A stretch of 42,267 nt of DNA from the NCBI GenBank assembly GCA_046757025.1, contig JBHHXN010000026.1, forward strand, positions 1 through 42,267. Direction: 5' to 3'. Source of the stretch: a bacterium (GTDB lineage Bacteria > Zhuqueibacterota > Zhuqueibacteria > Oceanimicrobiales > Oceanimicrobiaceae). The notes below the pieces were generated by a model. That model was not told where the DNA came from and did no database searches. It saw nothing but the letters and a program-made list of their open reading frames with translations. Below are positions 1-42,267 of this stretch, piece by piece. The position numbers and the translations under genes were made by a program. The first letter of the stretch is position 1. Each line of letters begins with the position of its first letter.

Positions 1-920
1 ATCAAGGTGATGTTCACCGGAATGTATTCCGGAATGCTTTCACCGTCGATGAGTCGTTTCGCATTTTCCACCGCCAGCCGACCCATTTCCGAAGGAAACT
101 GAGCAACCGAGCCGGCCATCAGATCCTTTGCGATGGCTTCGCGTGCGTCGCTCACCGCATCGAAACCGACCACGACAATTTCGTCGGTTTTCCCCACAGC
201 CGCGATGGCCTCAATGGCCCCCAGCGCCATCAAATCGCTGCAGGCAAACAGCGCCTGCACGTTTGGATGCGATTGCAAGATATTCTGAAACACGTTGAAG
301 CCTTGATCCCGCTCCCAGTTGGCGGTTTGCGAGGTCACAATTTCAATGCCCGGCACGCGATCCACCACCTGATGAAATCCACGCAATCGGGAATCACCGG
401 TTTCATGGCCCGGGATGCCTTCGAGGATGGCGACTTTGCCCTGCCCGCGGAGCCTTTTGACGAGGAATTCGCCGGCGATTTTACCGCCTTCAAAATTGTC
501 CGAACCGATAAAGGTGGCGACTTTGCCGCCGGCTTGGGCCAGGGTCAGTGAATCCACCCGCGTATCCAAAATCAAAACCGGGATGCCCATTTGATTGGCT
601 TTGATAATGGCCGGTACGATTTCCTTGGAACCGCTGGGGGTGACGCAAAGCGCGTCCACTTTGCGTTGAATCAGGTTTTCAATGATCTGCATCTGTTTTT
701 CCACGTCCACTTCGCGTTCGGCGGCCTGCACCAGCAAATTGACGTTCAGCGCTTTTGCGGCTTGCTCCGCGCCGTTCTGCATGTCGATAAAAAACGGATT
801 GTTCAACGTCTTCATCACCAGTGCAATGGTGGGGCCATTGTCGGTTTGCTTTTCCCCTCTTTGACAGCCAGCCAACAACAAAACCAATCCGGCTATCGCA
901 GCAATTTTAGTCATTTTCAT
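1..920 (-). CDS. Sugar ABC transporter substrate-binding lipoprotein, RbsB/Peripla_BP_4 family (3' end runs off the window)
   Basis: Not in the ORF track; translated by hand from the ATG at 920, with GGAGG upstream: MKMTKIAAIAGLVLLLAGC (lipobox) ...IALVMKTLNNPFF...FIGSDNFEGGKIAG...ANWERDQG...DLMALGA...VVGFDA. Follows the rbsA- and rbsC-like genes. Confidence 0.9.
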   Translation of the reverse strand, partial: MKMTKIAAIAGLVLLLAGCQRGEKQTDNGPTIALVMKTLNNPFFIDMQNGAEQAAKALNVNLLVQAAEREVDVEKQMQIIENLIQRKVDALCVTPSGSKEIVPAIIKANQMGIPVLILDTRVDSLTLAQAGGKVATFIGSDNFEGGKIAGEFLVKRLRGQGKVAILEGIPGHETGDSRLRGFHQVVDRVPGIEIVTSQTANWERDQGFNVFQNILQSHPNVQALFACSDLMALGAIEAIAAVGKTDEIVVVGFDAVSDAREAIAKDLMAGSVAQFPSEMGRLAVENAKRLIDGESIPEYIPVNITL

Positions 921-1030
921 CAAGCTTTCCTCCATTCAGTTATCATTTTTGACTCCGGTTAAACAGGGTTTTCAACCTTTAGTTTGCGGCAGCCAGAACA
1001 CCCTCCCGCATTTCAGTTTGTAGAATTCGA

Positions 1031-1978
1031 TTATTTTCTCGCTTTTTTTAAGGCCATATCCATCAACACGGCTGCGATTATCACCGTGCCGATAATAGTT
1101 TGTTGAATAAAAGACGAGACGCCCAGCAAATTAAGTCCGTTTCGCAAAACGCCCATTATGAGGGCGCCGATGAGCGTGCCAAATATCGTACCTTCGCCGC
1201 CCATCAAACTGGTGCCGCCGATAACCGTAGCGGCGATGGCATCCAGCTCATACATGATGCCGGCGATGGGTTGAGCAGAGTTCAGCCGGGCGGTCAGAAT
1301 AATGGCCGCCAACCCGCTCAGCATTCCACACAGACCGTAAACCAAACTTTTGTAATATTTGACATGGACTCCCGACAAACCGGCCGCTTCTTCATTGCCG
1401 CCGATGGCATAGGTGTAGCGGCCTAATTTTGTTCGGATCAATACAAAATGCGCCATCAGGTAGATGGCCAGCATGATGATCACCGGCAGGGGAACGTGCA
1501 GTATCTCGCCGCTGGCCAGGAACCGAAAATCCTCCGAAAAGCCAGAAACGGGCCGGCCCTGGGTGTAAAGCAACGCCGCGCCCCGGGCCACGCTCATCAT
1601 CCCCAGGGTGGAAATAAACGGCGGTAAATGACCGTACGTGATGAGCAGTCCATTGACGAGGCCGCTCAGCAACCCCACTGCTAACCCAATGAGCAACGCA
1701 ATGGGCAGCGGCACGCCCGCTTGCAGCGCGCTGGCCAAAACCACTCCGGAAAAGGCCATCACCGAACCCACGGACAAATCGATACCAGCCGTAATGATCA
1801 CAAAAGTCATGCCCACCGCTATGATGGCATTGATGGAGGTCTGCTGGGCAACGTTGAGCAAATTCGATACAGTTAGAAAATAAGGCGACAAAATCCAGAA
1901 GACCACGGACAACCCGATCAAGCCCATCAGGGTGCCGAACTGACGGCCGTAGTGCAGCAGCAGATCTTTAATTGACAT
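1031..1978 (-). CDS. rbsC: Sugar ABC transporter permease, RbsC family
   Basis: Hydrophobic protein with GIDLSVGS, GRYTYAIGGNEEAA and YELDAIAATVIGGTSLMGG motifs; overlaps the end of the ATPase gene. Confidence 0.9.
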   Translation of the reverse strand: MSIKDLLLHYGRQFGTLMGLIGLSVVFWILSPYFLTVSNLLNVAQQTSINAIIAVGMTFVIITAGIDLSVGSVMAFSGVVLASALQAGVPLPIALLIGLAVGLLSGLVNGLLITYGHLPPFISTLGMMSVARGAALLYTQGRPVSGFSEDFRFLASGEILHVPLPVIIMLAIYLMAHFVLIRTKLGRYTYAIGGNEEAAGLSGVHVKYYKSLVYGLCGMLSGLAAIILTARLNSAQPIAGIMYELDAIAATVIGGTSLMGGEGTIFGTLIGALIMGVLRNGLNLLGVSSFIQQTIIGTVIIAAVLMDMALKKARK

Positions 1979-3470
1979 GTTCCTCCCCTAAAGCACATCG
2001 CAGAATCTTCTCTTGACTGGCCTCTTCCCGTAAAAATTCGCCGCGGATTCGGCCCTGGTTCATCACTAAAATGCGATCGCTCATGCCCAAAATCTCCGGC
2101 AGCTCCGAAGAAATCATGATGATGGCTACGCCGTTTGCGGTAAGCTGGTTCATCAATTGATAGATCTCCACTTTCGAGCCCACATCGATGCCGCGGGTGG
2201 GTTCGTCAAAAATGAAGATATCCGCCTGACAGCACAACCATTTACTCAACACCACTTTTTGCTGATTGCCACCGCTCAAAAACAGGACCTGCTGATTTAA
2301 GCCCGGTGTTTTGATACGCAGCTCTTTGACATAGCGGCTGGCCAATTGAGCTTCTTCCTTTTCCCGAACAACGCCGAATCGTACAAGTTGTTCGATGCTG
2401 GGCAGACAAATGTTTTGCTTGACTGACAGCACCAACACCAGACCCTGATTTTTTCTATCTTCCGTTAAAAAACCCATACCGAGATTGATGGCGTGCCGAG
2501 GTGATTTAATTTGCTGCGCTTTTTGTTTCACAAAGATTTTTCCCGAATCGATTTTATCCACGCCAAAAAGCGCCCGTGCCAGCTCGGTACGACCGGAGCC
2601 TAGCAGACCCGCAATGCCAAGTATTTCACCGCGGTGCAGCCTAATATTGATGTCCTGTAAAACGCCCTTACGGTACAAATGCTCTGCTCGGAGAATTTCT
2701 TCCCCCCGGGTGACTTTTTGTTTTGCAAACTTCTCCTTCAGCTCCCGATCTACCATCATGCGAATGAGCGCCGGTTTGTCCACTACGCTGATTTCATGGG
2801 AGCCGACGTATCTGCCGTCGCGCAGCACGGTCACGCGATCTCCGATCTCGAACAGCTCCTCCAAACGATGCGAAATATAAATGATGGACACCCCTTTACT
2901 CCTTAATCTGCGAATAGCAGCAAACAATTCCTTAATTTCGTGTTCGGTAAGCGCAGAAGTGGGCTCGTCCATGATCAGAATTTTAGCGTCCAGGGATAAC
3001 GCTTTCGCGACTTCCACCATTTGTTGCTGAGCCACACCCAAATTCTTCACGACCTGACGAGCATTTATGGCCACTCCCAGCTCATCCAGAATTTTTTGTG
3101 CAGAGTCGAAAAGCGATTGTTGGTCAATGATGCCAGAAAACACCATCGGTTCCCGGCCGAGAAAAATATTCTCACCGGCTGACAAATGAGGGATGAGGTT
3201 AAACTCTTGATAAATGATGCTGATGCCAAGCGCCAGCGCGTGTTTGGGATGATGTATCTCTGTTTCACAACCTTCGAGAAAGATTTGACCGCTGGTTTTC
3301 TTGTAGGCCCCACTCAAAATTTTCATGAGGGTCGATTTGCCAGCGCCATTTTCACCCAGCAGAATATGCACTTCGCCTTTTCTCAGCTCGAAATGCACCC
3401 GGTCAAGCGCCACCACCCCCGGAAAGATCTTTTGAATATTCTGCATCCTGAGAATTAAATCGTTATCCAT
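1968..3470 (-). CDS. rbsA: Sugar ABC transporter ATP-binding protein with tandem ATPase domains, RbsA family
   Basis: Walker A GENGAGKST, ILIMDEPT, LSGGNQQKV and DEPTRGIDVG motifs. Confidence 0.92.
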   Translation of the reverse strand: MDNDLILRMQNIQKIFPGVVALDRVHFELRKGEVHILLGENGAGKSTLMKILSGAYKKTSGQIFLEGCETEIHHPKHALALGISIIYQEFNLIPHLSAGENIFLGREPMVFSGIIDQQSLFDSAQKILDELGVAINARQVVKNLGVAQQQMVEVAKALSLDAKILIMDEPTSALTEHEIKELFAAIRRLRSKGVSIIYISHRLEELFEIGDRVTVLRDGRYVGSHEISVVDKPALIRMMVDRELKEKFAKQKVTRGEEILRAEHLYRKGVLQDINIRLHRGEILGIAGLLGSGRTELARALFGVDKIDSGKIFVKQKAQQIKSPRHAINLGMGFLTEDRKNQGLVLVLSVKQNICLPSIEQLVRFGVVREKEEAQLASRYVKELRIKTPGLNQQVLFLSGGNQQKVVLSKWLCCQADIFIFDEPTRGIDVGSKVEIYQLMNQLTANGVAIIMISSELPEILGMSDRILVMNQGRIRGEFLREEASQEKILRCALGEEHVN

Positions 3471-3676
3471 GCGGTGGTTTCGTTAGATTCTACAAATAAA
3501 ATTCGCCGTTCAGTGTTGAGAAAGATGCCGATAAAATAGCACGCCGTTGCCTATCATTAAAATCAGGTAGTGGATGATCCAGGTCCAATCAAGTAAACTG
3601 AAAGTAACCATATATTACCTAAAATAATGAAATTGAGTTAAATAACAACCTGTTTTCGACGCCTTTTACAAAAATT

Positions 3677-4813
3677 TCAATTATTTGACGAAGCTGACTT
3701 CACACCATTGGCAAAAACCTGCAATTCGTCGCCGGCGATATCGGCCCAGGAATAAAAATGAAACGTTCTATCATCAGACATGGCCACGAACAATCCCTTT
3801 GCAAATACATCGCTAAGATTAGCATTCGTCACAGCGGAGCCATCGCTGTGGTTTGTGGCCAATTTCACGGTCTTCACCAGCTTATGCCTGTGTGGATTAT
3901 CTGCGGCACCTTCGCGTGTGAATATTTGAAACAGGTTGGTCTGCTGATCTGAGACAATGATATAGCCCGCGCCATCGCTCAGGTGATAGATAGAAATACC
4001 TTCGCGATCCCTCCTAAAGCCGTCCGTACCAAAGCAGGCCAATTCTTCGTTGGCATTTGGAACATCGGGATTTGCATGATATTTTCGGATACCAAAAAGC
4101 TCGTCCGAATAATAAACATAACCCGCCGCATCATCCACGGCTACGGCCTCAATCTCCCCCTCACCTCCGGCATTTTTGCCGCTCCACTCACCAAATGCGC
4201 GAACTCTGGTAAATTTAACTGAGCCATCGCCCGCGTCCTCCATTAAGTATTGCCATAAATAACCGCCCGATGGTCCCCGCTTTCTGCTCACGATGGCAAA
4301 AAAGGCGCCATCCTCTGGCCTTTTGTAAATAGCTATTCCCATAGGCCGGCGAAACTCCTCGCCGGCAAAAGCTTCAATACCACCGCCATCGATGAGCGCG
4401 AGAGTCGGCAGATGAAACACGTGGATTTTTTTGGCGTCGCGGTCGGTGGCCACCGCGATATCGATAACCTGCCCTCCCAGGTTGAATCCGTATTCCACAT
4501 CCACGTTGTTCAGCCGCTGCATACCCGACACCTGTTTGACGATTTTGCCATCCAGTCCAAATGCAAACAGAGACCCGCCCTTGTCGGTGCCCAAAACCAG
4601 GCTTTGTGCCGGATTCTGCGGATGAATCCAGATTGCCGGGTCGTCGGAGTCTTGATTCACGGGTTCCGTAACCACCAGCGGAGCGATGCGTTCGGTTTCC
4701 AGAATGGTTGCAGCATGGTCAGCGTCTTTTTTCTGACACTGGTTCAAAAAGAAAATCCCCAGGATCACAGCAATGGTAGAAATCGCGATTCTCACCAAGC
4801 TGTCATTTTTCAT
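3677..4813 (-). CDS. Beta-propeller 3-phytase, probably an exported lipoprotein
   Basis: DSDDPAIW, LGTDK, NNVDV, EIEAVAVDD, YSDE, DREGISIY, VSDQ and SDG motifs of Bacillus-type beta-propeller phytases. Likely start is the ATG at 4813 (MKNDSLVRIAISTIAVILGIFFLNQC, signal peptide ending in Cys); the track's alternative start is GTG 4840. Confidence 0.88.
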   Translation of the reverse strand: MKNDSLVRIAISTIAVILGIFFLNQCQKKDADHAATILETERIAPLVVTEPVNQDSDDPAIWIHPQNPAQSLVLGTDKGGSLFAFGLDGKIVKQVSGMQRLNNVDVEYGFNLGGQVIDIAVATDRDAKKIHVFHLPTLALIDGGGIEAFAGEEFRRPMGIAIYKRPEDGAFFAIVSRKRGPSGGYLWQYLMEDAGDGSVKFTRVRAFGEWSGKNAGGEGEIEAVAVDDAAGYVYYSDELFGIRKYHANPDVPNANEELACFGTDGFRRDREGISIYHLSDGAGYIIVSDQQTNLFQIFTREGAADNPHRHKLVKTVKLATNHSDGSAVTNANLSDVFAKGLFVAMSDDRTFHFYSWADIAGDELQVFANGVKSASSNN

Positions 4814-4836
4814 TGTAAATAAACAGAATAGGTGCA

Positions 4837-5745
4837 TCACGTATATTTTTGCATAATGAGCGCTTCCACCTCCGATTGCGGCCGGCGAATCGGACCCTCA
4901 GCCTCTAATTTTAAGCTGGTTACTGCCGCAGCCCAAATCGTAGCCTCTTGTGGTGAAGCCGTTAAACGTTTTCCGGCGTAGGCAGCAATGCAGGTGTCGC
5001 CGCGGCCGCTGCGCCCCACTAGCTTTCTGGGATAAAATCCCGCTTCATGAAACCGACCATCGTGATAAACCAGCAGCCCGTCCCGGTGAGTAAGCACGAT
5101 CTCATTTGGCCCCAGTGCCGCCAGTACCTGCGCCGCAGTTTTGATATCGGTCTTGCCGGTGAGGATTTCTGCCTCCACCGCATCGGTTTTCAGTAGATCG
5201 ATGTGTGGCAGAATTTCATTTTTTTGCGGCCAAAGCGCGTTTTTCAGTTTACCATCCGAACAGATAATTCGTACAAATCCCTGAACATCCGCTACAATAA
5301 GCGCATCTTTTTTTCGCAGTGCCTCGATCACTTCAAAGCTTACTTCCCCGCGTGTTGAAGCGTTGATAAGAAATATTCTGGATTCTATCTCTGCGATTTG
5401 GGATGGCGAGAAATTACCGGCGGTCTGGGTAACCGAAAGAATACGCTCATCGACATCGTCTGTGGGGTAGTCCAATCGCAAATGCGTGGACTTGGGGGTT
5501 TCGCATGCAAAAACTTCAACTCCGATTTCAGTCAGGGCCTTCACAACATGAAAATCCTCCCTTGCCAGTCGCGTGATAGCCGCGGTTTTCAATCCCATCA
5601 TGGCGCCCACATGAGCGCCATAGTTAAAGCCGCCACCATCAACCTGCCGGATTTCAGATGAAGACACGATAGTGTCTTTGGTGTAATTTCCGATTATCGC
5701 AAGATCGTAAAATTGGGATTTCGTTGCCATTCTCGTTTGCCCCAT
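4837..5745 (-). CDS. PfkB-family carbohydrate kinase, Thermotoga TM0415/IolK-like
   Basis: GNYTKD, GGG, ADVQGFVR, EAEILTG and GRSGRGDTC motifs. The GRxGRGDT variant and ADxQGFVR match my recollection of T. maritima TM0415 from the inositol locus. Confidence 0.8.
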   Translation of the reverse strand: MGQTRMATKSQFYDLAIIGNYTKDTIVSSSEIRQVDGGGFNYGAHVGAMMGLKTAAITRLAREDFHVVKALTEIGVEVFACETPKSTHLRLDYPTDDVDERILSVTQTAGNFSPSQIAEIESRIFLINASTRGEVSFEVIEALRKKDALIVADVQGFVRIICSDGKLKNALWPQKNEILPHIDLLKTDAVEAEILTGKTDIKTAAQVLAALGPNEIVLTHRDGLLVYHDGRFHEAGFYPRKLVGRSGRGDTCIAAYAGKRLTASPQEATIWAAAVTSLKLEAEGPIRRPQSEVEALIMQKYT

Positions 5746-7098
5746 TTAATCACTTACTTTAGCTCGCCATAAAGTGGCCGCTAAAATCATTGACACCACC
5801 GAAGCCCCGACCCAGAACAGGATAGCGCTGGAAAAATCATAGTGATTCACGCCGTCCACGACCGTCTTTCCCTGTTCAATTAGATGCCCGCTGATGGTAT
5901 CTTGCAGCGCCGCGCCCACATAACTGAAAACGCCGATAAAACCCATTGCCGCGCCGGCCGCTCTTTTTGGGGCAATATCGATGGCAAACAAACCGCCCAG
6001 AACCGCCAGCAGCCCGTTCAGGGTAAAACCGTAAACCACAAATGCCATGGCCAGCAATACGGGCTTATCTGCCGGACCGAAGAAAATGATGATCAGGGCC
6101 AATATTTCCACCAAACCAAAAAGCAGAGTCAAAGGCGGGCGCCTGGCATCAAACCACTTATCGGAAATGAATCCGTACGCGATGCTGCCCCCCACTCCCA
6201 CCAGCGCACTGAGGCCCACCAGACCGCCAGCCTCCAAGGCCGAATACCCTTTAGCTTCCTGAAGGTAAAAAATGCCCCAGCTATTGATGGCGTAGCGCGA
6301 AACGTACATGGTAGCGCTGGCCAGACCGAGAATCCAGATAGCTGGAAATTTTAACATGAGCAACTGAATTTTTTTGGTATTCAGGGCTCGAGTCTGGCTT
6401 TCCGGTATGGGCACACCGTGATCATTTCGCCAGTCCGCCACCGAGGGCAGACCCAGGGTCTGCGGTCGATCCTGCATAAAATGATAGACCGCCATGGCCA
6501 CAAAAATGCAAAAAATGCCAGGTCCCCAGAAACCCGCTTGCCAGCCAAATACCCCCACCAGCGCAGCCGAACCAAAAAACGTCAAGCCTTCGCCGATGTT
6601 CTGACCCGTACTCCAGATGCCATAGTATCTGCCGCGTTCACGTTTGCTAAACCAATTGGCCAGTGTCACAGCGCCTGTGGGCGCGCCGAATCCCTGGAAC
6701 CAGCCGTTAATTCCCCAGAGTGCCACCCAGAGCCAGAGTAAACCGGAGTGCCCCATGGCCAGGTTTATGATCGCCGTCGCTAAAATGCCTGTTGCAAAAA
6801 ATCGCTTAACATTGGCATGATCCGCTAAAAAGCCATTTACGAGCTTGCCAAAGGCGTAGCCATAGAAAAGCGCCGAACCGATAACGCCTAAATCATAAGC
6901 CGAAAACAACCCTTGATCTATGATCGGCTTTTTAACCACAGACATGCCCAGGCGGCAGGTGTAAACACAGCCATACCCCAGTGTGACCGTTAACAGTACA
7001 GCAAGGCGGTTGCGCTTGTATAACCGCTCGACTTCTTGCTGATTTTCAATGACAGGCTGATCTTTACCGCTTGCAAATAAACGAAGTGATAGCGCCAT
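5746..7098 (-). CDS. MFS transporter, organophosphate:phosphate antiporter (OPA; GlpT/UhpT/UhpC) family
   Basis: About 12 TM segments; GYGCVYTCR, YAFGKLVNGFLAD, NGWFQGFG, WFSKRERG, YVSRY and GAAMGFIGVFSYVG motifs typical of GlpT/UhpC. Confidence 0.88.
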   Translation of the reverse strand: MALSLRLFASGKDQPVIENQQEVERLYKRNRLAVLLTVTLGYGCVYTCRLGMSVVKKPIIDQGLFSAYDLGVIGSALFYGYAFGKLVNGFLADHANVKRFFATGILATAIINLAMGHSGLLWLWVALWGINGWFQGFGAPTGAVTLANWFSKRERGRYYGIWSTGQNIGEGLTFFGSAALVGVFGWQAGFWGPGIFCIFVAMAVYHFMQDRPQTLGLPSVADWRNDHGVPIPESQTRALNTKKIQLLMLKFPAIWILGLASATMYVSRYAINSWGIFYLQEAKGYSALEAGGLVGLSALVGVGGSIAYGFISDKWFDARRPPLTLLFGLVEILALIIIFFGPADKPVLLAMAFVVYGFTLNGLLAVLGGLFAIDIAPKRAAGAAMGFIGVFSYVGAALQDTISGHLIEQGKTVVDGVNHYDFSSAILFWVGASVVSMILAATLWRAKVSD

Positions 7099-7143
7099 GT
7101 TTGTATGAATCTTTTTTTAAATTAAGTAAGGAGATAGGACTAT

Positions 7144-7190
7144 TCCTCCGGTCGAAATATCCCCACACCAGCGTTCTTTCGACCGGAGGA
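7144..7190. repeat. Perfect 14-bp inverted repeat (stem-loop) between iolM and the MFS gene
   Basis: TCCTCCGGTCGAAA (7144-7157), 19-nt loop, TTTCGACCGGAGGA (7177-7190). Confidence 0.8.
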
Positions 7191-7215
7191 GCACTGCATT
7201 GAATTGTGCTTACAA

Positions 7216-8403
7216 TCAGGTAAAATATGTCACCGCGATTTTCACATCATCCCTTTCCGTTTGCAGCTTGAGACAGTTGGATTCCACATCCTCCAATCCA
7301 ATGGTTTTGGTCACCATTTTCGTCATATCCATGCCAGCGGCCATGCAACTGATGACGTTGGGAAAAGTACCGTGTCCTGAATGACCCTGAGCGCCCACCA
7401 CGTTGGCTCGCCGCACCTGCAGCACCTCGCCGGTCAGGTGAATTTTGTCGTCCGCCCGCGCCACCACCACCACAGTGGTGTTCACACCCCGGCCTTCCCA
7501 GATGATTCTTTCCACATCCGGCCAGACTACGCTAGGCAAACCGGTGGCTTCAAGGATGATCCTGGCACCCATGCCTTTGGTGATCTCTAACACCGCCTCT
7601 GCGGCATTGTCGCGCGTGGGGTCGATGGCATGGGTAGCGCCCATGGAGAGCGCCATTTCCCGCCGCACTGCCGAAGGTTCCGAAAGAATCACCGATGCCG
7701 CACCAGACTGACTTAACACCGCACAGGCGGCCACCCCGATGGGACCGCCCCCCAGGATCACCACATTTTCTCCAGCTCGGACGCCGCCGCCTCTTTCGAT
7801 CACTGCGTTGTAAGCCACGGAGGTGGGTTCCACAAGACTGCCCAGGAGTAGCATTTTTTCTTCGCCGTAAATTTCACGCAGACTCTCGAGACTCCATACA
7901 TAACGTGCATCTACTTTTATGTATTTTGCAAACGCACCATCCACAGAAAATCCAATTTCCTGTAAACGCTCGCAATGATTGGGGTAGCCGTCCGCGCAAG
8001 GTTTGCACTGCGCACACCAGGCCATTTCTTCCGCGCATACCGCTTCGCCGATCTCGAATCGTATGCCCGTGCGCTTATTGATGGCATCAATCCCTGCTTC
8101 CACCACTTTTCCAGAAAATTCATGGCCCAAGGTGACGGGGAAAGCGGTGAGACCGGGATAGAAAATGTAGCCATCTTCATCTGCCTGCCGCATATGCACA
8201 TCGCTGCCGCAGATGCCACAGGCTTGCACTTCCAGTAAAACCTCGGTTGGTCCGGGCTGCGGCATGGCTTTCTCCACCACCTCGATACGGGGATTTTTCC
8301 AGACTTTACTTCCCAGATAAGTCAGCTTCCCTTCGATATCTTTGGGACCTAATTTAAAATCGGGTTTTGGAGCCCAATCAGCTAAAAGTGTTGCGGTTTT
8401 CAT
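7216..8403 (-). CDS. iolM: Scyllo-inosose 3-dehydrogenase (Zn-dependent MDR family)
   Basis: Distinctive N-terminus FKLGPKDIEGKLTYLGSKVW, CGICGSDVH, GHE, structural-Zn Cys cluster, GGGPIG and QGHSGHGTF. Strong end-to-end resemblance to T. maritima TM0412 (IolM) as recalled. Confidence 0.88.
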   Translation of the reverse strand: MKTATLLADWAPKPDFKLGPKDIEGKLTYLGSKVWKNPRIEVVEKAMPQPGPTEVLLEVQACGICGSDVHMRQADEDGYIFYPGLTAFPVTLGHEFSGKVVEAGIDAINKRTGIRFEIGEAVCAEEMAWCAQCKPCADGYPNHCERLQEIGFSVDGAFAKYIKVDARYVWSLESLREIYGEEKMLLLGSLVEPTSVAYNAVIERGGGVRAGENVVILGGGPIGVAACAVLSQSGAASVILSEPSAVRREMALSMGATHAIDPTRDNAAEAVLEITKGMGARIILEATGLPSVVWPDVERIIWEGRGVNTTVVVVARADDKIHLTGEVLQVRRANVVGAQGHSGHGTFPNVISCMAAGMDMTKMVTKTIGLEDVESNCLKLQTERDDVKIAVTYFT

Positions 8404-8481
8404 AGTACCTCCAATATTTACTATGCATTAAAATAAGACAGTAACCCTGAATTACTCATACAAAAGCGAGCGAACGTGTTA

Positions 8482-8527
8482 GGTGTTCAGCCTTTAGGCT
8501 GCCTGGACACGCCGAAGCGTGAACACC
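8482..8527. repeat. REP-like doublet: two inverted 20-bp palindromic units
   Basis: GGTGTTCAGCCTTTAGGCTG ... CACGCCGAAGCGTGAACACC; a second copy lies at 14319-14378. Confidence 0.75.
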
Positions 8528-8598
8528 GAACGGGCTCTTCAAAATTCAGTTTTTCGATTTTGAACGTAAAATCCTGGTTTGTGAATAATACAAGTTAA

Positions 8599-9696
8599 TT
8601 ATTGATTGACCAATTGCAAAACCGAAGACCTCTCAACAAGATGAGATTTGAGTACTATCTTTTGAGGGGCGATGGATTCACCCTTTATGCGTGCCATGAT
8701 CAATTTCATGCTTTCCTGGCCCATTTCGTAAATTGGCTGGTGCATGGTCGTCAAAGCCGTGGGATGCGAATTGATGAACGGTAGATCGTCGTATCCCACC
8801 AAAGAAATATCATCGGGAATGGAAAGGCCCATCTCATGTGCCTCTGAGTAAAACAAGTAGGCAATGCGGTCGTTGCCGGTAAAAACGGCGGTTATGTCAC
8901 CTGCCTTGCGTAAGATAGTGCGCACGGACTCCCGGAAATGTTTCTCGACATACGGCGTTTTATCCGCGATGACGATGGACGAGTCAATTGGGATGCCATG
9001 TTTTTCCAGAGCATATTTGTAACCCGCAAGCCGTTTGGCTTCGGTGTTGTACAAACGGCTCAAGACCACCGCTATTTTTCTGTGACCGTTTCGGATGAGA
9101 TAGTCCGTCACTTCGTAACCGCCATCGAAATTGTTGGTGGTAACGAAGTCGCTCTGCGTTTGGGGAATTTCCCTATCCGCAATGACGACCTGGATATTAT
9201 TTCGGGTGAATTTTTCCAAAATCGTTCTATTCTGATCGTCGGTGGATGCGGTAGGTACAAAAATCACCCCGCTGACGTGATGTTCGATGAGGCGTTCCGC
9301 GTGAAAATCCGCTCTAACATACGAATCGTCTGTGTTGCACAAAATGAGGCTGTGTTTGTTTTTGGCGGCTTCATCGCCGGCCCCGCGCGCCAGCTCCGGC
9401 GCATACCCACTGCGGATGTCCGGTACCAGTACCCCCACGATAGTCTGCTTTTCCCGATTCTCTTCGCGATTGATGACAAAGGTACCCAGCCGCCGCTGAC
9501 GCGACAGGTAACCCAAATTTACCAGGTTCTGAACCGCCTGACGAATGGTGGCCCGGGCTAAACCGGTCATTTGTACTAATTCCTCTTCAGTGGGAATTTT
9601 CTCGTTCGGTTTGATGACGCCCTTTTCGATCTGCTCGATCAACCAGGTTTGCAGTTGAAAATACTGGGGAATGGGACTGTTTTTATCGATGATCAT
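8599..9696 (-). CDS. GntR-wHTH / LacI-type sugar-binding chimeric transcriptional regulator (AraR-like); probable inositol-locus regulator
   Basis: N-terminal PQYFQL...KIPTEEEL...RATIRQA...GTFV (GntR); C-terminal periplasmic-binding fold with GHRKIA, RLAGY, NDRIA, ISLVGYDD and LTTMHQP. Confidence 0.9.
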   Translation of the reverse strand: MIIDKNSPIPQYFQLQTWLIEQIEKGVIKPNEKIPTEEELVQMTGLARATIRQAVQNLVNLGYLSRQRRLGTFVINREENREKQTIVGVLVPDIRSGYAPELARGAGDEAAKNKHSLILCNTDDSYVRADFHAERLIEHHVSGVIFVPTASTDDQNRTILEKFTRNNIQVVIADREIPQTQSDFVTTNNFDGGYEVTDYLIRNGHRKIAVVLSRLYNTEAKRLAGYKYALEKHGIPIDSSIVIADKTPYVEKHFRESVRTILRKAGDITAVFTGNDRIAYLFYSEAHEMGLSIPDDISLVGYDDLPFINSHPTALTTMHQPIYEMGQESMKLIMARIKGESIAPQKIVLKSHLVERSSVLQLVNQ

Positions 9697-9713
9697 GAGA
9701 ACAGATTCTTTTT

Positions 9714-9733
9714 TTGTCTATTTGTATAGACAA
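9714..9733. promoter_or_regulatory. Palindromic operator, probably bound by the adjacent GntR-type regulator
   Basis: TTGTCTAT-ttgt-ATAGACAA (8-bp perfect arms). It contains TTGTATAGACAA, matching the GTNTANAC box of GntR-family regulators, and overlaps the predicted transcription start. Confidence 0.7.
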
Positions 9734-9761
9734 TTATACACCAATACCTTTAAAATGTCAA
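9733..9761 (-). promoter_or_regulatory. Consensus sigma70 promoter for the regulator/iol operon
   Basis: Minus strand TTGACA (9761-9756), 17-nt spacer, TATAAT (9738-9733): a perfect consensus. Confidence 0.85.
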
Positions 9762-9947
9762 GGGATTTAATGAAAACTTAACATTCATCTTTATTTTCAG
9801 CTTGCAGGCTCTTCTCCAGCCCGGTAACTGGATTTTTAACAGAGGGTTTTTCTTTGATTCATAGGCGAGGTGAGAAGCTTTGCAGCAGGTATGATTGAAA
9901 GCAGAAAAATCGAAATGACTTGCGAGATTTGTGTTATTACAGAAGAA

Positions 9948-10379
9948 TTATAACAAGTCAGGTGGGTGCCAGCCGGCCGATATCCAGTTTCGGCGGACCT
10001 CCACCGCAATCTCATTGTTAAGGCGCAACGCCGCAACCGTCGCTCTGCCAGTGGGCGTCCGGCCGGCAATATGTGTTCCTTTCTGTGCCCACTGAAAATG
10101 CTCTTTCCAGTTTTGAGTTCGTGGGTTAAACAGAGCCACGGTTTCACCACTCTCGGGATCGACAGCCATAATCTGAGCGCCTTTGCAGCGATTACAGTGA
10201 GGACACGAAAGCCACAGGTTGGATTCATCATCGCTGCCGCCTTTGGAACGAGGTATGAGGTGATCGATTTCAAACGTAATTGGGACAACCCTTTGTGGGC
10301 AGAGGCAGTAGCCACAGCGGTCTTGGGCAGATTCTCGAATGCGTTGACGAACCGAGTCCGGCACCTTGGACCCGCTCAT
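9948..10379 (-). CDS. HNH endonuclease
   Basis: RCGYC...FEIDHLIPRSKGGSD...NLWLSCPHCNRCK and a C-terminal LFNPR..W..HF...TPTGRAT...LRLN; ATGA overlap with the upstream gene. Confidence 0.9.
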   Translation of the reverse strand: MSGSKVPDSVRQRIRESAQDRCGYCLCPQRVVPITFEIDHLIPRSKGGSDDESNLWLSCPHCNRCKGAQIMAVDPESGETVALFNPRTQNWKEHFQWAQKGTHIAGRTPTGRATVAALRLNNEIAVEVRRNWISAGWHPPDLL

Positions 10380-11050
10380 GGTTGCAGGGGCTTTATGATG
10401 CGGCGTTTCACGGCCTCACGCAGCGCCTGCGATTTGCGAAGCAAACTGTGTTCGTAGATGCGCATGAGCTCATCGAGCTGCTGCTGCCCCTTGGAATCAA
10501 GCTCGCCTTCGCGGTTTTTCTGTAACAGCTCGTTTAACTTAGCCTGTTGTTCCTTGCTGAGCTGCAGTTCCGTCAGCTTCAATAATTCCTCATCCGACAA
10601 CATATCTACTGGACGATTGAGCCTTTCGATAATCTGCTGCTCGGCGATTTTAAGCAGACGTTGTATCTCTTTAGAAGAATAGGGGGGGTTAATTTTGAGT
10701 TTCTTTATCAACTCTAAATCTTCTTCTTCCCCCTGTTCGGCCATCCACCAGAGCGTCGTTCTGAGATTTTGTTCAGTTTTCGGAGAAAATAGCGTCAGTC
10801 TTCTTTCCATATTTTCAGAAATAGTCACTCGCTCATGCCATTTTTTTTTGATTTTGGGCCACCCTCCATTACTACAACTATAAGCTTCTTTGCTTAACTC
10901 TATCAAACACTCTCTTAAAACCATTGCGACAGCGAGTTCAAATTGTTGTCGTTTTTTGGGAACGATACTCTTTTTGGTTTCTGAAAGCAAGTTTTTTAAA
11001 TTTTGTAAATAAAAATCGACGATATCTTCGCCATTTATCATGGCATCCAT
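10376..11050 (-). CDS. Hypothetical protein with an unknown N-terminal region and a C-terminal helical domain like that of small proteins encoded upstream of HNH nucleases (putative antitoxin-like)
   Basis: C-terminal LSDEELLKL...LSKEQQAKLNELLQKNREGEL...LDELMRIYE..LLRKSQAL..AVKR; translationally coupled to the HNH gene. Confidence 0.65.
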   Translation of the reverse strand: MDAMINGEDIVDFYLQNLKNLLSETKKSIVPKKRQQFELAVAMVLRECLIELSKEAYSCSNGGWPKIKKKWHERVTISENMERRLTLFSPKTEQNLRTTLWWMAEQGEEEDLELIKKLKINPPYSSKEIQRLLKIAEQQIIERLNRPVDMLSDEELLKLTELQLSKEQQAKLNELLQKNREGELDSKGQQQLDELMRIYEHSLLRKSQALREAVKRRIIKPLQP

Positions 11051-11069
11051 CCTTATTATTTATTATTGT

Positions 11070-11468
11070 TCACTTTAGAATCTTTTCCACTTCTTCAGCC
11101 AATTCAAAAGGTAAATAATCTTCTTTTCTGAAAAAGTTACAATTGTCTTCTTTACGAAATCGTTGCAGCAACTGGTAATCAGAAACATTAGTCAGAATGA
11201 TCACAGGTAAATCGGGAGCAGCTTTTCTTATTCTTTCAAAAAAATGCACACCCGTCCGCAATCCTTCACGTGTATCCACCTTTTTAAAAATCGACCCGGG
11301 CGGCATCATGATATCTAAAATGAGAAGATCAATGCCATCTACGTTATTCTCAAAAAAGTGCCAGGCTTCATCCACATTTTTTTGAAAAACTACTTTATAA
11401 CCGCACAACTCCAGCTCTTTAGCGTAACTATCCATCTCCCTTTTTTCATCATCAAGGAAGAGTATCAT
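11070..11468 (-). CDS. Stand-alone response-regulator receiver domain
   Basis: ILFLDDE, LLILDIMMP (phospho-acceptor Asp), IILTN and FFRK; no output domain; overlaps the kinase stop by 17 nt. Confidence 0.9.
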   Translation of the reverse strand: MILFLDDEKREMDSYAKELELCGYKVVFQKNVDEAWHFFENNVDGIDLLILDIMMPPGSIFKKVDTREGLRTGVHFFERIRKAAPDLPVIILTNVSDYQLLQRFRKEDNCNFFRKEDYLPFELAEEVEKILK

Positions 11469-14226
11469 GAGGAACCTCCTTCAGTCTCTTGGGTATTATT
11501 ACCTGAAATTCCGTTGGTTTACTATTATTAGTAAGGACCAAATCTCCACCAAATTCTCTCATAATTTTTCTGGAAATGGTGAGTCCCAATCCCGAACCAG
11601 CCACGTTTTTGCTTTTAGCTTCTGGAGAACGAAACCCACTTTCAAAAATTTTCTTTTCCAATCCTTTTCGTATGCCTATCCCCCAATCTCTGAACTTAAT
11701 AACAATAGAATTTTTAGTTAATTCCGCATAAATTTCAATTTTAAACTTCGACGGCTCCCTCTCCGCGTATTTAATAGAATTAATCAGTAAATTATAAATA
11801 ACCTGATTGAATTTCGCTTTGTCAATATATAATATATCAATTTTGCGGATATCTGCCGGGTTGATCAAAATATTTGACGCATCAAATCCATCGTGTAAAA
11901 CAATTGGCTTTAACTGATTAATAGTTTTGATAATCACATCCCGGAATACGAGCGTTTTTTCAAATTTGGAAATGGGCGAAGGTCTGCCGAGGGCGTATTC
12001 CAAATCCTTGACTTGATGCAAAAGTAACTCGCAATCAGTGAGAATATCATCAAATTTTAGACGAATCAAAGCCGTTTCCAAATCATTGATGCGTCTTTGC
12101 AGAAAACTGGCATTACTCCTGATTCCGACAATCGCAGCCCTGAACTCATGACTGATTCGATCTATGAGTCCGCGTTGCCTTTGCTTTAAAGCCATAACCG
12201 TATAATCGACAAAACCCTGTAAAATTTGAATATCCTGCTCGTAAATAAATTCCCGGCTGTTTCTCTGATAACCCGCTTCAACCGTTCCAATCACTTGCTC
12301 ATTCGAAGAGTCGAGCATGGGAATAAATACCCGCAACAACTGGTCGCGGTTAAAGCGTTTTTGTATTTTGGGATCGAATCGTTTATCATCATTCGCGGGC
12401 ACTTCAATGTTTCGGGTTCGAACGATATCGGCCTGAATATTATCGCTATCCAGTGGATGATCGGCTAATTTTTTAAATGCTTCTACCTGGTTCTTGGGAA
12501 ATCCGAAAACGTATTCCGACTTAATGCAATTGAGCTCTGAATTCACCAAGGAGATATTGACATACTCATAGCCAAGGGTATCGGTAATCGCTTTTTGAAC
12601 GATTTCAAAGATATCATCCCAATCCTGCTTGCCAACAATTTCCTTTTGAATTTGAGCTAATTTAGTTAACTTACGATCAAATTCCAATCTTTCAATACGG
12701 ATGGCGGCATGGCGGGTAAGTGACCAGAGTATGTCCACATCGGCTTGTGAAAATGCCCGCTCCGTGGTACTTTCAATATTGAACACGCCAATCGTTTTGG
12801 TGCCGTATTTAATTTCCGTACCGACGCGCACCTCCGCTTTGTTGATCAAGATGGGGACCGCTAATTCGGAACGCGTGTCGGGCCAAAATTCTTCATATAT
12901 TTCTTTCCACTCGGGGCTTTTGACATTATCTACTTTAATGGGCTGCTCTTCCCGAAGCGTTTTGCCGGTAATTCCCAGCTCAATATTTAATGTGCGTAAA
13001 TTCGGTGGATTATCTCGATGGGCTAAGATATTCAATTGATTGGTCTTAAAATCTAAGGTGCTGATCCAGCCTCTTTTGCATCCGATGAGTTCCAGGCCTC
13101 TGTCGAGCAACAACTCCAAAAGTTTATCGGTTTGGCGCACCTCGGACATTTCCTGCATGATTTCATTGAGCTTTTCAAGCCGTTTGCGACTGGTGATATC
13201 CTCGGCCTTTTGAATCGACAAAGCCGCATAGTTGGCAAACGAACAAAAGACCTCCTTTTCCCATTCTTTGAAGTATCGTTTGGTTTTAGTATAAACATCC
13301 AGCATGCCGATGAGTTTGGTGGCCACCCGCATCGGCGCGCTTAGCAACGAAACCCAGCCTCTTTCTTTTGCTTCTTTACCATGCCCATAATTAGGATTGT
13401 CTTTGGTAACATCGGCCAGATAAGATACCTTCTTTTTTAAGTGTTGCTGAACACCGGAGGCATTTAAATCGAGCTCTATCCTTTTGAAATTTGCATCTAC
13501 ATTGCCTGTAGCCGATACGATCTTTAATTTCTCCTGCTTCTCATCTAACTTCCATACGATGCAAATTGGCACATCCAGTAATTCACAGGCCTTATTTGAA
13601 ACTTGCTGAAGAAAATCTCGTGGAGAACTCAAAAGTAGATTTTGTGAAATGGCGTTTAAAATGCTCGAGGATCGTTCAAGCAAGCGATAGTGCTCAAATC
13701 TTTCGATGGTGATGACTGCCTGATGAGCAAAAATCTGCAAAAGTTTTTTATCATTGCCGGTGAACCAGTTTGATTCAGGTGAAAAATGATTCAATCGTCC
13801 GATTAGCCGATCATTTGACATCAATGGACAGCTTAAAACAGAATCCAAATTATATTTTTTGGCGACCCTAGGATTCGCCACTCCCTGTCCATTTTTCTTT
13901 AATTTATTGATAACGATTGTATCATTTATTGCAAATTTTTCAAAATCCAGAATTTCTCCATTTTTTTCTAAACCCAGCTTTATTTTTTTCCCTGAAACCC
14001 GTTTCTCATACTCCTCGTCGAAACCAACACAGGCGACTTGCGTAAGATATTTGTTTTCAATATCCACAAATGTGAGGGTGCAAGCATAAGAATCCAAAGC
14101 ATCCTTACTGATTTCACAGATTCTCTTCAGAGCCTCTTTTCTGTTTTTATATTGCAGAGGTACTTCACTCAAGGCATTGAGCGAATTGATCAGATCAGGC
14201 CTGAGCCCCAGTCCAATTCTTAACAC
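11452..14226 (-). CDS. Soluble sensor histidine kinase with about 4 tandem GAF domains
   Basis: Repeated GAF signatures (SVLSCPL..IGRLN, SLLSAPM..LIGMLDV, SELAVPI..IGVFNI, VFIPM..VIGTVE); H-box SHEFR, N-box NLLINSIKY, DWGIGI and GSGLGL; no TM segments. Confidence 0.9.
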   Translation of the reverse strand: MLRIGLGLRPDLINSLNALSEVPLQYKNRKEALKRICEISKDALDSYACTLTFVDIENKYLTQVACVGFDEEYEKRVSGKKIKLGLEKNGEILDFEKFAINDTIVINKLKKNGQGVANPRVAKKYNLDSVLSCPLMSNDRLIGRLNHFSPESNWFTGNDKKLLQIFAHQAVITIERFEHYRLLERSSSILNAISQNLLLSSPRDFLQQVSNKACELLDVPICIVWKLDEKQEKLKIVSATGNVDANFKRIELDLNASGVQQHLKKKVSYLADVTKDNPNYGHGKEAKERGWVSLLSAPMRVATKLIGMLDVYTKTKRYFKEWEKEVFCSFANYAALSIQKAEDITSRKRLEKLNEIMQEMSEVRQTDKLLELLLDRGLELIGCKRGWISTLDFKTNQLNILAHRDNPPNLRTLNIELGITGKTLREEQPIKVDNVKSPEWKEIYEEFWPDTRSELAVPILINKAEVRVGTEIKYGTKTIGVFNIESTTERAFSQADVDILWSLTRHAAIRIERLEFDRKLTKLAQIQKEIVGKQDWDDIFEIVQKAITDTLGYEYVNISLVNSELNCIKSEYVFGFPKNQVEAFKKLADHPLDSDNIQADIVRTRNIEVPANDDKRFDPKIQKRFNRDQLLRVFIPMLDSSNEQVIGTVEAGYQRNSREFIYEQDIQILQGFVDYTVMALKQRQRGLIDRISHEFRAAIVGIRSNASFLQRRINDLETALIRLKFDDILTDCELLLHQVKDLEYALGRPSPISKFEKTLVFRDVIIKTINQLKPIVLHDGFDASNILINPADIRKIDILYIDKAKFNQVIYNLLINSIKYAEREPSKFKIEIYAELTKNSIVIKFRDWGIGIRKGLEKKIFESGFRSPEAKSKNVAGSGLGLTISRKIMREFGGDLVLTNNSKPTEFQVIIPKRLKEVPHDTLP

Positions 14227-14318
14227 AATAAGTCTCGCTAAATTTTATTGGTTTTAATTTTATTCTAAGAGTCTTAAATACAGTTGATTACAAGCGATTC
14301 ATCATCCGCGATTTTATT

Positions 14319-14378
14319 GGTGTTCAAACTTCAGCTTGCTTGGATTGTTAGAAAGGAACACGCTAAAGCGTGAACACC
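14319..14378. repeat. REP-like doublet, same family as 8482-8527
   Basis: GGTGTTCAAACTTCAGCTTG ... CACGCTAAAGCGTGAACACC. Confidence 0.75.
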
Positions 14379-14615
14379 GACGGTTTAAAAATCACGCCAA
14401 AGATCCGTCTGCTCAAGTTAAAATCGCAGATTTCAGATTCCAGTAATTAAATAATTTAACGATGAAATAGGTTCCCATTTCAGGGCAACGTAGTTCAAGA
14501 GAATACACAGCCCGTCGTGCTTTGATTTTTAAATCAGTGGAAAAGGGGACATAAATCTTTCCGGATTAGCGGTTGCCACCGAAATATTCTAAATATTGTT
14601 ACCGACACTAATTAC

Positions 14616-14644
14616 AATATGCAAAATTAAGGAAGGCTTGTCAA
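14616..14644 (-). promoter_or_regulatory. Candidate sigma70 promoter for the kinase/HNH island
   Basis: Minus strand TTGACA (14644-14639), 17-nt spacer, CATATT (14621-14616); the -10 element is imperfect. Confidence 0.45.
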
Positions 14645-14704
14645 GTTAAATTTTCATTAATAAGATTAAGTATATTCAGCAACTGTATGGAGCAATAAAT
14701 CGGG

Positions 14705-15355
14705 TCATTTAAGCTCTCGCGCCGCAGAAATACTTCGATTCAGCATTTTCGCATTTTCAGTGAGCAAAGAATAATTCTCCTCCTGAATGGCCTGTTTATC
14801 CAGCAAGGCGCTGCCCACGCCCACGGCACAAGCGCCGGCCCGCAGCCAGTCACCGGCATTGGTCAGGGAAACGCCGCCGGTCGGCATCAGTTTCAGATGC
14901 GGCAGCGGGGCTTTCACCGCCTTAAAGAACGCCATACCCAGTACATCCGCGGGAAAGACTTTGACGATATCCGCTCCCGCTTCATGCGCCAGTTGAATTT
15001 CCGTGGGAGAGAAAGCCCCGGGCAGAGCGGGCACCTCCTGAGCGTGTGCCGCCTGAATGATGGCCGGTTTGAAAATGGGACTCACCACAAATTGCGCCCC
15101 GGCGTCGATGGCCTGGCGGGCGGTGTCTGCGTTCAGCACCGAGCCCACGCCCACCAAAACAATCTCACCCATAGCCCGGGCCAATTCCTCGATGGCCTCC
15201 AGGGCATTGGGCGTGGTCATGGTGATTTCAAGGGCGGAAATGCCGCCGGCATGAATGGCCTCGGCCACCCGCATGAGCTTCTCAGAGTCGCTCATCCGAA
15301 TGACTGCAACCGCTCCGCTGTCGAGCAAAGATTGCACTATTTTATCCCGTTGCAT
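14705..15355 (-). CDS. eda: KDPG/KHG aldolase
   Basis: VAVIR, LEITMTTP, GAQFVVSP, PTEI, VKVFPA (Schiff-base Lys) and MPTGGV motifs. Confidence 0.93.
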   Translation of the reverse strand: MQRDKIVQSLLDSGAVAVIRMSDSEKLMRVAEAIHAGGISALEITMTTPNALEAIEELARAMGEIVLVGVGSVLNADTARQAIDAGAQFVVSPIFKPAIIQAAHAQEVPALPGAFSPTEIQLAHEAGADIVKVFPADVLGMAFFKAVKAPLPHLKLMPTGGVSLTNAGDWLRAGACAVGVGSALLDKQAIQEENYSLLTENAKMLNRSISAARELK

Positions 15356-15397
15356 GGTTTTTCTGACCTCACAAGTAAGTGATTTTCTCTGACAGCT

Positions 15398-16483
15398 TCA
15401 TCTTTTGATTCGGGCGGACCCGCCCTTCATGACATGCCTCACTTCATCGAAGGTAACCATGCTGGTATCGCCGCGGGTGCTTTGCAGCAACGCACCGTGT
15501 GCGGCCCCGAGATTCGCGCATTCCTGCGGCGTCATACCATTTACGAAACCGTAAATCATGCCGCTGCAAAAGCCATCGCCGCCGCCCACCCGATCCTCGA
15601 TTTCCAGATTTTCGTAGCGCACCGACTCGTAAAACTGGCCGTCATAAAAAAGAATGGCCGACCAGTTGTTCCGCAATCCGCTCACTACCTCGCGCAAGGT
15701 TGTGCCCACGGCTTGAATATTCGGATACGTTTGCACGACTTCCGACACCATCCTTTTGTAATTTTCCACCGGCAGCGCTTTGAAGCTCTCATCGGTGCCT
15801 TTTACTTCAAATCCCAGCACTTTTTGAAAATCCTCTTCATTGCCGATCAACACGTTGATGTACGGCGCCAGTTGTTTGGTGGTCTGAATGGCCTTTTCGC
15901 TGCTCCACAATTTGCTGCGGAAATTCAAATCATAACTGACCACGGTGCCGGCCTGATGCGCTGCCTGCATGGCTTCTCTGGCCACTTCAGCACAGCCGTC
16001 GCTCAAAGCAGTAAAAATACCCCCGAGGTGAAACCACCGCACCCCGCGCTCGGTAAAAATTCGCTGCCAATCTATTTCTCCGGGCTTCATATTCGCGGCG
16101 GCGGAATGTCCACGGTCGTACATGGTGACGCTGGCGCGCACTCCCATCCCCACTTCGGTGAAATTCAAACCGATGCGATCGGCTTTGCCCACGCCATCGT
16201 ACGGCGCCCAGACCACTTCACTCAGATCCATGCCGCTCGCCCGAGCGTGATTTTGAATGAACCGGCCCAGCGGATTGTCCACCAGCCGTGAAATCCAGCC
16301 CGTGCGCAAACCGTAACGCGAAAGGGCGTACGCCACGTTGTATTCGCCGCCGCCGGCGTAAGCCTCAAAATAAGGAGTTAACTCGATGCGTTGATGCCCG
16401 GGGGGACTCAATCGAATCATGCATTCACCCAACGACAGCAAATCAAGTTCACACTCATTTTTCGCTTTAATTTTTAATGGCAT
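15398..16483 (-). CDS. kdgK: 2-dehydro-3-deoxygluconokinase (PfkB family)
   Basis: GGGEYNVA, YDLNFRSKLW, GNEED and DRVGGGDGF motifs; adjacent to eda. Confidence 0.88.
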   Translation of the reverse strand: MPLKIKAKNECELDLLSLGECMIRLSPPGHQRIELTPYFEAYAGGGEYNVAYALSRYGLRTGWISRLVDNPLGRFIQNHARASGMDLSEVVWAPYDGVGKADRIGLNFTEVGMGVRASVTMYDRGHSAAANMKPGEIDWQRIFTERGVRWFHLGGIFTALSDGCAEVAREAMQAAHQAGTVVSYDLNFRSKLWSSEKAIQTTKQLAPYINVLIGNEEDFQKVLGFEVKGTDESFKALPVENYKRMVSEVVQTYPNIQAVGTTLREVVSGLRNNWSAILFYDGQFYESVRYENLEIEDRVGGGDGFCSGMIYGFVNGMTPQECANLGAAHGALLQSTRGDTSMVTFDEVRHVMKGGSARIKR

Positions 16484-16509
16484 TTCAAACTCTCCTTACG
16501 ATTTATTTT

Positions 16510-17397
16510 TCATGATTTCCATGGCGGAATTTCTGGCAACCTTTTTTCAAATTCCGTTATCAAGTTGCCTTCATAATCCGTATCATATTTTCCATTTAAA
16601 AATTTGTCCGCCCCTTCGTTTAACAGACGTTCCCATGAATCCTCTTCCGCACCGGGATTGACTGGATAAAACCAGGCGCCGTTTGCGCGCGCGGCTTTCA
16701 AGTCGCCGGGGGCGTCGCCGATCATCAACACGCGCTCTTTAGCGTACTTTCCCTCCGCTGCCAGTTGAATATGTTCTTTTTTACTTCCCATTTCCTGGCC
16801 TGCGATGAGACGGGTAAATTGAGTGATATCATGCTCCTGCCACTCCCGGCGCAGGGCTTCCATAGGCGTAGCGGAACAAACCAGAATGTCAGCATTCTGA
16901 GAAAATTTCTCCAGGCATTCTCGCACAAAAGGAAACGGCGGCACACCGTGCACCAGATCAGCCACCGCCGCATTCACCGCCTCACTCCACTGCAGCGTTT
17001 GGGTTAGTACGGCATCGCCGGTCCTTTCCATTTCGGCTTTCAGAGCTGGATTGCCGAGTTTGGATTCCCGCTGAATCCAATCGCGCAGAGGTTGAGCTCG
17101 AGGGACGGTTGCGGAGCGCTTTTGTACTTCCGGCCACTCTTCCAGCAAATCAAACGTTTTGATGAGCGCGGGAAAGCGATTAGTTCCGCGCCATTTCGAA
17201 TAGAGATTCACAAATTCGGCCGCGGCGCGGGCATATTTTGAAATAGGCTGCAATTGCCAGTGTTTAATAATATTCGGGATAAAGCATTCTTTGTGCTTGA
17301 TCTCCATGGAATCAAACACACAACCGTCGGAATCGATGGCTATCAAAAAGTCATGTTTTGGTTGTAGATTTCGTAATTCTGCTTGTGGATCGGACAT
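16510..17397 (-). CDS. HAD-superfamily hydrolase/phosphatase
   Basis: Motif I DSDGC, motif II SAT, motif III K (GSKKEH) and motif IV GDAPGD. Start reassigned to the ATG at 17397 (MSDPQ), just after the stop of the larA-like gene. Confidence 0.85.
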   Translation of the reverse strand: MSDPQAELRNLQPKHDFLIAIDSDGCVFDSMEIKHKECFIPNIIKHWQLQPISKYARAAAEFVNLYSKWRGTNRFPALIKTFDLLEEWPEVQKRSATVPRAQPLRDWIQRESKLGNPALKAEMERTGDAVLTQTLQWSEAVNAAVADLVHGVPPFPFVRECLEKFSQNADILVCSATPMEALRREWQEHDITQFTRLIAGQEMGSKKEHIQLAAEGKYAKERVLMIGDAPGDLKAARANGAWFYPVNPGAEEDSWERLLNEGADKFLNGKYDTDYEGNLITEFEKRLPEIPPWKS

Positions 17398-17404
17398 GCT
17401 TTCT

Positions 17405-18688
17405 TCATTCCTCCTCATTTTTCGTTTTATGAAACGGATCATTTTGCAGGCGGTAAAGCATTTCGCCCGCTTTTGAAACGCACAGGATGCCTTCCTGCTC
17501 TCGATCTCGCCAGCCTTCAATATCAATCGTGTCGGGATCTCGATAACCAAGATGTATTCTTTTGCAGAGGTCTGGCGTAATTTGTGTGGCCAAGACCACT
17601 TCAATACGCGGCTCTTCTCTGCCGTTTTCGAAACGGCCGATTCCCTTCACATGCGTGGAATGCGCCATGACCCCACGGGGAATGTCCGTAAATTTTTCGG
17701 GTTGCATGATAAAATAATCCCGGCAATGGTAGCCAATTTTTTCGATCACAGCGCCATGCGTAACCGAGATTTCCCGAATGTGCGGCGCATAGACGATCAA
17801 CTCACCGCCATCGGCCACCACCGGCTCCAATTTGTAAACACACTTGCCGCCGGTCCAGAGGTCTTCGTACATGGTTGGCGCACAGGAAAGCACTTTCTGA
17901 AAGGGCCGTTCTTTGTAAACGATGTGCAGGTTCCTGGAAAGATCCGCTGCGGCGGACCAAGCTTCTTCCGGCGACCCGAAAAAGAGTCCCGCAAGATCAC
18001 TTCCTTTTACTACCAAACTGAGACACCAGCGGGGCATGGGCAGAAAAGAGGCGGCCTTATCTACCACCTTGCGCACCGGCGTGTGTTTCACCCCGATGAT
18101 TGCGGGACTGGTGATCAACGCGCCCAGCCAGTGAAACATGTGAATAATTTCCGGGCCGGCCAATCCGGGGAAAAAGTATTTGTTGCCGCCAGAAAAGCCC
18201 ACCACTTCATGAGGAAAAGTCGGGCCCACCACCAGCAGCAGGTCGTAGTCGAAAACCAGCTTGTTGATTTTAATTTCCACAGCTTGCCGCATGAGGCCGT
18301 TGGAGAGGTGCGCCACTTCGTCTTCAGAAATGGCGCCCACAGGACGGAGCTGGTCCGGGGCGTCCCACTGGTGGTTAAATATTCGGCTGTTGGCAAATTG
18401 AGTCGAACGTTCGCGCTGGCTGATGCCAAGATGCTGGTTGATGCGCGCCTCGCTCATGGGTGGATGCGTGCCCAGGGCGATGACAAAGTCCAACTTTTTT
18501 GACCGCTTTGCCAACAACTTGTGCACCACTCGAAACATTTTATCCACCGGTGCGGTGCGGGTGTGGTCCGGCAGAACGACCAGAATACGCCTCGCATCGA
18601 AATCGTTTCGCGAAAATGCCTGTTCACATATTTCAATAATTTCCGCATCTGTTAAAATTTTATCTGCGGCGCCTTTTCCGATGACCAT
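17405..18688 (-). CDS. LarA-superfamily nickel-pincer-dependent hydroxyacid epimerase, GntE-like (D-mannonate/D-gluconate 2-epimerase candidate)
   Basis: PDHTR, ALGTH, PHEVVGFSGGNK, FHW, WTGGKCVYKL, YAPHI and IGYHCRDY motifs; lies between gnd and the HAD gene, near a UxuB-like SDR. Confidence 0.8.
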   Translation of the reverse strand: MVIGKGAADKILTDAEIIEICEQAFSRNDFDARRILVVLPDHTRTAPVDKMFRVVHKLLAKRSKKLDFVIALGTHPPMSEARINQHLGISQRERSTQFANSRIFNHQWDAPDQLRPVGAISEDEVAHLSNGLMRQAVEIKINKLVFDYDLLLVVGPTFPHEVVGFSGGNKYFFPGLAGPEIIHMFHWLGALITSPAIIGVKHTPVRKVVDKAASFLPMPRWCLSLVVKGSDLAGLFFGSPEEAWSAAADLSRNLHIVYKERPFQKVLSCAPTMYEDLWTGGKCVYKLEPVVADGGELIVYAPHIREISVTHGAVIEKIGYHCRDYFIMQPEKFTDIPRGVMAHSTHVKGIGRFENGREEPRIEVVLATQITPDLCKRIHLGYRDPDTIDIEGWRDREQEGILCVSKAGEMLYRLQNDPFHKTKNEEE

Positions 18689-18768
18689 TTTTTTGATTTA
18701 ATTTATTTTCAATTTACATTAACCCGACCAGAAAGCCATTGTTTCTTTTATTCATCAGAAAGCATTCG

Positions 18769-20223
18769 TCACACATTGTACGTGGTGGAAGAAGTGGCGC
18801 CCCCTCTGCCGGTCCAGTTGGTATGAAAAAACTGACCACGCGGTTTGTCCACTCGCTCGTACGTATGCGCGCCAAAATAATCGCGTTGAGCCTGCAGCAA
18901 ATTTGCGGGCAAGGTTTCACTGCGATAGCTATCATAATAGGCCAGGGCGCTGCTAAACGCCGGTACCGGGATGCCGGACTCAACCGCCAGCGCCACCACC
19001 CTTCGCCAGGCTTGCTGATTCTTCTCCACCGCATCTTTAAAATAACTACTCAGAAGCAGATTCGGTAAATCCGGCTGCCGATCAAACGCTTCTTTAATAT
19101 TACCCAGAAATTGGGCGCGAATAATGCAGCCACCGCGCCACATCAAAGCGACATCGCCAAAATTCAACCGCCACTGATATTCATTTGCGGCTGCACGCAT
19201 GAGTTGAAACCCCTGAGCGTAAGAACAGATTTTGGAAGCGTACAGTGCCTGACGAATCATCTCCACCGTTTTTTTGCGGTCGCCGCTGAATTTTGTCTCC
19301 GGCCCGTGCAACACCCGAGCCGCCTGCACGCGTTCCTCTTTTAATGCGCTCATAGCTCTGGCAAATACCGCCTCGGCCACAGTCTGTGCGGGAATGCCCA
19401 GATCCAGCGCCGCCTGACTGGTCCACTTGCCTGTGCCTTTCTGGCCGGCCGTATCCAGAATCAGGTGGAGCATGGGTTTACCTGTTTCGTCATCTTTTTT
19501 GGCCATGATGTCGCGGGTAATTTCAATTAAATAGCTGTTGAGCACGCCCTCGTTCCAGTCGGCAAAAACCCGGTACAGGTCGTCCGGGGTCAGGCCCAGG
19601 CCTTTTTCCATCAAAGCGTACGCTTCGCTGATCATCTGCATGTCGCCATATTCGATGCCGTTGTGCACCATTTTCACAAAATGGCCGGCGCCATCGCTGC
19701 CCACCCATTCACAGCAAGGCGTGCCATCATCCACTTTCGCGGCGATGGCCTGAAAGATCGGTTTGACGTGTGGCCAGGCCTCTTCGGAGCCGCCGGGCAT
19801 GATCGACGGCCCGGTCAGGGCGCCTTCTTCCCCTCCCGATACTCCCGTGCCGATGAATAAAAAGCCCTTTTCCTCGAGATATTTGGTCCTGCGAATAGAA
19901 TCGGGAAAGTGACTGTTGCCGCCGTCGATGATGATATCGCCCGGCTCCATGTACGGTAAAAGCAGCTCGATAAAATCGTCCACGGGTTTGCCGGCTTTGA
20001 CCATGAGCATCACTTTACGCGGTTTTTGCAGACTGTCCGCCAACTCCTGAATACTGTGGCAGCCCTTGATTTGCCTGCCTTTCGCTCGGCCATTGATGAA
20101 ATTATCGACTTTGCTGGTGGTGCGATTGTACACAGCCACTGTGAAACCGTGACTTTCCATATTCAATACCAGGTTCTCTCCCATAACTGCCAGCCCGATC
20201 AGGCCGATGTCTTGTTTTTGCAT
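18769..20223 (-). CDS. gnd: 6-phosphogluconate dehydrogenase, decarboxylating (NADP+)
   Basis: [37 protein letters not shown] and QRDYFGAH motifs. Confidence 0.97.
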
Positions 20224-20263
20224 ACTTCATTCTCCTATGTTTAAAATTGAAAAGTCCCTTCCA

Positions 20264-20770
20264 ACACCGAAAGACACTGAATAACACTGAATTAAAGAAT
20301 CATCTTAAATTAGTCCTTCCACCTGAAGCGCATAAAACATGTGAAGGCATTAAAAAGACAAAATTTAAAGCCTGGAATTTAAACAGAAAAATAATTGAAA
20401 AAAATATTTGTTATAAAACTCAGTTTAAAATACAAGTCATGCATATCTATTATATTCTTAACGGCTTAGCGTCTTTGCGGTTAAATTTTATAGTATTACT
20501 TCTGAACTTTTGCATTTTTTTACAAGAAAATGGCTAAATGACGCGAAGTGAATGACACGACCCGTCATAAAGTCATCAGGTCATTTGCCTTTGGCGTCAT
20601 TTTAGACAGCAGCAATAATTCACCTCTGTCAATGACAGCGAGGCTTAATGACGGCTGATAATAGCACCATGGTTTGGACCACAACAAAGCAAGTCATTTA
20701 AACATTTGCGGCTCCGCCGCGCTAGGAATCATGCAGGTGTATTTTTCAGTGTCTTTCAGTGTCCTTCCGT
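20264..20770. repeat. Repeat-rich intergenic segment bounded by inverted 10-bp tandem repeats
   Basis: Left ACACCGAAAG-ACACTGAATA-ACACTGAAT; right TTCAGTGTCT-TTCAGTGTCC-TTCCGT; internal cluster of ATGAC/GTCAT motifs at 20537-20700. Confidence 0.6.
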
Positions 20771-20810
20771 ATTAAATATTCTAATTCAGGTTTCAATCTA
20801 TTACTTTGTT

Positions 20811-21590
20811 CTAAATTGTCATAGCCGAAAAACCGCCGTCCACGCGGATAATAGCCCCCGTCACAAAAGAGGATGCTTTTTCCGCAGCCAACCAGATCGC
20901 TGCGCCCACCAATTCCTCTGGCCGGCCAAAGCGGTGCATGGGCGTGTGTGCGAAAATGGCTTCGGTTCGTTCTTTCGACAGGATTTTACGATTTTGCTCG
21001 GCAGGAAAAAATCCCGGCGTAATAGCGTTTACTCGAATTTTATACGGCGCCCATTCCCGGGCCAGAAACTGCGTGAGATTGTTAACGCCGGCTTTCGATA
21101 TGCTGTACGTAAACACTTTGGACAGCGGCGGCCCAGAAGATGTCGATGAAAGATTGACGATGCTGCCGCCTCTACCCTGCTGCACCAACGTTTCACCGAA
21201 AATCTGACAGGCCAGGAAAATACTCTTTAAATTCACCTCCAAAATGTGGTTCCACTCTTCTTCTGAAATGTCAAAAAAGGCCGTGGATGAATTGATACCC
21301 GCAGCGTTGATGAGCACGTCGATGCCCTGCCACTCAGCGAGAATCTGGTCCCTTGCACGTAGCAAATCATTTTTCTGACTGGCGTCCACCTGAATGGCCA
21401 GGGCCTCGCCTGCCACCGCTTCTTTGATGCGGCTCGCCTGTTTCTCAGCCTTTTCTCGTGTGTGGCTCAAGACCGCTACTTTGGCGCCGGCCCGGGCAAA
21501 ACCTTCGGTCAGAGCGCCGCCAAGCACGCCGCCGCCGCCGATGACTACCGCAATTTTCCCCCGAACGGAAAAAAGTTCTTCAACAAACAT
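20811..21590 (-). CDS. SDR oxidoreductase, UxuB/UxuD-like (fructuronate reductase / D-mannonate oxidoreductase candidate)
   Basis: GGGGVLG, INAAG, YSISK, NAITPGFFPAEQNR and HTPMHRFGRPEEL, resembling SDR-type mannonate oxidoreductases. The ATG at 21590 is preceded by a GAGGTG Shine-Dalgarno sequence. Confidence 0.75.
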   Translation of the reverse strand: MFVEELFSVRGKIAVVIGGGGVLGGALTEGFARAGAKVAVLSHTREKAEKQASRIKEAVAGEALAIQVDASQKNDLLRARDQILAEWQGIDVLINAAGINSSTAFFDISEEEWNHILEVNLKSIFLACQIFGETLVQQGRGGSIVNLSSTSSGPPLSKVFTYSISKAGVNNLTQFLAREWAPYKIRVNAITPGFFPAEQNRKILSKERTEAIFAHTPMHRFGRPEELVGAAIWLAAEKASSFVTGAIIRVDGGFSAMTI

Positions 21591-21825
21591 CTTAAACACC
21601 TCTCCTGATAGATGAAAACTATCATTGATTCAATTTGTCAATTCCTTAAAAAATGAACACTCATGGCTTATCTCTGTAGTTCTCAACAATATAAACAGCG
21701 AATTCGTTCCGTCTTCCAATCTCTTCTGAACACTGAAGATTCTTTACTTGTTCAAAGACATTCAAATATCCCATTACTAAAATGAACAGCCAAATTCATC
21801 GTCGAATGTTCTATTCCCACCTCAA

Positions 21826-22614
21826 TTAAAATTCCGAATAAATTTTGGCAGCGGAATCTTTATCGAGAAACAGGCGGCAGTCATCATGCAGCCGGGTGAT
21901 GGAAGCCGGACAGGAAGTCGCGATGGGACCTTTCAGCGTCCGGTACACGGCTTCGGTTTTCGTGGGACCGGGCACTACCACAAATACGGCATCTGCAGAC
22001 ATCAAAGCCGGCACGGTCAAGGTTATCGCTTGCTCTGGCACATCGGCCAGCGTAGGAAAACAGCCATCATTTACCTGCTGTTGCCGGCAAACCTTATCCA
22101 ATTCCACTACTTTTACTGTCGCAGTATCGTTGAAATTCGCCACTGGCGGATCGTTGAAGGCGATGTGCCCGTTCTCGCCGATTCCCATGCAAACGATGTC
22201 GATGGGCGCTTCTCCAATGAGATCGCTGTATCGTTCACATTCGGCCTGAACATCTGTGGGTTCGGGATTGATGAAATAGACATTTCGCATGGACACTTTC
22301 TCGAAAATATGCTGCCTTAGATAATGCCCAAAAAGCTGTGACACATTAGCGGGCAAACCAAGATATTCGTCCATGTGAAAAGCCGTGATTCTGGCCCAGT
22401 CTATTTCCGGCGTTTGAGACAGAGCCGCCAGAATGTCATTCTGGGATGGCGCGGCGGCAAACACCATGCGAACATTTTCTTTACTTTTGGACAGAAATCG
22501 TATTCGGTTCGCCACCGCCTCGGCCGCGGCTTTTCCCATTTGTGCACGATTCGGGTGAATTTCAACTTTTAATTTGTCTAAAATAAATTCTTTTAAAGGT
22601 CTCATTTTATTCAT
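21826..22614 (-). CDS. nagB: Glucosamine-6-phosphate deaminase / isomerase family protein
   Basis: FAAAPSQ, FHMDEY, GIGENGHIAFNDP, QQVNDGCF and CPAS motifs; nagA is in the same cluster. Confidence 0.75.
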   Translation of the reverse strand: MNKMRPLKEFILDKLKVEIHPNRAQMGKAAAEAVANRIRFLSKSKENVRMVFAAAPSQNDILAALSQTPEIDWARITAFHMDEYLGLPANVSQLFGHYLRQHIFEKVSMRNVYFINPEPTDVQAECERYSDLIGEAPIDIVCMGIGENGHIAFNDPPVANFNDTATVKVVELDKVCRQQQVNDGCFPTLADVPEQAITLTVPALMSADAVFVVVPGPTKTEAVYRTLKGPIATSCPASITRLHDDCRLFLDKDSAAKIYSEF

Positions 22615-22629
22615 CCTTACCTTTCATTT

Positions 22630-23925
22630 TTAAAATCCAAATATTCTCGGAATAATTAAACTCAGAACCGGCATGTAAGTGACAATTAGCAGCACCACAA
22701 TCATGGCAAAGAAAAACGGCAGCAGATGCCGAACGATATTGGTAATGGTGGTGTGGGCAATACCGCAGCCTACAAACAGGCAGGATCCCACCGGCGGTGT
22801 ACACAGACCGATGCACAGATTCATGATCATCAAGATGCCAAAGTGAATCGGGTGCACACCAAGCCCTTGCACGATGGGTAGAAAAATCGGCGTAAAAATG
22901 AGCACCGCCGGCGTCATGTCCATGAAAGTGCCCACAAACAACAACAGCACATTAATGATGAGGAGAATGAGTATTTTATTGTCGGTTAAACTCAGCAATA
23001 CCGCACTGATATCCTGGGGAATATTCTCGAAAGCCATGGCCCAGGACATGGCCATAGAGGTACCGATGAGCAGCATCACCACCGCCGTAGTTATGCCACA
23101 CTGCAAAAGAATTTGCGGAATTTCTTTGAGCTGCACTTCCCGATAAACGAAAACCGAAAGTACAAAGGCATACAAGACTGCAATGGCCGAGGCCTCGGTG
23201 GCGGTAAAGTAACCCGCCAAAATGCCTCCCAAAACCAGCACCACCAGAAACAACGGCGGCAGGGCCACCAGGAATTTCACCAGCCCTTCTTTAAGTCCAA
23301 AAGTCACGCCTTTGCCGTAATTGCGTTTTACCGAGGTGACGCCGCTAACCACCATCAACCCCAGACCCATGAGGATGCCCGGAATAAAACCCGCCAGAAA
23401 AATAGCGGCGATGGAAACCACGCCCCCCGTGGCCAGGGCATACACGATCATGACGTTACTGGGAGGAATCAACAGGCCGGTGGTGGCGGCGGTGATGCTG
23501 ATGGAAGCATTAAAATCACGGTGGTAGCCTTCTTTGTTCATCAGCGGAATCATGAAGCCGCCGACACTGGAAACCGCGGCCACAGCCGAACCAGAAATCG
23601 ATCCAAATAGCATGCAGGTCAAAATGTTCACGTAAGAAAGTCCTCCTCGAAACCGGCCCACCAGGACGTTGGCAAAATCGATGAGCCGGCGGGCAATGCC
23701 GCCGCGGCCCATCAACTGGCCGGCGAGGATGAAAAAAGGAATGGCCAACAGCGTGAAGCTATCGATGCCGGTAGCCATGGTGTGCGCCACCGTTTTCATG
23801 GCGGGGATGCCGCCTATGGTGAGCACGGTTAATAAAGTTGAGATGCCGATGGCAAACGCGATGGGTACATTGAGCATCAATAAAATCACAAAGCTTAAAA
23901 TCAGAACCAGAGTCGGCCAATCCAT
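22630..23925 (-). CDS. dctM: TRAP transporter large permease
   Basis: LLAIPFFILAG, FGSISGSA, LIPPS, TATEAS and GLCTPPVG motifs. Confidence 0.93.
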   Translation of the reverse strand: MDWPTLVLILSFVILLMLNVPIAFAIGISTLLTVLTIGGIPAMKTVAHTMATGIDSFTLLAIPFFILAGQLMGRGGIARRLIDFANVLVGRFRGGLSYVNILTCMLFGSISGSAVAAVSSVGGFMIPLMNKEGYHRDFNASISITAATTGLLIPPSNVMIVYALATGGVVSIAAIFLAGFIPGILMGLGLMVVSGVTSVKRNYGKGVTFGLKEGLVKFLVALPPLFLVVLVLGGILAGYFTATEASAIAVLYAFVLSVFVYREVQLKEIPQILLQCGITTAVVMLLIGTSMAMSWAMAFENIPQDISAVLLSLTDNKILILLIINVLLLFVGTFMDMTPAVLIFTPIFLPIVQGLGVHPIHFGILMIMNLCIGLCTPPVGSCLFVGCGIAHTTITNIVRHLLPFFFAMIVVLLIVTYMPVLSLIIPRIFGF

Positions 23926-24051
23926 GTCAGTTTTCCTTTATTACACGACTATTTGTTCGTTGTTTGAAGTTGAATAAAATCACCATACAATTTAATATCG
24001 AATTCTATTTAGTGCACAGACATTCACTATTGAAACCGAGCAGCCATTATG

Positions 24052-24187
24052 GTCATTCTGAACGAAGAAGCCCTGCCTACGGAGTCGATTTGTTCAGAAA
24101 ACTAACCCACTGCACGAAACACCTCTTCTTTCATTTTCGCAAGTCAGGTGGCAGGAGATTCTTCGTCACTGCGTTCCTCAGAATGAC
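24052..24187. repeat. GTCAT...ATGAC REP-like palindromic element inserted between dctQ and dctM
   Basis: Ends GTCATTCTGA / TCAGAATGAC with internal GAGATTCTTCG; a degenerate second right end (CGCTACGCGCCTCAGAAGGAC) follows at about 24225-24245. Confidence 0.7.
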
Positions 24188-24252
24188 ACTATCCCGGCGA
24201 GATACCGGCGATGGTTACCCGAGTCGCTACGCGCCTCAGAAGGACCATTGAA

Positions 24253-24747
24253 TTAAGTACGACTCAATCTATTCATTTTCAAAATAGTCTCAACAAGAAA
24301 CTCCAAACCGTACATGGCGATAAAAAAACCCGCAATAGGCACCGCCAGATAAACGAATCCCAATTTTAAACCCGTCGCCGGTGCGGTCTGGCCAAGCTGA
24401 AAGGTTTCCGCAACCAATTGAGTTCCTCCCACAAGAAGAACCGAAACCGCAAAAACAATAATACAGGTAAAAACAAAAACTTCGCTCACCAGACGCTTTT
24501 TCTCAGACAATTTCCCAACAAAATAGTCGATACCAAGATGTACCCGGCGGTTCAGGGCCACGGCCGAACCGAGCAGTCCCACCCAGATCAGCAGATACGT
24601 GGCCAACTCCTCGGTCCAACTGCTGGGATTTTTCAGGATAAATCGCGTGACCACCTGCCAGGTCACATCCAGAACCAGCACACCCATGACAAACGCGGTT
24701 AAAAATTCCAGCGCGCGATCCAGCCCCCTTTTCATCGACCTGAACAA
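24253..24747 (-). CDS. dctQ: TRAP transporter small permease
   Basis: 4 TM segments; QVVTRF, WTEELA and HLGID motifs. Confidence 0.92.
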   Translation of the reverse strand: MFRSMKRGLDRALEFLTAFVMGVLVLDVTWQVVTRFILKNPSSWTEELATYLLIWVGLLGSAVALNRRVHLGIDYFVGKLSEKKRLVSEVFVFTCIIVFAVSVLLVGGTQLVAETFQLGQTAPATGLKLGFVYLAVPIAGFFIAMYGLEFLVETILKMNRLSRT

Positions 24748-24749
24748 AT

Positions 24750-25739
24750 CTACTGCTCCGCCTGAATTTCGCGTGCCAAATCCCCGACGACGGTGCCGTC
24801 AAATTCCTGCCACAATTGTTTCGCCAGAGTCTCGAAAGGCGCCTTGTCCGGATGAAACACCCGCAAGCCCGCCGCAGTCATTTTCTCCATGCTTTCATGC
24901 ACAAACGCTTTCCAAAGCTGTCGTTGATACGCCACCGATTCCTCAGCCGCTGCCATCAGCGCGTTTTTATGCCGCTCGGAAAGCTGGTTCCAGACCGCGG
25001 TGTTGATAACCACCACATCCGGCACGCTGGTGTGCTCGTCCAGACTGTAATATTTGCACACTTCATAATGATTGGAAGTGAACAGGCTGGGTTGGTTGTT
25101 TTCGGCGCCGTCCACCACGCCCTGCTGCAAAGAGGTGTACAGCTCACCCCAGGAAATGGGCGTGGGAGAGCCTCCCAGAGCTTCTACCATTTTCATGGCC
25201 ATGGGACTCTGCTGGGTGCGAATTTTTAAGCCCGACAGATCATCCGGATGCAGAATCGGTTTCTTGACGGTGTAAAAGCTGCGCGCGCCGGCGTCGTAGT
25301 AAACCAATCCTTTGAGTTTCAAGCTTTCGCCGGCAGCCAGTATCTTCTTACCGATGTCGCCATTCAGAACCCGCCAGCGGTGGTCCTCATTATTAAACAA
25401 ATAGGGTAGCGCATAAACTTTGTACTCCTCTAAAAAACTTTCCAGCATGCTGCTGGAGACTTTGGTCATGGCGATGGCGCCCAATTGCAATTTTTCCAGA
25501 CACTCTTTTTCGTTGCCGAGCTGCTCATTGGGATAGATTTCGATGACCAGCGTGGAGTCGCTTTTTTCCAGCGCCTTCGCGGCCATAAATTCCATTGCCT
25601 GGTGTACCGGATGAGATGCGGCCAATCCATGCGCCAGTTTTAAGGTGACCACCTCACTTTTAGGCCCGCAGCCAGCGATAAGATAAAGACCTGCAGCTAA
25701 AACTAATAAAGTTAAAATAATTCTTTTAGGTAAATGCAT
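24750..25739 (-). CDS. dctP: TRAP transporter substrate-binding lipoprotein (sugar-acid type)
   Basis: Lipobox IAGC; LKLAH, YPNEQLG, GLKIR, GELYTSLQQGVVDGAENN motifs. Confidence 0.93.
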   Translation of the reverse strand: MHLPKRIILTLLVLAAGLYLIAGCGPKSEVVTLKLAHGLAASHPVHQAMEFMAAKALEKSDSTLVIEIYPNEQLGNEKECLEKLQLGAIAMTKVSSSMLESFLEEYKVYALPYLFNNEDHRWRVLNGDIGKKILAAGESLKLKGLVYYDAGARSFYTVKKPILHPDDLSGLKIRTQQSPMAMKMVEALGGSPTPISWGELYTSLQQGVVDGAENNQPSLFTSNHYEVCKYYSLDEHTSVPDVVVINTAVWNQLSERHKNALMAAAEESVAYQRQLWKAFVHESMEKMTAAGLRVFHPDKAPFETLAKQLWQEFDGTVVGDLAREIQAEQ

Positions 25740-25821
25740 CGGTTCCCTCTCATTTCATTGGATTCTGTGTCGAGTATTTTTTAATTTTAAAGAGATTTGC
25801 TGCACCGGATGTACAACTTTC

Positions 25822-25995
25822 AGACTCTGTGTGAAAAAGAGACAAATCAACTAATACCAAGGATGTCAAAATTGTCATTCCCCGCCTTGCGGGACAAGCT
25901 GGAAGCATTTTTTTAGTAAACAGCACTTTTCGTCCAATCAAAAAGATTTTTCCAAAATGACAGCGCCCCAGTGTTCAACGTTTCGCATAGACTCT
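25822..25995. mobile_element. MITE-like element with imperfect 15-bp TIRs enclosing a GTCAT...ATGAC element
   Basis: Left AGACTCTGTGTGAAA; right TTTCGCATAGACTCT (12/15 match); inner GTCATTCCCCGCCTTGCGGG...AAATGAC at 25874-25961. Confidence 0.55.
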
Positions 25996-26047
25996 TCAGG
26001 TTGTAATTATCACTGACCAGTTAAAATCCGTACCCTCGATATATTTC

Positions 26048-26878
26048 TCATTTCAAAGCCTTCATTTCTACCCCATCCATGTCGGTGAATTCCTGGTTCT
26101 CGCCACCCATGCCCCAGATGAACGCGTAGTTGCTGGTGCCGGCGCCGGCGTGAATGGACCAGCTCGGCGAAACCACGGCCTGGTGATTTTGCATCACCAG
26201 GTGCCGGGTTTCCGCCGGCTCCCCCATCAAATGAAACACGCGCGCATTTTCCTCCAGATCAAAATACATGTAGATTTCCGAGCGCCGGGCATGCGAATGC
26301 GCCGGCATGGTATTCCAGACACTGCCCTCGGCCAGCTCGGTAAATCCCATCACCACCTGACAGCTTTCCACCACGCCCGGACATATTGACTGGAAAATGG
26401 TCCGTTTGTTGGCTTCCGCATCCGAACCCAGCGGCACTCTGTTGGCCTGCTCTCGGGTGATCAGTTTTGCTGGAAACGTTTTGTGAGCTGGAAAACTCAA
26501 CAAGTAGAATTGAGCCGGATTTGATTCGTTTAAACTCGTAAATTCGATTTGTTTGCTGCCGCGTCCAATGTAAAGACTGTCGCGGTTGGCCAGGTTAAAA
26601 TCCTGTCCGTCCACGGTCACGGTTCCGGCCTTGCCAATGTTGATGACCCCGATTTCGCGGCGCTGAGCAAAATAATCGGCGGCCAGGGCTTTTTCCGCTG
26701 GCAGAGTGAGTTTGTTGCTGGTGGGCACGGTTGTGCCCACAATGGCGCGATCCACGTCCACATAGCACAATTGCACTTTTCCGCTCGCAAAAAGCTCCTC
26801 GACCAAAAACGCCTGCCGCAGCTCTTCTGAAGTCATGCGCTGGTATCTAATTTTGTCCGGTAAATATTTTAACTGCAT
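26048..26878 (-). CDS. kduI: 5-dehydro-4-deoxy-D-glucuronate isomerase
   Basis: RREIGVINIG, SCQVVMG, GSVWNTMPAHSHARRSE, SPSWSIH and WGMGGENQ motifs. Confidence 0.95.
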   Translation of the reverse strand: MQLKYLPDKIRYQRMTSEELRQAFLVEELFASGKVQLCYVDVDRAIVGTTVPTSNKLTLPAEKALAADYFAQRREIGVINIGKAGTVTVDGQDFNLANRDSLYIGRGSKQIEFTSLNESNPAQFYLLSFPAHKTFPAKLITREQANRVPLGSDAEANKRTIFQSICPGVVESCQVVMGFTELAEGSVWNTMPAHSHARRSEIYMYFDLEENARVFHLMGEPAETRHLVMQNHQAVVSPSWSIHAGAGTSNYAFIWGMGGENQEFTDMDGVEMKALK

Positions 26879-26910
26879 GTTTTAACTCCTTTTCCAATTC
26901 GAGAAACAAA

Positions 26911-28194
26911 CTAATAGTTTTTTATGGCAACGGGCATGTTTAACGCCGTTACGGTTTTATCAAGAAACTCCTGGAATTCGACCTGCGTGCGAAGGCCGTC
27001 CGGTTCCTGTTCCCAGGCCGCCAGAAAGTAGTAAGTCAATTTGCCGTTTTGCGGTTTCAAAACCAGGACATGACTCAATTCATCTTCTGTCATCTGAATC
27101 AGCTCGGATCGCCGGTACAGAATCGCCATGCCCAAATTATCCCCGGCGAGACTCTGTTTTCCGAAATTGGCAAAATAAGCCCAGTCGCTGCCGGCTTCTG
27201 CCGATTGCAAAACTTCCGTGTCCTTATGTTTGACCAGTCCCGTACAAAGATTGTCGGCCTCGCCTGAGATGACCACTTCATGCCGGGTTAACCGGCTGCC
27301 AGCGGTAATGGACAAATTTGAAGTCAGATCGAATTTCTTTGACCCCACTTTCCAACCGAAATATCTGGTTTGAATAGATGAAAAAACCGGCCCGTTCGCG
27401 GAGATTCTGCAGGTGCTGCCATCGGTTTCAGAAACCCGATAGACTTTGCCGTGGTGCCACATACCGATGGAACCGATGCCTAAAGATTCTCCAACTTTCA
27501 AAATATCCATGCCCCAGTCTGCCATTTCATGGTAGGAGTCGAATCCGTCCTGCCCCACATCCTGTAACACCATCTGCGATGTTTTTTTGCCGAAAATATC
27601 GATGGCGTTGCGCCAGTCGAGATAAAAGCGATAGCCCACTTTGTCGGACTCCCAGCCCGGGCCTTCGTATCGAAAAAAAAGGCTGTGGTCAGTGTGCTCA
27701 GGCGGTACCCGCAGCAAATCCACGTTCTGGAATTGACCGCCTTCGTACTTGCGCTCCATCCACTTGCCGCCGAATTTGTGCGAAAGCTCGGCTTGCGTGC
27801 GTCTGAGATAGTCGCGCTTTTTTTCACCTGAGGTTGCATACCGTACCGTGACAGCCTTGCTTTCGTTGGTTGTAAAATCAGCCACAAAGGTGATCTGATC
27901 CAAGGCGCCGTCGCCGTCTAAATCGTCCGCCTGACTGGCCAGCTCCTTTCCTGCATCAAGCACCACAAATGCGGCAGGATTAAACTGCGGAAAATTCGTT
28001 TTAATTTCTTCAATCCCCATGGCCACCAACGCGTCTTTTCGTGCCAAATTCACCGCGTTTTTTACCGTCATCTGCAGCGCTTCAGGATATTGTTTTGCCA
28101 AATCACGCTTTCCCTCGGGCGATTTCGAGCAGCCGCCCAGAATTACTATCAGGAGGATTAACGTCATCGCACCTAACTTTGAACCCAATTCCAT
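26911..28194 (-). CDS. DUF4861-like lipoprotein, often associated with GH105/uronate loci
   Basis: Lipobox LGGC; GPGWESDKVGYRFY, IDIFGK, YHEMADWGMDILKVG.SLG.G motifs. Confidence 0.75.
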   Translation of the reverse strand: MELGSKLGAMTLILLIVILGGCSKSPEGKRDLAKQYPEALQMTVKNAVNLARKDALVAMGIEEIKTNFPQFNPAAFVVLDAGKELASQADDLDGDGALDQITFVADFTTNESKAVTVRYATSGEKKRDYLRRTQAELSHKFGGKWMERKYEGGQFQNVDLLRVPPEHTDHSLFFRYEGPGWESDKVGYRFYLDWRNAIDIFGKKTSQMVLQDVGQDGFDSYHEMADWGMDILKVGESLGIGSIGMWHHGKVYRVSETDGSTCRISANGPVFSSIQTRYFGWKVGSKKFDLTSNLSITAGSRLTRHEVVISGEADNLCTGLVKHKDTEVLQSAEAGSDWAYFANFGKQSLAGDNLGMAILYRRSELIQMTEDELSHVLVLKPQNGKLTYYFLAAWEQEPDGLRTQVEFQEFLDKTVTALNMPVAIKNY

Positions 28195-28257
28195 GTTTTA
28201 TGCCCTCCTCTTACTATTCTCTATCTAACGTTTGTGAAATCCGATTTTATATAGTGA

Positions 28258-28395
28258 TTGAACGAAAACTATTAATAAAGTTGTCATTGCAAGGCGTTTT
28301 TGGCCGAAGGAATCTCATGCCGTGCCTAATAGTGAGATTGCTTTCCCGAGAATCGGGACTCGCAATGACCCGCAAAATCAATAGTTTTGGGTTAA
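28258..28395. mobile_element. MITE-like element with imperfect 19-bp TIRs enclosing a GTCAT...ATGAC element
   Basis: TTGAACGAAAACTATTAAT / ATCAATAGTTTTGGGTTAA (15/19 match); inner GTCATTGCAAG...GAATCTC...GAGATTGC...CTCGCAATGAC at 28283-28369. Confidence 0.6.
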
Positions 28396-28454
28396 TCATA
28401 ATCAGTGAAATTCAGTGTCGTTCAGCGTTTAATTAATTTCATCATGGAATTTAC

Positions 28455-29234
28455 TTACCTCGCCATCCAACCTCCATCCACCAGCAGGATGTGTCCGTTG
28501 ACGTAATTCGAAGCCTCGGAAGCCAAAAAAACCGCGGCGCCTTTCAAGTCCGCCGGTTTGCCCCAGCGGCCAGTGGGAATGCGCGCAGTGATTTCCCGAT
28601 TTCGAACCTCGTCCTGGCGCAGCGTGGCGGTGTTGTCGGTCTCGAAGTAGCCCGGCGCGATGGCGTTCACCTGCACGTTGTGTTTGGCCCACTCGTTGGC
28701 CAACGCTTTGGTCAACTGCGCCACCCCGCCTTTGCTGGCGGCGTAGGCTGGTACCGTGATGCCGCCGGAAAAACTCAACAGCGAAGCGACGTTGATGATC
28801 TTGCCGCATTTCTGATCGATCATGATTTTACCGACTTCCCGGCAAAAATGAAACAGTCCATTCAAATTGGTGTCCAGAACCGCCTGCCAATCCTCGTCCG
28901 AATATTCGTGCGCCGGCGCCCGGCGAATAGTACCGGCGTTGTTCACCAGAATATCGATTTTGCCAAGTTCGGACATGGACTTGTCAACCGCGTTTTCAAT
29001 CTGGGTGAAATCGGACACATCGCAGGTCAGAGGCAATACCCTTCTGCCCAGCCGGGCAATCGTCTGCTTCGTCTGCTCAAGATTCTGAGCATCGGTACTC
29101 AGCGCCACAATGTCGGCGCCGGCCTCTGCCAGGCCGATGGCCATGCCCTGCCCTAGCCCGCGGCTGGCGCCGGTCACCACGGCCACCTTGCCGTCTAATC
29201 GAAATTGCTCCAGGATATTTTTGTTATCGCTCAT
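28455..29234 (-). CDS. kduD: 2-dehydro-3-deoxy-D-gluconate 5-dehydrogenase
   Basis: TGASRGLGQG, NNAGTIRR, ASLLSFSGG, YAASK, NAIAPGY..TDNT and VDGGWMAR motifs; kduI is nearby. Confidence 0.9.
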   Translation of the reverse strand: MSDNKNILEQFRLDGKVAVVTGASRGLGQGMAIGLAEAGADIVALSTDAQNLEQTKQTIARLGRRVLPLTCDVSDFTQIENAVDKSMSELGKIDILVNNAGTIRRAPAHEYSDEDWQAVLDTNLNGLFHFCREVGKIMIDQKCGKIINVASLLSFSGGITVPAYAASKGGVAQLTKALANEWAKHNVQVNAIAPGYFETDNTATLRQDEVRNREITARIPTGRWGKPADLKGAAVFLASEASNYVNGHILLVDGGWMAR

Positions 29235-30427
29235 AACTCATTCTCGTTTATTAAGTCACTTTTATCTGCCGGCAGCTTGCGGGCGTCATACACCACCCTG
29301 CCGGCGACGATGGTTTTGTGGATTTTTATTTCCCCTTTTTCTAATGTAAAAAGAATCAGGTCGGCGCGCAAACCGGTTTTGATTTCCCCCCGGTCCGGCA
29401 ACCGGTTCAAAACGGCTGGATTTTTACTCGCCGCATGAATGGCGTCGGTCAGGGAACAATGGGTAAACTTCATGAGGTTGATCACACCGCGGTGCAGCGG
29501 CAGCGAAGCCCCGGCCTGGACGTTCTGCTCAGGCAATTTAATCATCCCGTTTGCAGTCAACTCGATTTTCTGGCCGTTCCATTCATACTCGCCGGCCGGC
29601 ATGCCGGCCAGCATGGTGGCGTCGGAGATCAGCACAATTCGCTGCGGCCCTTTGACTTTGAAAAACACCTGCACCTCTTCGGGTCGCAAGTGACAGTCAT
29701 CCACAATCAAACTGGCATGCAGTCGGTCTTCCGCTAACTGCGGCCAGAGGGGGTTTTTGTGGCGATGAATCTGATTTGCACAGGCGTTGCCGAGATGGGT
29801 GGAGATGACTACGCCCGCGTCCACCGCCTTCTGGATGGTCTGTGCAGAGGCGTTATGATGCCCCATTGCCACCACGATGCCAGCCTTCACGCAATTGCGT
29901 ATGAAATCCAACGCACCGGGGAGTTCCGGCGCCAATGTGATTTGCCGAATTTTGTTTTGTGCGGCACGATTCAATTCCAAAAACTCTGGCCAGTCCGGCG
30001 GCCGCACCCAGGCTTTTGGGTGCGCACCGCGATAGCCGTCCTCCGGTGAAATGTACGGGCCTTCCAGATGAAAACCCGGCAGCGAGAGACCGATTTCAGG
30101 ATCAGCCTGCACCCTTGCCAGAACTGAAAAATTCTCTTGAAGTCGCGCCTTCTCAGCCGTAATCAAAGTCGGCAGATAGGTGGTGACGCCATGCTGCCAG
30201 AGCGCGCGCGTGACCTTGCGCACGGCTTCCACGGTCAACCCCAGAGCGGTGAAATCCACGCCCGCGTAGCCATTGACCTGGTTATCCACCAGGCCCGGCG
30301 CTACCAGAAGGTTCTGACTTTCAGAACGGCGAAGATCCGCTTTCTCCCGCACCTGCACGATCAAACCGCTCTCGATCTCGATGACAACAAGCCTGTTGTC
30401 GGTGTAAAGGCGTGCTTCGATTTGCAT
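29231..30427 (-). CDS. nagA: N-acetylglucosamine-6-phosphate deacetylase
   Basis: PGLVDNQVNG, HLEGPY, TLAPE, GH, THLGN, SD and NPA motifs; ATGA overlap with kduD. Confidence 0.88.
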   Translation of the reverse strand: MQIEARLYTDNRLVVIEIESGLIVQVREKADLRRSESQNLLVAPGLVDNQVNGYAGVDFTALGLTVEAVRKVTRALWQHGVTTYLPTLITAEKARLQENFSVLARVQADPEIGLSLPGFHLEGPYISPEDGYRGAHPKAWVRPPDWPEFLELNRAAQNKIRQITLAPELPGALDFIRNCVKAGIVVAMGHHNASAQTIQKAVDAGVVISTHLGNACANQIHRHKNPLWPQLAEDRLHASLIVDDCHLRPEEVQVFFKVKGPQRIVLISDATMLAGMPAGEYEWNGQKIELTANGMIKLPEQNVQAGASLPLHRGVINLMKFTHCSLTDAIHAASKNPAVLNRLPDRGEIKTGLRADLILFTLEKGEIKIHKTIVAGRVVYDARKLPADKSDLINENEL

Positions 30428-30436
30428 GTTAAAATT

Positions 30437-32188
30437 TTATTTACTTAAGTCAGTTAATTTGGCTATTTCCATACCCGCAGTCATGACTGCGCCCAGGCCT
30501 CTGGGATCGTGGTCAAATGTTTGCCGTTTAAAATAAAACTCCAGGTCTTCTCCAATGCCGGTGCCGCGGCAGATTCCCCGCACCGTGCCGTCGGCCGCGA
30601 TTTTTTGAGTCAAGGCCTGCCAGGCTTTTAACGCAGGCGCACGGTAAGAATCATCCAGCCAGCCGTTGCGCACACCCCGCGCCATGGCCAAAGTAAACAT
30701 GGCCGTGCACGAGGTTTCCTCGTACGACTGCGGATGATCCAGCACCTGGTGCCACATACCGCGCTCATTCTGGTAGCGCAGCAGTCCGGCCAGATGTTCT
30801 TGAAAGAGGGTTTTAATCTTGTCGTATACCGCATGCGTTTCGGGCAGCAGACGCAACGCCTCAGAAACCGCCCAGACGATCCAGCCGTTGGCACGCCCCC
30901 AGTAAACCGTCGAAGTCTGCTGTGTGGAACTAAACCAGCCATGATTGAACAGGCCTTTTTCAGGGTTAAACAAATAACTATTAAAATGAAGGATCTGTTT
31001 TGCCACATCGTCAAAATAGCGCGCGTCTCCGGTCAGTTTAGCCATCCGAAGTAAAAACGGCACGCTCATGAACAGGTCGTCAGCCCAGACCGTCATGGGC
31101 GTGGGTTCCGGCCGGCAAAAGGTGCCGTCTGGCAATCGCACCTGCTCTTGCCTGATGTAATCCGCAATGGGCATGATGAATTCACGGTAGCGCTGGTCTG
31201 GATTGCGCAATTGCATTTCAAGAAACGGCAGGGCCGGCGCGCCGGTGTCATCGAGCATGATACGGCGAAACAAGCGGTGGTAGCTTCCCCGAAGGGCATG
31301 CAAAGTTTCGTATTGCCATCTGAAATAATCCTGATTAACCAGGGTAAATTCACAAAATCGCGCAACAAAATCAACGTATTTTTTATCACCTGTGGCGTCA
31401 CCTAATTGCAACAGAGTCAGCATGGTGGCGCCGTTGGCATAGTGCCATTCCAAATACGATTCCCTTTGATACGAATTGCCGGGCTTGATGAGCAGTTGCG
31501 CTAAATAATTGTGCGGTAAATGTCTCCAGACATATTTTTCATTTCCAAAAACATAAAACGGCTTGATGGCTTCCTCTGGCGGAAAAACAGATTTCAAAGC
31601 ATCCCCCCCTTGTGGGGGAAACGGTCCCGTGCAAAGCCAGGCTTCGGATTTTTTCTCCGGATCGGATAAAAATCTCACCGAACGCTCCAGCTCCCCGTCC
31701 GCTTTAGTGGGCCGCAGAAAGAAAACCCAGTGCTGCGGATTGGAAACGCATTTTACCAGAATCGGGTTTTGGCCTTTCTGCAGCGAAAGCGTCATCGTGT
31801 CCTGAAAAACGATTTTATTGTATGCGATTTCCGTGAAATGCGGCACACGCTCGCCGGCTTGCTGAAAGACTTCCTGACCGTTAAGCCAAATCTTCAAATT
31901 CCCACTGTGGGATAATCCAAACTGCACGGTGGTGTCGTTGTCGCTGTTAATATGGTTCAGGGCATAGCCCACACCGGCGGCCTGCTCACCGAACAACTGC
32001 TGGAAATCGACTATCTGTACCCCCAGGACGGTCTTTTGCGGCGCTCGTTCGAAGTCAAAGGCGGTCTCGCGAATGATTTTGTCCGCCACCGTTCTCACGA
32101 TCGGAATCGGCTCTGACTCGCCCGCCTTTTTGCGTGCACAGGATACAACCAGAATTAAATTCAAAACTAAGATTAATATGCTTTTCAT
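30437..32188 (-). CDS. GH105/GH88-type unsaturated glycuronyl hydrolase lipoprotein with an inserted beta-sandwich domain
   Basis: Start reassigned to the ATG at 32188 (MKSILILVLNLILVVSC). Motifs WHYANG, LDDTG, WADDLFM, HGW, WGRANGW, YQ...GMWHQVLD, ETSCTAMF and GICRGT. Confidence 0.88.
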   Translation of the reverse strand: MKSILILVLNLILVVSCARKKAGESEPIPIVRTVADKIIRETAFDFERAPQKTVLGVQIVDFQQLFGEQAAGVGYALNHINSDNDTTVQFGLSHSGNLKIWLNGQEVFQQAGERVPHFTEIAYNKIVFQDTMTLSLQKGQNPILVKCVSNPQHWVFFLRPTKADGELERSVRFLSDPEKKSEAWLCTGPFPPQGGDALKSVFPPEEAIKPFYVFGNEKYVWRHLPHNYLAQLLIKPGNSYQRESYLEWHYANGATMLTLLQLGDATGDKKYVDFVARFCEFTLVNQDYFRWQYETLHALRGSYHRLFRRIMLDDTGAPALPFLEMQLRNPDQRYREFIMPIADYIRQEQVRLPDGTFCRPEPTPMTVWADDLFMSVPFLLRMAKLTGDARYFDDVAKQILHFNSYLFNPEKGLFNHGWFSSTQQTSTVYWGRANGWIVWAVSEALRLLPETHAVYDKIKTLFQEHLAGLLRYQNERGMWHQVLDHPQSYEETSCTAMFTLAMARGVRNGWLDDSYRAPALKAWQALTQKIAADGTVRGICRGTGIGEDLEFYFKRQTFDHDPRGLGAVMTAGMEIAKLTDLSK

Positions 32189-32260
32189 TTTTCTGACTTT
32201 TGTTTTTAATGATTTCTGCAAAATTAATTTACCTGCATTATTCAAAATACTATGCATCCT

Positions 32261-32437
32261 GTCATGCCTGCGAAAGCAGGCATCCAGTGATATTTGCCTA
32301 TAAATGACTCTGTTGATAAAGTCGAAGAAACATTCAGCCTGAGTCCCGAAGTAAATTCGGGAAAGCATGACGTAAAAACAACAGCTTATCACCCTTCGAC
32401 GCAGTTTATCCTGAGCTTGTCGAAGGGCTCAGGGTGA
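32261..32437. repeat. Cluster of REP-like palindromes
   Basis: GTCATGCCTGCGAAAGCAGGCATCCA...GCATGAC (32261-32371) and CCCTTCGAC...CTGAGCTTGTCGAAGGGCTCAGGGTGA (32392-32437). Confidence 0.7.
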
Positions 32438-32467
32438 AGAAATTTGGACTTTTCGGTCAATCACTAA

Positions 32468-32620
32468 TTAGTGTCCATCCGTAAAGAGCCCTTTTTTGTC
32501 ATTCCCGCAATCTTTAAGCGGGAATCCATTGTTCCGTTAGGCACGAGATTCCCGATGAGCTTGTCCCTGCATGTTTTAAGCAGGGAGCACTCGGGAATGA
32601 CGATTACGGATGGACACTAA
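32468..32620. mobile_element. 153-bp MITE with perfect 17-bp terminal inverted repeats, enclosing a GTCAT...ATGAC element
   Basis: TTAGTGTCCATCCGTAA (32468-32484) / TTACGGATGGACACTAA (32604-32620); inner GTCATTCCCGC...GGGAATCC...GATTCCCG...CGGGAATGAC at 32498-32601. Confidence 0.8.
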
Positions 32621-32807
32621 GTATGAATATGACAAAAATTAGTCAATTTAATCCTCAGGTTGACGCCAATTTGTTAACCGGGAACCACTCGAATCTTTGG
32701 CATTATTTCAATTCTTTTCATCCATGCCACAAAATTAGCACTGACTTTTCTATCGAATCAATTTTACTCACTGTTTTCCCATGTCCATCGGTGTTCAATT
32801 TCCTACG

Positions 32808-35378
32808 TTACTTTTCAATTATTCGATATTTGTAGTCGTGATTTCGAATCACGGCATCCGGCAGCCGAAATGAAAATCCCCAGCCGCCTTTGCCCTGGTC
32901 GATCTTGAGCAGGAGATGGTTTCTCCCCTTGACCAGAGGCAGCGCGACCTCGTTTTCATCCGCCGTCAAATTGCGCTTGCCGTGCCATTCGAATATCGTC
33001 TGGCCGTTGAGGATCACTTTGATGCCGTCGTTGCTGCCGAGTGTGGCGCGGACGGCTTTCTCCCCGGGGCTTTCGATTCGCGCATAAGCATAGGCCAGCG
33101 CCAGCGTGTTTTGTTCATACAACTGCGCCAGATCCACTTCGGCGTATTTAGGCGAAGTGACCTTCTGCCAACGGTAAGTTTGCCCATCCAGACCCTGGAA
33201 TTGCCCGGCTACCTGACCGCGGGCTTGGCGCTCTCCACCCAGGCTCGCCAGATGGTCCACTTTGTAGCCGTCCGGTCGCGGACAGGGGAACGGCCCCACC
33301 ATGAGCCAGCTTTGAAAATACTGCCCGCTGACTTTTTCGATGTCCAGGCGGACTTCGTTTGGCGGGGGCAAATATTGCCCCTGGTCGAAGTTGGCCAGCG
33401 CAGCTAAGAGACGGCGCTGCACATCCTGCAGAGCCTGCCATTTTTCATCGTAGCGTTCCAGAATACGATCCAGCGAATAGACGCGATTTTCCCGCAACCA
33501 CAGCTCGGCAAACTCATTGCGCAGTCCGGTGAGCGACTGAAGCGATCGGTTGACCGCCCCCAGAGCCTGCAGCACGCTCGCCCGCGCCTGAACCCGTTCG
33601 GTTTTCTGTTGAATGCAGGCGGCGCGGTAGGACTCCGCGGCTTCTACCGTGTTCTGCCGGCTCAGCGCCATGAAACGGTACTGCCCGATGGTGAACCGCA
33701 GGTAGTCCAGGTCTGCGGCAAAGCGCGTGGGTTGGGTTTGAGCAAGGGCTGCTTCCGCTTTCTCGCAAATGCTCAGCACCTCGTCCCAGGAATTGAGGTT
33801 GATCTTGAGTTTCTCTCCCCTATCCGGCACCAGCTTGCTCCAAAACACTTTTTCGTTCATTTCCTGTGTGGGCGCGAGGTTAGTCAGTTCGGCCAGCCGC
33901 CAGATGGTCTGCGAAATTTTACCATTCGGGTCGCCGTACACAGCCCGGTCAAACCGCCGGTCGAAATCGCGATCGGCTCCGGAATCCACATTCCAGCTCT
34001 TTTCCGCGGCAAAGGCCACGCCGTACCAGTCGCGCGCGAACAGCGCCGAGCCGCCGTTGTCCCACACCGTATTCAAAACTCCCAGCACCTCATATCTTGC
34101 GGCGGTTTCCACGAACCCCTTGATGTTGCCCACGGTCATGAAATAGTCCGGCATGATGCGGCGGGAGTTCAAAATCCCGCAGGAAATCATCACATCAAAG
34201 CCGGCGTCTTTTACCGGTTTGATGATAAAGTCAAACGAATCCAGGGCGCTGTAGTGCCAGGCGCCGACGATGATGTCCTTCGGAAACTGCGCCAGCATTT
34301 CGGGATGGCTGAGAGCTATATCGCCCCACATCATCATGCGTTTATCGTACTGCCGCAGAATTGCGTGCAGCCGCAGCAGGTGCTGCGCATAAACCGCGGC
34401 CACACCCAGACTGTCCACCAGGTGCTTGGAAGCGCCGCGCCCCAGGTCCCAGGTCTCGTCCGAGTTGACATTGAAAAAAGGCGCGTTGAACGCCGGCGCC
34501 ATCTCCGCGTAAATATCCTCCAGCAAGCGGTAGCTTTCTTCAAAGGCCGGCGACAGCAAACGTCCCGATTCTCCCAGATGCTGGTATTGCGGGTAGGACA
34601 GTATCTTCTCGAAATGGCCGAAAGACTGAAAATTCCCCATCAGGTAAACATGATATTTTTTTGCGTAGTCGGAAAGCGCGCGCCAGTCGTCGATGGACAG
34701 GGCGCCGCCGGCCGGCGCAAAGTCGCCGTGACTTTTGGTGGCCACCACGTGCTCGGTGTAATACGAAAGCATGTTCAATTTCAGCTCTGCACAGCGGCGC
34801 ACCTGGGATTTCATGAAGGCCATGGTGGGTACGGGCCCGCGACTGATGTCGTCCTGCATGCCGCGGTAGCGAAAAGCCGGCCAGTCCACTATCTTCAAGC
34901 ACGGAAGGCGGCGCGGGTGCGAGCGTCCCCTCGCCAGTTGTTTCAAAGTTTGCAGGCCGTAGAATACACCCGCATCCGTGTTGGCAGCCAGAAGAATCCG
35001 CTGGGATTCGATGAGAAGGACGTAGCCATCCTCCCCGATCCTCGTTTCCGGCCAGACGCCCTTTTCACGGCAGAGTTTGTTAAATTGCCCATCCCGCTGC
35101 GGAATGCCTAACCAGATGGTGGCGGCGGTTTTTTCTTGCGAAGGTTGATCTGGATTTAAACCGAGCGCCTCGCGCAGCTCGTTTACCTCGCGTGCAAGGA
35201 TTTCGGAGTTTTCCACCGCCAGATAAATCCGAATCTGGCCGGGCCTGAGCAAAAACGATCCCTTGTGCAGCTTAACTTCTCTTGGCCAAGGAACCAACGG
35301 CAGAAAACGCTCTTTTGCCAGCAAGACTTCGACCCCTAAAAGCAGAAAAATAAGGCAGACAACCTTTTTCGTTCTCAT
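32808..35378 (-). CDS. GH20-family beta-N-acetylhexosaminidase, secreted, with a C-terminal beta-sandwich domain
   Basis: Signal peptide (likely start ATG 35378 or 35399); GH20b LVPWP..EDGYVL..G.FYGLQTL; DWPAFRYRG..DDISRG, QSFGH, catalytic DE in NSDETW, MWGD and W.Y. Confidence 0.85.
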   Translation of the reverse strand: MRTKKVVCLIFLLLGVEVLLAKERFLPLVPWPREVKLHKGSFLLRPGQIRIYLAVENSEILAREVNELREALGLNPDQPSQEKTAATIWLGIPQRDGQFNKLCREKGVWPETRIGEDGYVLLIESQRILLAANTDAGVFYGLQTLKQLARGRSHPRRLPCLKIVDWPAFRYRGMQDDISRGPVPTMAFMKSQVRRCAELKLNMLSYYTEHVVATKSHGDFAPAGGALSIDDWRALSDYAKKYHVYLMGNFQSFGHFEKILSYPQYQHLGESGRLLSPAFEESYRLLEDIYAEMAPAFNAPFFNVNSDETWDLGRGASKHLVDSLGVAAVYAQHLLRLHAILRQYDKRMMMWGDIALSHPEMLAQFPKDIIVGAWHYSALDSFDFIIKPVKDAGFDVMISCGILNSRRIMPDYFMTVGNIKGFVETAARYEVLGVLNTVWDNGGSALFARDWYGVAFAAEKSWNVDSGADRDFDRRFDRAVYGDPNGKISQTIWRLAELTNLAPTQEMNEKVFWSKLVPDRGEKLKINLNSWDEVLSICEKAEAALAQTQPTRFAADLDYLRFTIGQYRFMALSRQNTVEAAESYRAACIQQKTERVQARASVLQALGAVNRSLQSLTGLRNEFAELWLRENRVYSLDRILERYDEKWQALQDVQRRLLAALANFDQGQYLPPPNEVRLDIEKVSGQYFQSWLMVGPFPCPRPDGYKVDHLASLGGERQARGQVAGQFQGLDGQTYRWQKVTSPKYAEVDLAQLYEQNTLALAYAYARIESPGEKAVRATLGSNDGIKVILNGQTIFEWHGKRNLTADENEVALPLVKGRNHLLLKIDQGKGGWGFSFRLPDAVIRNHDYKYRIIEK

Positions 35379-35391
35379 TTGCTTACTGCAC

Positions 35392-37041
35392 CTATTCATT
35401 TTGCAGGTTCCCAAACAATTTGACCGCCCCATCTTTAACGCCCGTACCAATTTCAACTATTTGTTTTGCGTTGCGCAGGTCGTTGGTAACCAGGCTAATC
35501 CCTTTCGTTCGTTCTCCTATGACGTACAGGAAGACGGCCACTGGGTCTGCCACGCGGCTGCCCGTGATAAACGCCTCATACGTATCGACAAAACGGAATA
35601 GCGATGGAGTTTCCGCGGCGGCCTGTGCGCGCAAACCCGCGATGTTCAGGTCTTGCACATCGTCACAAATCAGCGCCGGGCGTTGGTCTGGTTTCTGAAA
35701 TGAGAGGTCCATGTTTCTCAGGGATACCCCTTTCACATGGCGGATGAAAAATCCGTAAGCCGGCAGCTTGCCAAAGATTCTACTGCCGGGGTAGCCGTCT
35801 TCGTTTTCAGGCACCACTTTTGATGCGAGCTCCAGAGTACCGCCGCCGGCAAATTCGATATGGATATCGCTCAAGGCCACGTTTTCGATTGGGTGTCCGG
35901 GAATGCCAGTAATCGAACATCCGTTATCGCTGGCGCCAGTGGCGATGACGTTGCTGATCTTCACATTCCTGAAAATGCCCACTGGCGGTTTTTCCTGGCC
36001 TTCATAGTAAGTTCGTCCGCGGTTGCCGAGCCGCATAAAAATCGGCGTGGCCGCACCGTCGATGCGGATGTTCGAGATGAGCACGCCGTCGAGTATGCCG
36101 CCGTCCACCATGCCCAGGGTGATGCCGCCGACGCCGTTTGGCTGGCCGTAGATCAGGGTGTCGCTAACAGAGGGCTTGATCACGATATTTGAAATGGTAA
36201 TGTTTCGAAAACCGCCGTGCGATTCGGTACCCAATTTGATGGCGTTGACATGACTGCTGATCACACAATTTGTAATCGTGACATTTTCGGTTATACGGCC
36301 AGAAGTGCTTTTCAGTGTGATGCCGTCATCATCGGTGTCGCCAAAACAATCCGACACCACCACGTTGCGGCAGCCATCGATGTCGATCATATCGTTGTTT
36401 TTATTGCAATGATTGAAAACATTGATGCCGCGAATGACGACATCTTCACAGGCCAGATAGTGCTGCATCCAGCGGGCTGAATTCCTGAGGGTAAGATTTT
36501 CCACCAGCACATTCTTGCAAGCGATTAGCCAGATATTGAAGGGGCGGTCTTTGTAGCGATGCGGTTTCTTGTTGTTGACGATCTTAAACGCTCCGCCCTG
36601 TCCATCGATGGTGCCGCGCCCCACAAGCGCGATGTTCTGCAAGTTTTCCCCGAAAATAAAACCCTGTGTCTGAAAGGCGTCGTTATAGGAACGAAACTTC
36701 GGTTTGATTCTGGGATAATCTTTCAGGTCGGTGCTGCCCAGTAAAGTAGCGCCGGCACTGATGTGCAAGGTCACCTGGCTTTTCATAAAAATGGTACCGG
36801 ACAAATACGTACCTGGAGGCAGGAGGACCGTACCGCCCGTTCTGGCACAAGCATCGACGGCAGCTTGAATGGCCGGCGTGTCCAGGGTGGAGCCATCGCC
36901 TTTTGCGCCGTAATCTTTCACATTGAAAACAGCGGTATTTTCATTTGTCCACGCTTCAGCCATAACCGCGCCATTAAAAAACAGCAAACTAACAAAGCAA
37001 CAAATGAAAGATATTTTCGAAATTATTAAATGTGGTTTCAT
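35392..37041 (-). CDS. GH28-family glycoside hydrolase (right-handed beta-helix), secreted
   Basis: FNVKDYGAKGDG, PPGTYLSG, GTIDGQG, NNDMIDID, DDDGITLKS and AIKLGTES motifs; signal peptide; likely start ATG 37041. Confidence 0.88.
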   Translation of the reverse strand: MKPHLIISKISFICCFVSLLFFNGAVMAEAWTNENTAVFNVKDYGAKGDGSTLDTPAIQAAVDACARTGGTVLLPPGTYLSGTIFMKSQVTLHISAGATLLGSTDLKDYPRIKPKFRSYNDAFQTQGFIFGENLQNIALVGRGTIDGQGGAFKIVNNKKPHRYKDRPFNIWLIACKNVLVENLTLRNSARWMQHYLACEDVVIRGINVFNHCNKNNDMIDIDGCRNVVVSDCFGDTDDDGITLKSTSGRITENVTITNCVISSHVNAIKLGTESHGGFRNITISNIVIKPSVSDTLIYGQPNGVGGITLGMVDGGILDGVLISNIRIDGAATPIFMRLGNRGRTYYEGQEKPPVGIFRNVKISNVIATGASDNGCSITGIPGHPIENVALSDIHIEFAGGGTLELASKVVPENEDGYPGSRIFGKLPAYGFFIRHVKGVSLRNMDLSFQKPDQRPALICDDVQDLNIAGLRAQAAAETPSLFRFVDTYEAFITGSRVADPVAVFLYVIGERTKGISLVTNDLRNAKQIVEIGTGVKDGAVKLFGNLQNE

Positions 37042-37291
37042 GGCGTTTTCATTTTTCCATTTAGATTTCAACCATTTTGCGGCTCGTCTATAAGCCGGCT
37101 TTAAATTTTCAAATCCGGTTTCAACGTTTCCCAGATCCAGTCCGATTTCACCTTTAACACCGATTAGCTGTTGACTCTCAAAAAAGGATTCTCATTTTAT
37201 TACACTCTCGCCGGGGGTAAATGCTCGACCTGCAACCCGCCGTTGTCTGAAAGACATCGGTGTCCTAGCTAAGGCCTGCTCACCCAAGGGA

Positions 37292-38542
37292 TTAAAGTAA
37301 GCCGCCAATTCCTATGATGCCGGTGATGGCCATGAAAACCGTAAAAACAAAAATGAATCCGAGAATTATATTCAAACCCAAAGATGCTTTGTGCTCTCCC
37401 ATGAGCTCCGGTTTGTTTTGCAAAAACAGCATCAACAGCACGATCACCGGCGTGGCCATGGCCGCCAGTACCTGGGAAACGATCATCACCAGCACCGGCC
37501 GGCCACCGAATATCGGCACCACCAGTCCGAGACTGACTGTGAACAGAGCGATGAGTCGATTGTATTTCAGCGTCATGTCCCGTGGGCGGTTCATTATATC
37601 CGCCAACAGCCAGGGCGCTAACAGAATATGGGGAAAGAGCGATGACAAACCGGCGCTCACAATGCCAGCCACAAAAATGGAAATCGCGAAACGGCCCGCC
37701 AGCGGCTCCAGCAGTTTCACCATGTCGATGGCGTTGTCCACGGTCAGCCCCAGCGGATAAAGTGTGCCGGCGGCGCAGGCCATAATAGCCGCACTCAGAA
37801 TAAACATCATCAACGCCGAAATAAACGCATCGCGTTTTTCTTCTTTGAGATTGGCCACAGTCCAGCCCTTTTCCTGTACCAGAATGGAGCGCATAATATA
37901 CAGCACCCCGCCCATGGTGGTGCCCACCATGCCAGCGATGAGCAAAGCCGCGTTGGTCTCCTGTGGAATTTTGGGCACCAGTCCTTTGATAACATCCATG
38001 GGATGTGGAATGACCATGAACATCGTCATAATAAAACTGGCTCCCATGACTGCCACAAACACCATCAGTATCTTTTCGAAGAAATGGTACTTGCCGTTCC
38101 AGAAAAGAAAATAGATCAGGCCGCCGAACAGAATGCTTAAAATGAGCATGCTAAACCCTTCGCCAGAGGGGGTCAGCGGCCGCGACCATTCTTTGACCAC
38201 TTCGGTGACCACGCCCATCACACCCGTAAACGCCACCCATTCGCTGAACACCACCGAGATCAGCACAAAGATGGCGCTGCCTTTGCCAAAATGTTTTCGA
38301 AAACCGAACAAAGCGGTGTTGCCGGTAATGGCGGTAAAGCGGCCAAAGGTGACGATTAATATGTAAGTAAATATACATGACAAAAGCAGCGGCCACACCA
38401 GCGTCATGCTGTATTTTGCACCAGTGGAGGCGGCGGTGGTGACACTGCCCGTGCCGATATTATAGCCGATGAGAAAAATACCAGGACCAATTGAAGCTAA
38501 AAACAGCTTGGATTTTTGCCAGATTGATATTTTATCTGTCAC
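37292..38542 (-). CDS. NRAMP/MntH-related transporter of a non-canonical clade
   Basis: IGPG...IGTGSVTT..GA.Y...L.W, EK, GTT and AG.SS motifs; lacks DPGN and MPH. The GTG at 38542 has GGAGG 5 nt upstream. Confidence 0.8.
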   Translation of the reverse strand: MTDKISIWQKSKLFLASIGPGIFLIGYNIGTGSVTTAASTGAKYSMTLVWPLLLSCIFTYILIVTFGRFTAITGNTALFGFRKHFGKGSAIFVLISVVFSEWVAFTGVMGVVTEVVKEWSRPLTPSGEGFSMLILSILFGGLIYFLFWNGKYHFFEKILMVFVAVMGASFIMTMFMVIPHPMDVIKGLVPKIPQETNAALLIAGMVGTTMGGVLYIMRSILVQEKGWTVANLKEEKRDAFISALMMFILSAAIMACAAGTLYPLGLTVDNAIDMVKLLEPLAGRFAISIFVAGIVSAGLSSLFPHILLAPWLLADIMNRPRDMTLKYNRLIALFTVSLGLVVPIFGGRPVLVMIVSQVLAAMATPVIVLLMLFLQNKPELMGEHKASLGLNIILGFIFVFTVFMAITGIIGIGGLL

Positions 38543-38555
38543 CTTATCCTCCATT

Positions 38556-40277
38556 TCAAGCGCCGATTTGCGCCAAGTATATCGCCAGGAAAACCATAAT
38601 AAAGGCAAGCGCCGCAGCAACCAGGAATCCCAGGATATCGGTTCGGTATCTTTTCCAGGTAAATTTCTTTTTCAACGAAAACAAATCCACCAGCAGCAAT
38701 CCGTCATCATCAGGTGGAGCGGAAATGTACTTTTCAATTTTAGACGATTGTAATGATTTGGCGGTTTTGCCGATGGACTGGCCTTCCAGTTTGATTTCAA
38801 CTCCGGCGTCGCGCAGACGCTGTTCCTCACCCACGGGCGTGTCGAGCAGTTTATAAAATTTTCGCAGTTGTTCTTGCGGTTCGGGTTGGGTGAACTTGCT
38901 CACCAGATACATAAGAATTATTCCCACAGGCAGATAAAGGGCAATTTGATGCTGCACCGGCCAGTTCAGAAAATTGCCCGTATAAATTGAGATAGCGGCC
39001 ATGGCTACCGCGCTAGTGATGGCGCCGTAGCGGTTGGCCCTTTTCCACATAACTCCGAACCAGAATGCCACGCCCAGATAGGCCGTCACCTTCCACACTT
39101 CTATCAACCCGGCAATGACACTCGGGAAAACAAACGCAAAAAATACCCCGCCAGCCACGATGAAGACCGATGAAATTCTGGCGGTTTTTAACAGTTGCTT
39201 ATCTGTGGCTTTCGGATTAATATATGGCAAATAAATATTGCGGGTGAATAAGGCCGAGCCGTGCACCATAAAAGCGTCGCAGGTGGACATCACAGCCGCG
39301 ATCATGGCCGCGATCATCAATCCCACCAATCCCACCGGCAGCAAGTTTTTGGCGGCCATGCCAAACGCCAATTCCCGCTCGGTCATCCCCAGGCCCGGAT
39401 AAAGAAAAGCCGCAAACACCCCAATAAAAGCCCAGCCCATGGTGGCGAAGCGTTTCAGAAAATTACCATAGGTCCAGCCGGTGCGACAGGCTATTTCGGT
39501 TTTACCCGCGCCGCCGATAGCCATGTGGTGCGGTTGTATCACAATACCAGCCAGGCCGTTAATCACCACCATAATTATGAAAAACAGGGTAACTTCTTCT
39601 GGCGCCACCAGACTGAACATGTGTTCCGGCAGTCCCGCGTGCATGTCCGACAAACTGCCAGCCGCGGACAACGCAAAAGGAATCAATATGAACGACAGCA
39701 CTAAAATCAGCACCCCCTGAATCGTGTCCGTCACCACCGCCGCAATCAGACCGCCGGCCAACCCATAGACTACGAACAAAACCGTGGCCATGAGAATGGT
39801 GACCTCTTCTGAAATCACGCTGCCCGTCAAACCCTCTATGGTAATGCCCGTTCCCTTTAGCATGATGCCGATGTCCATGCAAAAAAACAGCACGCCCATG
39901 ATGGTGTAAATGACTGCCAGCGCATTGCCGTATCTTTCCTGAAAAAAATCCGCCATGGTGATGTAGCGCAACCGGCGGTAAATCGGAGCGATCATCCAGT
40001 AAAAGGGGGTGGCAAACATCCACATCCATTGATACCAGATGCCCGCAAGCCCGTTTGTGTAAGAAGCGCCGGTTACCGACACCGGCTGATCCGTGTGTGT
40101 GCCGGTACCGAACGCCTGAGCGATCATCAGCACCTTGCCGAAGCGGCGGTTGCCCATGAAAAAATCGCCAGAGGATTTAATTTTCTTTCGCGTCCAGACT
40201 CCCACGGCAGTAATGCCGACAAAGTATCCGGCCAGGACTATCCAATCGAGCCAAGAGATTCCAAGCATGTTTTTCAT
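38556..40277 (-). CDS. Sodium:solute symporter (SSS family)
   Basis: LDWIVL..YF, DFFMGNRRFG, FFQERYG, GGL.A.V.TD.IQG and A.IAA.MST motifs. Confidence 0.92.
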   Translation of the reverse strand: MKNMLGISWLDWIVLAGYFVGITAVGVWTRKKIKSSGDFFMGNRRFGKVLMIAQAFGTGTHTDQPVSVTGASYTNGLAGIWYQWMWMFATPFYWMIAPIYRRLRYITMADFFQERYGNALAVIYTIMGVLFFCMDIGIMLKGTGITIEGLTGSVISEEVTILMATVLFVVYGLAGGLIAAVVTDTIQGVLILVLSFILIPFALSAAGSLSDMHAGLPEHMFSLVAPEEVTLFFIIMVVINGLAGIVIQPHHMAIGGAGKTEIACRTGWTYGNFLKRFATMGWAFIGVFAAFLYPGLGMTERELAFGMAAKNLLPVGLVGLMIAAMIAAVMSTCDAFMVHGSALFTRNIYLPYINPKATDKQLLKTARISSVFIVAGGVFFAFVFPSVIAGLIEVWKVTAYLGVAFWFGVMWKRANRYGAITSAVAMAAISIYTGNFLNWPVQHQIALYLPVGIILMYLVSKFTQPEPQEQLRKFYKLLDTPVGEEQRLRDAGVEIKLEGQSIGKTAKSLQSSKIEKYISAPPDDDGLLLVDLFSLKKKFTWKRYRTDILGFLVAAALAFIMVFLAIYLAQIGA

Positions 40278-40325
40278 TTCGGGTTTCGAGTTTCGGGTTT
40301 CGAGTTTCGGGTTTTAAGTTTTGAG
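40277..40325. repeat. Heptamer tandem repeat (7 units)
   Basis: TTTCGGG TTTCGAG TTTCGGG TTTCGAG TTTCGGG TTTTAAG TTTTGAG. Confidence 0.85.
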
Positions 40326-42101
40326 TTTTCGCCAGTGGTTGCGTACGGAGAAAGCAGCAGATTTGGGCTGTCTTTCCCGATTGAACACGCCTTTTTTATT
40401 CAGCACCACACGCCGGAAATGCTGGGCAGTACGGAAATCTGCAAAATTCCATATATGCTCGCCGACGGTAAAATTCAGGGATTCTATGACCTCAAAGTAT
40501 TTTTGAATCAACTGCACCTGGTATTCTTCCGTAAACATCTGCGGATAAGTGGCATGTTCGCCCTCGATGGTATCCGCACCCAACTCAGAGACAAAAATCG
40601 GCTTGCGATATTTTTTGTGTAAATTTTCTAATTCTTCCTTCAGCTTGATGGCCGCCTTTTCAATATCGCCGGGGATTTCGTACCAGCCCCAGTAACGATT
40701 CACAGAAATAAAATCGCAAAATTGGTAGCCGAGATCCCGGTCGCCCCACATCGAACACGTGGGGATGGTCACCGGCCGGCTGGGGTCCTCTTGCTTGACA
40801 AAATCGTAGAGCGTTTGCCAATAAGCCTTCGCCTTTGCAGACATGGCTTCTGGCTCACCCCAGATGCCCGGTTCGTTGGCAATGCTCCAACTGATAACGC
40901 ACGGATGATTGCGATCGCGATCGAGCAATTGCTGCAGCGATTTTCTATGATTCGCCAACGTTTTTTCATTCACAAACTTGAAATTCAAGCTGACGGCCGG
41001 CACCTCATCGATCACCAGAAATCCCAGCCGGTCTGCCATCTGCATAACTTCTTCCGCGTACGGATAATGAGACGTGCGAAACGAATTGGCGCCGATCCAT
41101 TGCATGAGGTGAAAATCTTTCACGATCAACGGGCTGCTAAATCCCTTGCCAAGCACGGAAAAATCTTCATGCTTACCGAAACCGCGCAGAAAAATCGGTT
41201 GGCCATTCAGCAGCAGTTCGGAATCCGTCACCTTCACCTCACGCACGCCGGTTTCAAGCAGGTACTCATCTATTAGCTGATTCTTCTGCCCAAACAGCTC
41301 GAATTGCAATTGATAAAGATGGGGTTTTTCGGGACGCCAGAATTGACAATCCTCAATGGAAAATTGGCCAGCGATAGTTGCGCTGTCTAATTTCAGTGTT
41401 TCACTGGCCAAATTTTGATCGCCATCCCATAAGGTGATTTTCACCTGCGAAAATTCTGAAGGGTTCTGGAAATCCGCCTGCCACAAAAGCTGACCCTTTT
41501 CACCTACTATTTTCGATTCCACTTTTAAGCAGTCTAAATACTGCTGGGGTAACACATACAGCTTCACCGGCCGGTGAATGCCGCCGTACATGAAAAAATC
41601 AAAGACCGTGGGCGGATAGGTTTCCTCCCGCTCCTTGTTGAAAGAAGCATAGTCGGCCGGCGAAACACCCTGAGGAATGCTATCGTAAGACAGCAGATTT
41701 TGCACCTGCAGGATCAGCCGATTTTTTTTGTCGAAATTTACTTTTTCAGTGATTTCAAACTCAAAGGGCAAAAAGCCGCTGTCATGCCCACCCACGATTT
41801 CGCCGTTGAGCCAGACCTGACAACCGAAGTCCACGGATCCAAAACGGATGAAAATCCGTTGATTTATAAAATGGTCGGGAATAAAAAAATCTTTAGAATA
41901 CCACACGGTACCTATGTAATTCATCAAACCCATTTCAGCCAACTGCTCGTTCCAGCTACCCGGCACACCTACAACGGTGTCGGGCTCAAATCCCTGGCTC
42001 CAACCCTGTTCTACACCGGTGGCTTCCGGATCGACTTTCAGCTCCCAAAAGCCGCACAAATCGATGACCGTCCTGCATCGATTATTCTGTGGATATAGCA
42101 A
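40314..42101 (-). CDS. uidA: Beta-glucuronidase (GH2), cytoplasmic
   Basis: MLYP, VPGSWNEQ, FDFF.YGGIHRPV, GFGKHED, ANSFRTSHYPY, WSIANEP (acid/base), SELGAD (nucleophile), WNFADF and the GUS-specific NKKG motif; TTG start with a GGGAG Shine-Dalgarno sequence. Confidence 0.93.
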   Translation of the reverse strand: MLYPQNNRCRTVIDLCGFWELKVDPEATGVEQGWSQGFEPDTVVGVPGSWNEQLAEMGLMNYIGTVWYSKDFFIPDHFINQRIFIRFGSVDFGCQVWLNGEIVGGHDSGFLPFEFEITEKVNFDKKNRLILQVQNLLSYDSIPQGVSPADYASFNKEREETYPPTVFDFFMYGGIHRPVKLYVLPQQYLDCLKVESKIVGEKGQLLWQADFQNPSEFSQVKITLWDGDQNLASETLKLDSATIAGQFSIEDCQFWRPEKPHLYQLQFELFGQKNQLIDEYLLETGVREVKVTDSELLLNGQPIFLRGFGKHEDFSVLGKGFSSPLIVKDFHLMQWIGANSFRTSHYPYAEEVMQMADRLGFLVIDEVPAVSLNFKFVNEKTLANHRKSLQQLLDRDRNHPCVISWSIANEPGIWGEPEAMSAKAKAYWQTLYDFVKQEDPSRPVTIPTCSMWGDRDLGYQFCDFISVNRYWGWYEIPGDIEKAAIKLKEELENLHKKYRKPIFVSELGADTIEGEHATYPQMFTEEYQVQLIQKYFEVIESLNFTVGEHIWNFADFRTAQHFRRVVLNKKGVFNRERQPKSAAFSVRNHWRKLKT

Positions 42102-42267
42102 TCAATTTCTCCCTTCATTTAGTTCAGTTCATTCTATTCAAACCATATTCAAAACGTTATCTGATTCCATGAATCAATTATTTCAAAACCATGAAACGGT
42201 ATCTGATTTTTTGCTTAAACTCCGCGTCTGGTTTTTGCACTTTCATAACGATTGGGTAAGCTTTTAT

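Follow-up and report, generated by a model that had tools for sequence, protein, structure and literature searches.

The inositol pathway of T. maritima runs through IolG, IolM, IolN and IolO, which are encoded in the operon TM0411-TM0416 together with the kinase TM0415. InoE of the same organism is said to bind inositol phosphate. Use of pyrophosphate (PPi) has been assayed only for TM0415 and its homologs 7 and 49; the Km of TM0415 for inositol is 12 mM, its authors doubt that inositol is the true acceptor, and the accessible part of the main text of their paper mentions neither phytate, nor a transporter, nor dephosphorylation (Nagata 2018, PMC5931981). Among the beta-propeller phytases, those of Bacillus halt at Ins(2,4,6)P3 (PMC11943157). 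Those of soil bacteria are tied to P supply according to the available sections of PMC9306846, in which the OPA substrates described are monophosphates. Phytate is already known as a carbon source in Mitsuokella (PMC7618129, available in part), so that the novelty of the locus described here is in the route and not in the lifestyle.

The window, which is the whole stretch of 42,267 nucleotides that was analysed, carries five genes on its minus strand in the order regulator, iolM, antiporter, kinase and phytase, and these are followed by genes for a sugar ABC transporter (3470-1). This is the co-directional run that the preliminary description had reported. The regulator (8599..9696) is a GntR HTH fused to a LacI-type sugar-sensing domain (PF00392 with PF13377/PF00532), and iolM (7216..8403) codes for a scyllo-inosose 3-dehydrogenase (NF041097, 493 bits against a cut-off of 450). 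Profile matches identify an RbsA-like ATPase (1968..3470) and an RbsC-like permease (1031..1978), both on the minus strand, as is the RbsB-like binding protein (1..935), a predicted free-inositol receptor whose gene runs past the window edge. Intergenic distances are 195 bp (regulator-iolM), 117 bp (iolM-antiporter), 0 bp (antiporter-kinase), -4 bp (kinase-phytase, GTGA), 206 bp (phytase-rbsA-like), -11 bp (rbsA-rbsC-like) and 95 bp (rbsC-rbsB-like). The run had been called tightly packed, which is therefore exact for antiporter, kinase and phytase alone; elsewhere the spacing is looser, up to 206 bp.

The gene run resumes 39 bp beyond the rbsB-like gene on another contig (C244) with a 2-hydroxyacid dehydrogenase gene, an iolG-like gene, iolN and iolO. 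This contig is joined to base 1 of the window across the 39 bp in all four public assemblies, and a single contig spans both ends, so the inositol genes physically prolong the run. iolN (306 bits, cut-off 245) and iolO (371 bits, cut-off 300) exceed their thresholds, and the iolG-like gene, which immediately precedes iolN, reaches 343 bits against TIGR04380 (cut-off 355), its best family by far. UxaE is encoded in the genome (E 4e-166), and no IolD was found above cut-off in this assembly, which is 94.8% complete. The preliminary description had suggested looking for iolG, iolN and iolO beyond the rbsB-like gene and had held that their absence from the genome would speak against its reading; they are present. 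It had also assigned the kinase to the Thermotoga pathway: the family and iolM were borne out, whereas TM0415 itself lies outside the four catalytic steps from IolG to IolO.

A sigma-70-type promoter (TTGACA-17-TATAAT, 9733..9761, minus strand), by consensus match the only 12/12 site within 900-10000, precedes the regulator gene. Immediately past its -10 box lies a predicted GntR-family operator (9714..9733, minus strand), whose motif was found upstream of six of the seven orthologous regulators examined, the seventh being truncated by a contig edge. A search of the whole genome gave the complete 20-bp pattern once, with no second full operator. This conserved promoter element agrees with the earlier proposal that the phytase run is under a sugar-sensing regulator. 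We infer that the genes of the run are co-transcribed. The iolM-antiporter gap contains a predicted RNA hairpin of 14 pairs without a U tail (7144..7190, minus strand), with z = -3.26 and none of 200 shuffled sequences folding equally well.

The phytase (3677..4840, minus strand) matches PF02333 (E 6e-43, 147.7 bits) and the Bacillus phytase structures (E 2e-29). To judge from homologue N-termini, its likely start codon is ATG 4813 and not GTG 4840. It has a predicted lipoprotein signal, whose cysteine is conserved in 26 of 27 aligned sequences. D66, K87, R134, E231, E247, D278, E280, Q299 and D333 are kept in 25-27 of the 27 sequences, and we take these to be calcium- and phosphate-site residues by comparison with Bacillus numbering; the residues presumed to correspond to the catalytic-site Tyr159 and to K77 of Bacillus phytase are Met and Gly here. 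Neither a further phosphatase nor a TonB receptor was found at this locus. A split TonB receptor gene on contig C113 was considered as the receptor of the module and rejected (identity 34% and 27%). The genome holds four more propeller phytases.

The kinase (4837..5745, minus strand) matches the TM0415 structures with E values of about 1e-47 to 1e-49, the next match being at 7e-5, and its predicted structure gives a fold Z of 40 to 5ysq/5ysp/7e4l vs 30.5 for the next family. By residue equivalences mapped by hand from the structure-match alignment, K186, F237, R245, R248 and D250 correspond to K171, F221, R229, R232 and D234 of TM0415. The RxGRGD motif and the equivalents of K171, R229 and R232 are invariant in 91/91 subfamily sequences, and the ATP-pocket-closing F221 is retained. 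M266 of TM0415 is replaced by Leu280, still large and hydrophobic (subfamily: M in 76/91, L in 15/91). The PPi signature, as defined in the available part of PMC5931981 (RxGRGD, K171, F221), thus marks the enzyme as likely PPi-type, a character that the preliminary description had overlooked. The acceptor residues N78, S89 and L116, by which TM0415 proper is recognized, are L91, L103 and S130 here. From its sequence, then, the kinase is a member of the TM0415 family with another acceptor subtype than the myo-inositol 1-kinase TM0415 proper, and it falls in the homolog-49 subfamily; the homolog-49 gene, read by eye, bears the same subfamily motifs.

The antiporter (5746..7098, minus strand) is, from profile and structure matches, a GlpT/UhpC-like member of the OPA family, and is predicted to exchange inositol phosphate for Pi. 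It matches the UhpC, PgtP and GlpT models with E values of 4e-82 to 2e-72, every score being below cut-off (GlpT 245 < 633 bits, UhpT 152 < 497, UhpC 277 < 564, PgtP 165 < 750), and the GlpT structure 1pw4 at E 1e-53. The two substrate arginines, R49 and R268, are invariant across 64 homologues. H166, which is present in 35 of 36 kinase-linked homologues, is replaced by Q here. The subfamily is not dedicated to this context: at 19 of the 41 loci examined (at least 53% identity), neither a member of this kinase family nor an intact iol cluster is close by. The idea that the kinase-linked antiporters make up a clade of their own was rejected: in a quick tree, which needs 8 changes, they do not group as one.

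The preliminary description had called for a search for genomes in which iolM, a TM0415-like kinase, a phytase and an OPA carrier co-occur, and the combination recurs within the phylum and beyond. Among 167 genomes of the phylum, the antiporter adjoins the kinase at 15 of 17 close kinase loci, 13 of the 15 also having a phytase nearby, and at none of 20 distant TM0415-family loci; since related genomes are not independent, these locus counts are no statistical test. Two close kinase loci adjoin a GDPD gene and have no antiporter, and two genomes (G012 and G030) retain the same gene set as here. In family relatives, iolMNO occurs together with a PhnP-like gene and a kinase of another subtype. 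Of the kinase clusters from metagenomes, 44 in all, the antiporter is a direct neighbour in 23 and an ABC importer of PhnS/Afu or CUT1 type is present in 14, the two never occurring together; a phospho-sugar-type ABC importer takes the place of the antiporter in some clusters, and an AppA-like phytase that of the propeller in three. A PafA-like phosphatase stands beside phytase and ABC genes in three relatives whose locus lacks the kinase-antiporter pair, and occurs in only 1 of 15 module genomes. Chance does not account for the arrangement of the module, which is seen again in further families within the phylum and in phyla beyond it. It is carried by uncultured bacteria of sediments, vents and soils (KSB1, Acidobacteriota, Atribacterota, Bacillota). 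A contig scan with a single protein returned only distant Bathyarchaeia-type matches (25-30% identity), which were set aside, and a plasmid search returned two distant matches.

We propose that this conserved run serves the catabolism of inositol phosphates. Outside the cytoplasm, the phytase would trim phytate to lower inositol phosphates, which the OPA antiporter would import while Pi moves outward. The kinase would then run in reverse, converting inositol phosphate and Pi into inositol and PPi, after which IolG, IolM, IolN and IolO would take the ring to tagaturonate and UxaE would pass tagaturonate into hexuronate metabolism. The PPi may be consumed by a membrane pyrophosphatase, PPi-type phosphofructokinases or PPDK, and the ABC transporter would import free inositol in parallel. 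As the freed Pi would exit via the same antiporter, carbon would be gained without phosphate build-up, and the host might grow on phytate. The genome does encode a membrane pyrophosphatase, PPDK and two GGDD-type phosphofructokinases, and a search of it for soluble pyrophosphatases of families I and II gave none. A specific lack of the soluble enzyme in module genomes was considered and rejected, since it is present in 4 of 15 against 46 of 167 overall, which is no depletion. We consider it probable that the run takes up and catabolizes inositol phosphates, whichever way the kinase works, and we give the full route with the reversed kinase an even chance. By standard values the reverse reaction is uphill, being favourable solely at low PPi or low inositol. 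A forward kinase is ill-suited to a catabolic route, and reaction direction is therefore the key question.

Some findings count against the proposed route, among them that the antiporter subfamily also occurs at non-inositol loci and has lost H166 here, that SuhB and Ino1 genes are present in the genome, that two close kinase loci have a GDPD gene and no antiporter, and that neither an added phosphatase nor a TonB receptor is found at a locus where the phytase, if like those of Bacillus, would end at InsP3 and the carrier, if like described OPA proteins, would take monophosphates. The same uptake and catabolism could operate with SuhB or HAD phosphatases freeing the inositol and the kinase running forward, either in the salvage of inositol to Ins(3)P for inositol-lipid synthesis or on another cyclitol or intermediate. 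This is a possible though somewhat doubtful alternative. The genome has two SuhB-like genes (inositol monophosphatases), whose products could take off phosphate in an irreversible step. It also has two Ino1 genes, each beside a CDP-alcohol phosphatidyltransferase gene, and these pairs could use the product of a forward kinase. HAD genes adjoin some kinase loci, the title of PDB entry 7e4l states that N78L/S89L makes TM0415 a 3-kinase, and the forward reaction is the only one reported in the part of PMC5931981 at hand. But neither the SuhB nor the Ino1 genes are linked to the run, their context being a housekeeping one, an imported inositol phosphate needs no re-phosphorylation, and a forward direction leaves the tie of the kinase to two unrelated phosphorylated-solute importers unexplained.

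The near-invariant kinase-antiporter adjacency, which holds across phyla despite non-homologous swaps of phytase and importer, also argues against a free-inositol operon (the ABC transporter with IolG-M-N-O) in which the antiporter would carry glycerol-3-phosphate or another phospholipid head-group ester and the phytase would be a passenger. Paralogues of the antiporter next to GDPD and nuclease/phosphatase genes would fit such loose scavenging, as would the 10 examined loci where the same phytase clade stands alone or with a TonB receptor only, the other propeller phytases of the genome and the relatives with a different kinase subtype, but the antiporter scores far below the GlpT, UhpT and PgtP cut-offs, and we regard this explanation as distinctly unlikely. 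It is very improbable that the locus is a Pho-controlled phosphate-scavenging one placed by chance among inositol genes, in spite of the reported tie of soil propeller phytases to P supply: a Pi antiporter yields no net phosphate, the conserved operator precedes a sugar-sensing regulator, and the best Pho-box match in the 250 bp upstream has 6 mismatches in 14, which is a weak test.

An extension of the proposed route is that the kinase acts as a PPi-forming inositol-polyphosphate:Pi phosphotransferase that removes all three phosphates stepwise from imported Ins(2,4,6)P3, the phytase product, so that each ring would yield as many as three PPi. An extra phosphate would be held by Arg132, which is invariant in the subfamily and specific to it, and the three monophosphates that homolog 49 produces would correspond to the 2-, 4- and 6-isomers. 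We think this unlikely; if it is true, its coupling to Pi exchange by the antiporter and to the membrane pyrophosphatase would allow energy to be conserved from the phosphoester bonds of phytate. More generally, the proposed route would give PPi-dependent inositol kinases a physiological role, the acceptor of TM0415 having been doubted by its authors, and the near-fixed pairing with phosphorylated-solute importers and two unrelated phytases offers a direct handle on substrate and direction. The antiporter is a candidate inositol-phosphate antiporter and, if confirmed, would be the first from bacteria in the literature searched, where subscription papers are sparse. Uncultured bacteria would then use phytate carbon and return Pi to their surroundings, which bears on phosphorus cycling.

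The preliminary description had regarded the gene combination as undescribed. This stands for the route from phytase through antiporter and PPi kinase to the iol genes, which was not found in the same literature, and does not extend to phytate-carbon use as such. Mitsuokella jalaludinii shares phytate as a carbon and energy source via periplasmic phytase and inositol uptake; there the phytase is constitutive and unrelated and acts with an inositol transporter, and a PPi kinase, an OPA carrier and IolMNO go unmentioned in the accessible text (PMC7618129). With the Bacillus phytases (3amr, 1h6l, 2poo) the present enzyme shares the fold family and most metal- and phosphate-site residues, and differs in its predicted lipoprotein-type N-terminus and in its place in a carbon-catabolic run; in relatives it is paired with a TonB receptor, unlike at this locus. 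GlpT, UhpT/UhpC and PgtP are of the same family as the antiporter and have the two invariant arginines in common with it, whereas the antiporter, which scores under all of their cut-offs, is set apart by a long branch as a subfamily of its own, and inositol phosphates are absent from the OPA substrates listed in the available part of PMC9306846. The kinase shares RxGRGD, K171 and F221 with TM0415 and homolog No. 49 (5ysp, 5ysq, 7e4l), as well as the equivalents of D11, Q141 and R145 and the acceptor pattern of homolog 49, while its Arg132 (91/91 subfamily sequences) stands where TM0415 has Y118. Compared with the T. maritima operon, the locus has in common IolM, IolN and IolO over curated cut-offs, an IolG-like gene, a TM0415-family kinase and, in the genome, UxaE. 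It differs in the acceptor site of the kinase and in transport and regulation, with a ribose-type ABC transporter and a GntR-LacI regulator in place of InoEFGK and the ROK-family IolR (PMC3750489 and PMC3553997, as far as available), and its phytase and OPA antiporter are additions to the T. maritima set.

The five genes named in the preliminary description exist with the shared direction and the identities given there: a GntR/LacI regulator, iolM, an OPA-family MFS antiporter (7098-5746, minus strand), a TM0415-family PPi-type kinase (5745-4837, minus) and a beta-propeller lipoprotein phytase (4840-3677, minus). The sugar ABC transporter it placed after the phytase is of the ribose type, and its binding-protein gene is truncated at base 1 of the window, which is one entire contig. 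The look-up it proposed found iolN (306 bits, cut-off 245), iolO (371 bits, cut-off 300) and an iolG-like gene (343 bits, cut-off 355) on another contig of the genome, C244, whose right end carries, all on the minus strand, genes for a 2-hydroxyacid dehydrogenase, the iolG-like protein, IolN and IolO. The window stretch is present in four hydrothermal-vent metagenome runs, two of them possibly the ones it came from, and in all four its bases 1-1200 and the C244 end lie on one contig, 39 bases apart; the joining contigs have equal length and depth across the runs, which belong to a single study and are evidence of a physical join, not of independent occurrence. The full minus-strand order over the window and C244 is regulator, iolM, antiporter, kinase, phytase, rbsA, rbsC, rbsB, dehydrogenase, iolG, iolN, iolO. 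It is identical in the closest relative (G012), with extra genes inserted and the run split over two contigs, each bearing part of one TonB receptor gene. UxaE is present in the genome, which is 94.8% complete and yielded no IolD above cut-off.

Judged from sequence, the whole run is likely one autoregulated transcript. A perfect sigma-70 promoter match lies at 9761-9733, ahead of the regulator gene; the motif directly after it recurs upstream of six of seven orthologous regulators (the seventh is truncated by a contig edge), and the full operator-like pattern occurs once in the genome. Gaps of 195 bp (regulator-iolM), 117 bp (iolM-antiporter) and 206 bp (phytase-rbsA), together with two hairpins, leave room for internal control. 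A repeat-like structured hairpin occupies 8450-8598 (minus) in the regulator-iolM gap (z -2.81, matched by 2 of 200 shuffles).

The hexuronate genes are set apart from the inositol run by a low-GC block (9948-14226, minus; 36-48%), probably an insertion, whose ORFs comprise an HNH nuclease, one unassigned, one resembling a response regulator and a large one resembling a sensor kinase. Positions 14705-21599 (minus) encode eda, kdgK, a HAD protein, a LarA-family putative hexonate epimerase, gnd and a mannonate-oxidoreductase-like SDR. HAD and larA come straight after iolO in another genome (G017, locus L194), and kinase loci L141, L148 and L157 have HAD-PFK-larA-gnd as neighbours; the block may thus form the downstream half of the inositol pathway. 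From ORF translations, 21826-42101 (minus) appears to be a uronate/glycan utilisation region, with a TRAP transporter, kduI/kduD-like, nagA/nagB-like and several glycoside-hydrolase-like ORFs, and transporters. Elsewhere in the genome, contigs C295, C126, C287 and C232 hold four more propeller-phytase domains, three of them within proteins of 553-1984 aa; multiple copies of such domains are common in this class. Contigs C249 and C42 carry two diverged copies of a block of aldehyde dehydrogenase-like, aminotransferase-like, rsmI-like, CDP-alcohol phosphatidyltransferase-like and ino1 genes, reflecting either a duplication or a contaminating contig.

The kinase matches TM0415 with an E-value of about 1e-47, and its structure model superimposes on TM0415 with Z 40.5 and rmsd 1.7 over 277 aligned residues (next family, Z 30.5). 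The PPi signature of TM0415 is reported as K171, F221, R229, R232 and M266 (PMC5931981); by hand mapping of the alignment, its equivalents here are K186, F237, R245, R248 and L280. In the acceptor site D11, Q141 and R145 are kept, and Leu, Leu and Ser stand at TM0415 positions 78, 89 and 116, a pattern shared with Levilinea saccharolytica homolog 49. Homolog 49 is described as using PPi, though not ATP or ADP, and as forming three inositol monophosphates, none of them Ins(1)P, its authors judging the true acceptor to be another compound (PMC5931981). As read by eye, its published gene bears the subfamily motifs including Arg at position 132, a residue found in 91 of 91 subfamily sequences versus 2 of 26 outside, in rows that include near-duplicates.

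Within the phylum, a profile search found the kinase in 35 of 167 genomes, at 17 close loci (at least 53% identity, one split over two contig ends) and 20 distant ones, counts that leave out one 80-residue fragment. The antiporter is directly adjacent at 15 of the 17 close loci, the other two adjoining a GDPD gene, and at none of the 20 distant loci, although it lies within 5 kb at four. At thirteen of the 15 loci with this kinase-antiporter module, a propeller phytase lies no more than about 10 kb away or on a contig that evidently continues the locus; one of the others has it on a 3.3-kb contig of its own, and the last yielded none. A TonB receptor adjoins the phytase in most module loci but not at the window's own. 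The TonB receptor gene in three ORFs on contig C113 (13122-16107), downstream of a GntR-LacI regulator paralogue, was rejected as a phytase-linked receptor, being of a different type. Near the module in three genomes (G138, G136 and G128) there is iolG but not iolMNO, and no IolN turned up in two of the three, which makes the front end a separable module.

The co-occurrence anticipated in the preliminary description holds in one direction: the presence of the kinase is a guide to that of the antiporter, but an antiporter or phytase gene gives no such pointer to the kinase, and these reciprocal counts weaken the case. At 41 examined of 42 antiporter loci (at least 53% identity), 15 lie beside a close kinase, four near a distant one and three in iol clusters truncated by a contig end; the remaining 19 are elsewhere, and several of them have GDPD and glycosidase-like genes nearby. 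Among 28 examined of 34 phytase matches (at least 53% identity; six left out), 13 belong to the module, three accompany a PafA-like phosphatase and ABC or iol genes, two are on other contigs of module-like genomes and ten have no iol genes nearby. Of 20 family relatives, 16 carry PafA-like genes, as does one of 15 module genomes, and the present genome lacks them; this distribution, which is confounded by kinship, fits two alternative ways of completing dephosphorylation.

Outside the phylum, the best 79 of at least 522 confirmed metagenome kinase loci form 44 clusters at 85% identity. The antiporter adjoins the kinase in 23 of them, and 14 have a PhnS/Afu- or CUT1-type ABC importer (labels partly from tblastn at 1e-8); no cluster has both, and seven are short or other. 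Propeller and AppA-like histidine phytases appear in three clusters each, many contigs being too short for a phytase to show. One kinase from the phytase-bearing clusters is labelled Bryobacteraceae, and Atribacterota and Bacillota labels occur among the ABC-type loci. 

Several variants stand out among the kinase loci as a whole. At L069-L071, L118 and L125 a DUF6454 protein stands between or beside kinase and antiporter, where elsewhere a phosphatase stands. Loci L109, L116, L122 and L099 carry two distinct TM0415-family kinases within one iol cluster. A second TM0415-family subtype, found with a PhnP-like metallo-beta-lactamase and iolMGNO but without the antiporter (L047, L048, L049 and L084), may serve a cyclic inositol phosphate. 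A third PPi-signature subtype (L072-L078, L081 and L082), amid glycoside-hydrolase-like genes without iol genes and near a conserved pair of large ORFs of no assigned family, likely has a different acceptor.

That the system takes up and catabolises inositol phosphates is, in our assessment, quite probable. Because the kinase is consistently paired with an importer of phosphorylated solutes and adjoins a dehydrogenase requiring free inositol, it is most simply a phosphate-removing step: running in reverse, it would dephosphorylate inositol phosphate, form PPi and pass free inositol to the dehydrogenase. We give this reversed, PPi-forming direction an even chance. InoE of T. maritima reportedly binds inositol phosphate, which, if right, agrees with such a reversal. 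Reversibility is documented for other PPi-dependent kinases, PPi-PFK and PPi-ACK (PMC5931981). A rough calculation from standard energies places the reverse reaction 5-11 kJ/mol uphill; with roughly 0.05 mM PPi and 10 mM Pi, and inositol no higher than its phosphate, it would become favourable. The genome encodes a membrane PPase, PPDK and two GGDD-motif PFKs as PPi-linked enzymes; no soluble PPase was found in it, as is typical of the phylum. Salvage, in which the kinase would phosphorylate inositol, stays a less likely but live reading, given the genome's two SuhB-like phosphatases and its two pairings of Ino1 with a phosphatidyltransferase; the partnership with importer and dehydrogenase speaks for phosphate removal.

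Under the phosphate-removing reading a gap separates the phytase product from the carrier, since Bacillus-type phytases are reported to end at Ins(2,4,6)P3 (PMC11943157), the OPA substrates described are monophosphates (PMC9306846) and the window's locus holds no further phosphatase. It would be bridged either by an antiporter accepting InsP2-3 or by unlinked phosphatases trimming further; that the kinase itself strips InsP3 is improbable.

Phytate is established as a sole carbon source in Mitsuokella (PMC7618129), and PMC12632266 supports the chemistry of IolO and a KDG kinase that uses PPi. The word Thermotoga is absent from the main texts of a genome survey of iol clusters (PMC9430895) and of a 2025 review (PMC12482443), and no account that combines a phytase with an OPA carrier and a PPi kinase was found in the literature within reach, which excludes subscription papers and bioRxiv supplements. 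As the preliminary description held, the catabolic core of the run belongs to the Thermotoga-type inositol pathway. T. maritima itself is reported not to grow on inositol (PMC3750489), and its inositol regulator is reported to respond neither to inositol nor to inositol phosphate (PMC3553997). Overall, the run is a real and conserved multi-phylum system, putatively for inositol-phosphate utilisation.

Follow-up and report, generated by a model that had tools for sequence, protein, structure and literature searches.

A kinase–receiver–adaptor module with exchangeable outputs and its HNH nuclease version in a member of the Oceanimicrobiaceae

How might a soluble sensor kinase and a receiver with no output domain be linked to an HNH nuclease, as the gene order at this locus suggests? 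The window (the whole analysed stretch of 42,267 nt) holds an operon of four minus-strand ORFs at 9948-14226, delineated by Pfam search and ORF reading, in which a histidine kinase gene is followed by those of a lone receiver, a 224-aa protein and an HNH endonuclease. The first-pass annotation of this DNA proposed a phosphorelay acting on the nuclease through contact with the middle protein or, alternatively, a chance accretion of genes. The operon proved to belong to a real, uncatalogued kinase–receiver–adaptor module with exchangeable outputs, of which the window contains a rare HNH version.

The operon and its genomic surroundings

The genes of the operon and the elements of its leader are as follows.

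11452..14226, minus strand: histidine kinase gene, 924 aa; four GAF domains, HisKA and HATPase_c; H693 and the N and G boxes intact; Ala at H+4
11070..11468, minus strand: stand-alone receiver gene, 132 aa, without an output domain
10376..11050, minus strand: gene of the 224-aa fusion protein, for which Pfam gave nothing useful
9948..10379, minus strand: HNH endonuclease gene, 143 aa (Pfam HNH)
14308..14378, no strand assigned: dispersed palindromic repeat (hairpin) in the operon leader, with 5 other copies in the window's genome (G000) and many matches in a genome of another genus of the same family (G017)
14616..14644, minus strand: sigma70-like promoter candidate, TTGACA-17-CATATT, 10/12 consensus matches

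The tight coupling of the four genes, read initially from the letters, is exact at every junction: the kinase and receiver genes overlap by 17 nt, a 19-nt gap separates the receiver gene from that of the 224-aa protein, and the latter joins the HNH gene by an ATGA overlap. The description of the kinase as soluble, with about four GAF domains, is borne out by four GAF stretches in Pfam, the absence of a membrane helix and a maximal 19-residue hydropathy of 1.15; its start is a GTG without a clear Shine-Dalgarno sequence, and the exact position of this start is uncertain. In agreement with the absence of an effector domain claimed for the receiver, Pfam finds a lone receiver in its 132 aa. G000 contains no close paralogue of any of the four genes. 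The promoter candidate was recognized by its match to the consensus, 16 such sites being found versus 11.1 expected in shuffles, and the hairpin repeat of the leader is probably outside the system.

Several features of the surroundings deserve a record. A palindromic dispersed repeat of about 155 bp (8446-8601), MITE- or REP-like, lies between a dehydrogenase gene and a gntR/LacI gene and is represented in G000 by about 10 other copies at 85-92% identity, with related copies in G006; the leader hairpin is its shorter relative. The gntR/LacI gene (8599-9696), whose product combines a GntR HTH with a sugar-binding domain of the LacI type, adjoins the dehydrogenase gene in G012 and G016 as well and retains a consensus promoter without mismatch, TTGACA-17-TATAAT, at 9761. 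The island is flanked by 16-nt inverted arms (9767-9782 and 14645-14660, 94% complementary), each located just upstream of a TTGACA -35 box; these may represent operator or UP-like elements common to both sides, or a product of chance. As candidates for direct or inverted repeats of a mobile element, only short pairs at chance level were found, the 16-nt arms at 9767 and 14645 adjoining the two promoter -35 boxes. Excision between the contig ‘joints’ 8501-14357 was likewise rejected, the joints being due to the related repeats, with fewer than 30 letters on a side.

The block had been described as an AT-richer interruption between two catabolic clusters. Its placement between them was confirmed, no gene being broken by it, and the compositional part of the description holds for 10621-14226, where the GC content is 0.398, a value as low in 1.3% of 2754 genome-wide 3.6-kb windows. 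It fails for the HNH gene (GC 0.546) and for the final 81 codons of the gene encoding the 224-aa protein (GC 0.516, GC3 0.65), which are host-like, and the GC step at ~10620 thus places the boundary of the AT-rich block inside the gene of the 224-aa protein. An assembly chimera at this step was ruled out: the same fusion exists in G017, and position 10620 is bridged by contigs from three runs of one study, two of which may be the source of the assembly. The kinase part had a lower GC content than its flanks in 23/23 loci measured, and its AT-richness is therefore a trait of the family. An empty site with the two flanks adjacent was not seen among 21 genomes of the bacterial family.

The fused middle protein and its exchangeable cargos

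The compositional step coincides with a fusion point. The 224-aa protein consists of two parts of different relationship:

10622..11050, minus strand: adaptor domain (residues 1-143); six helices, of which the last four resemble two HEAT/alphaRep repeats; predicted receiver-binding domain
10376..10621, minus strand: fused tail (residues 144-224); C-terminal part of the HNH-partner family; putative antitoxin neutralising domain

The tail (the last 80 residues) matches the C-terminal part of a common protein of 120-145 aa, which is the usual neighbour of this nuclease. The HNH family occurs in 25/167 genomes of the phylum, with up to 18 matches per genome, and in 28/30 of the HNH loci returned the partner gene stands directly upstream, mostly with overlapping stop and start; the two exceptions are a broken HNH and a locus at a contig edge. 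Such free-standing pairs (L225-L252) were observed throughout the phylum as a widespread, multicopy, uncatalogued TA-like module. By analogy with TA pairs, the partner family likely acts as the antitoxin. Compared with a profile built from 20 free partners, the 224-aa protein covers only positions 50-129 of 130, the first ~49 positions being absent from it. This missing region is a putative ribbon-helix-helix (RHH): Atlas matches of free partners to Arc/FitA-like RHH proteins reached 0.87-0.88 on 13-22% of members, and Pfam gave neither an RHH match nor any other family in 20 members, so that the RHH identity is treated here as a lead only. In the nuclease of the window H40, N54, N63 and two CxxC pairs are intact, as read from the sequence.

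The fusion recurs at an unrelated locus of G017, where the end of a receiver gene precedes it and the HNH gene comes after it. Between G000 and G017 the dN/dS ratio was 0.20 for the adaptor core, 0.34 for its N-terminus, 0.08 for the tail and 0.11 for HNH, at dS of 1.0-1.9, and these values imply that the fusion is old and has been maintained under purifying selection. A further protein, P0134, carries the adaptor fused to a complete HNH partner, which indicates a second, separate capture of the partner family; P0134 and the kinase P0033 both lie on contigs of 7298, a circumstantial link, and P0223 is a weak match for the same capture. These data bear directly on the possibility that a mobile partner-HNH pair was inserted into the third gene of a module of the S8 protease type and truncated it, leaving a functionless relic. 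The GC shift at the fusion point in G000 and the multicopy, scattered nature of the HNH pair would suit such an accident, as would the limited distribution of HNH cargo described below; the junction is nevertheless in frame and at a domain boundary, is shared with G017 at dS >1 and dN/dS of 0.08-0.34, and the partner family was acquired independently in P0134 and, by a weak match, in P0223. Considering also the abundance of small TA-partner-type tails among adaptor proteins (see below), we regard chance accretion as improbable.

The adaptor itself fell into no Pfam family at E below 0.03 in 10 members checked, and so matched no catalogued EAD family. AlphaFold2 predicted an all-helical structure with pLDDT of 93.8 for the full 224-aa protein and 95.2 for residues 1-146. 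Residues 76-146 superimpose on alphaRep 4jw2 with Z 9.3 and rmsd 1.5 over 66 residues, Z below ~13 being common among helical repeats; Foldseek searches of the PDB with either model returned no match at E<=0.001, and sequence searches of the PDB nothing meaningful. The possibility of an HPt domain was dismissed, as a conserved His is absent; the residues R83, W102, G107 and R143 reach a conservation of 95% or more. The adaptor profile (~residues 40-146) matches 242 clusters at 50% identity, and its distribution is sporadic (11/401, 7/401, 3/401 and 1/201 sampled genomes), with none found in plasmids. G000 contains a single match, no additional copy is present on the kinase or receiver in 16 loci, and tandem copies within one chain occur in 6 of the best 150 proteins.

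For the comparison of gene neighbourhoods 26 loci were assembled, comprising 8 kinase-anchored and 16 new adaptor-anchored ones together with the window and G017, while the weak adaptor matches G046 (E 6e-5) and G156 (E 2e-4) were left out. The kinase-anchored loci are the full-length family members among 80 loci listed in a scan of genome contigs; the corresponding scan of metagenome contigs gave no full-length member among the 80 matches listed. The adaptor gene follows that of the receiver in 26/26 loci, with the kinase upstream in 25 of them and off the contig in the remaining one. All 8 kinase-anchored loci have the order kinase, receiver, third gene, each third gene sharing ~residues 40-146 of the 224-aa protein, and in 16/16 adaptor-anchored loci one or more kinase-family genes and a receiver gene are directly upstream, although a frameshift interrupts two of these receiver genes and several of the kinase genes are either split or truncated where the contig ends. 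Kinase, receiver and adaptor are thus the conserved core of the module, and it is the cargo that is exchanged, with the following distribution among the 26 loci.

S8 subtilase in cis: 15/26 loci (14 by Pfam; one cut off before the catalytic domain; one split)
HEAT cargo: 2/26 loci
nSTAND1 cargo: 2/26 loci (one by Pfam, one by likeness)
DUF5678-like tail and retropepsin-like gene: 2/26 loci
Xre/MbcA/ParS C-terminal tail and RES gene: 2/26 loci
HNH pair: 2/26 loci (the window and G017, both in one family)
Unclassified tail and gene with a PemK-like motif (no Pfam match for this gene): 1/26 loci

The S8 protease in cis is the commonest cargo here, and the motif in the gene after the cargo tail of the last-named locus is one that we take to be PemK-like. 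A search for synteny of kinase, receiver, hypothetical protein and HNH had been proposed; the order receiver, fusion, HNH does recur at the unrelated G017 locus, but HNH is present in only 2/26 loci. Similarly, the view of HNH as the nuclease output of the operon gains from the tail being the usual partner of the HNH family, and has to be corrected in that HNH is swappable and not a part of the core.

A wider sample is provided by the best 150 of the 242 adaptor clusters, classified by Pfam with extension by local clustering and profiles: their tails are DUF5678-like in 46, Xre/MbcA/ParS C-terminal toxin-binding domains in 24, HEAT in 21, S8-type in 17 and HNH-partner in 3, with an N-terminal TIR in 6 and other or no tails in 33. 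Small tails of the TA-partner type are therefore carried by 73/150 of these adaptor proteins, about half. The Xre-C tail is followed by a RES gene in L208 (E 5e-17) and L209 (E 0.004), and the DUF5678-like tail by a retropepsin-like gene in L205 and L206 (Pfam score below cut-off). On the adaptor tree (144 rows) the cargos are interleaved, requiring 38 changes versus a minimum of 5 and a shuffled mean of 60; as the tree is weakly resolved (8/141 branches starred), this number of changes is not forced, and the sequences fit, without compelling, repeated cargo swapping.

Individual loci added observations of their own. The retropepsin-like genes behind the DUF5678-like tails (L205:7195-8665, L206:7158-8357) contain a DTG motif, which suggests that DUF5678 may be a partner or inhibitor of small aspartic proteases; in the literature searched DUF5678 is mentioned only in an unrelated context. 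In two Acidobacteriota genomes (L026:9187-14621, L208:2213-8454) the same-looking two housekeeping flanks, presumably yebC-like and ruvC-like genes, enclose different cargos, PemK-like and RES, respectively. P0210 and P0211 bear an adaptor followed by both DUF5678-like and Xre-C tails, a possible record of serial cargo capture. Tandem duplicate receivers precede the adaptor-nSTAND1 gene in L214 (7584-8449), and in both HEAT-cargo loci (L023:8731-9933, L213:3191-4540) the gene immediately before that of the kinase encodes an FAD-dependent oxidoreductase (DAO).

Phosphotransfer, receiver docking and the predicted switch

All phosphotransfer residues are intact in the kinase and receiver of the window. 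In 24 family receivers D6, D7, D52 and K115 are invariant and position 93 is Thr or Ser. Of 7996 candidates scored against the kinase, 191 are relatives at E<=1e-30, with 3, 4 or ~6 GAF-sized repeats as judged by length. Phosphatase activity of HisKA kinases is described in PMC3510030 as requiring Thr or Asn at H+4. This mark of a bifunctional kinase/phosphatase is absent from the window kinase, which has Ala, and in the family position H+4 is occupied by Ala in 22, Ser in 8, Thr in 3 and other residues in 2 sequences (n=35), never by Asn. As the phosphatase residue is mostly missing, the switch is predicted to latch.

The proposal of a relay through the middle protein gained support from the invariable position of the adaptor gene directly 3' of the receiver gene and from a model of the receiver-adaptor complex, which passed its controls. 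The score of the model was 0.71 (0.70-0.73), the best of 3 controls reaching 0.00; its runs share at least 97% of contacts, with partner pLDDT of 86-87. The score mark applied was reached by 116/157 solved versus 2/215 mismatched pairs, counts that are only rough for the alignments used here. The adaptor is predicted to dock on the phosphorylation face of the receiver: the modelled interface comprises receiver residues 7-8, 54-56, 67-70, 94-97 and 116-121 and caps the loops around D52, T93 and K115, with adaptor W101, W102 and E105 in its centre. The receiver side of the interface is conserved above the rest of the protein (0.66 vs 0.54, p=0.03), and the adaptor side is not (0.42 vs 0.39, p=0.23). 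Since the model contains no phosphate, it gives no direction for the switch; we lean only slightly to the phosphorylated receiver as the form that binds the adaptor.

The receiver active-site face is also the one used by the Rap, CheZ and CheX phosphatases. A different function of the adaptor has hence to be weighed, namely that of an aspartyl phosphatase or phosphate sink which resets the receiver, the real output being elsewhere and the cargo only tuning the reset. The modelled cap over this face, the location there of E105 (75-80% conserved) and a kinase devoid of Thr/Asn at H+4, whose missing phosphatase activity the adaptor could replace, are in favour of such a function. On the other hand, the interface has no conserved amide or His (Q106 36-39%, H72 27-33%), no other output gene is common to the loci, and the repeated fusion to antitoxin-type tails would be left unexplained. 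A resetting role is accordingly considered quite unlikely.

We find it reasonably probable, instead, that the phosphorelay gates an antitoxin-type tail and in the window releases the HNH nuclease. The four GAF domains would sense a cytoplasmic signal; H693 would then be autophosphorylated and, judging from the family, the phosphate transferred to D52 of the receiver, which would dock on the adaptor through its phosphorylation face, as modelled. The docking may loosen the grip of the tail on the co-translated HNH protein, and the freed nuclease would cut nucleic acid and arrest the cell, a step proposed because of the TA-like gene order and the Xre/RES cargo of sister loci. With a kinase mostly deprived of the HisKA phosphatase residue, the switch would be a latching one. 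In evolutionary terms, the adaptor may have been put in place of the likely DNA-binding domain of the partner in the HNH case.

The cargo spectrum also raises the question whether the tail could be an activator or tether, the phosphorylated receiver recruiting or oligomerising the adaptor-tail-HNH assembly and thereby switching the nuclease on. Direct effector fusions do exist (6 TIR-adaptor proteins, 2 nSTAND1 loci, 15 S8 loci), and cargos of these three kinds might be activated in cis; the partner family, moreover, has no validated antitoxin function. Against this count the tails of the Xre/MbcA/ParS toxin-binding type in 24/150 adaptor proteins, with RES downstream where seen, and the organization of free partner-HNH pairs, whose multicopy units of two genes, joined by overlapping stop and start codons, have the layout of type II TA. 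Activation through the tail therefore appears unlikely, although the commonest cargo of the 26 loci, the S8 protease in cis, and the HEAT, TIR and nSTAND1 cargos, which are not antitoxins, speak against antitoxin release.

Antitoxin release being retained as the preferred reading for the window, it may be extended, more tentatively, to the whole family: the adaptor would be a universal phospho-switch handle whose fusion to the partner or antitoxin of nearly any toxin pair, or in front of a protease prodomain, brings the effector under direct, latching two-component control, the pairs with HNH, RES, retropepsin-like and PemK-like proteins being interchangeable phosphorelay outputs. If so, the family would represent a class of signal-triggered dormancy or cell death in which TA pairs have been domesticated as outputs of a phosphorelay. 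As to defence, no defence-island enrichment was detected, since PADLOC gave only generic matches among 95 neighbouring proteins (ABC ATPases, a Ser/Thr kinase, a reverse transcriptase, a desaturase-like protein and a HEAT protein), and a defence role is thus without support from the neighbourhood.

These findings bear on two open questions, what triggers most TA pairs and what job output-less receivers perform, and the family offers a defined chain linking both: kinase, receiver, adaptor-antitoxin, toxin. If the proposed mechanism is true, the adaptor, with at least 242 diverse clusters, would be a portable module that lets phosphorylation control a toxin or protease, and the family would give a first clue to the function of the HNH-partner and DUF5678 gene pairs, both of which are widespread.

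Comparison with known systems

In classical antitoxins, a DNA-binding domain is combined with a neutralising domain that can be separated from it (PMC10440598). The HNH pairs resemble type II TA pairs in having a small upstream partner and a translationally coupled enzyme in a recurrent, multicopy arrangement (28/30 HNH loci), and the sister loci with an Xre/MbcA/ParS C-terminal domain and RES resemble the TA system of that name. Unlike in type II TA, the probably DNA-binding N-terminus of the partner is replaced in the 224-aa protein by a predicted receiver-binding adaptor, and the pair, a putative TA only, is coupled to a kinase.

Ternary conflict systems use effector-associated domains (EADs), which couple homotypically (PMC7159879, PMC8195603) and are likewise small, all-helical, non-enzymatic domains found on changing effectors (TIR, STAND NTPase, peptidase, repeats). 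In those systems a second copy of the domain resides on a core component, whereas here the predicted partner of the adaptor is the receiver, neither kinase nor receiver carries the adaptor domain, and the MoxR/vWA/GTPase core is absent.

Phosphatases of the Rap, CheZ and CheX type are also helical and contact a single-domain receiver on its active-site face; the adaptor differs from them in that none of the sequence or fold matches listed for it was to these proteins and that a catalytic amide is not conserved. No description of the module, including such control of TA pairs, was found in the literature searched, the scope of which excluded supplements and the 2020 work of Burroughs and Aravind. 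The latter reportedly treats kinase-receiver conflict systems and might mention the adaptor family.

The closest known system in logic is Detocs, composed of the DtcA kinase, the stand-alone receiver DtcB and the receiver-effector DtcC (bioRxiv 10.1101/2023.01.24.525353), although its defining features are not those of the present module. Both are three-gene operons that unite a sensor kinase, a stand-alone receiver with an intact phospho-Asp (D52 here) and swappable effectors, including nucleases. The sensor here has four GAF stretches and, by Pfam, no TPR, in contrast to the TPRs of DtcA; the third protein is a HEAT-like adaptor, all-helical in its model and without the receiver domain of DtcC; and the toxin, unlike in Detocs, is often encoded by a separate gene, the present module being known from sequence and models. 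Whereas the Detocs effector is fused to a second receiver and DtcB has been proposed to be a phosphate buffer (bioRxiv 10.1101/2023.01.24.525353), the module described here has one receiver, which is predicted to be the messenger.

Follow-up and report, generated by a model that had tools for sequence, protein, structure and literature searches.

The window analyzed here, a stretch of 42,267 nucleotides of bacterial DNA, carries six minus-strand genes between positions 14705 and 21590. Their order, SDR-gnd-LarA homolog-HAD-kdgK-eda, and their positions agree with the preliminary description of this locus. The SDR (20811..21590) is predicted to be a fructuronate reductase of the UxuB/UxaD type. 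Its top NCBIfam model was the D-mannonate oxidoreductase PRK08277 (273 bits, below the cut-off of 281), its best solved relative was 1VL8 (E 3e-43), and its ATG start was preferred to a GTG at 21599 by AGGAG spacing. A genome repeat search revealed a 240-bp multicopy non-coding element between the SDR and gnd (20488..20727), with 77 matches in the genome, of which 19 are copies 225 nt or longer with an identity of 95% or more. This element is an insertion and lies outside the pathway. The gnd gene (18769..20223) encodes an NADP-dependent 6-phosphogluconate dehydrogenase (TIGR00873, 768 bits, over the cut-off), the sole long-type gnd detected in the genome by tblastn. It is followed by the LarA homolog (17405..18688; PF09861), a HAD-family protein of 295 aa (16510..17397) whose ATG lies 7 nt past the stop of the LarA homolog, as had been reported, a KdgK-like PfkB-family kinase (15398..16483; PF00294), and the KDPG/KHG aldolase gene eda (14705..15355; TIGR01182, 200 bits, over the cut-off of 156). 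A promoter and terminator scan gave nothing decisive.

The surrounding genes also lie on the minus strand. Next to the SDR lies a NagB/Pgl-family protein resembling glucosamine-6-phosphate deaminase (21826..22614; PF01182, under the NagB cut-offs), followed by a dctP-dctQ-dctM TRAP transporter identified by family models and predicted to take up sugar acids (22630..25739); dctP/dctM were present in 16 of 40 phylum loci. Further upstream are kduI (26048-26878; PRK00924, 415 bits) and kduD (28455-29234; TIGR01832, 359 bits), both over their cut-offs and separated by a DUF4861 gene (26911-28194). These genes would supply the kinase and Eda with KDG. Family models placed glycan-degrading genes at 30437..42101, namely GH88, GH20-like, GH28, and a GH2 beta-glucuronidase, together with two transporters. 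As the preliminary description stated, UxuA, UxaC, GntK, LarB, LarC, and LarE were not among the 30 window proteins scanned.

The LarA homolog aligned to 4NAR (E 2e-64), and its structure model matched the same protein with a TM of 0.83 (E 3e-37), indicating the LarA fold. In this alignment, D41, H75, H160, and K282 correspond to the catalytic LarA residues D72, H108, H174, and K298, and R44, K170, and H186 to the cofactor-binding residues R75, K184, and H200, so both sets of motifs noted earlier are retained. The protein also displays the GntE specificity signature defined in PMC7583248 and PMC11770544 (E-V in the loop, W in helix 11, and A-H near helix 14), here as E161 and V162, W278, and A342 and H343. 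Its motifs match the group 19 rows of Dataset S2 of PMC7583248. The signature residues are shared with Corynebacterium glutamicum GntE1/LarAH19 (PMC7583248), and comparison by eye revealed near-identical motifs at the catalytic histidine, the helix-11 tryptophan, and the AHSTH stretch. Judged by its residues, the protein belongs to the GntE1 type (group 19), has every catalytic and cofactor-binding position intact, and is predicted to be a nickel-pincer-dependent C2 hexonate epimerase. This agrees with the earlier GntE-type reading. A lactate racemase identity was rejected (NF033504, 68 bits against a cut-off of 460; E-V loop rather than the F-F/W signature), as was assignment to group 18, the best NCBIfam match (NF052594, 182 bits against a cut-off of 500, while the true member L106 scores 658). 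Published group-19 neighborhoods (PMC7583248, Table S1) contain larB/larE in 33% of cases and, unlike the present locus, do not list gnd, a PfkB kinase, or a HAD; the same table lists an SDR-gnd-PfkB context for group 18.

The linkage of the six genes is conserved across phyla, beyond chance. Among 80 genome loci anchored on the LarA homolog, 44 had an SDR within 10 kb, 30 had gnd, and 16 had the HAD; among 80 metagenome loci anchored on the HAD, many of them on short contigs, the LarA homolog was found in 25 and gnd in 22. Here and in the genome counts below, kin genomes are not independent of each other, so the number of events is overstated. Two genomes (G143 and G146) displayed a uxaC-uxaE-SDR-gnd-kinase-HAD operon with no epimerase match. 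A Gnd accepting 6-phosphomannonate was considered for this arrangement and set aside, as the two assemblies reach a completeness of only 90-91% and a group-18 gene is present elsewhere in relatives.

The kinase step is occupied in two alternative ways. The PfkB kinase has T. maritima KdgK (2AFB) as its closest solved relative (E 9e-69 over the whole length), displays the PfkB fold motifs, and is the sole member of its family in the genome. No curated KdgK model reached its cut-off (200/440, 107/400, and 26/400 bits), so "kdgK" is a family label only. In other genomes the slot behind the epimerase is taken by either a PfkB kinase or a PFK-like gene of the PPi-PFK subfamily. PFK-like genes occurred in 14 of 40 phylum loci and PfkB kinases in another 14, and in 25 and 19 of 160 other loci, respectively, with both together in none. 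Counted by genome, 23 held the PFK-like gene and 19 a member of our kinase's clade (78% identity or more), with an overlap of 0 against about 5 expected. A PFK-like or PfkB kinase gene was present in 67/68 epimerase genomes versus 103/121 overall. The PFK-like partner was not found in the present genome, which holds three ordinary PFKs instead. No gntK was detected there either: TIGR01313 reached 23 bits against a cut-off of 114, neither known type occurred in a sugar-acid context, and the only FGGY kinase gene is on a different contig, adjoining an unrelated membrane-protein gene.

Like T. maritima KdgK, our kinase adjoins eda. Unlike it, members of the clade also occur immediately after the epimerase or ahead of the HAD and exclude the PFK-like gene, suggesting a second substrate. 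The clade is retained without eda in G099, G102, and G162. We consider it somewhat probable that the PfkB kinase phosphorylates position 6 and also serves the KduI-KduD-Eda branch as its KDG kinase. Of the earlier proposals for the GntK step, a KdgK-like kinase that may also accept gluconate fits better than the HAD. On the other hand, the kinase resembles an ordinary KdgK, with motifs common to 2AFB, eda as its neighbor, and no other candidate KDG kinase to serve KduI-KduD. A separate PfkB gene was present in seven PFK-like genomes, adjoining eda in at least five. The usual substrates of PfkB and PFK enzymes are ring-form ketoses, not open-chain aldonates.

Outside the window, the genome contains uxaE-uxaC (contig C59), zwf, and tkt, while uxuA, uxaA, uxaB, edd, and manD were not found in it. 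Two full matches to enolase-family mannonate/gluconate dehydratases proved to be MenC-like and dipeptide-epimerase-like. No alternative exit for mannonate was thus seen in this genome. Uronic acids of plant origin likely enter the pentose phosphate pathway through this cluster, by way of a nickel-cofactor epimerase. The SDR would reduce fructuronate to mannonate. The GntE1-type enzyme, predicted to depend on the nickel-pincer cofactor, would then epimerize C2 and the PfkB kinase would likely phosphorylate position 6 on the way from mannonate to 6-phosphogluconate, which Gnd would oxidize. The HAD would likely act as a proofreading phosphatase, and the cofactor would likely be salvaged. Taken with all of these parts, including proofreading and salvage, the explanation is a tentative one. 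That the route carries flux when the cofactor is available is, in our judgment, quite probable.

The uronate route itself has already been published for Thermotoga, where the UxaR operon is given in the pertinent passages of PMC3750489 as gnd-uxaE-uxaD-gntE-gntK. An SDR, a GntE-type epimerase, and Gnd are likewise together here, uxaE and uxaC are in the genome, and the epimerase and SDR have 4NAR and 1VL8, respectively, as their nearest solved relatives. Meanwhile, T. maritima uses a group 20 epimerase (GntE2, LarAH20, PDB 4NAR; activity in PMC7583248) and the present locus one of group 19, and here a PfkB kinase and a HAD are found, with no FGGY-type GntK in context. In control runs T. maritima scored for LarB, LarC, and LarE and has uxuA, and C. 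glutamicum scored for LarB and LarC, in contrast to our genome. The preliminary description, which inferred that the T. maritima route operates here, is supported in part: the fructuronate supply (UxaC, UxaE), the SDR, the epimerase type, and Gnd of that route are present, and GntK and the Lar proteins were not found. Of the genes that it listed for a check of the genome, uxaC is present, and uxuA, gntK, and larBCE were not found.

Whether epimerization precedes or follows phosphorylation is about an even question. In one specific version of the latter order, the substrate of the kinase, or of its PFK-like counterpart, is fructuronate or mannonate, the group-19 enzyme is a 6-phosphomannonate 2-epimerase, and the HAD removes the mis-phosphorylated epimer. 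The KM of GntE1 for mannonate is 120 mM, and its authors doubt that this is the native substrate (PMC7583248). A kinase-then-epimerase order, including 6-phosphomannonate 2-epimerase activity, has been shown in extracts of Lactobacillus suebicus (PMC6978723). That route resembles ours in leading from uronate via mannonate and 6-phosphogluconate to Gnd with no dehydratase; it differs in being known from extracts without genes, the suggested kinases being gluconate-kinase homologs. The PPi-PFK affiliation of the PFK-like counterpart would also fit, as fructuronate resembles fructose 6-phosphate with a carboxylate replacing the phosphate. Nevertheless, GntE1 and GntE2 epimerize free mannonate in vitro (PMC7583248), and we regard this version as possible but unlikely.

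According to the published passages that concern its synthesis, the nickel-pincer nucleotide is produced intracellularly by LarB, LarE, and LarC. None of larB, larC, and larE was found in the present genome (94.8% complete, 374 contigs), where LarE was searched at E 1e-3 and with a profile built from phylum sequences, which is why the cofactor is likely salvaged. Among 68 epimerase-bearing genomes of the phylum, 48 lacked larB and larE (LarE in relatives being searched at E 1e-30 only), including a single-contig, 100%-complete genome. By family, lar genes occurred in 0/4 (f3), 1/16 (f5), 0/7 (f6), and 0/2 (f10), while all four other epimerase genomes of our genome's own family carry larBCE. 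The catalytic residues were invariant in 37/37 aligned enzymes from larB/larE-less genomes, and the epimerase is under purifying selection in relatives (dN/dS 0.03-0.14). The preliminary description took missing larBCE as grounds against an epimerase. They were indeed not found, yet the epimerase assignment survives, since 48/68 phylum genomes with an intact, selected gene show the same lack. Epimerase genomes without lar genes likely obtain the cofactor from neighbors or by an undescribed route. Uptake of the cofactor or a nickel-free precursor from other organisms has, in our view, an even chance. In eight epimerase genomes larC is the only lar gene retained, as might be expected if a salvaged precursor were re-metallated. 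The lability of cofactor-loaded LarA proteins, described in part of PMC11796402, is awkward for salvage. No transporter gene specific to larBCE-less loci, and no candidate cofactor transporter, appeared among gene clusters common to at least 3 of 40 loci.

Synthesis of the cofactor by non-homologous enzymes, or a simpler pyridine nucleotide taking its place in the pocket, would account for whole families without lar genes, the single-contig genome among them. A UxuA-family match, and hence a possible bypass, was present in 13 of the 48 larB/larE-less genomes; the other 35 had none and keep the operon under selection. The HAD is also commoner without larBCE (33/40 versus 8/20), although it is found alongside larBCE too. 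Against these readings, no alignment column told enzymes of genomes with larBCE from those of genomes without, and the two sets were intermingled in the phylogeny, which also led us to reject a cofactor-independent clade marked by sequence changes (a quick search with 102 rows, four genome loci duplicating phylum genomes being left out). The lysine that tethers the cofactor and the histidine that binds nickel do not vary, and a search for divergent LarB at E 1e-3 gave only weak partial matches in 59/66 genomes (at most 51 bits, likely PurE) and none in 7/66. We consider such synthesis or substitution rather unlikely. More doubtful still is that larBCE lie in an unassembled gap, or that the epimerase is a recently orphaned, idle gene and only the KduI-KduD-KdgK-Eda branch works. 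The completeness of 94.8% and the repeats that break many contigs would allow it, as would the compact larE-larB-larC block of relatives, 3 kb long and present in the four family members. However, the position typical of lar genes in the family, which precedes a DUF192 gene, is covered by the interior of a 24.5-kb contig and is free of lar sequence, a second intact LarA homolog is also retained in the genome, and 47 other genomes would stay unexplained, with larBCE-less pairs reaching a dS of up to 2 at a dN/dS near 0.1.

A complete catabolic operon, kept under selection, relies on a LarA-type enzyme in dozens of genomes for which lar genes were not found. The pertinent passages of the published discussion treat genomes with the biosynthesis genes but without LarA, and the reverse case does not appear in them. 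Should the enzymes function in vivo, then either organisms exchange the cofactor or there is a different means of making or replacing it. Extended to the phylum, our reading would be that in a large part of it uronates are broken down via a nickel-pincer epimerase in the absence of the known cofactor pathway. The cofactor, or a nickel-free precursor re-metallated by a lone LarC, would be a shared good taken from neighbors like a vitamin, or the product of a second, non-homologous pathway, and the group-19 enzymes and PfkB/PPi-PFK-like kinases would be the missing genes of the 6-phosphomannonate route. We give this a little less than an even chance. The mutually exclusive PfkB and PFK-like genes are candidates for a so far unassigned hexonate or ketohexonate kinase, with the HAD as a candidate proofreading partner, and a redox-neutral route from uronate to pentose is of engineering interest.

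The HAD protein retains motifs I-IV (D22-S-D24, S175, K206, and G227-D228..D232, invariant in 40 homologs), and its model (pLDDT 93) displays a helical C1 cap after motif I. A limited structural search returned distant C1 HADs only (best TM about 0.5, 10-16% identity). There was no PDB sequence match at E up to 1, the top NCBIfam score was 22.7 bits, and Atlas clusters bear generic HAD names only. Linkage to GntE-type genes, as previously suggested, was found in 52 of the 55 HAD-bearing genomes. The HAD was present in 22/23 PFK-like genomes and in 13/19 of those with our kinase's clade. The preliminary description placed it in the GntK slot, as a phosphotransferase making 6-phosphogluconate. 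This is highly improbable: the 7-nt spacing, the position immediately after the epimerase in six further genomes (G054, G079, G096, G119, G129, and G130), the strong conservation (70% or more across phyla), and the phospho-aspartate through which HAD-fold enzymes pass would fit, but the HAD probably does not substitute for GntK because it is missing from 22/68 epimerase genomes and travels with the PFK-like or PfkB kinase, adjoining it directly even away from the epimerase (G099, G100, G101, G102, and G137), and 54/55 HAD genomes already have such a kinase (103/121 overall).

We are fairly confident that the HAD is instead a hydrolase clearing a dead-end sugar-acid phosphate, for example 6-phosphomannonate or the Gnd inhibitor 4-phosphoerythronate. 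The relevant part of PMC6449344 offers a precedent, in which a phosphatase protects Gnd while gluconate is being used. Unlike the enzymes concerned (Bacillus subtilis CpgA, yeast Pho13, and mammalian PGP), the HAD has no close sequence or structural relative, but it may work as they do, being needed when carbon enters via 6-phosphogluconate. A PdxB-like gene was present in 19 of the 160 genome and metagenome loci.

The six genes ascribed to the cluster in the preliminary description were all present on the minus strand, in the order SDR (20811-21590), gnd (18769-20223), LarA homologue (17405-18688, hereafter the epimerase), HAD (16510-17397), PfkB kinase (15398-16483), and eda (14705-15355), with intergenic gaps of 587, 80, 7, 26, and 42 nt. 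A scan of 30 proteins of the window, which is contig C26 of the source genome, placed a NagB-like gene, a TRAP transporter, kduI, kduD, GH88, GH28, and a GH2 beta-glucuronidase on the same strand, upstream of the SDR.

The closest solved relative of the epimerase is GntE2 of T. maritima (4NAR, E 2e-64), to which its predicted structure compares with a TM of 0.83. In the alignment, D41, R44, H75, H160, K170, H186, and K282 are all retained, as is the GntE signature (E161-V162, W278, A342-H343) defined in the available text of PMC7583248 and PMC11770544. The motifs also agree, in a comparison by eye, with the group-19 rows of Dataset S2 of PMC7583248, including C. glutamicum GntE1. Judged from these sequence features, the protein is probably GntE-like, as had been proposed. 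Assignment to group 18 was rejected, since the model of that group scored 182 bits against a cut-off of 500 and 658 bits for a true member. According to the available part of PMC7583248, GntE1 epimerised mannonate with a KM of 120 mM, and its authors doubted that this is the native substrate. Several genomes have, between gnd and the epimerase, an additional SDR that is gluconate 5-dehydrogenase/KduD-like but scores below cut-offs (loci L013:9155-9979, L220, L222, L223, L225, L227, L233, L239, and L240).

The interest of the cluster rests mainly on a gap in the cofactor genes. The nickel-pincer cofactor biosynthesis genes larB, larC, and larE (larBCE), expected elsewhere in the genome, were not found in the source assembly (5.96 Mb, 374 contigs, 94.8% complete): LarC had no match, the matches of LarB (37 bits, cut-off 175) and LarE (48 bits, cut-off 150) were weak and partial, and searches with profiles of 16, 11, and 7 sequences from the phylum gave nothing better than E 4e-4. 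In several members of the family a larE-larB-larC block precedes a DUF192 gene; the source genome carries its DUF192 gene inside a 24.5-kb contig, with lar sequence absent upstream. Some family members carry, ahead of larE, a gene for a membrane protein that weakly matches NicO/DsbD_2 (L317:1994-2734, L319:10592-11269), possibly a nickel transporter.

The same gap extends over the phylum, which the names of the sources of close homologues suggest to be KSB1/Zhuqueibacterota. Among 121 phylum genomes of at least 88% completeness, 68 encode a group-19 gene at an E below 1e-98, with 12 further weaker or partial matches kept separate. Of the 68, 20 have larB, larC, and larE, 8 have larC alone, and 40 have none; because the genomes are related and hence not independent, neither these nor the other phylum and locus counts are significance tests. 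The gap spans whole families and includes genomes G113 (1 contig, 100% complete), G112 (3 contigs, 98%), and G100 (30 contigs, 100%), and all three genes are also missing from 11 of the 12 genomes with weaker matches. When LarB was searched at E 1e-3 in 68 chosen genomes, solely two positive controls passed the cut-off. By way of control, 50 of the 80 genomes behind the best 80 of 596 epimerase-anchored loci, from many phyla and of unknown completeness, contained larC in 40 cases and larB in 39 (39/46 once four duplicates of phylum genomes were removed).

The enzymes from genomes without larB and larE appear intact. Across the 37 of them that were aligned, none of the seven residues for catalysis and cofactor binding varies, no alignment column separates enzymes of larBCE-plus and larBCE-less genomes, and the two sets interleave on the tree. 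Twelve of 13 larB/larE-less pairs had dN/dS of 0.034-0.135 (one was saturated), and the sole unsaturated larBCE-plus pair of three had 0.064. A UxuA-family match is missing from 35 of the 48 larB/larE-less epimerase genomes. We give salvage of the cofactor about an even chance, while an unknown pathway or a different cofactor is a possible but rather doubtful source. An assembly gap or an idle gene is unlikely: the larBCE block of four other epimerase genomes of the family counts against real loss in the source genome, but its DUF192 site is assembled without lar genes, the gap recurs in much of the phylum, single-contig G113 included, and dN/dS is low. In the literature searched we found no report of LarA enzymes in larBCE-less genomes, on which Rodionova 2012 and Desguin 2014 may bear; the available portions of PMC11796402 and PMC13524815 discuss the reverse case alone. 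In family f12 (e.g., L327-L331), larC occurs without larB and larE in 10 of 13 genomes, some of them without a group-19 epimerase. The source genome also has a second intact-looking LarA homologue (contig C49, L008:8800-10089), LarAH10/malate-racemase-like but below cut-offs, among glycosyltransferase genes and likewise without cofactor genes.

Elsewhere in the source genome, uxaE and uxaC are adjacent on contig C59, and zwf and tkt were found. Since uxuA, edd/ilvD, ManD, gluconate dehydratase, and, by tblastn with E. coli proteins, uxaA and uxaB were not found there, the epimerase would be the only known exit for mannonate, and KduI-KduD the only source of KDG. Thermoresistant GntK was not found in this genome either, and its one FGGY kinase lies outside any sugar-acid context. 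Directly upstream of uxaE-uxaC are a GHMP kinase and galU (L007:9839-11747), which could be a glucuronokinase-type salvage pair.

We infer every enzymatic step of the most likely route. Sugar acids would be imported by the TRAP transporter and converted to fructuronate by UxaC/UxaE, the SDR would reduce fructuronate to mannonate, the epimerase and the PfkB kinase would convert this into 6-phosphogluconate, and Gnd would yield ribulose 5-phosphate, with KduI-KduD-kinase-Eda as a side branch, the HAD as a proofreader, and the cofactor salvaged. Either epimerisation or phosphorylation may come first; in L. suebicus extracts, phosphorylation precedes epimerisation, according to the available text of PMC6978723. 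A uronate route of this kind is already published for T. maritima (PMC3750489 and PMC7583248, as far as available), and the group-18 neighbours listed in Table S1 of the latter include an SDR, gnd, and a ribokinase-family kinase, so that context of this type is partly in print. No report of a PfkB, PFK-like, or HAD substitute in this route was found in the literature searched.

The slot behind the epimerase holds either a PFK-like gene (PRK14072, PPi-type) or a PfkB kinase, the latter from at least four subclades. Among 160 loci (the best 80 of 596 genome loci anchored on the epimerase and the best 80 of 533 metagenome loci anchored on the HAD), 25 had the former, 19 the latter, and none both; the 40 phylum loci gave 14, 14, and 0. 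By genome, PFK-like genes occurred in 23 and the clade of the source kinase in 19 of the 121, with an overlap of 0 against about 5 expected; in family f5, no PfkB kinase of the source kinase's family occurs in 14 of the 16 genomes. One or the other is present in 67/68 epimerase genomes versus 103/121 overall, and three genomes keep the source kinase's clade without eda. Counting against a hexonate kinase role, the PfkB kinase is nearest to T. maritima KdgK, adjoins eda, and is needed by the KduI-KduD branch; seven PFK-like genomes also have a more distant PfkB gene. On balance, the PfkB kinase probably has a double role, in the epimerase route and as KDG kinase of the KduI-KduD branch. At L221 (G079) and in family f3, kduI and kduD lie within the operon, yet a search of all 4 genomes of that family gave no eda. 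The operon of L294 and L296 (G143 and G146, 90-91% complete) reads uxaC-uxaE-SDR-gnd-kinase-HAD, and epimerase, uxuA, and eda were not found in these genomes.

The HAD is strongly conserved, with at least 120 homologues at 68% identity or more among the matches listed, and its four motifs are invariant across 40 aligned sequences. Its model has a large helical cap, and sequence and fold comparison found no close solved relative. The anticipated linkage to GntE-type genes holds in 52 of the 55 phylum genomes (of 121) that have the HAD. The preliminary description had placed it in the GntK slot, a role against which speak its absence from 22 of 68 epimerase genomes and the fact that, in split modules, it remains next to the kinase. 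It is present in 22/23 PFK-like genomes and in 13/19 genomes of the source kinase's clade. Because it accompanies the kinase and is dispensed with in those 22 genomes, a putative phosphatase correcting the kinase or protecting Gnd fits better than a replacement for GntK. On gluconate, the Gnd of B. subtilis is inhibited by 4-phosphoerythronate, which a phosphatase clears (PMC6449344, available part). A PdxB-like 4-phosphoerythronate dehydrogenase occurs in 19 of the 160 loci and adjoins the epimerase or the HAD in several phyla (e.g., L161:4759-5898); the orthologue of the source genome stands apart, on contig C17.

The 587-nt gap between SDR and gnd contains a 240-bp AT-rich non-coding element (20488-20727), for which a repeat search of the genome gave 77 matches, with 19 near-full copies at 95% identity or more and numerous partial copies roughly 50 nt long. 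It resembles a non-autonomous mobile element, and no terminal inverted repeat was found in it. Older dispersed repeats lie in the gaps at 25740-26047, 23926-24252, and 14227-14704 (45, 25, and 7 further matches at about 72-86% identity). A separate inositol-related cluster (1031-9696) encodes a GntR/LacI hybrid regulator, an IolM-type dehydrogenase (over cut-off), an MFS phosphate-ester transporter, a PfkB kinase, a phytase-like protein, and a sugar ABC transporter. Between both sugar clusters, lower-GC-looking DNA (11070-14226) carries a three-GAF histidine kinase and a response regulator.
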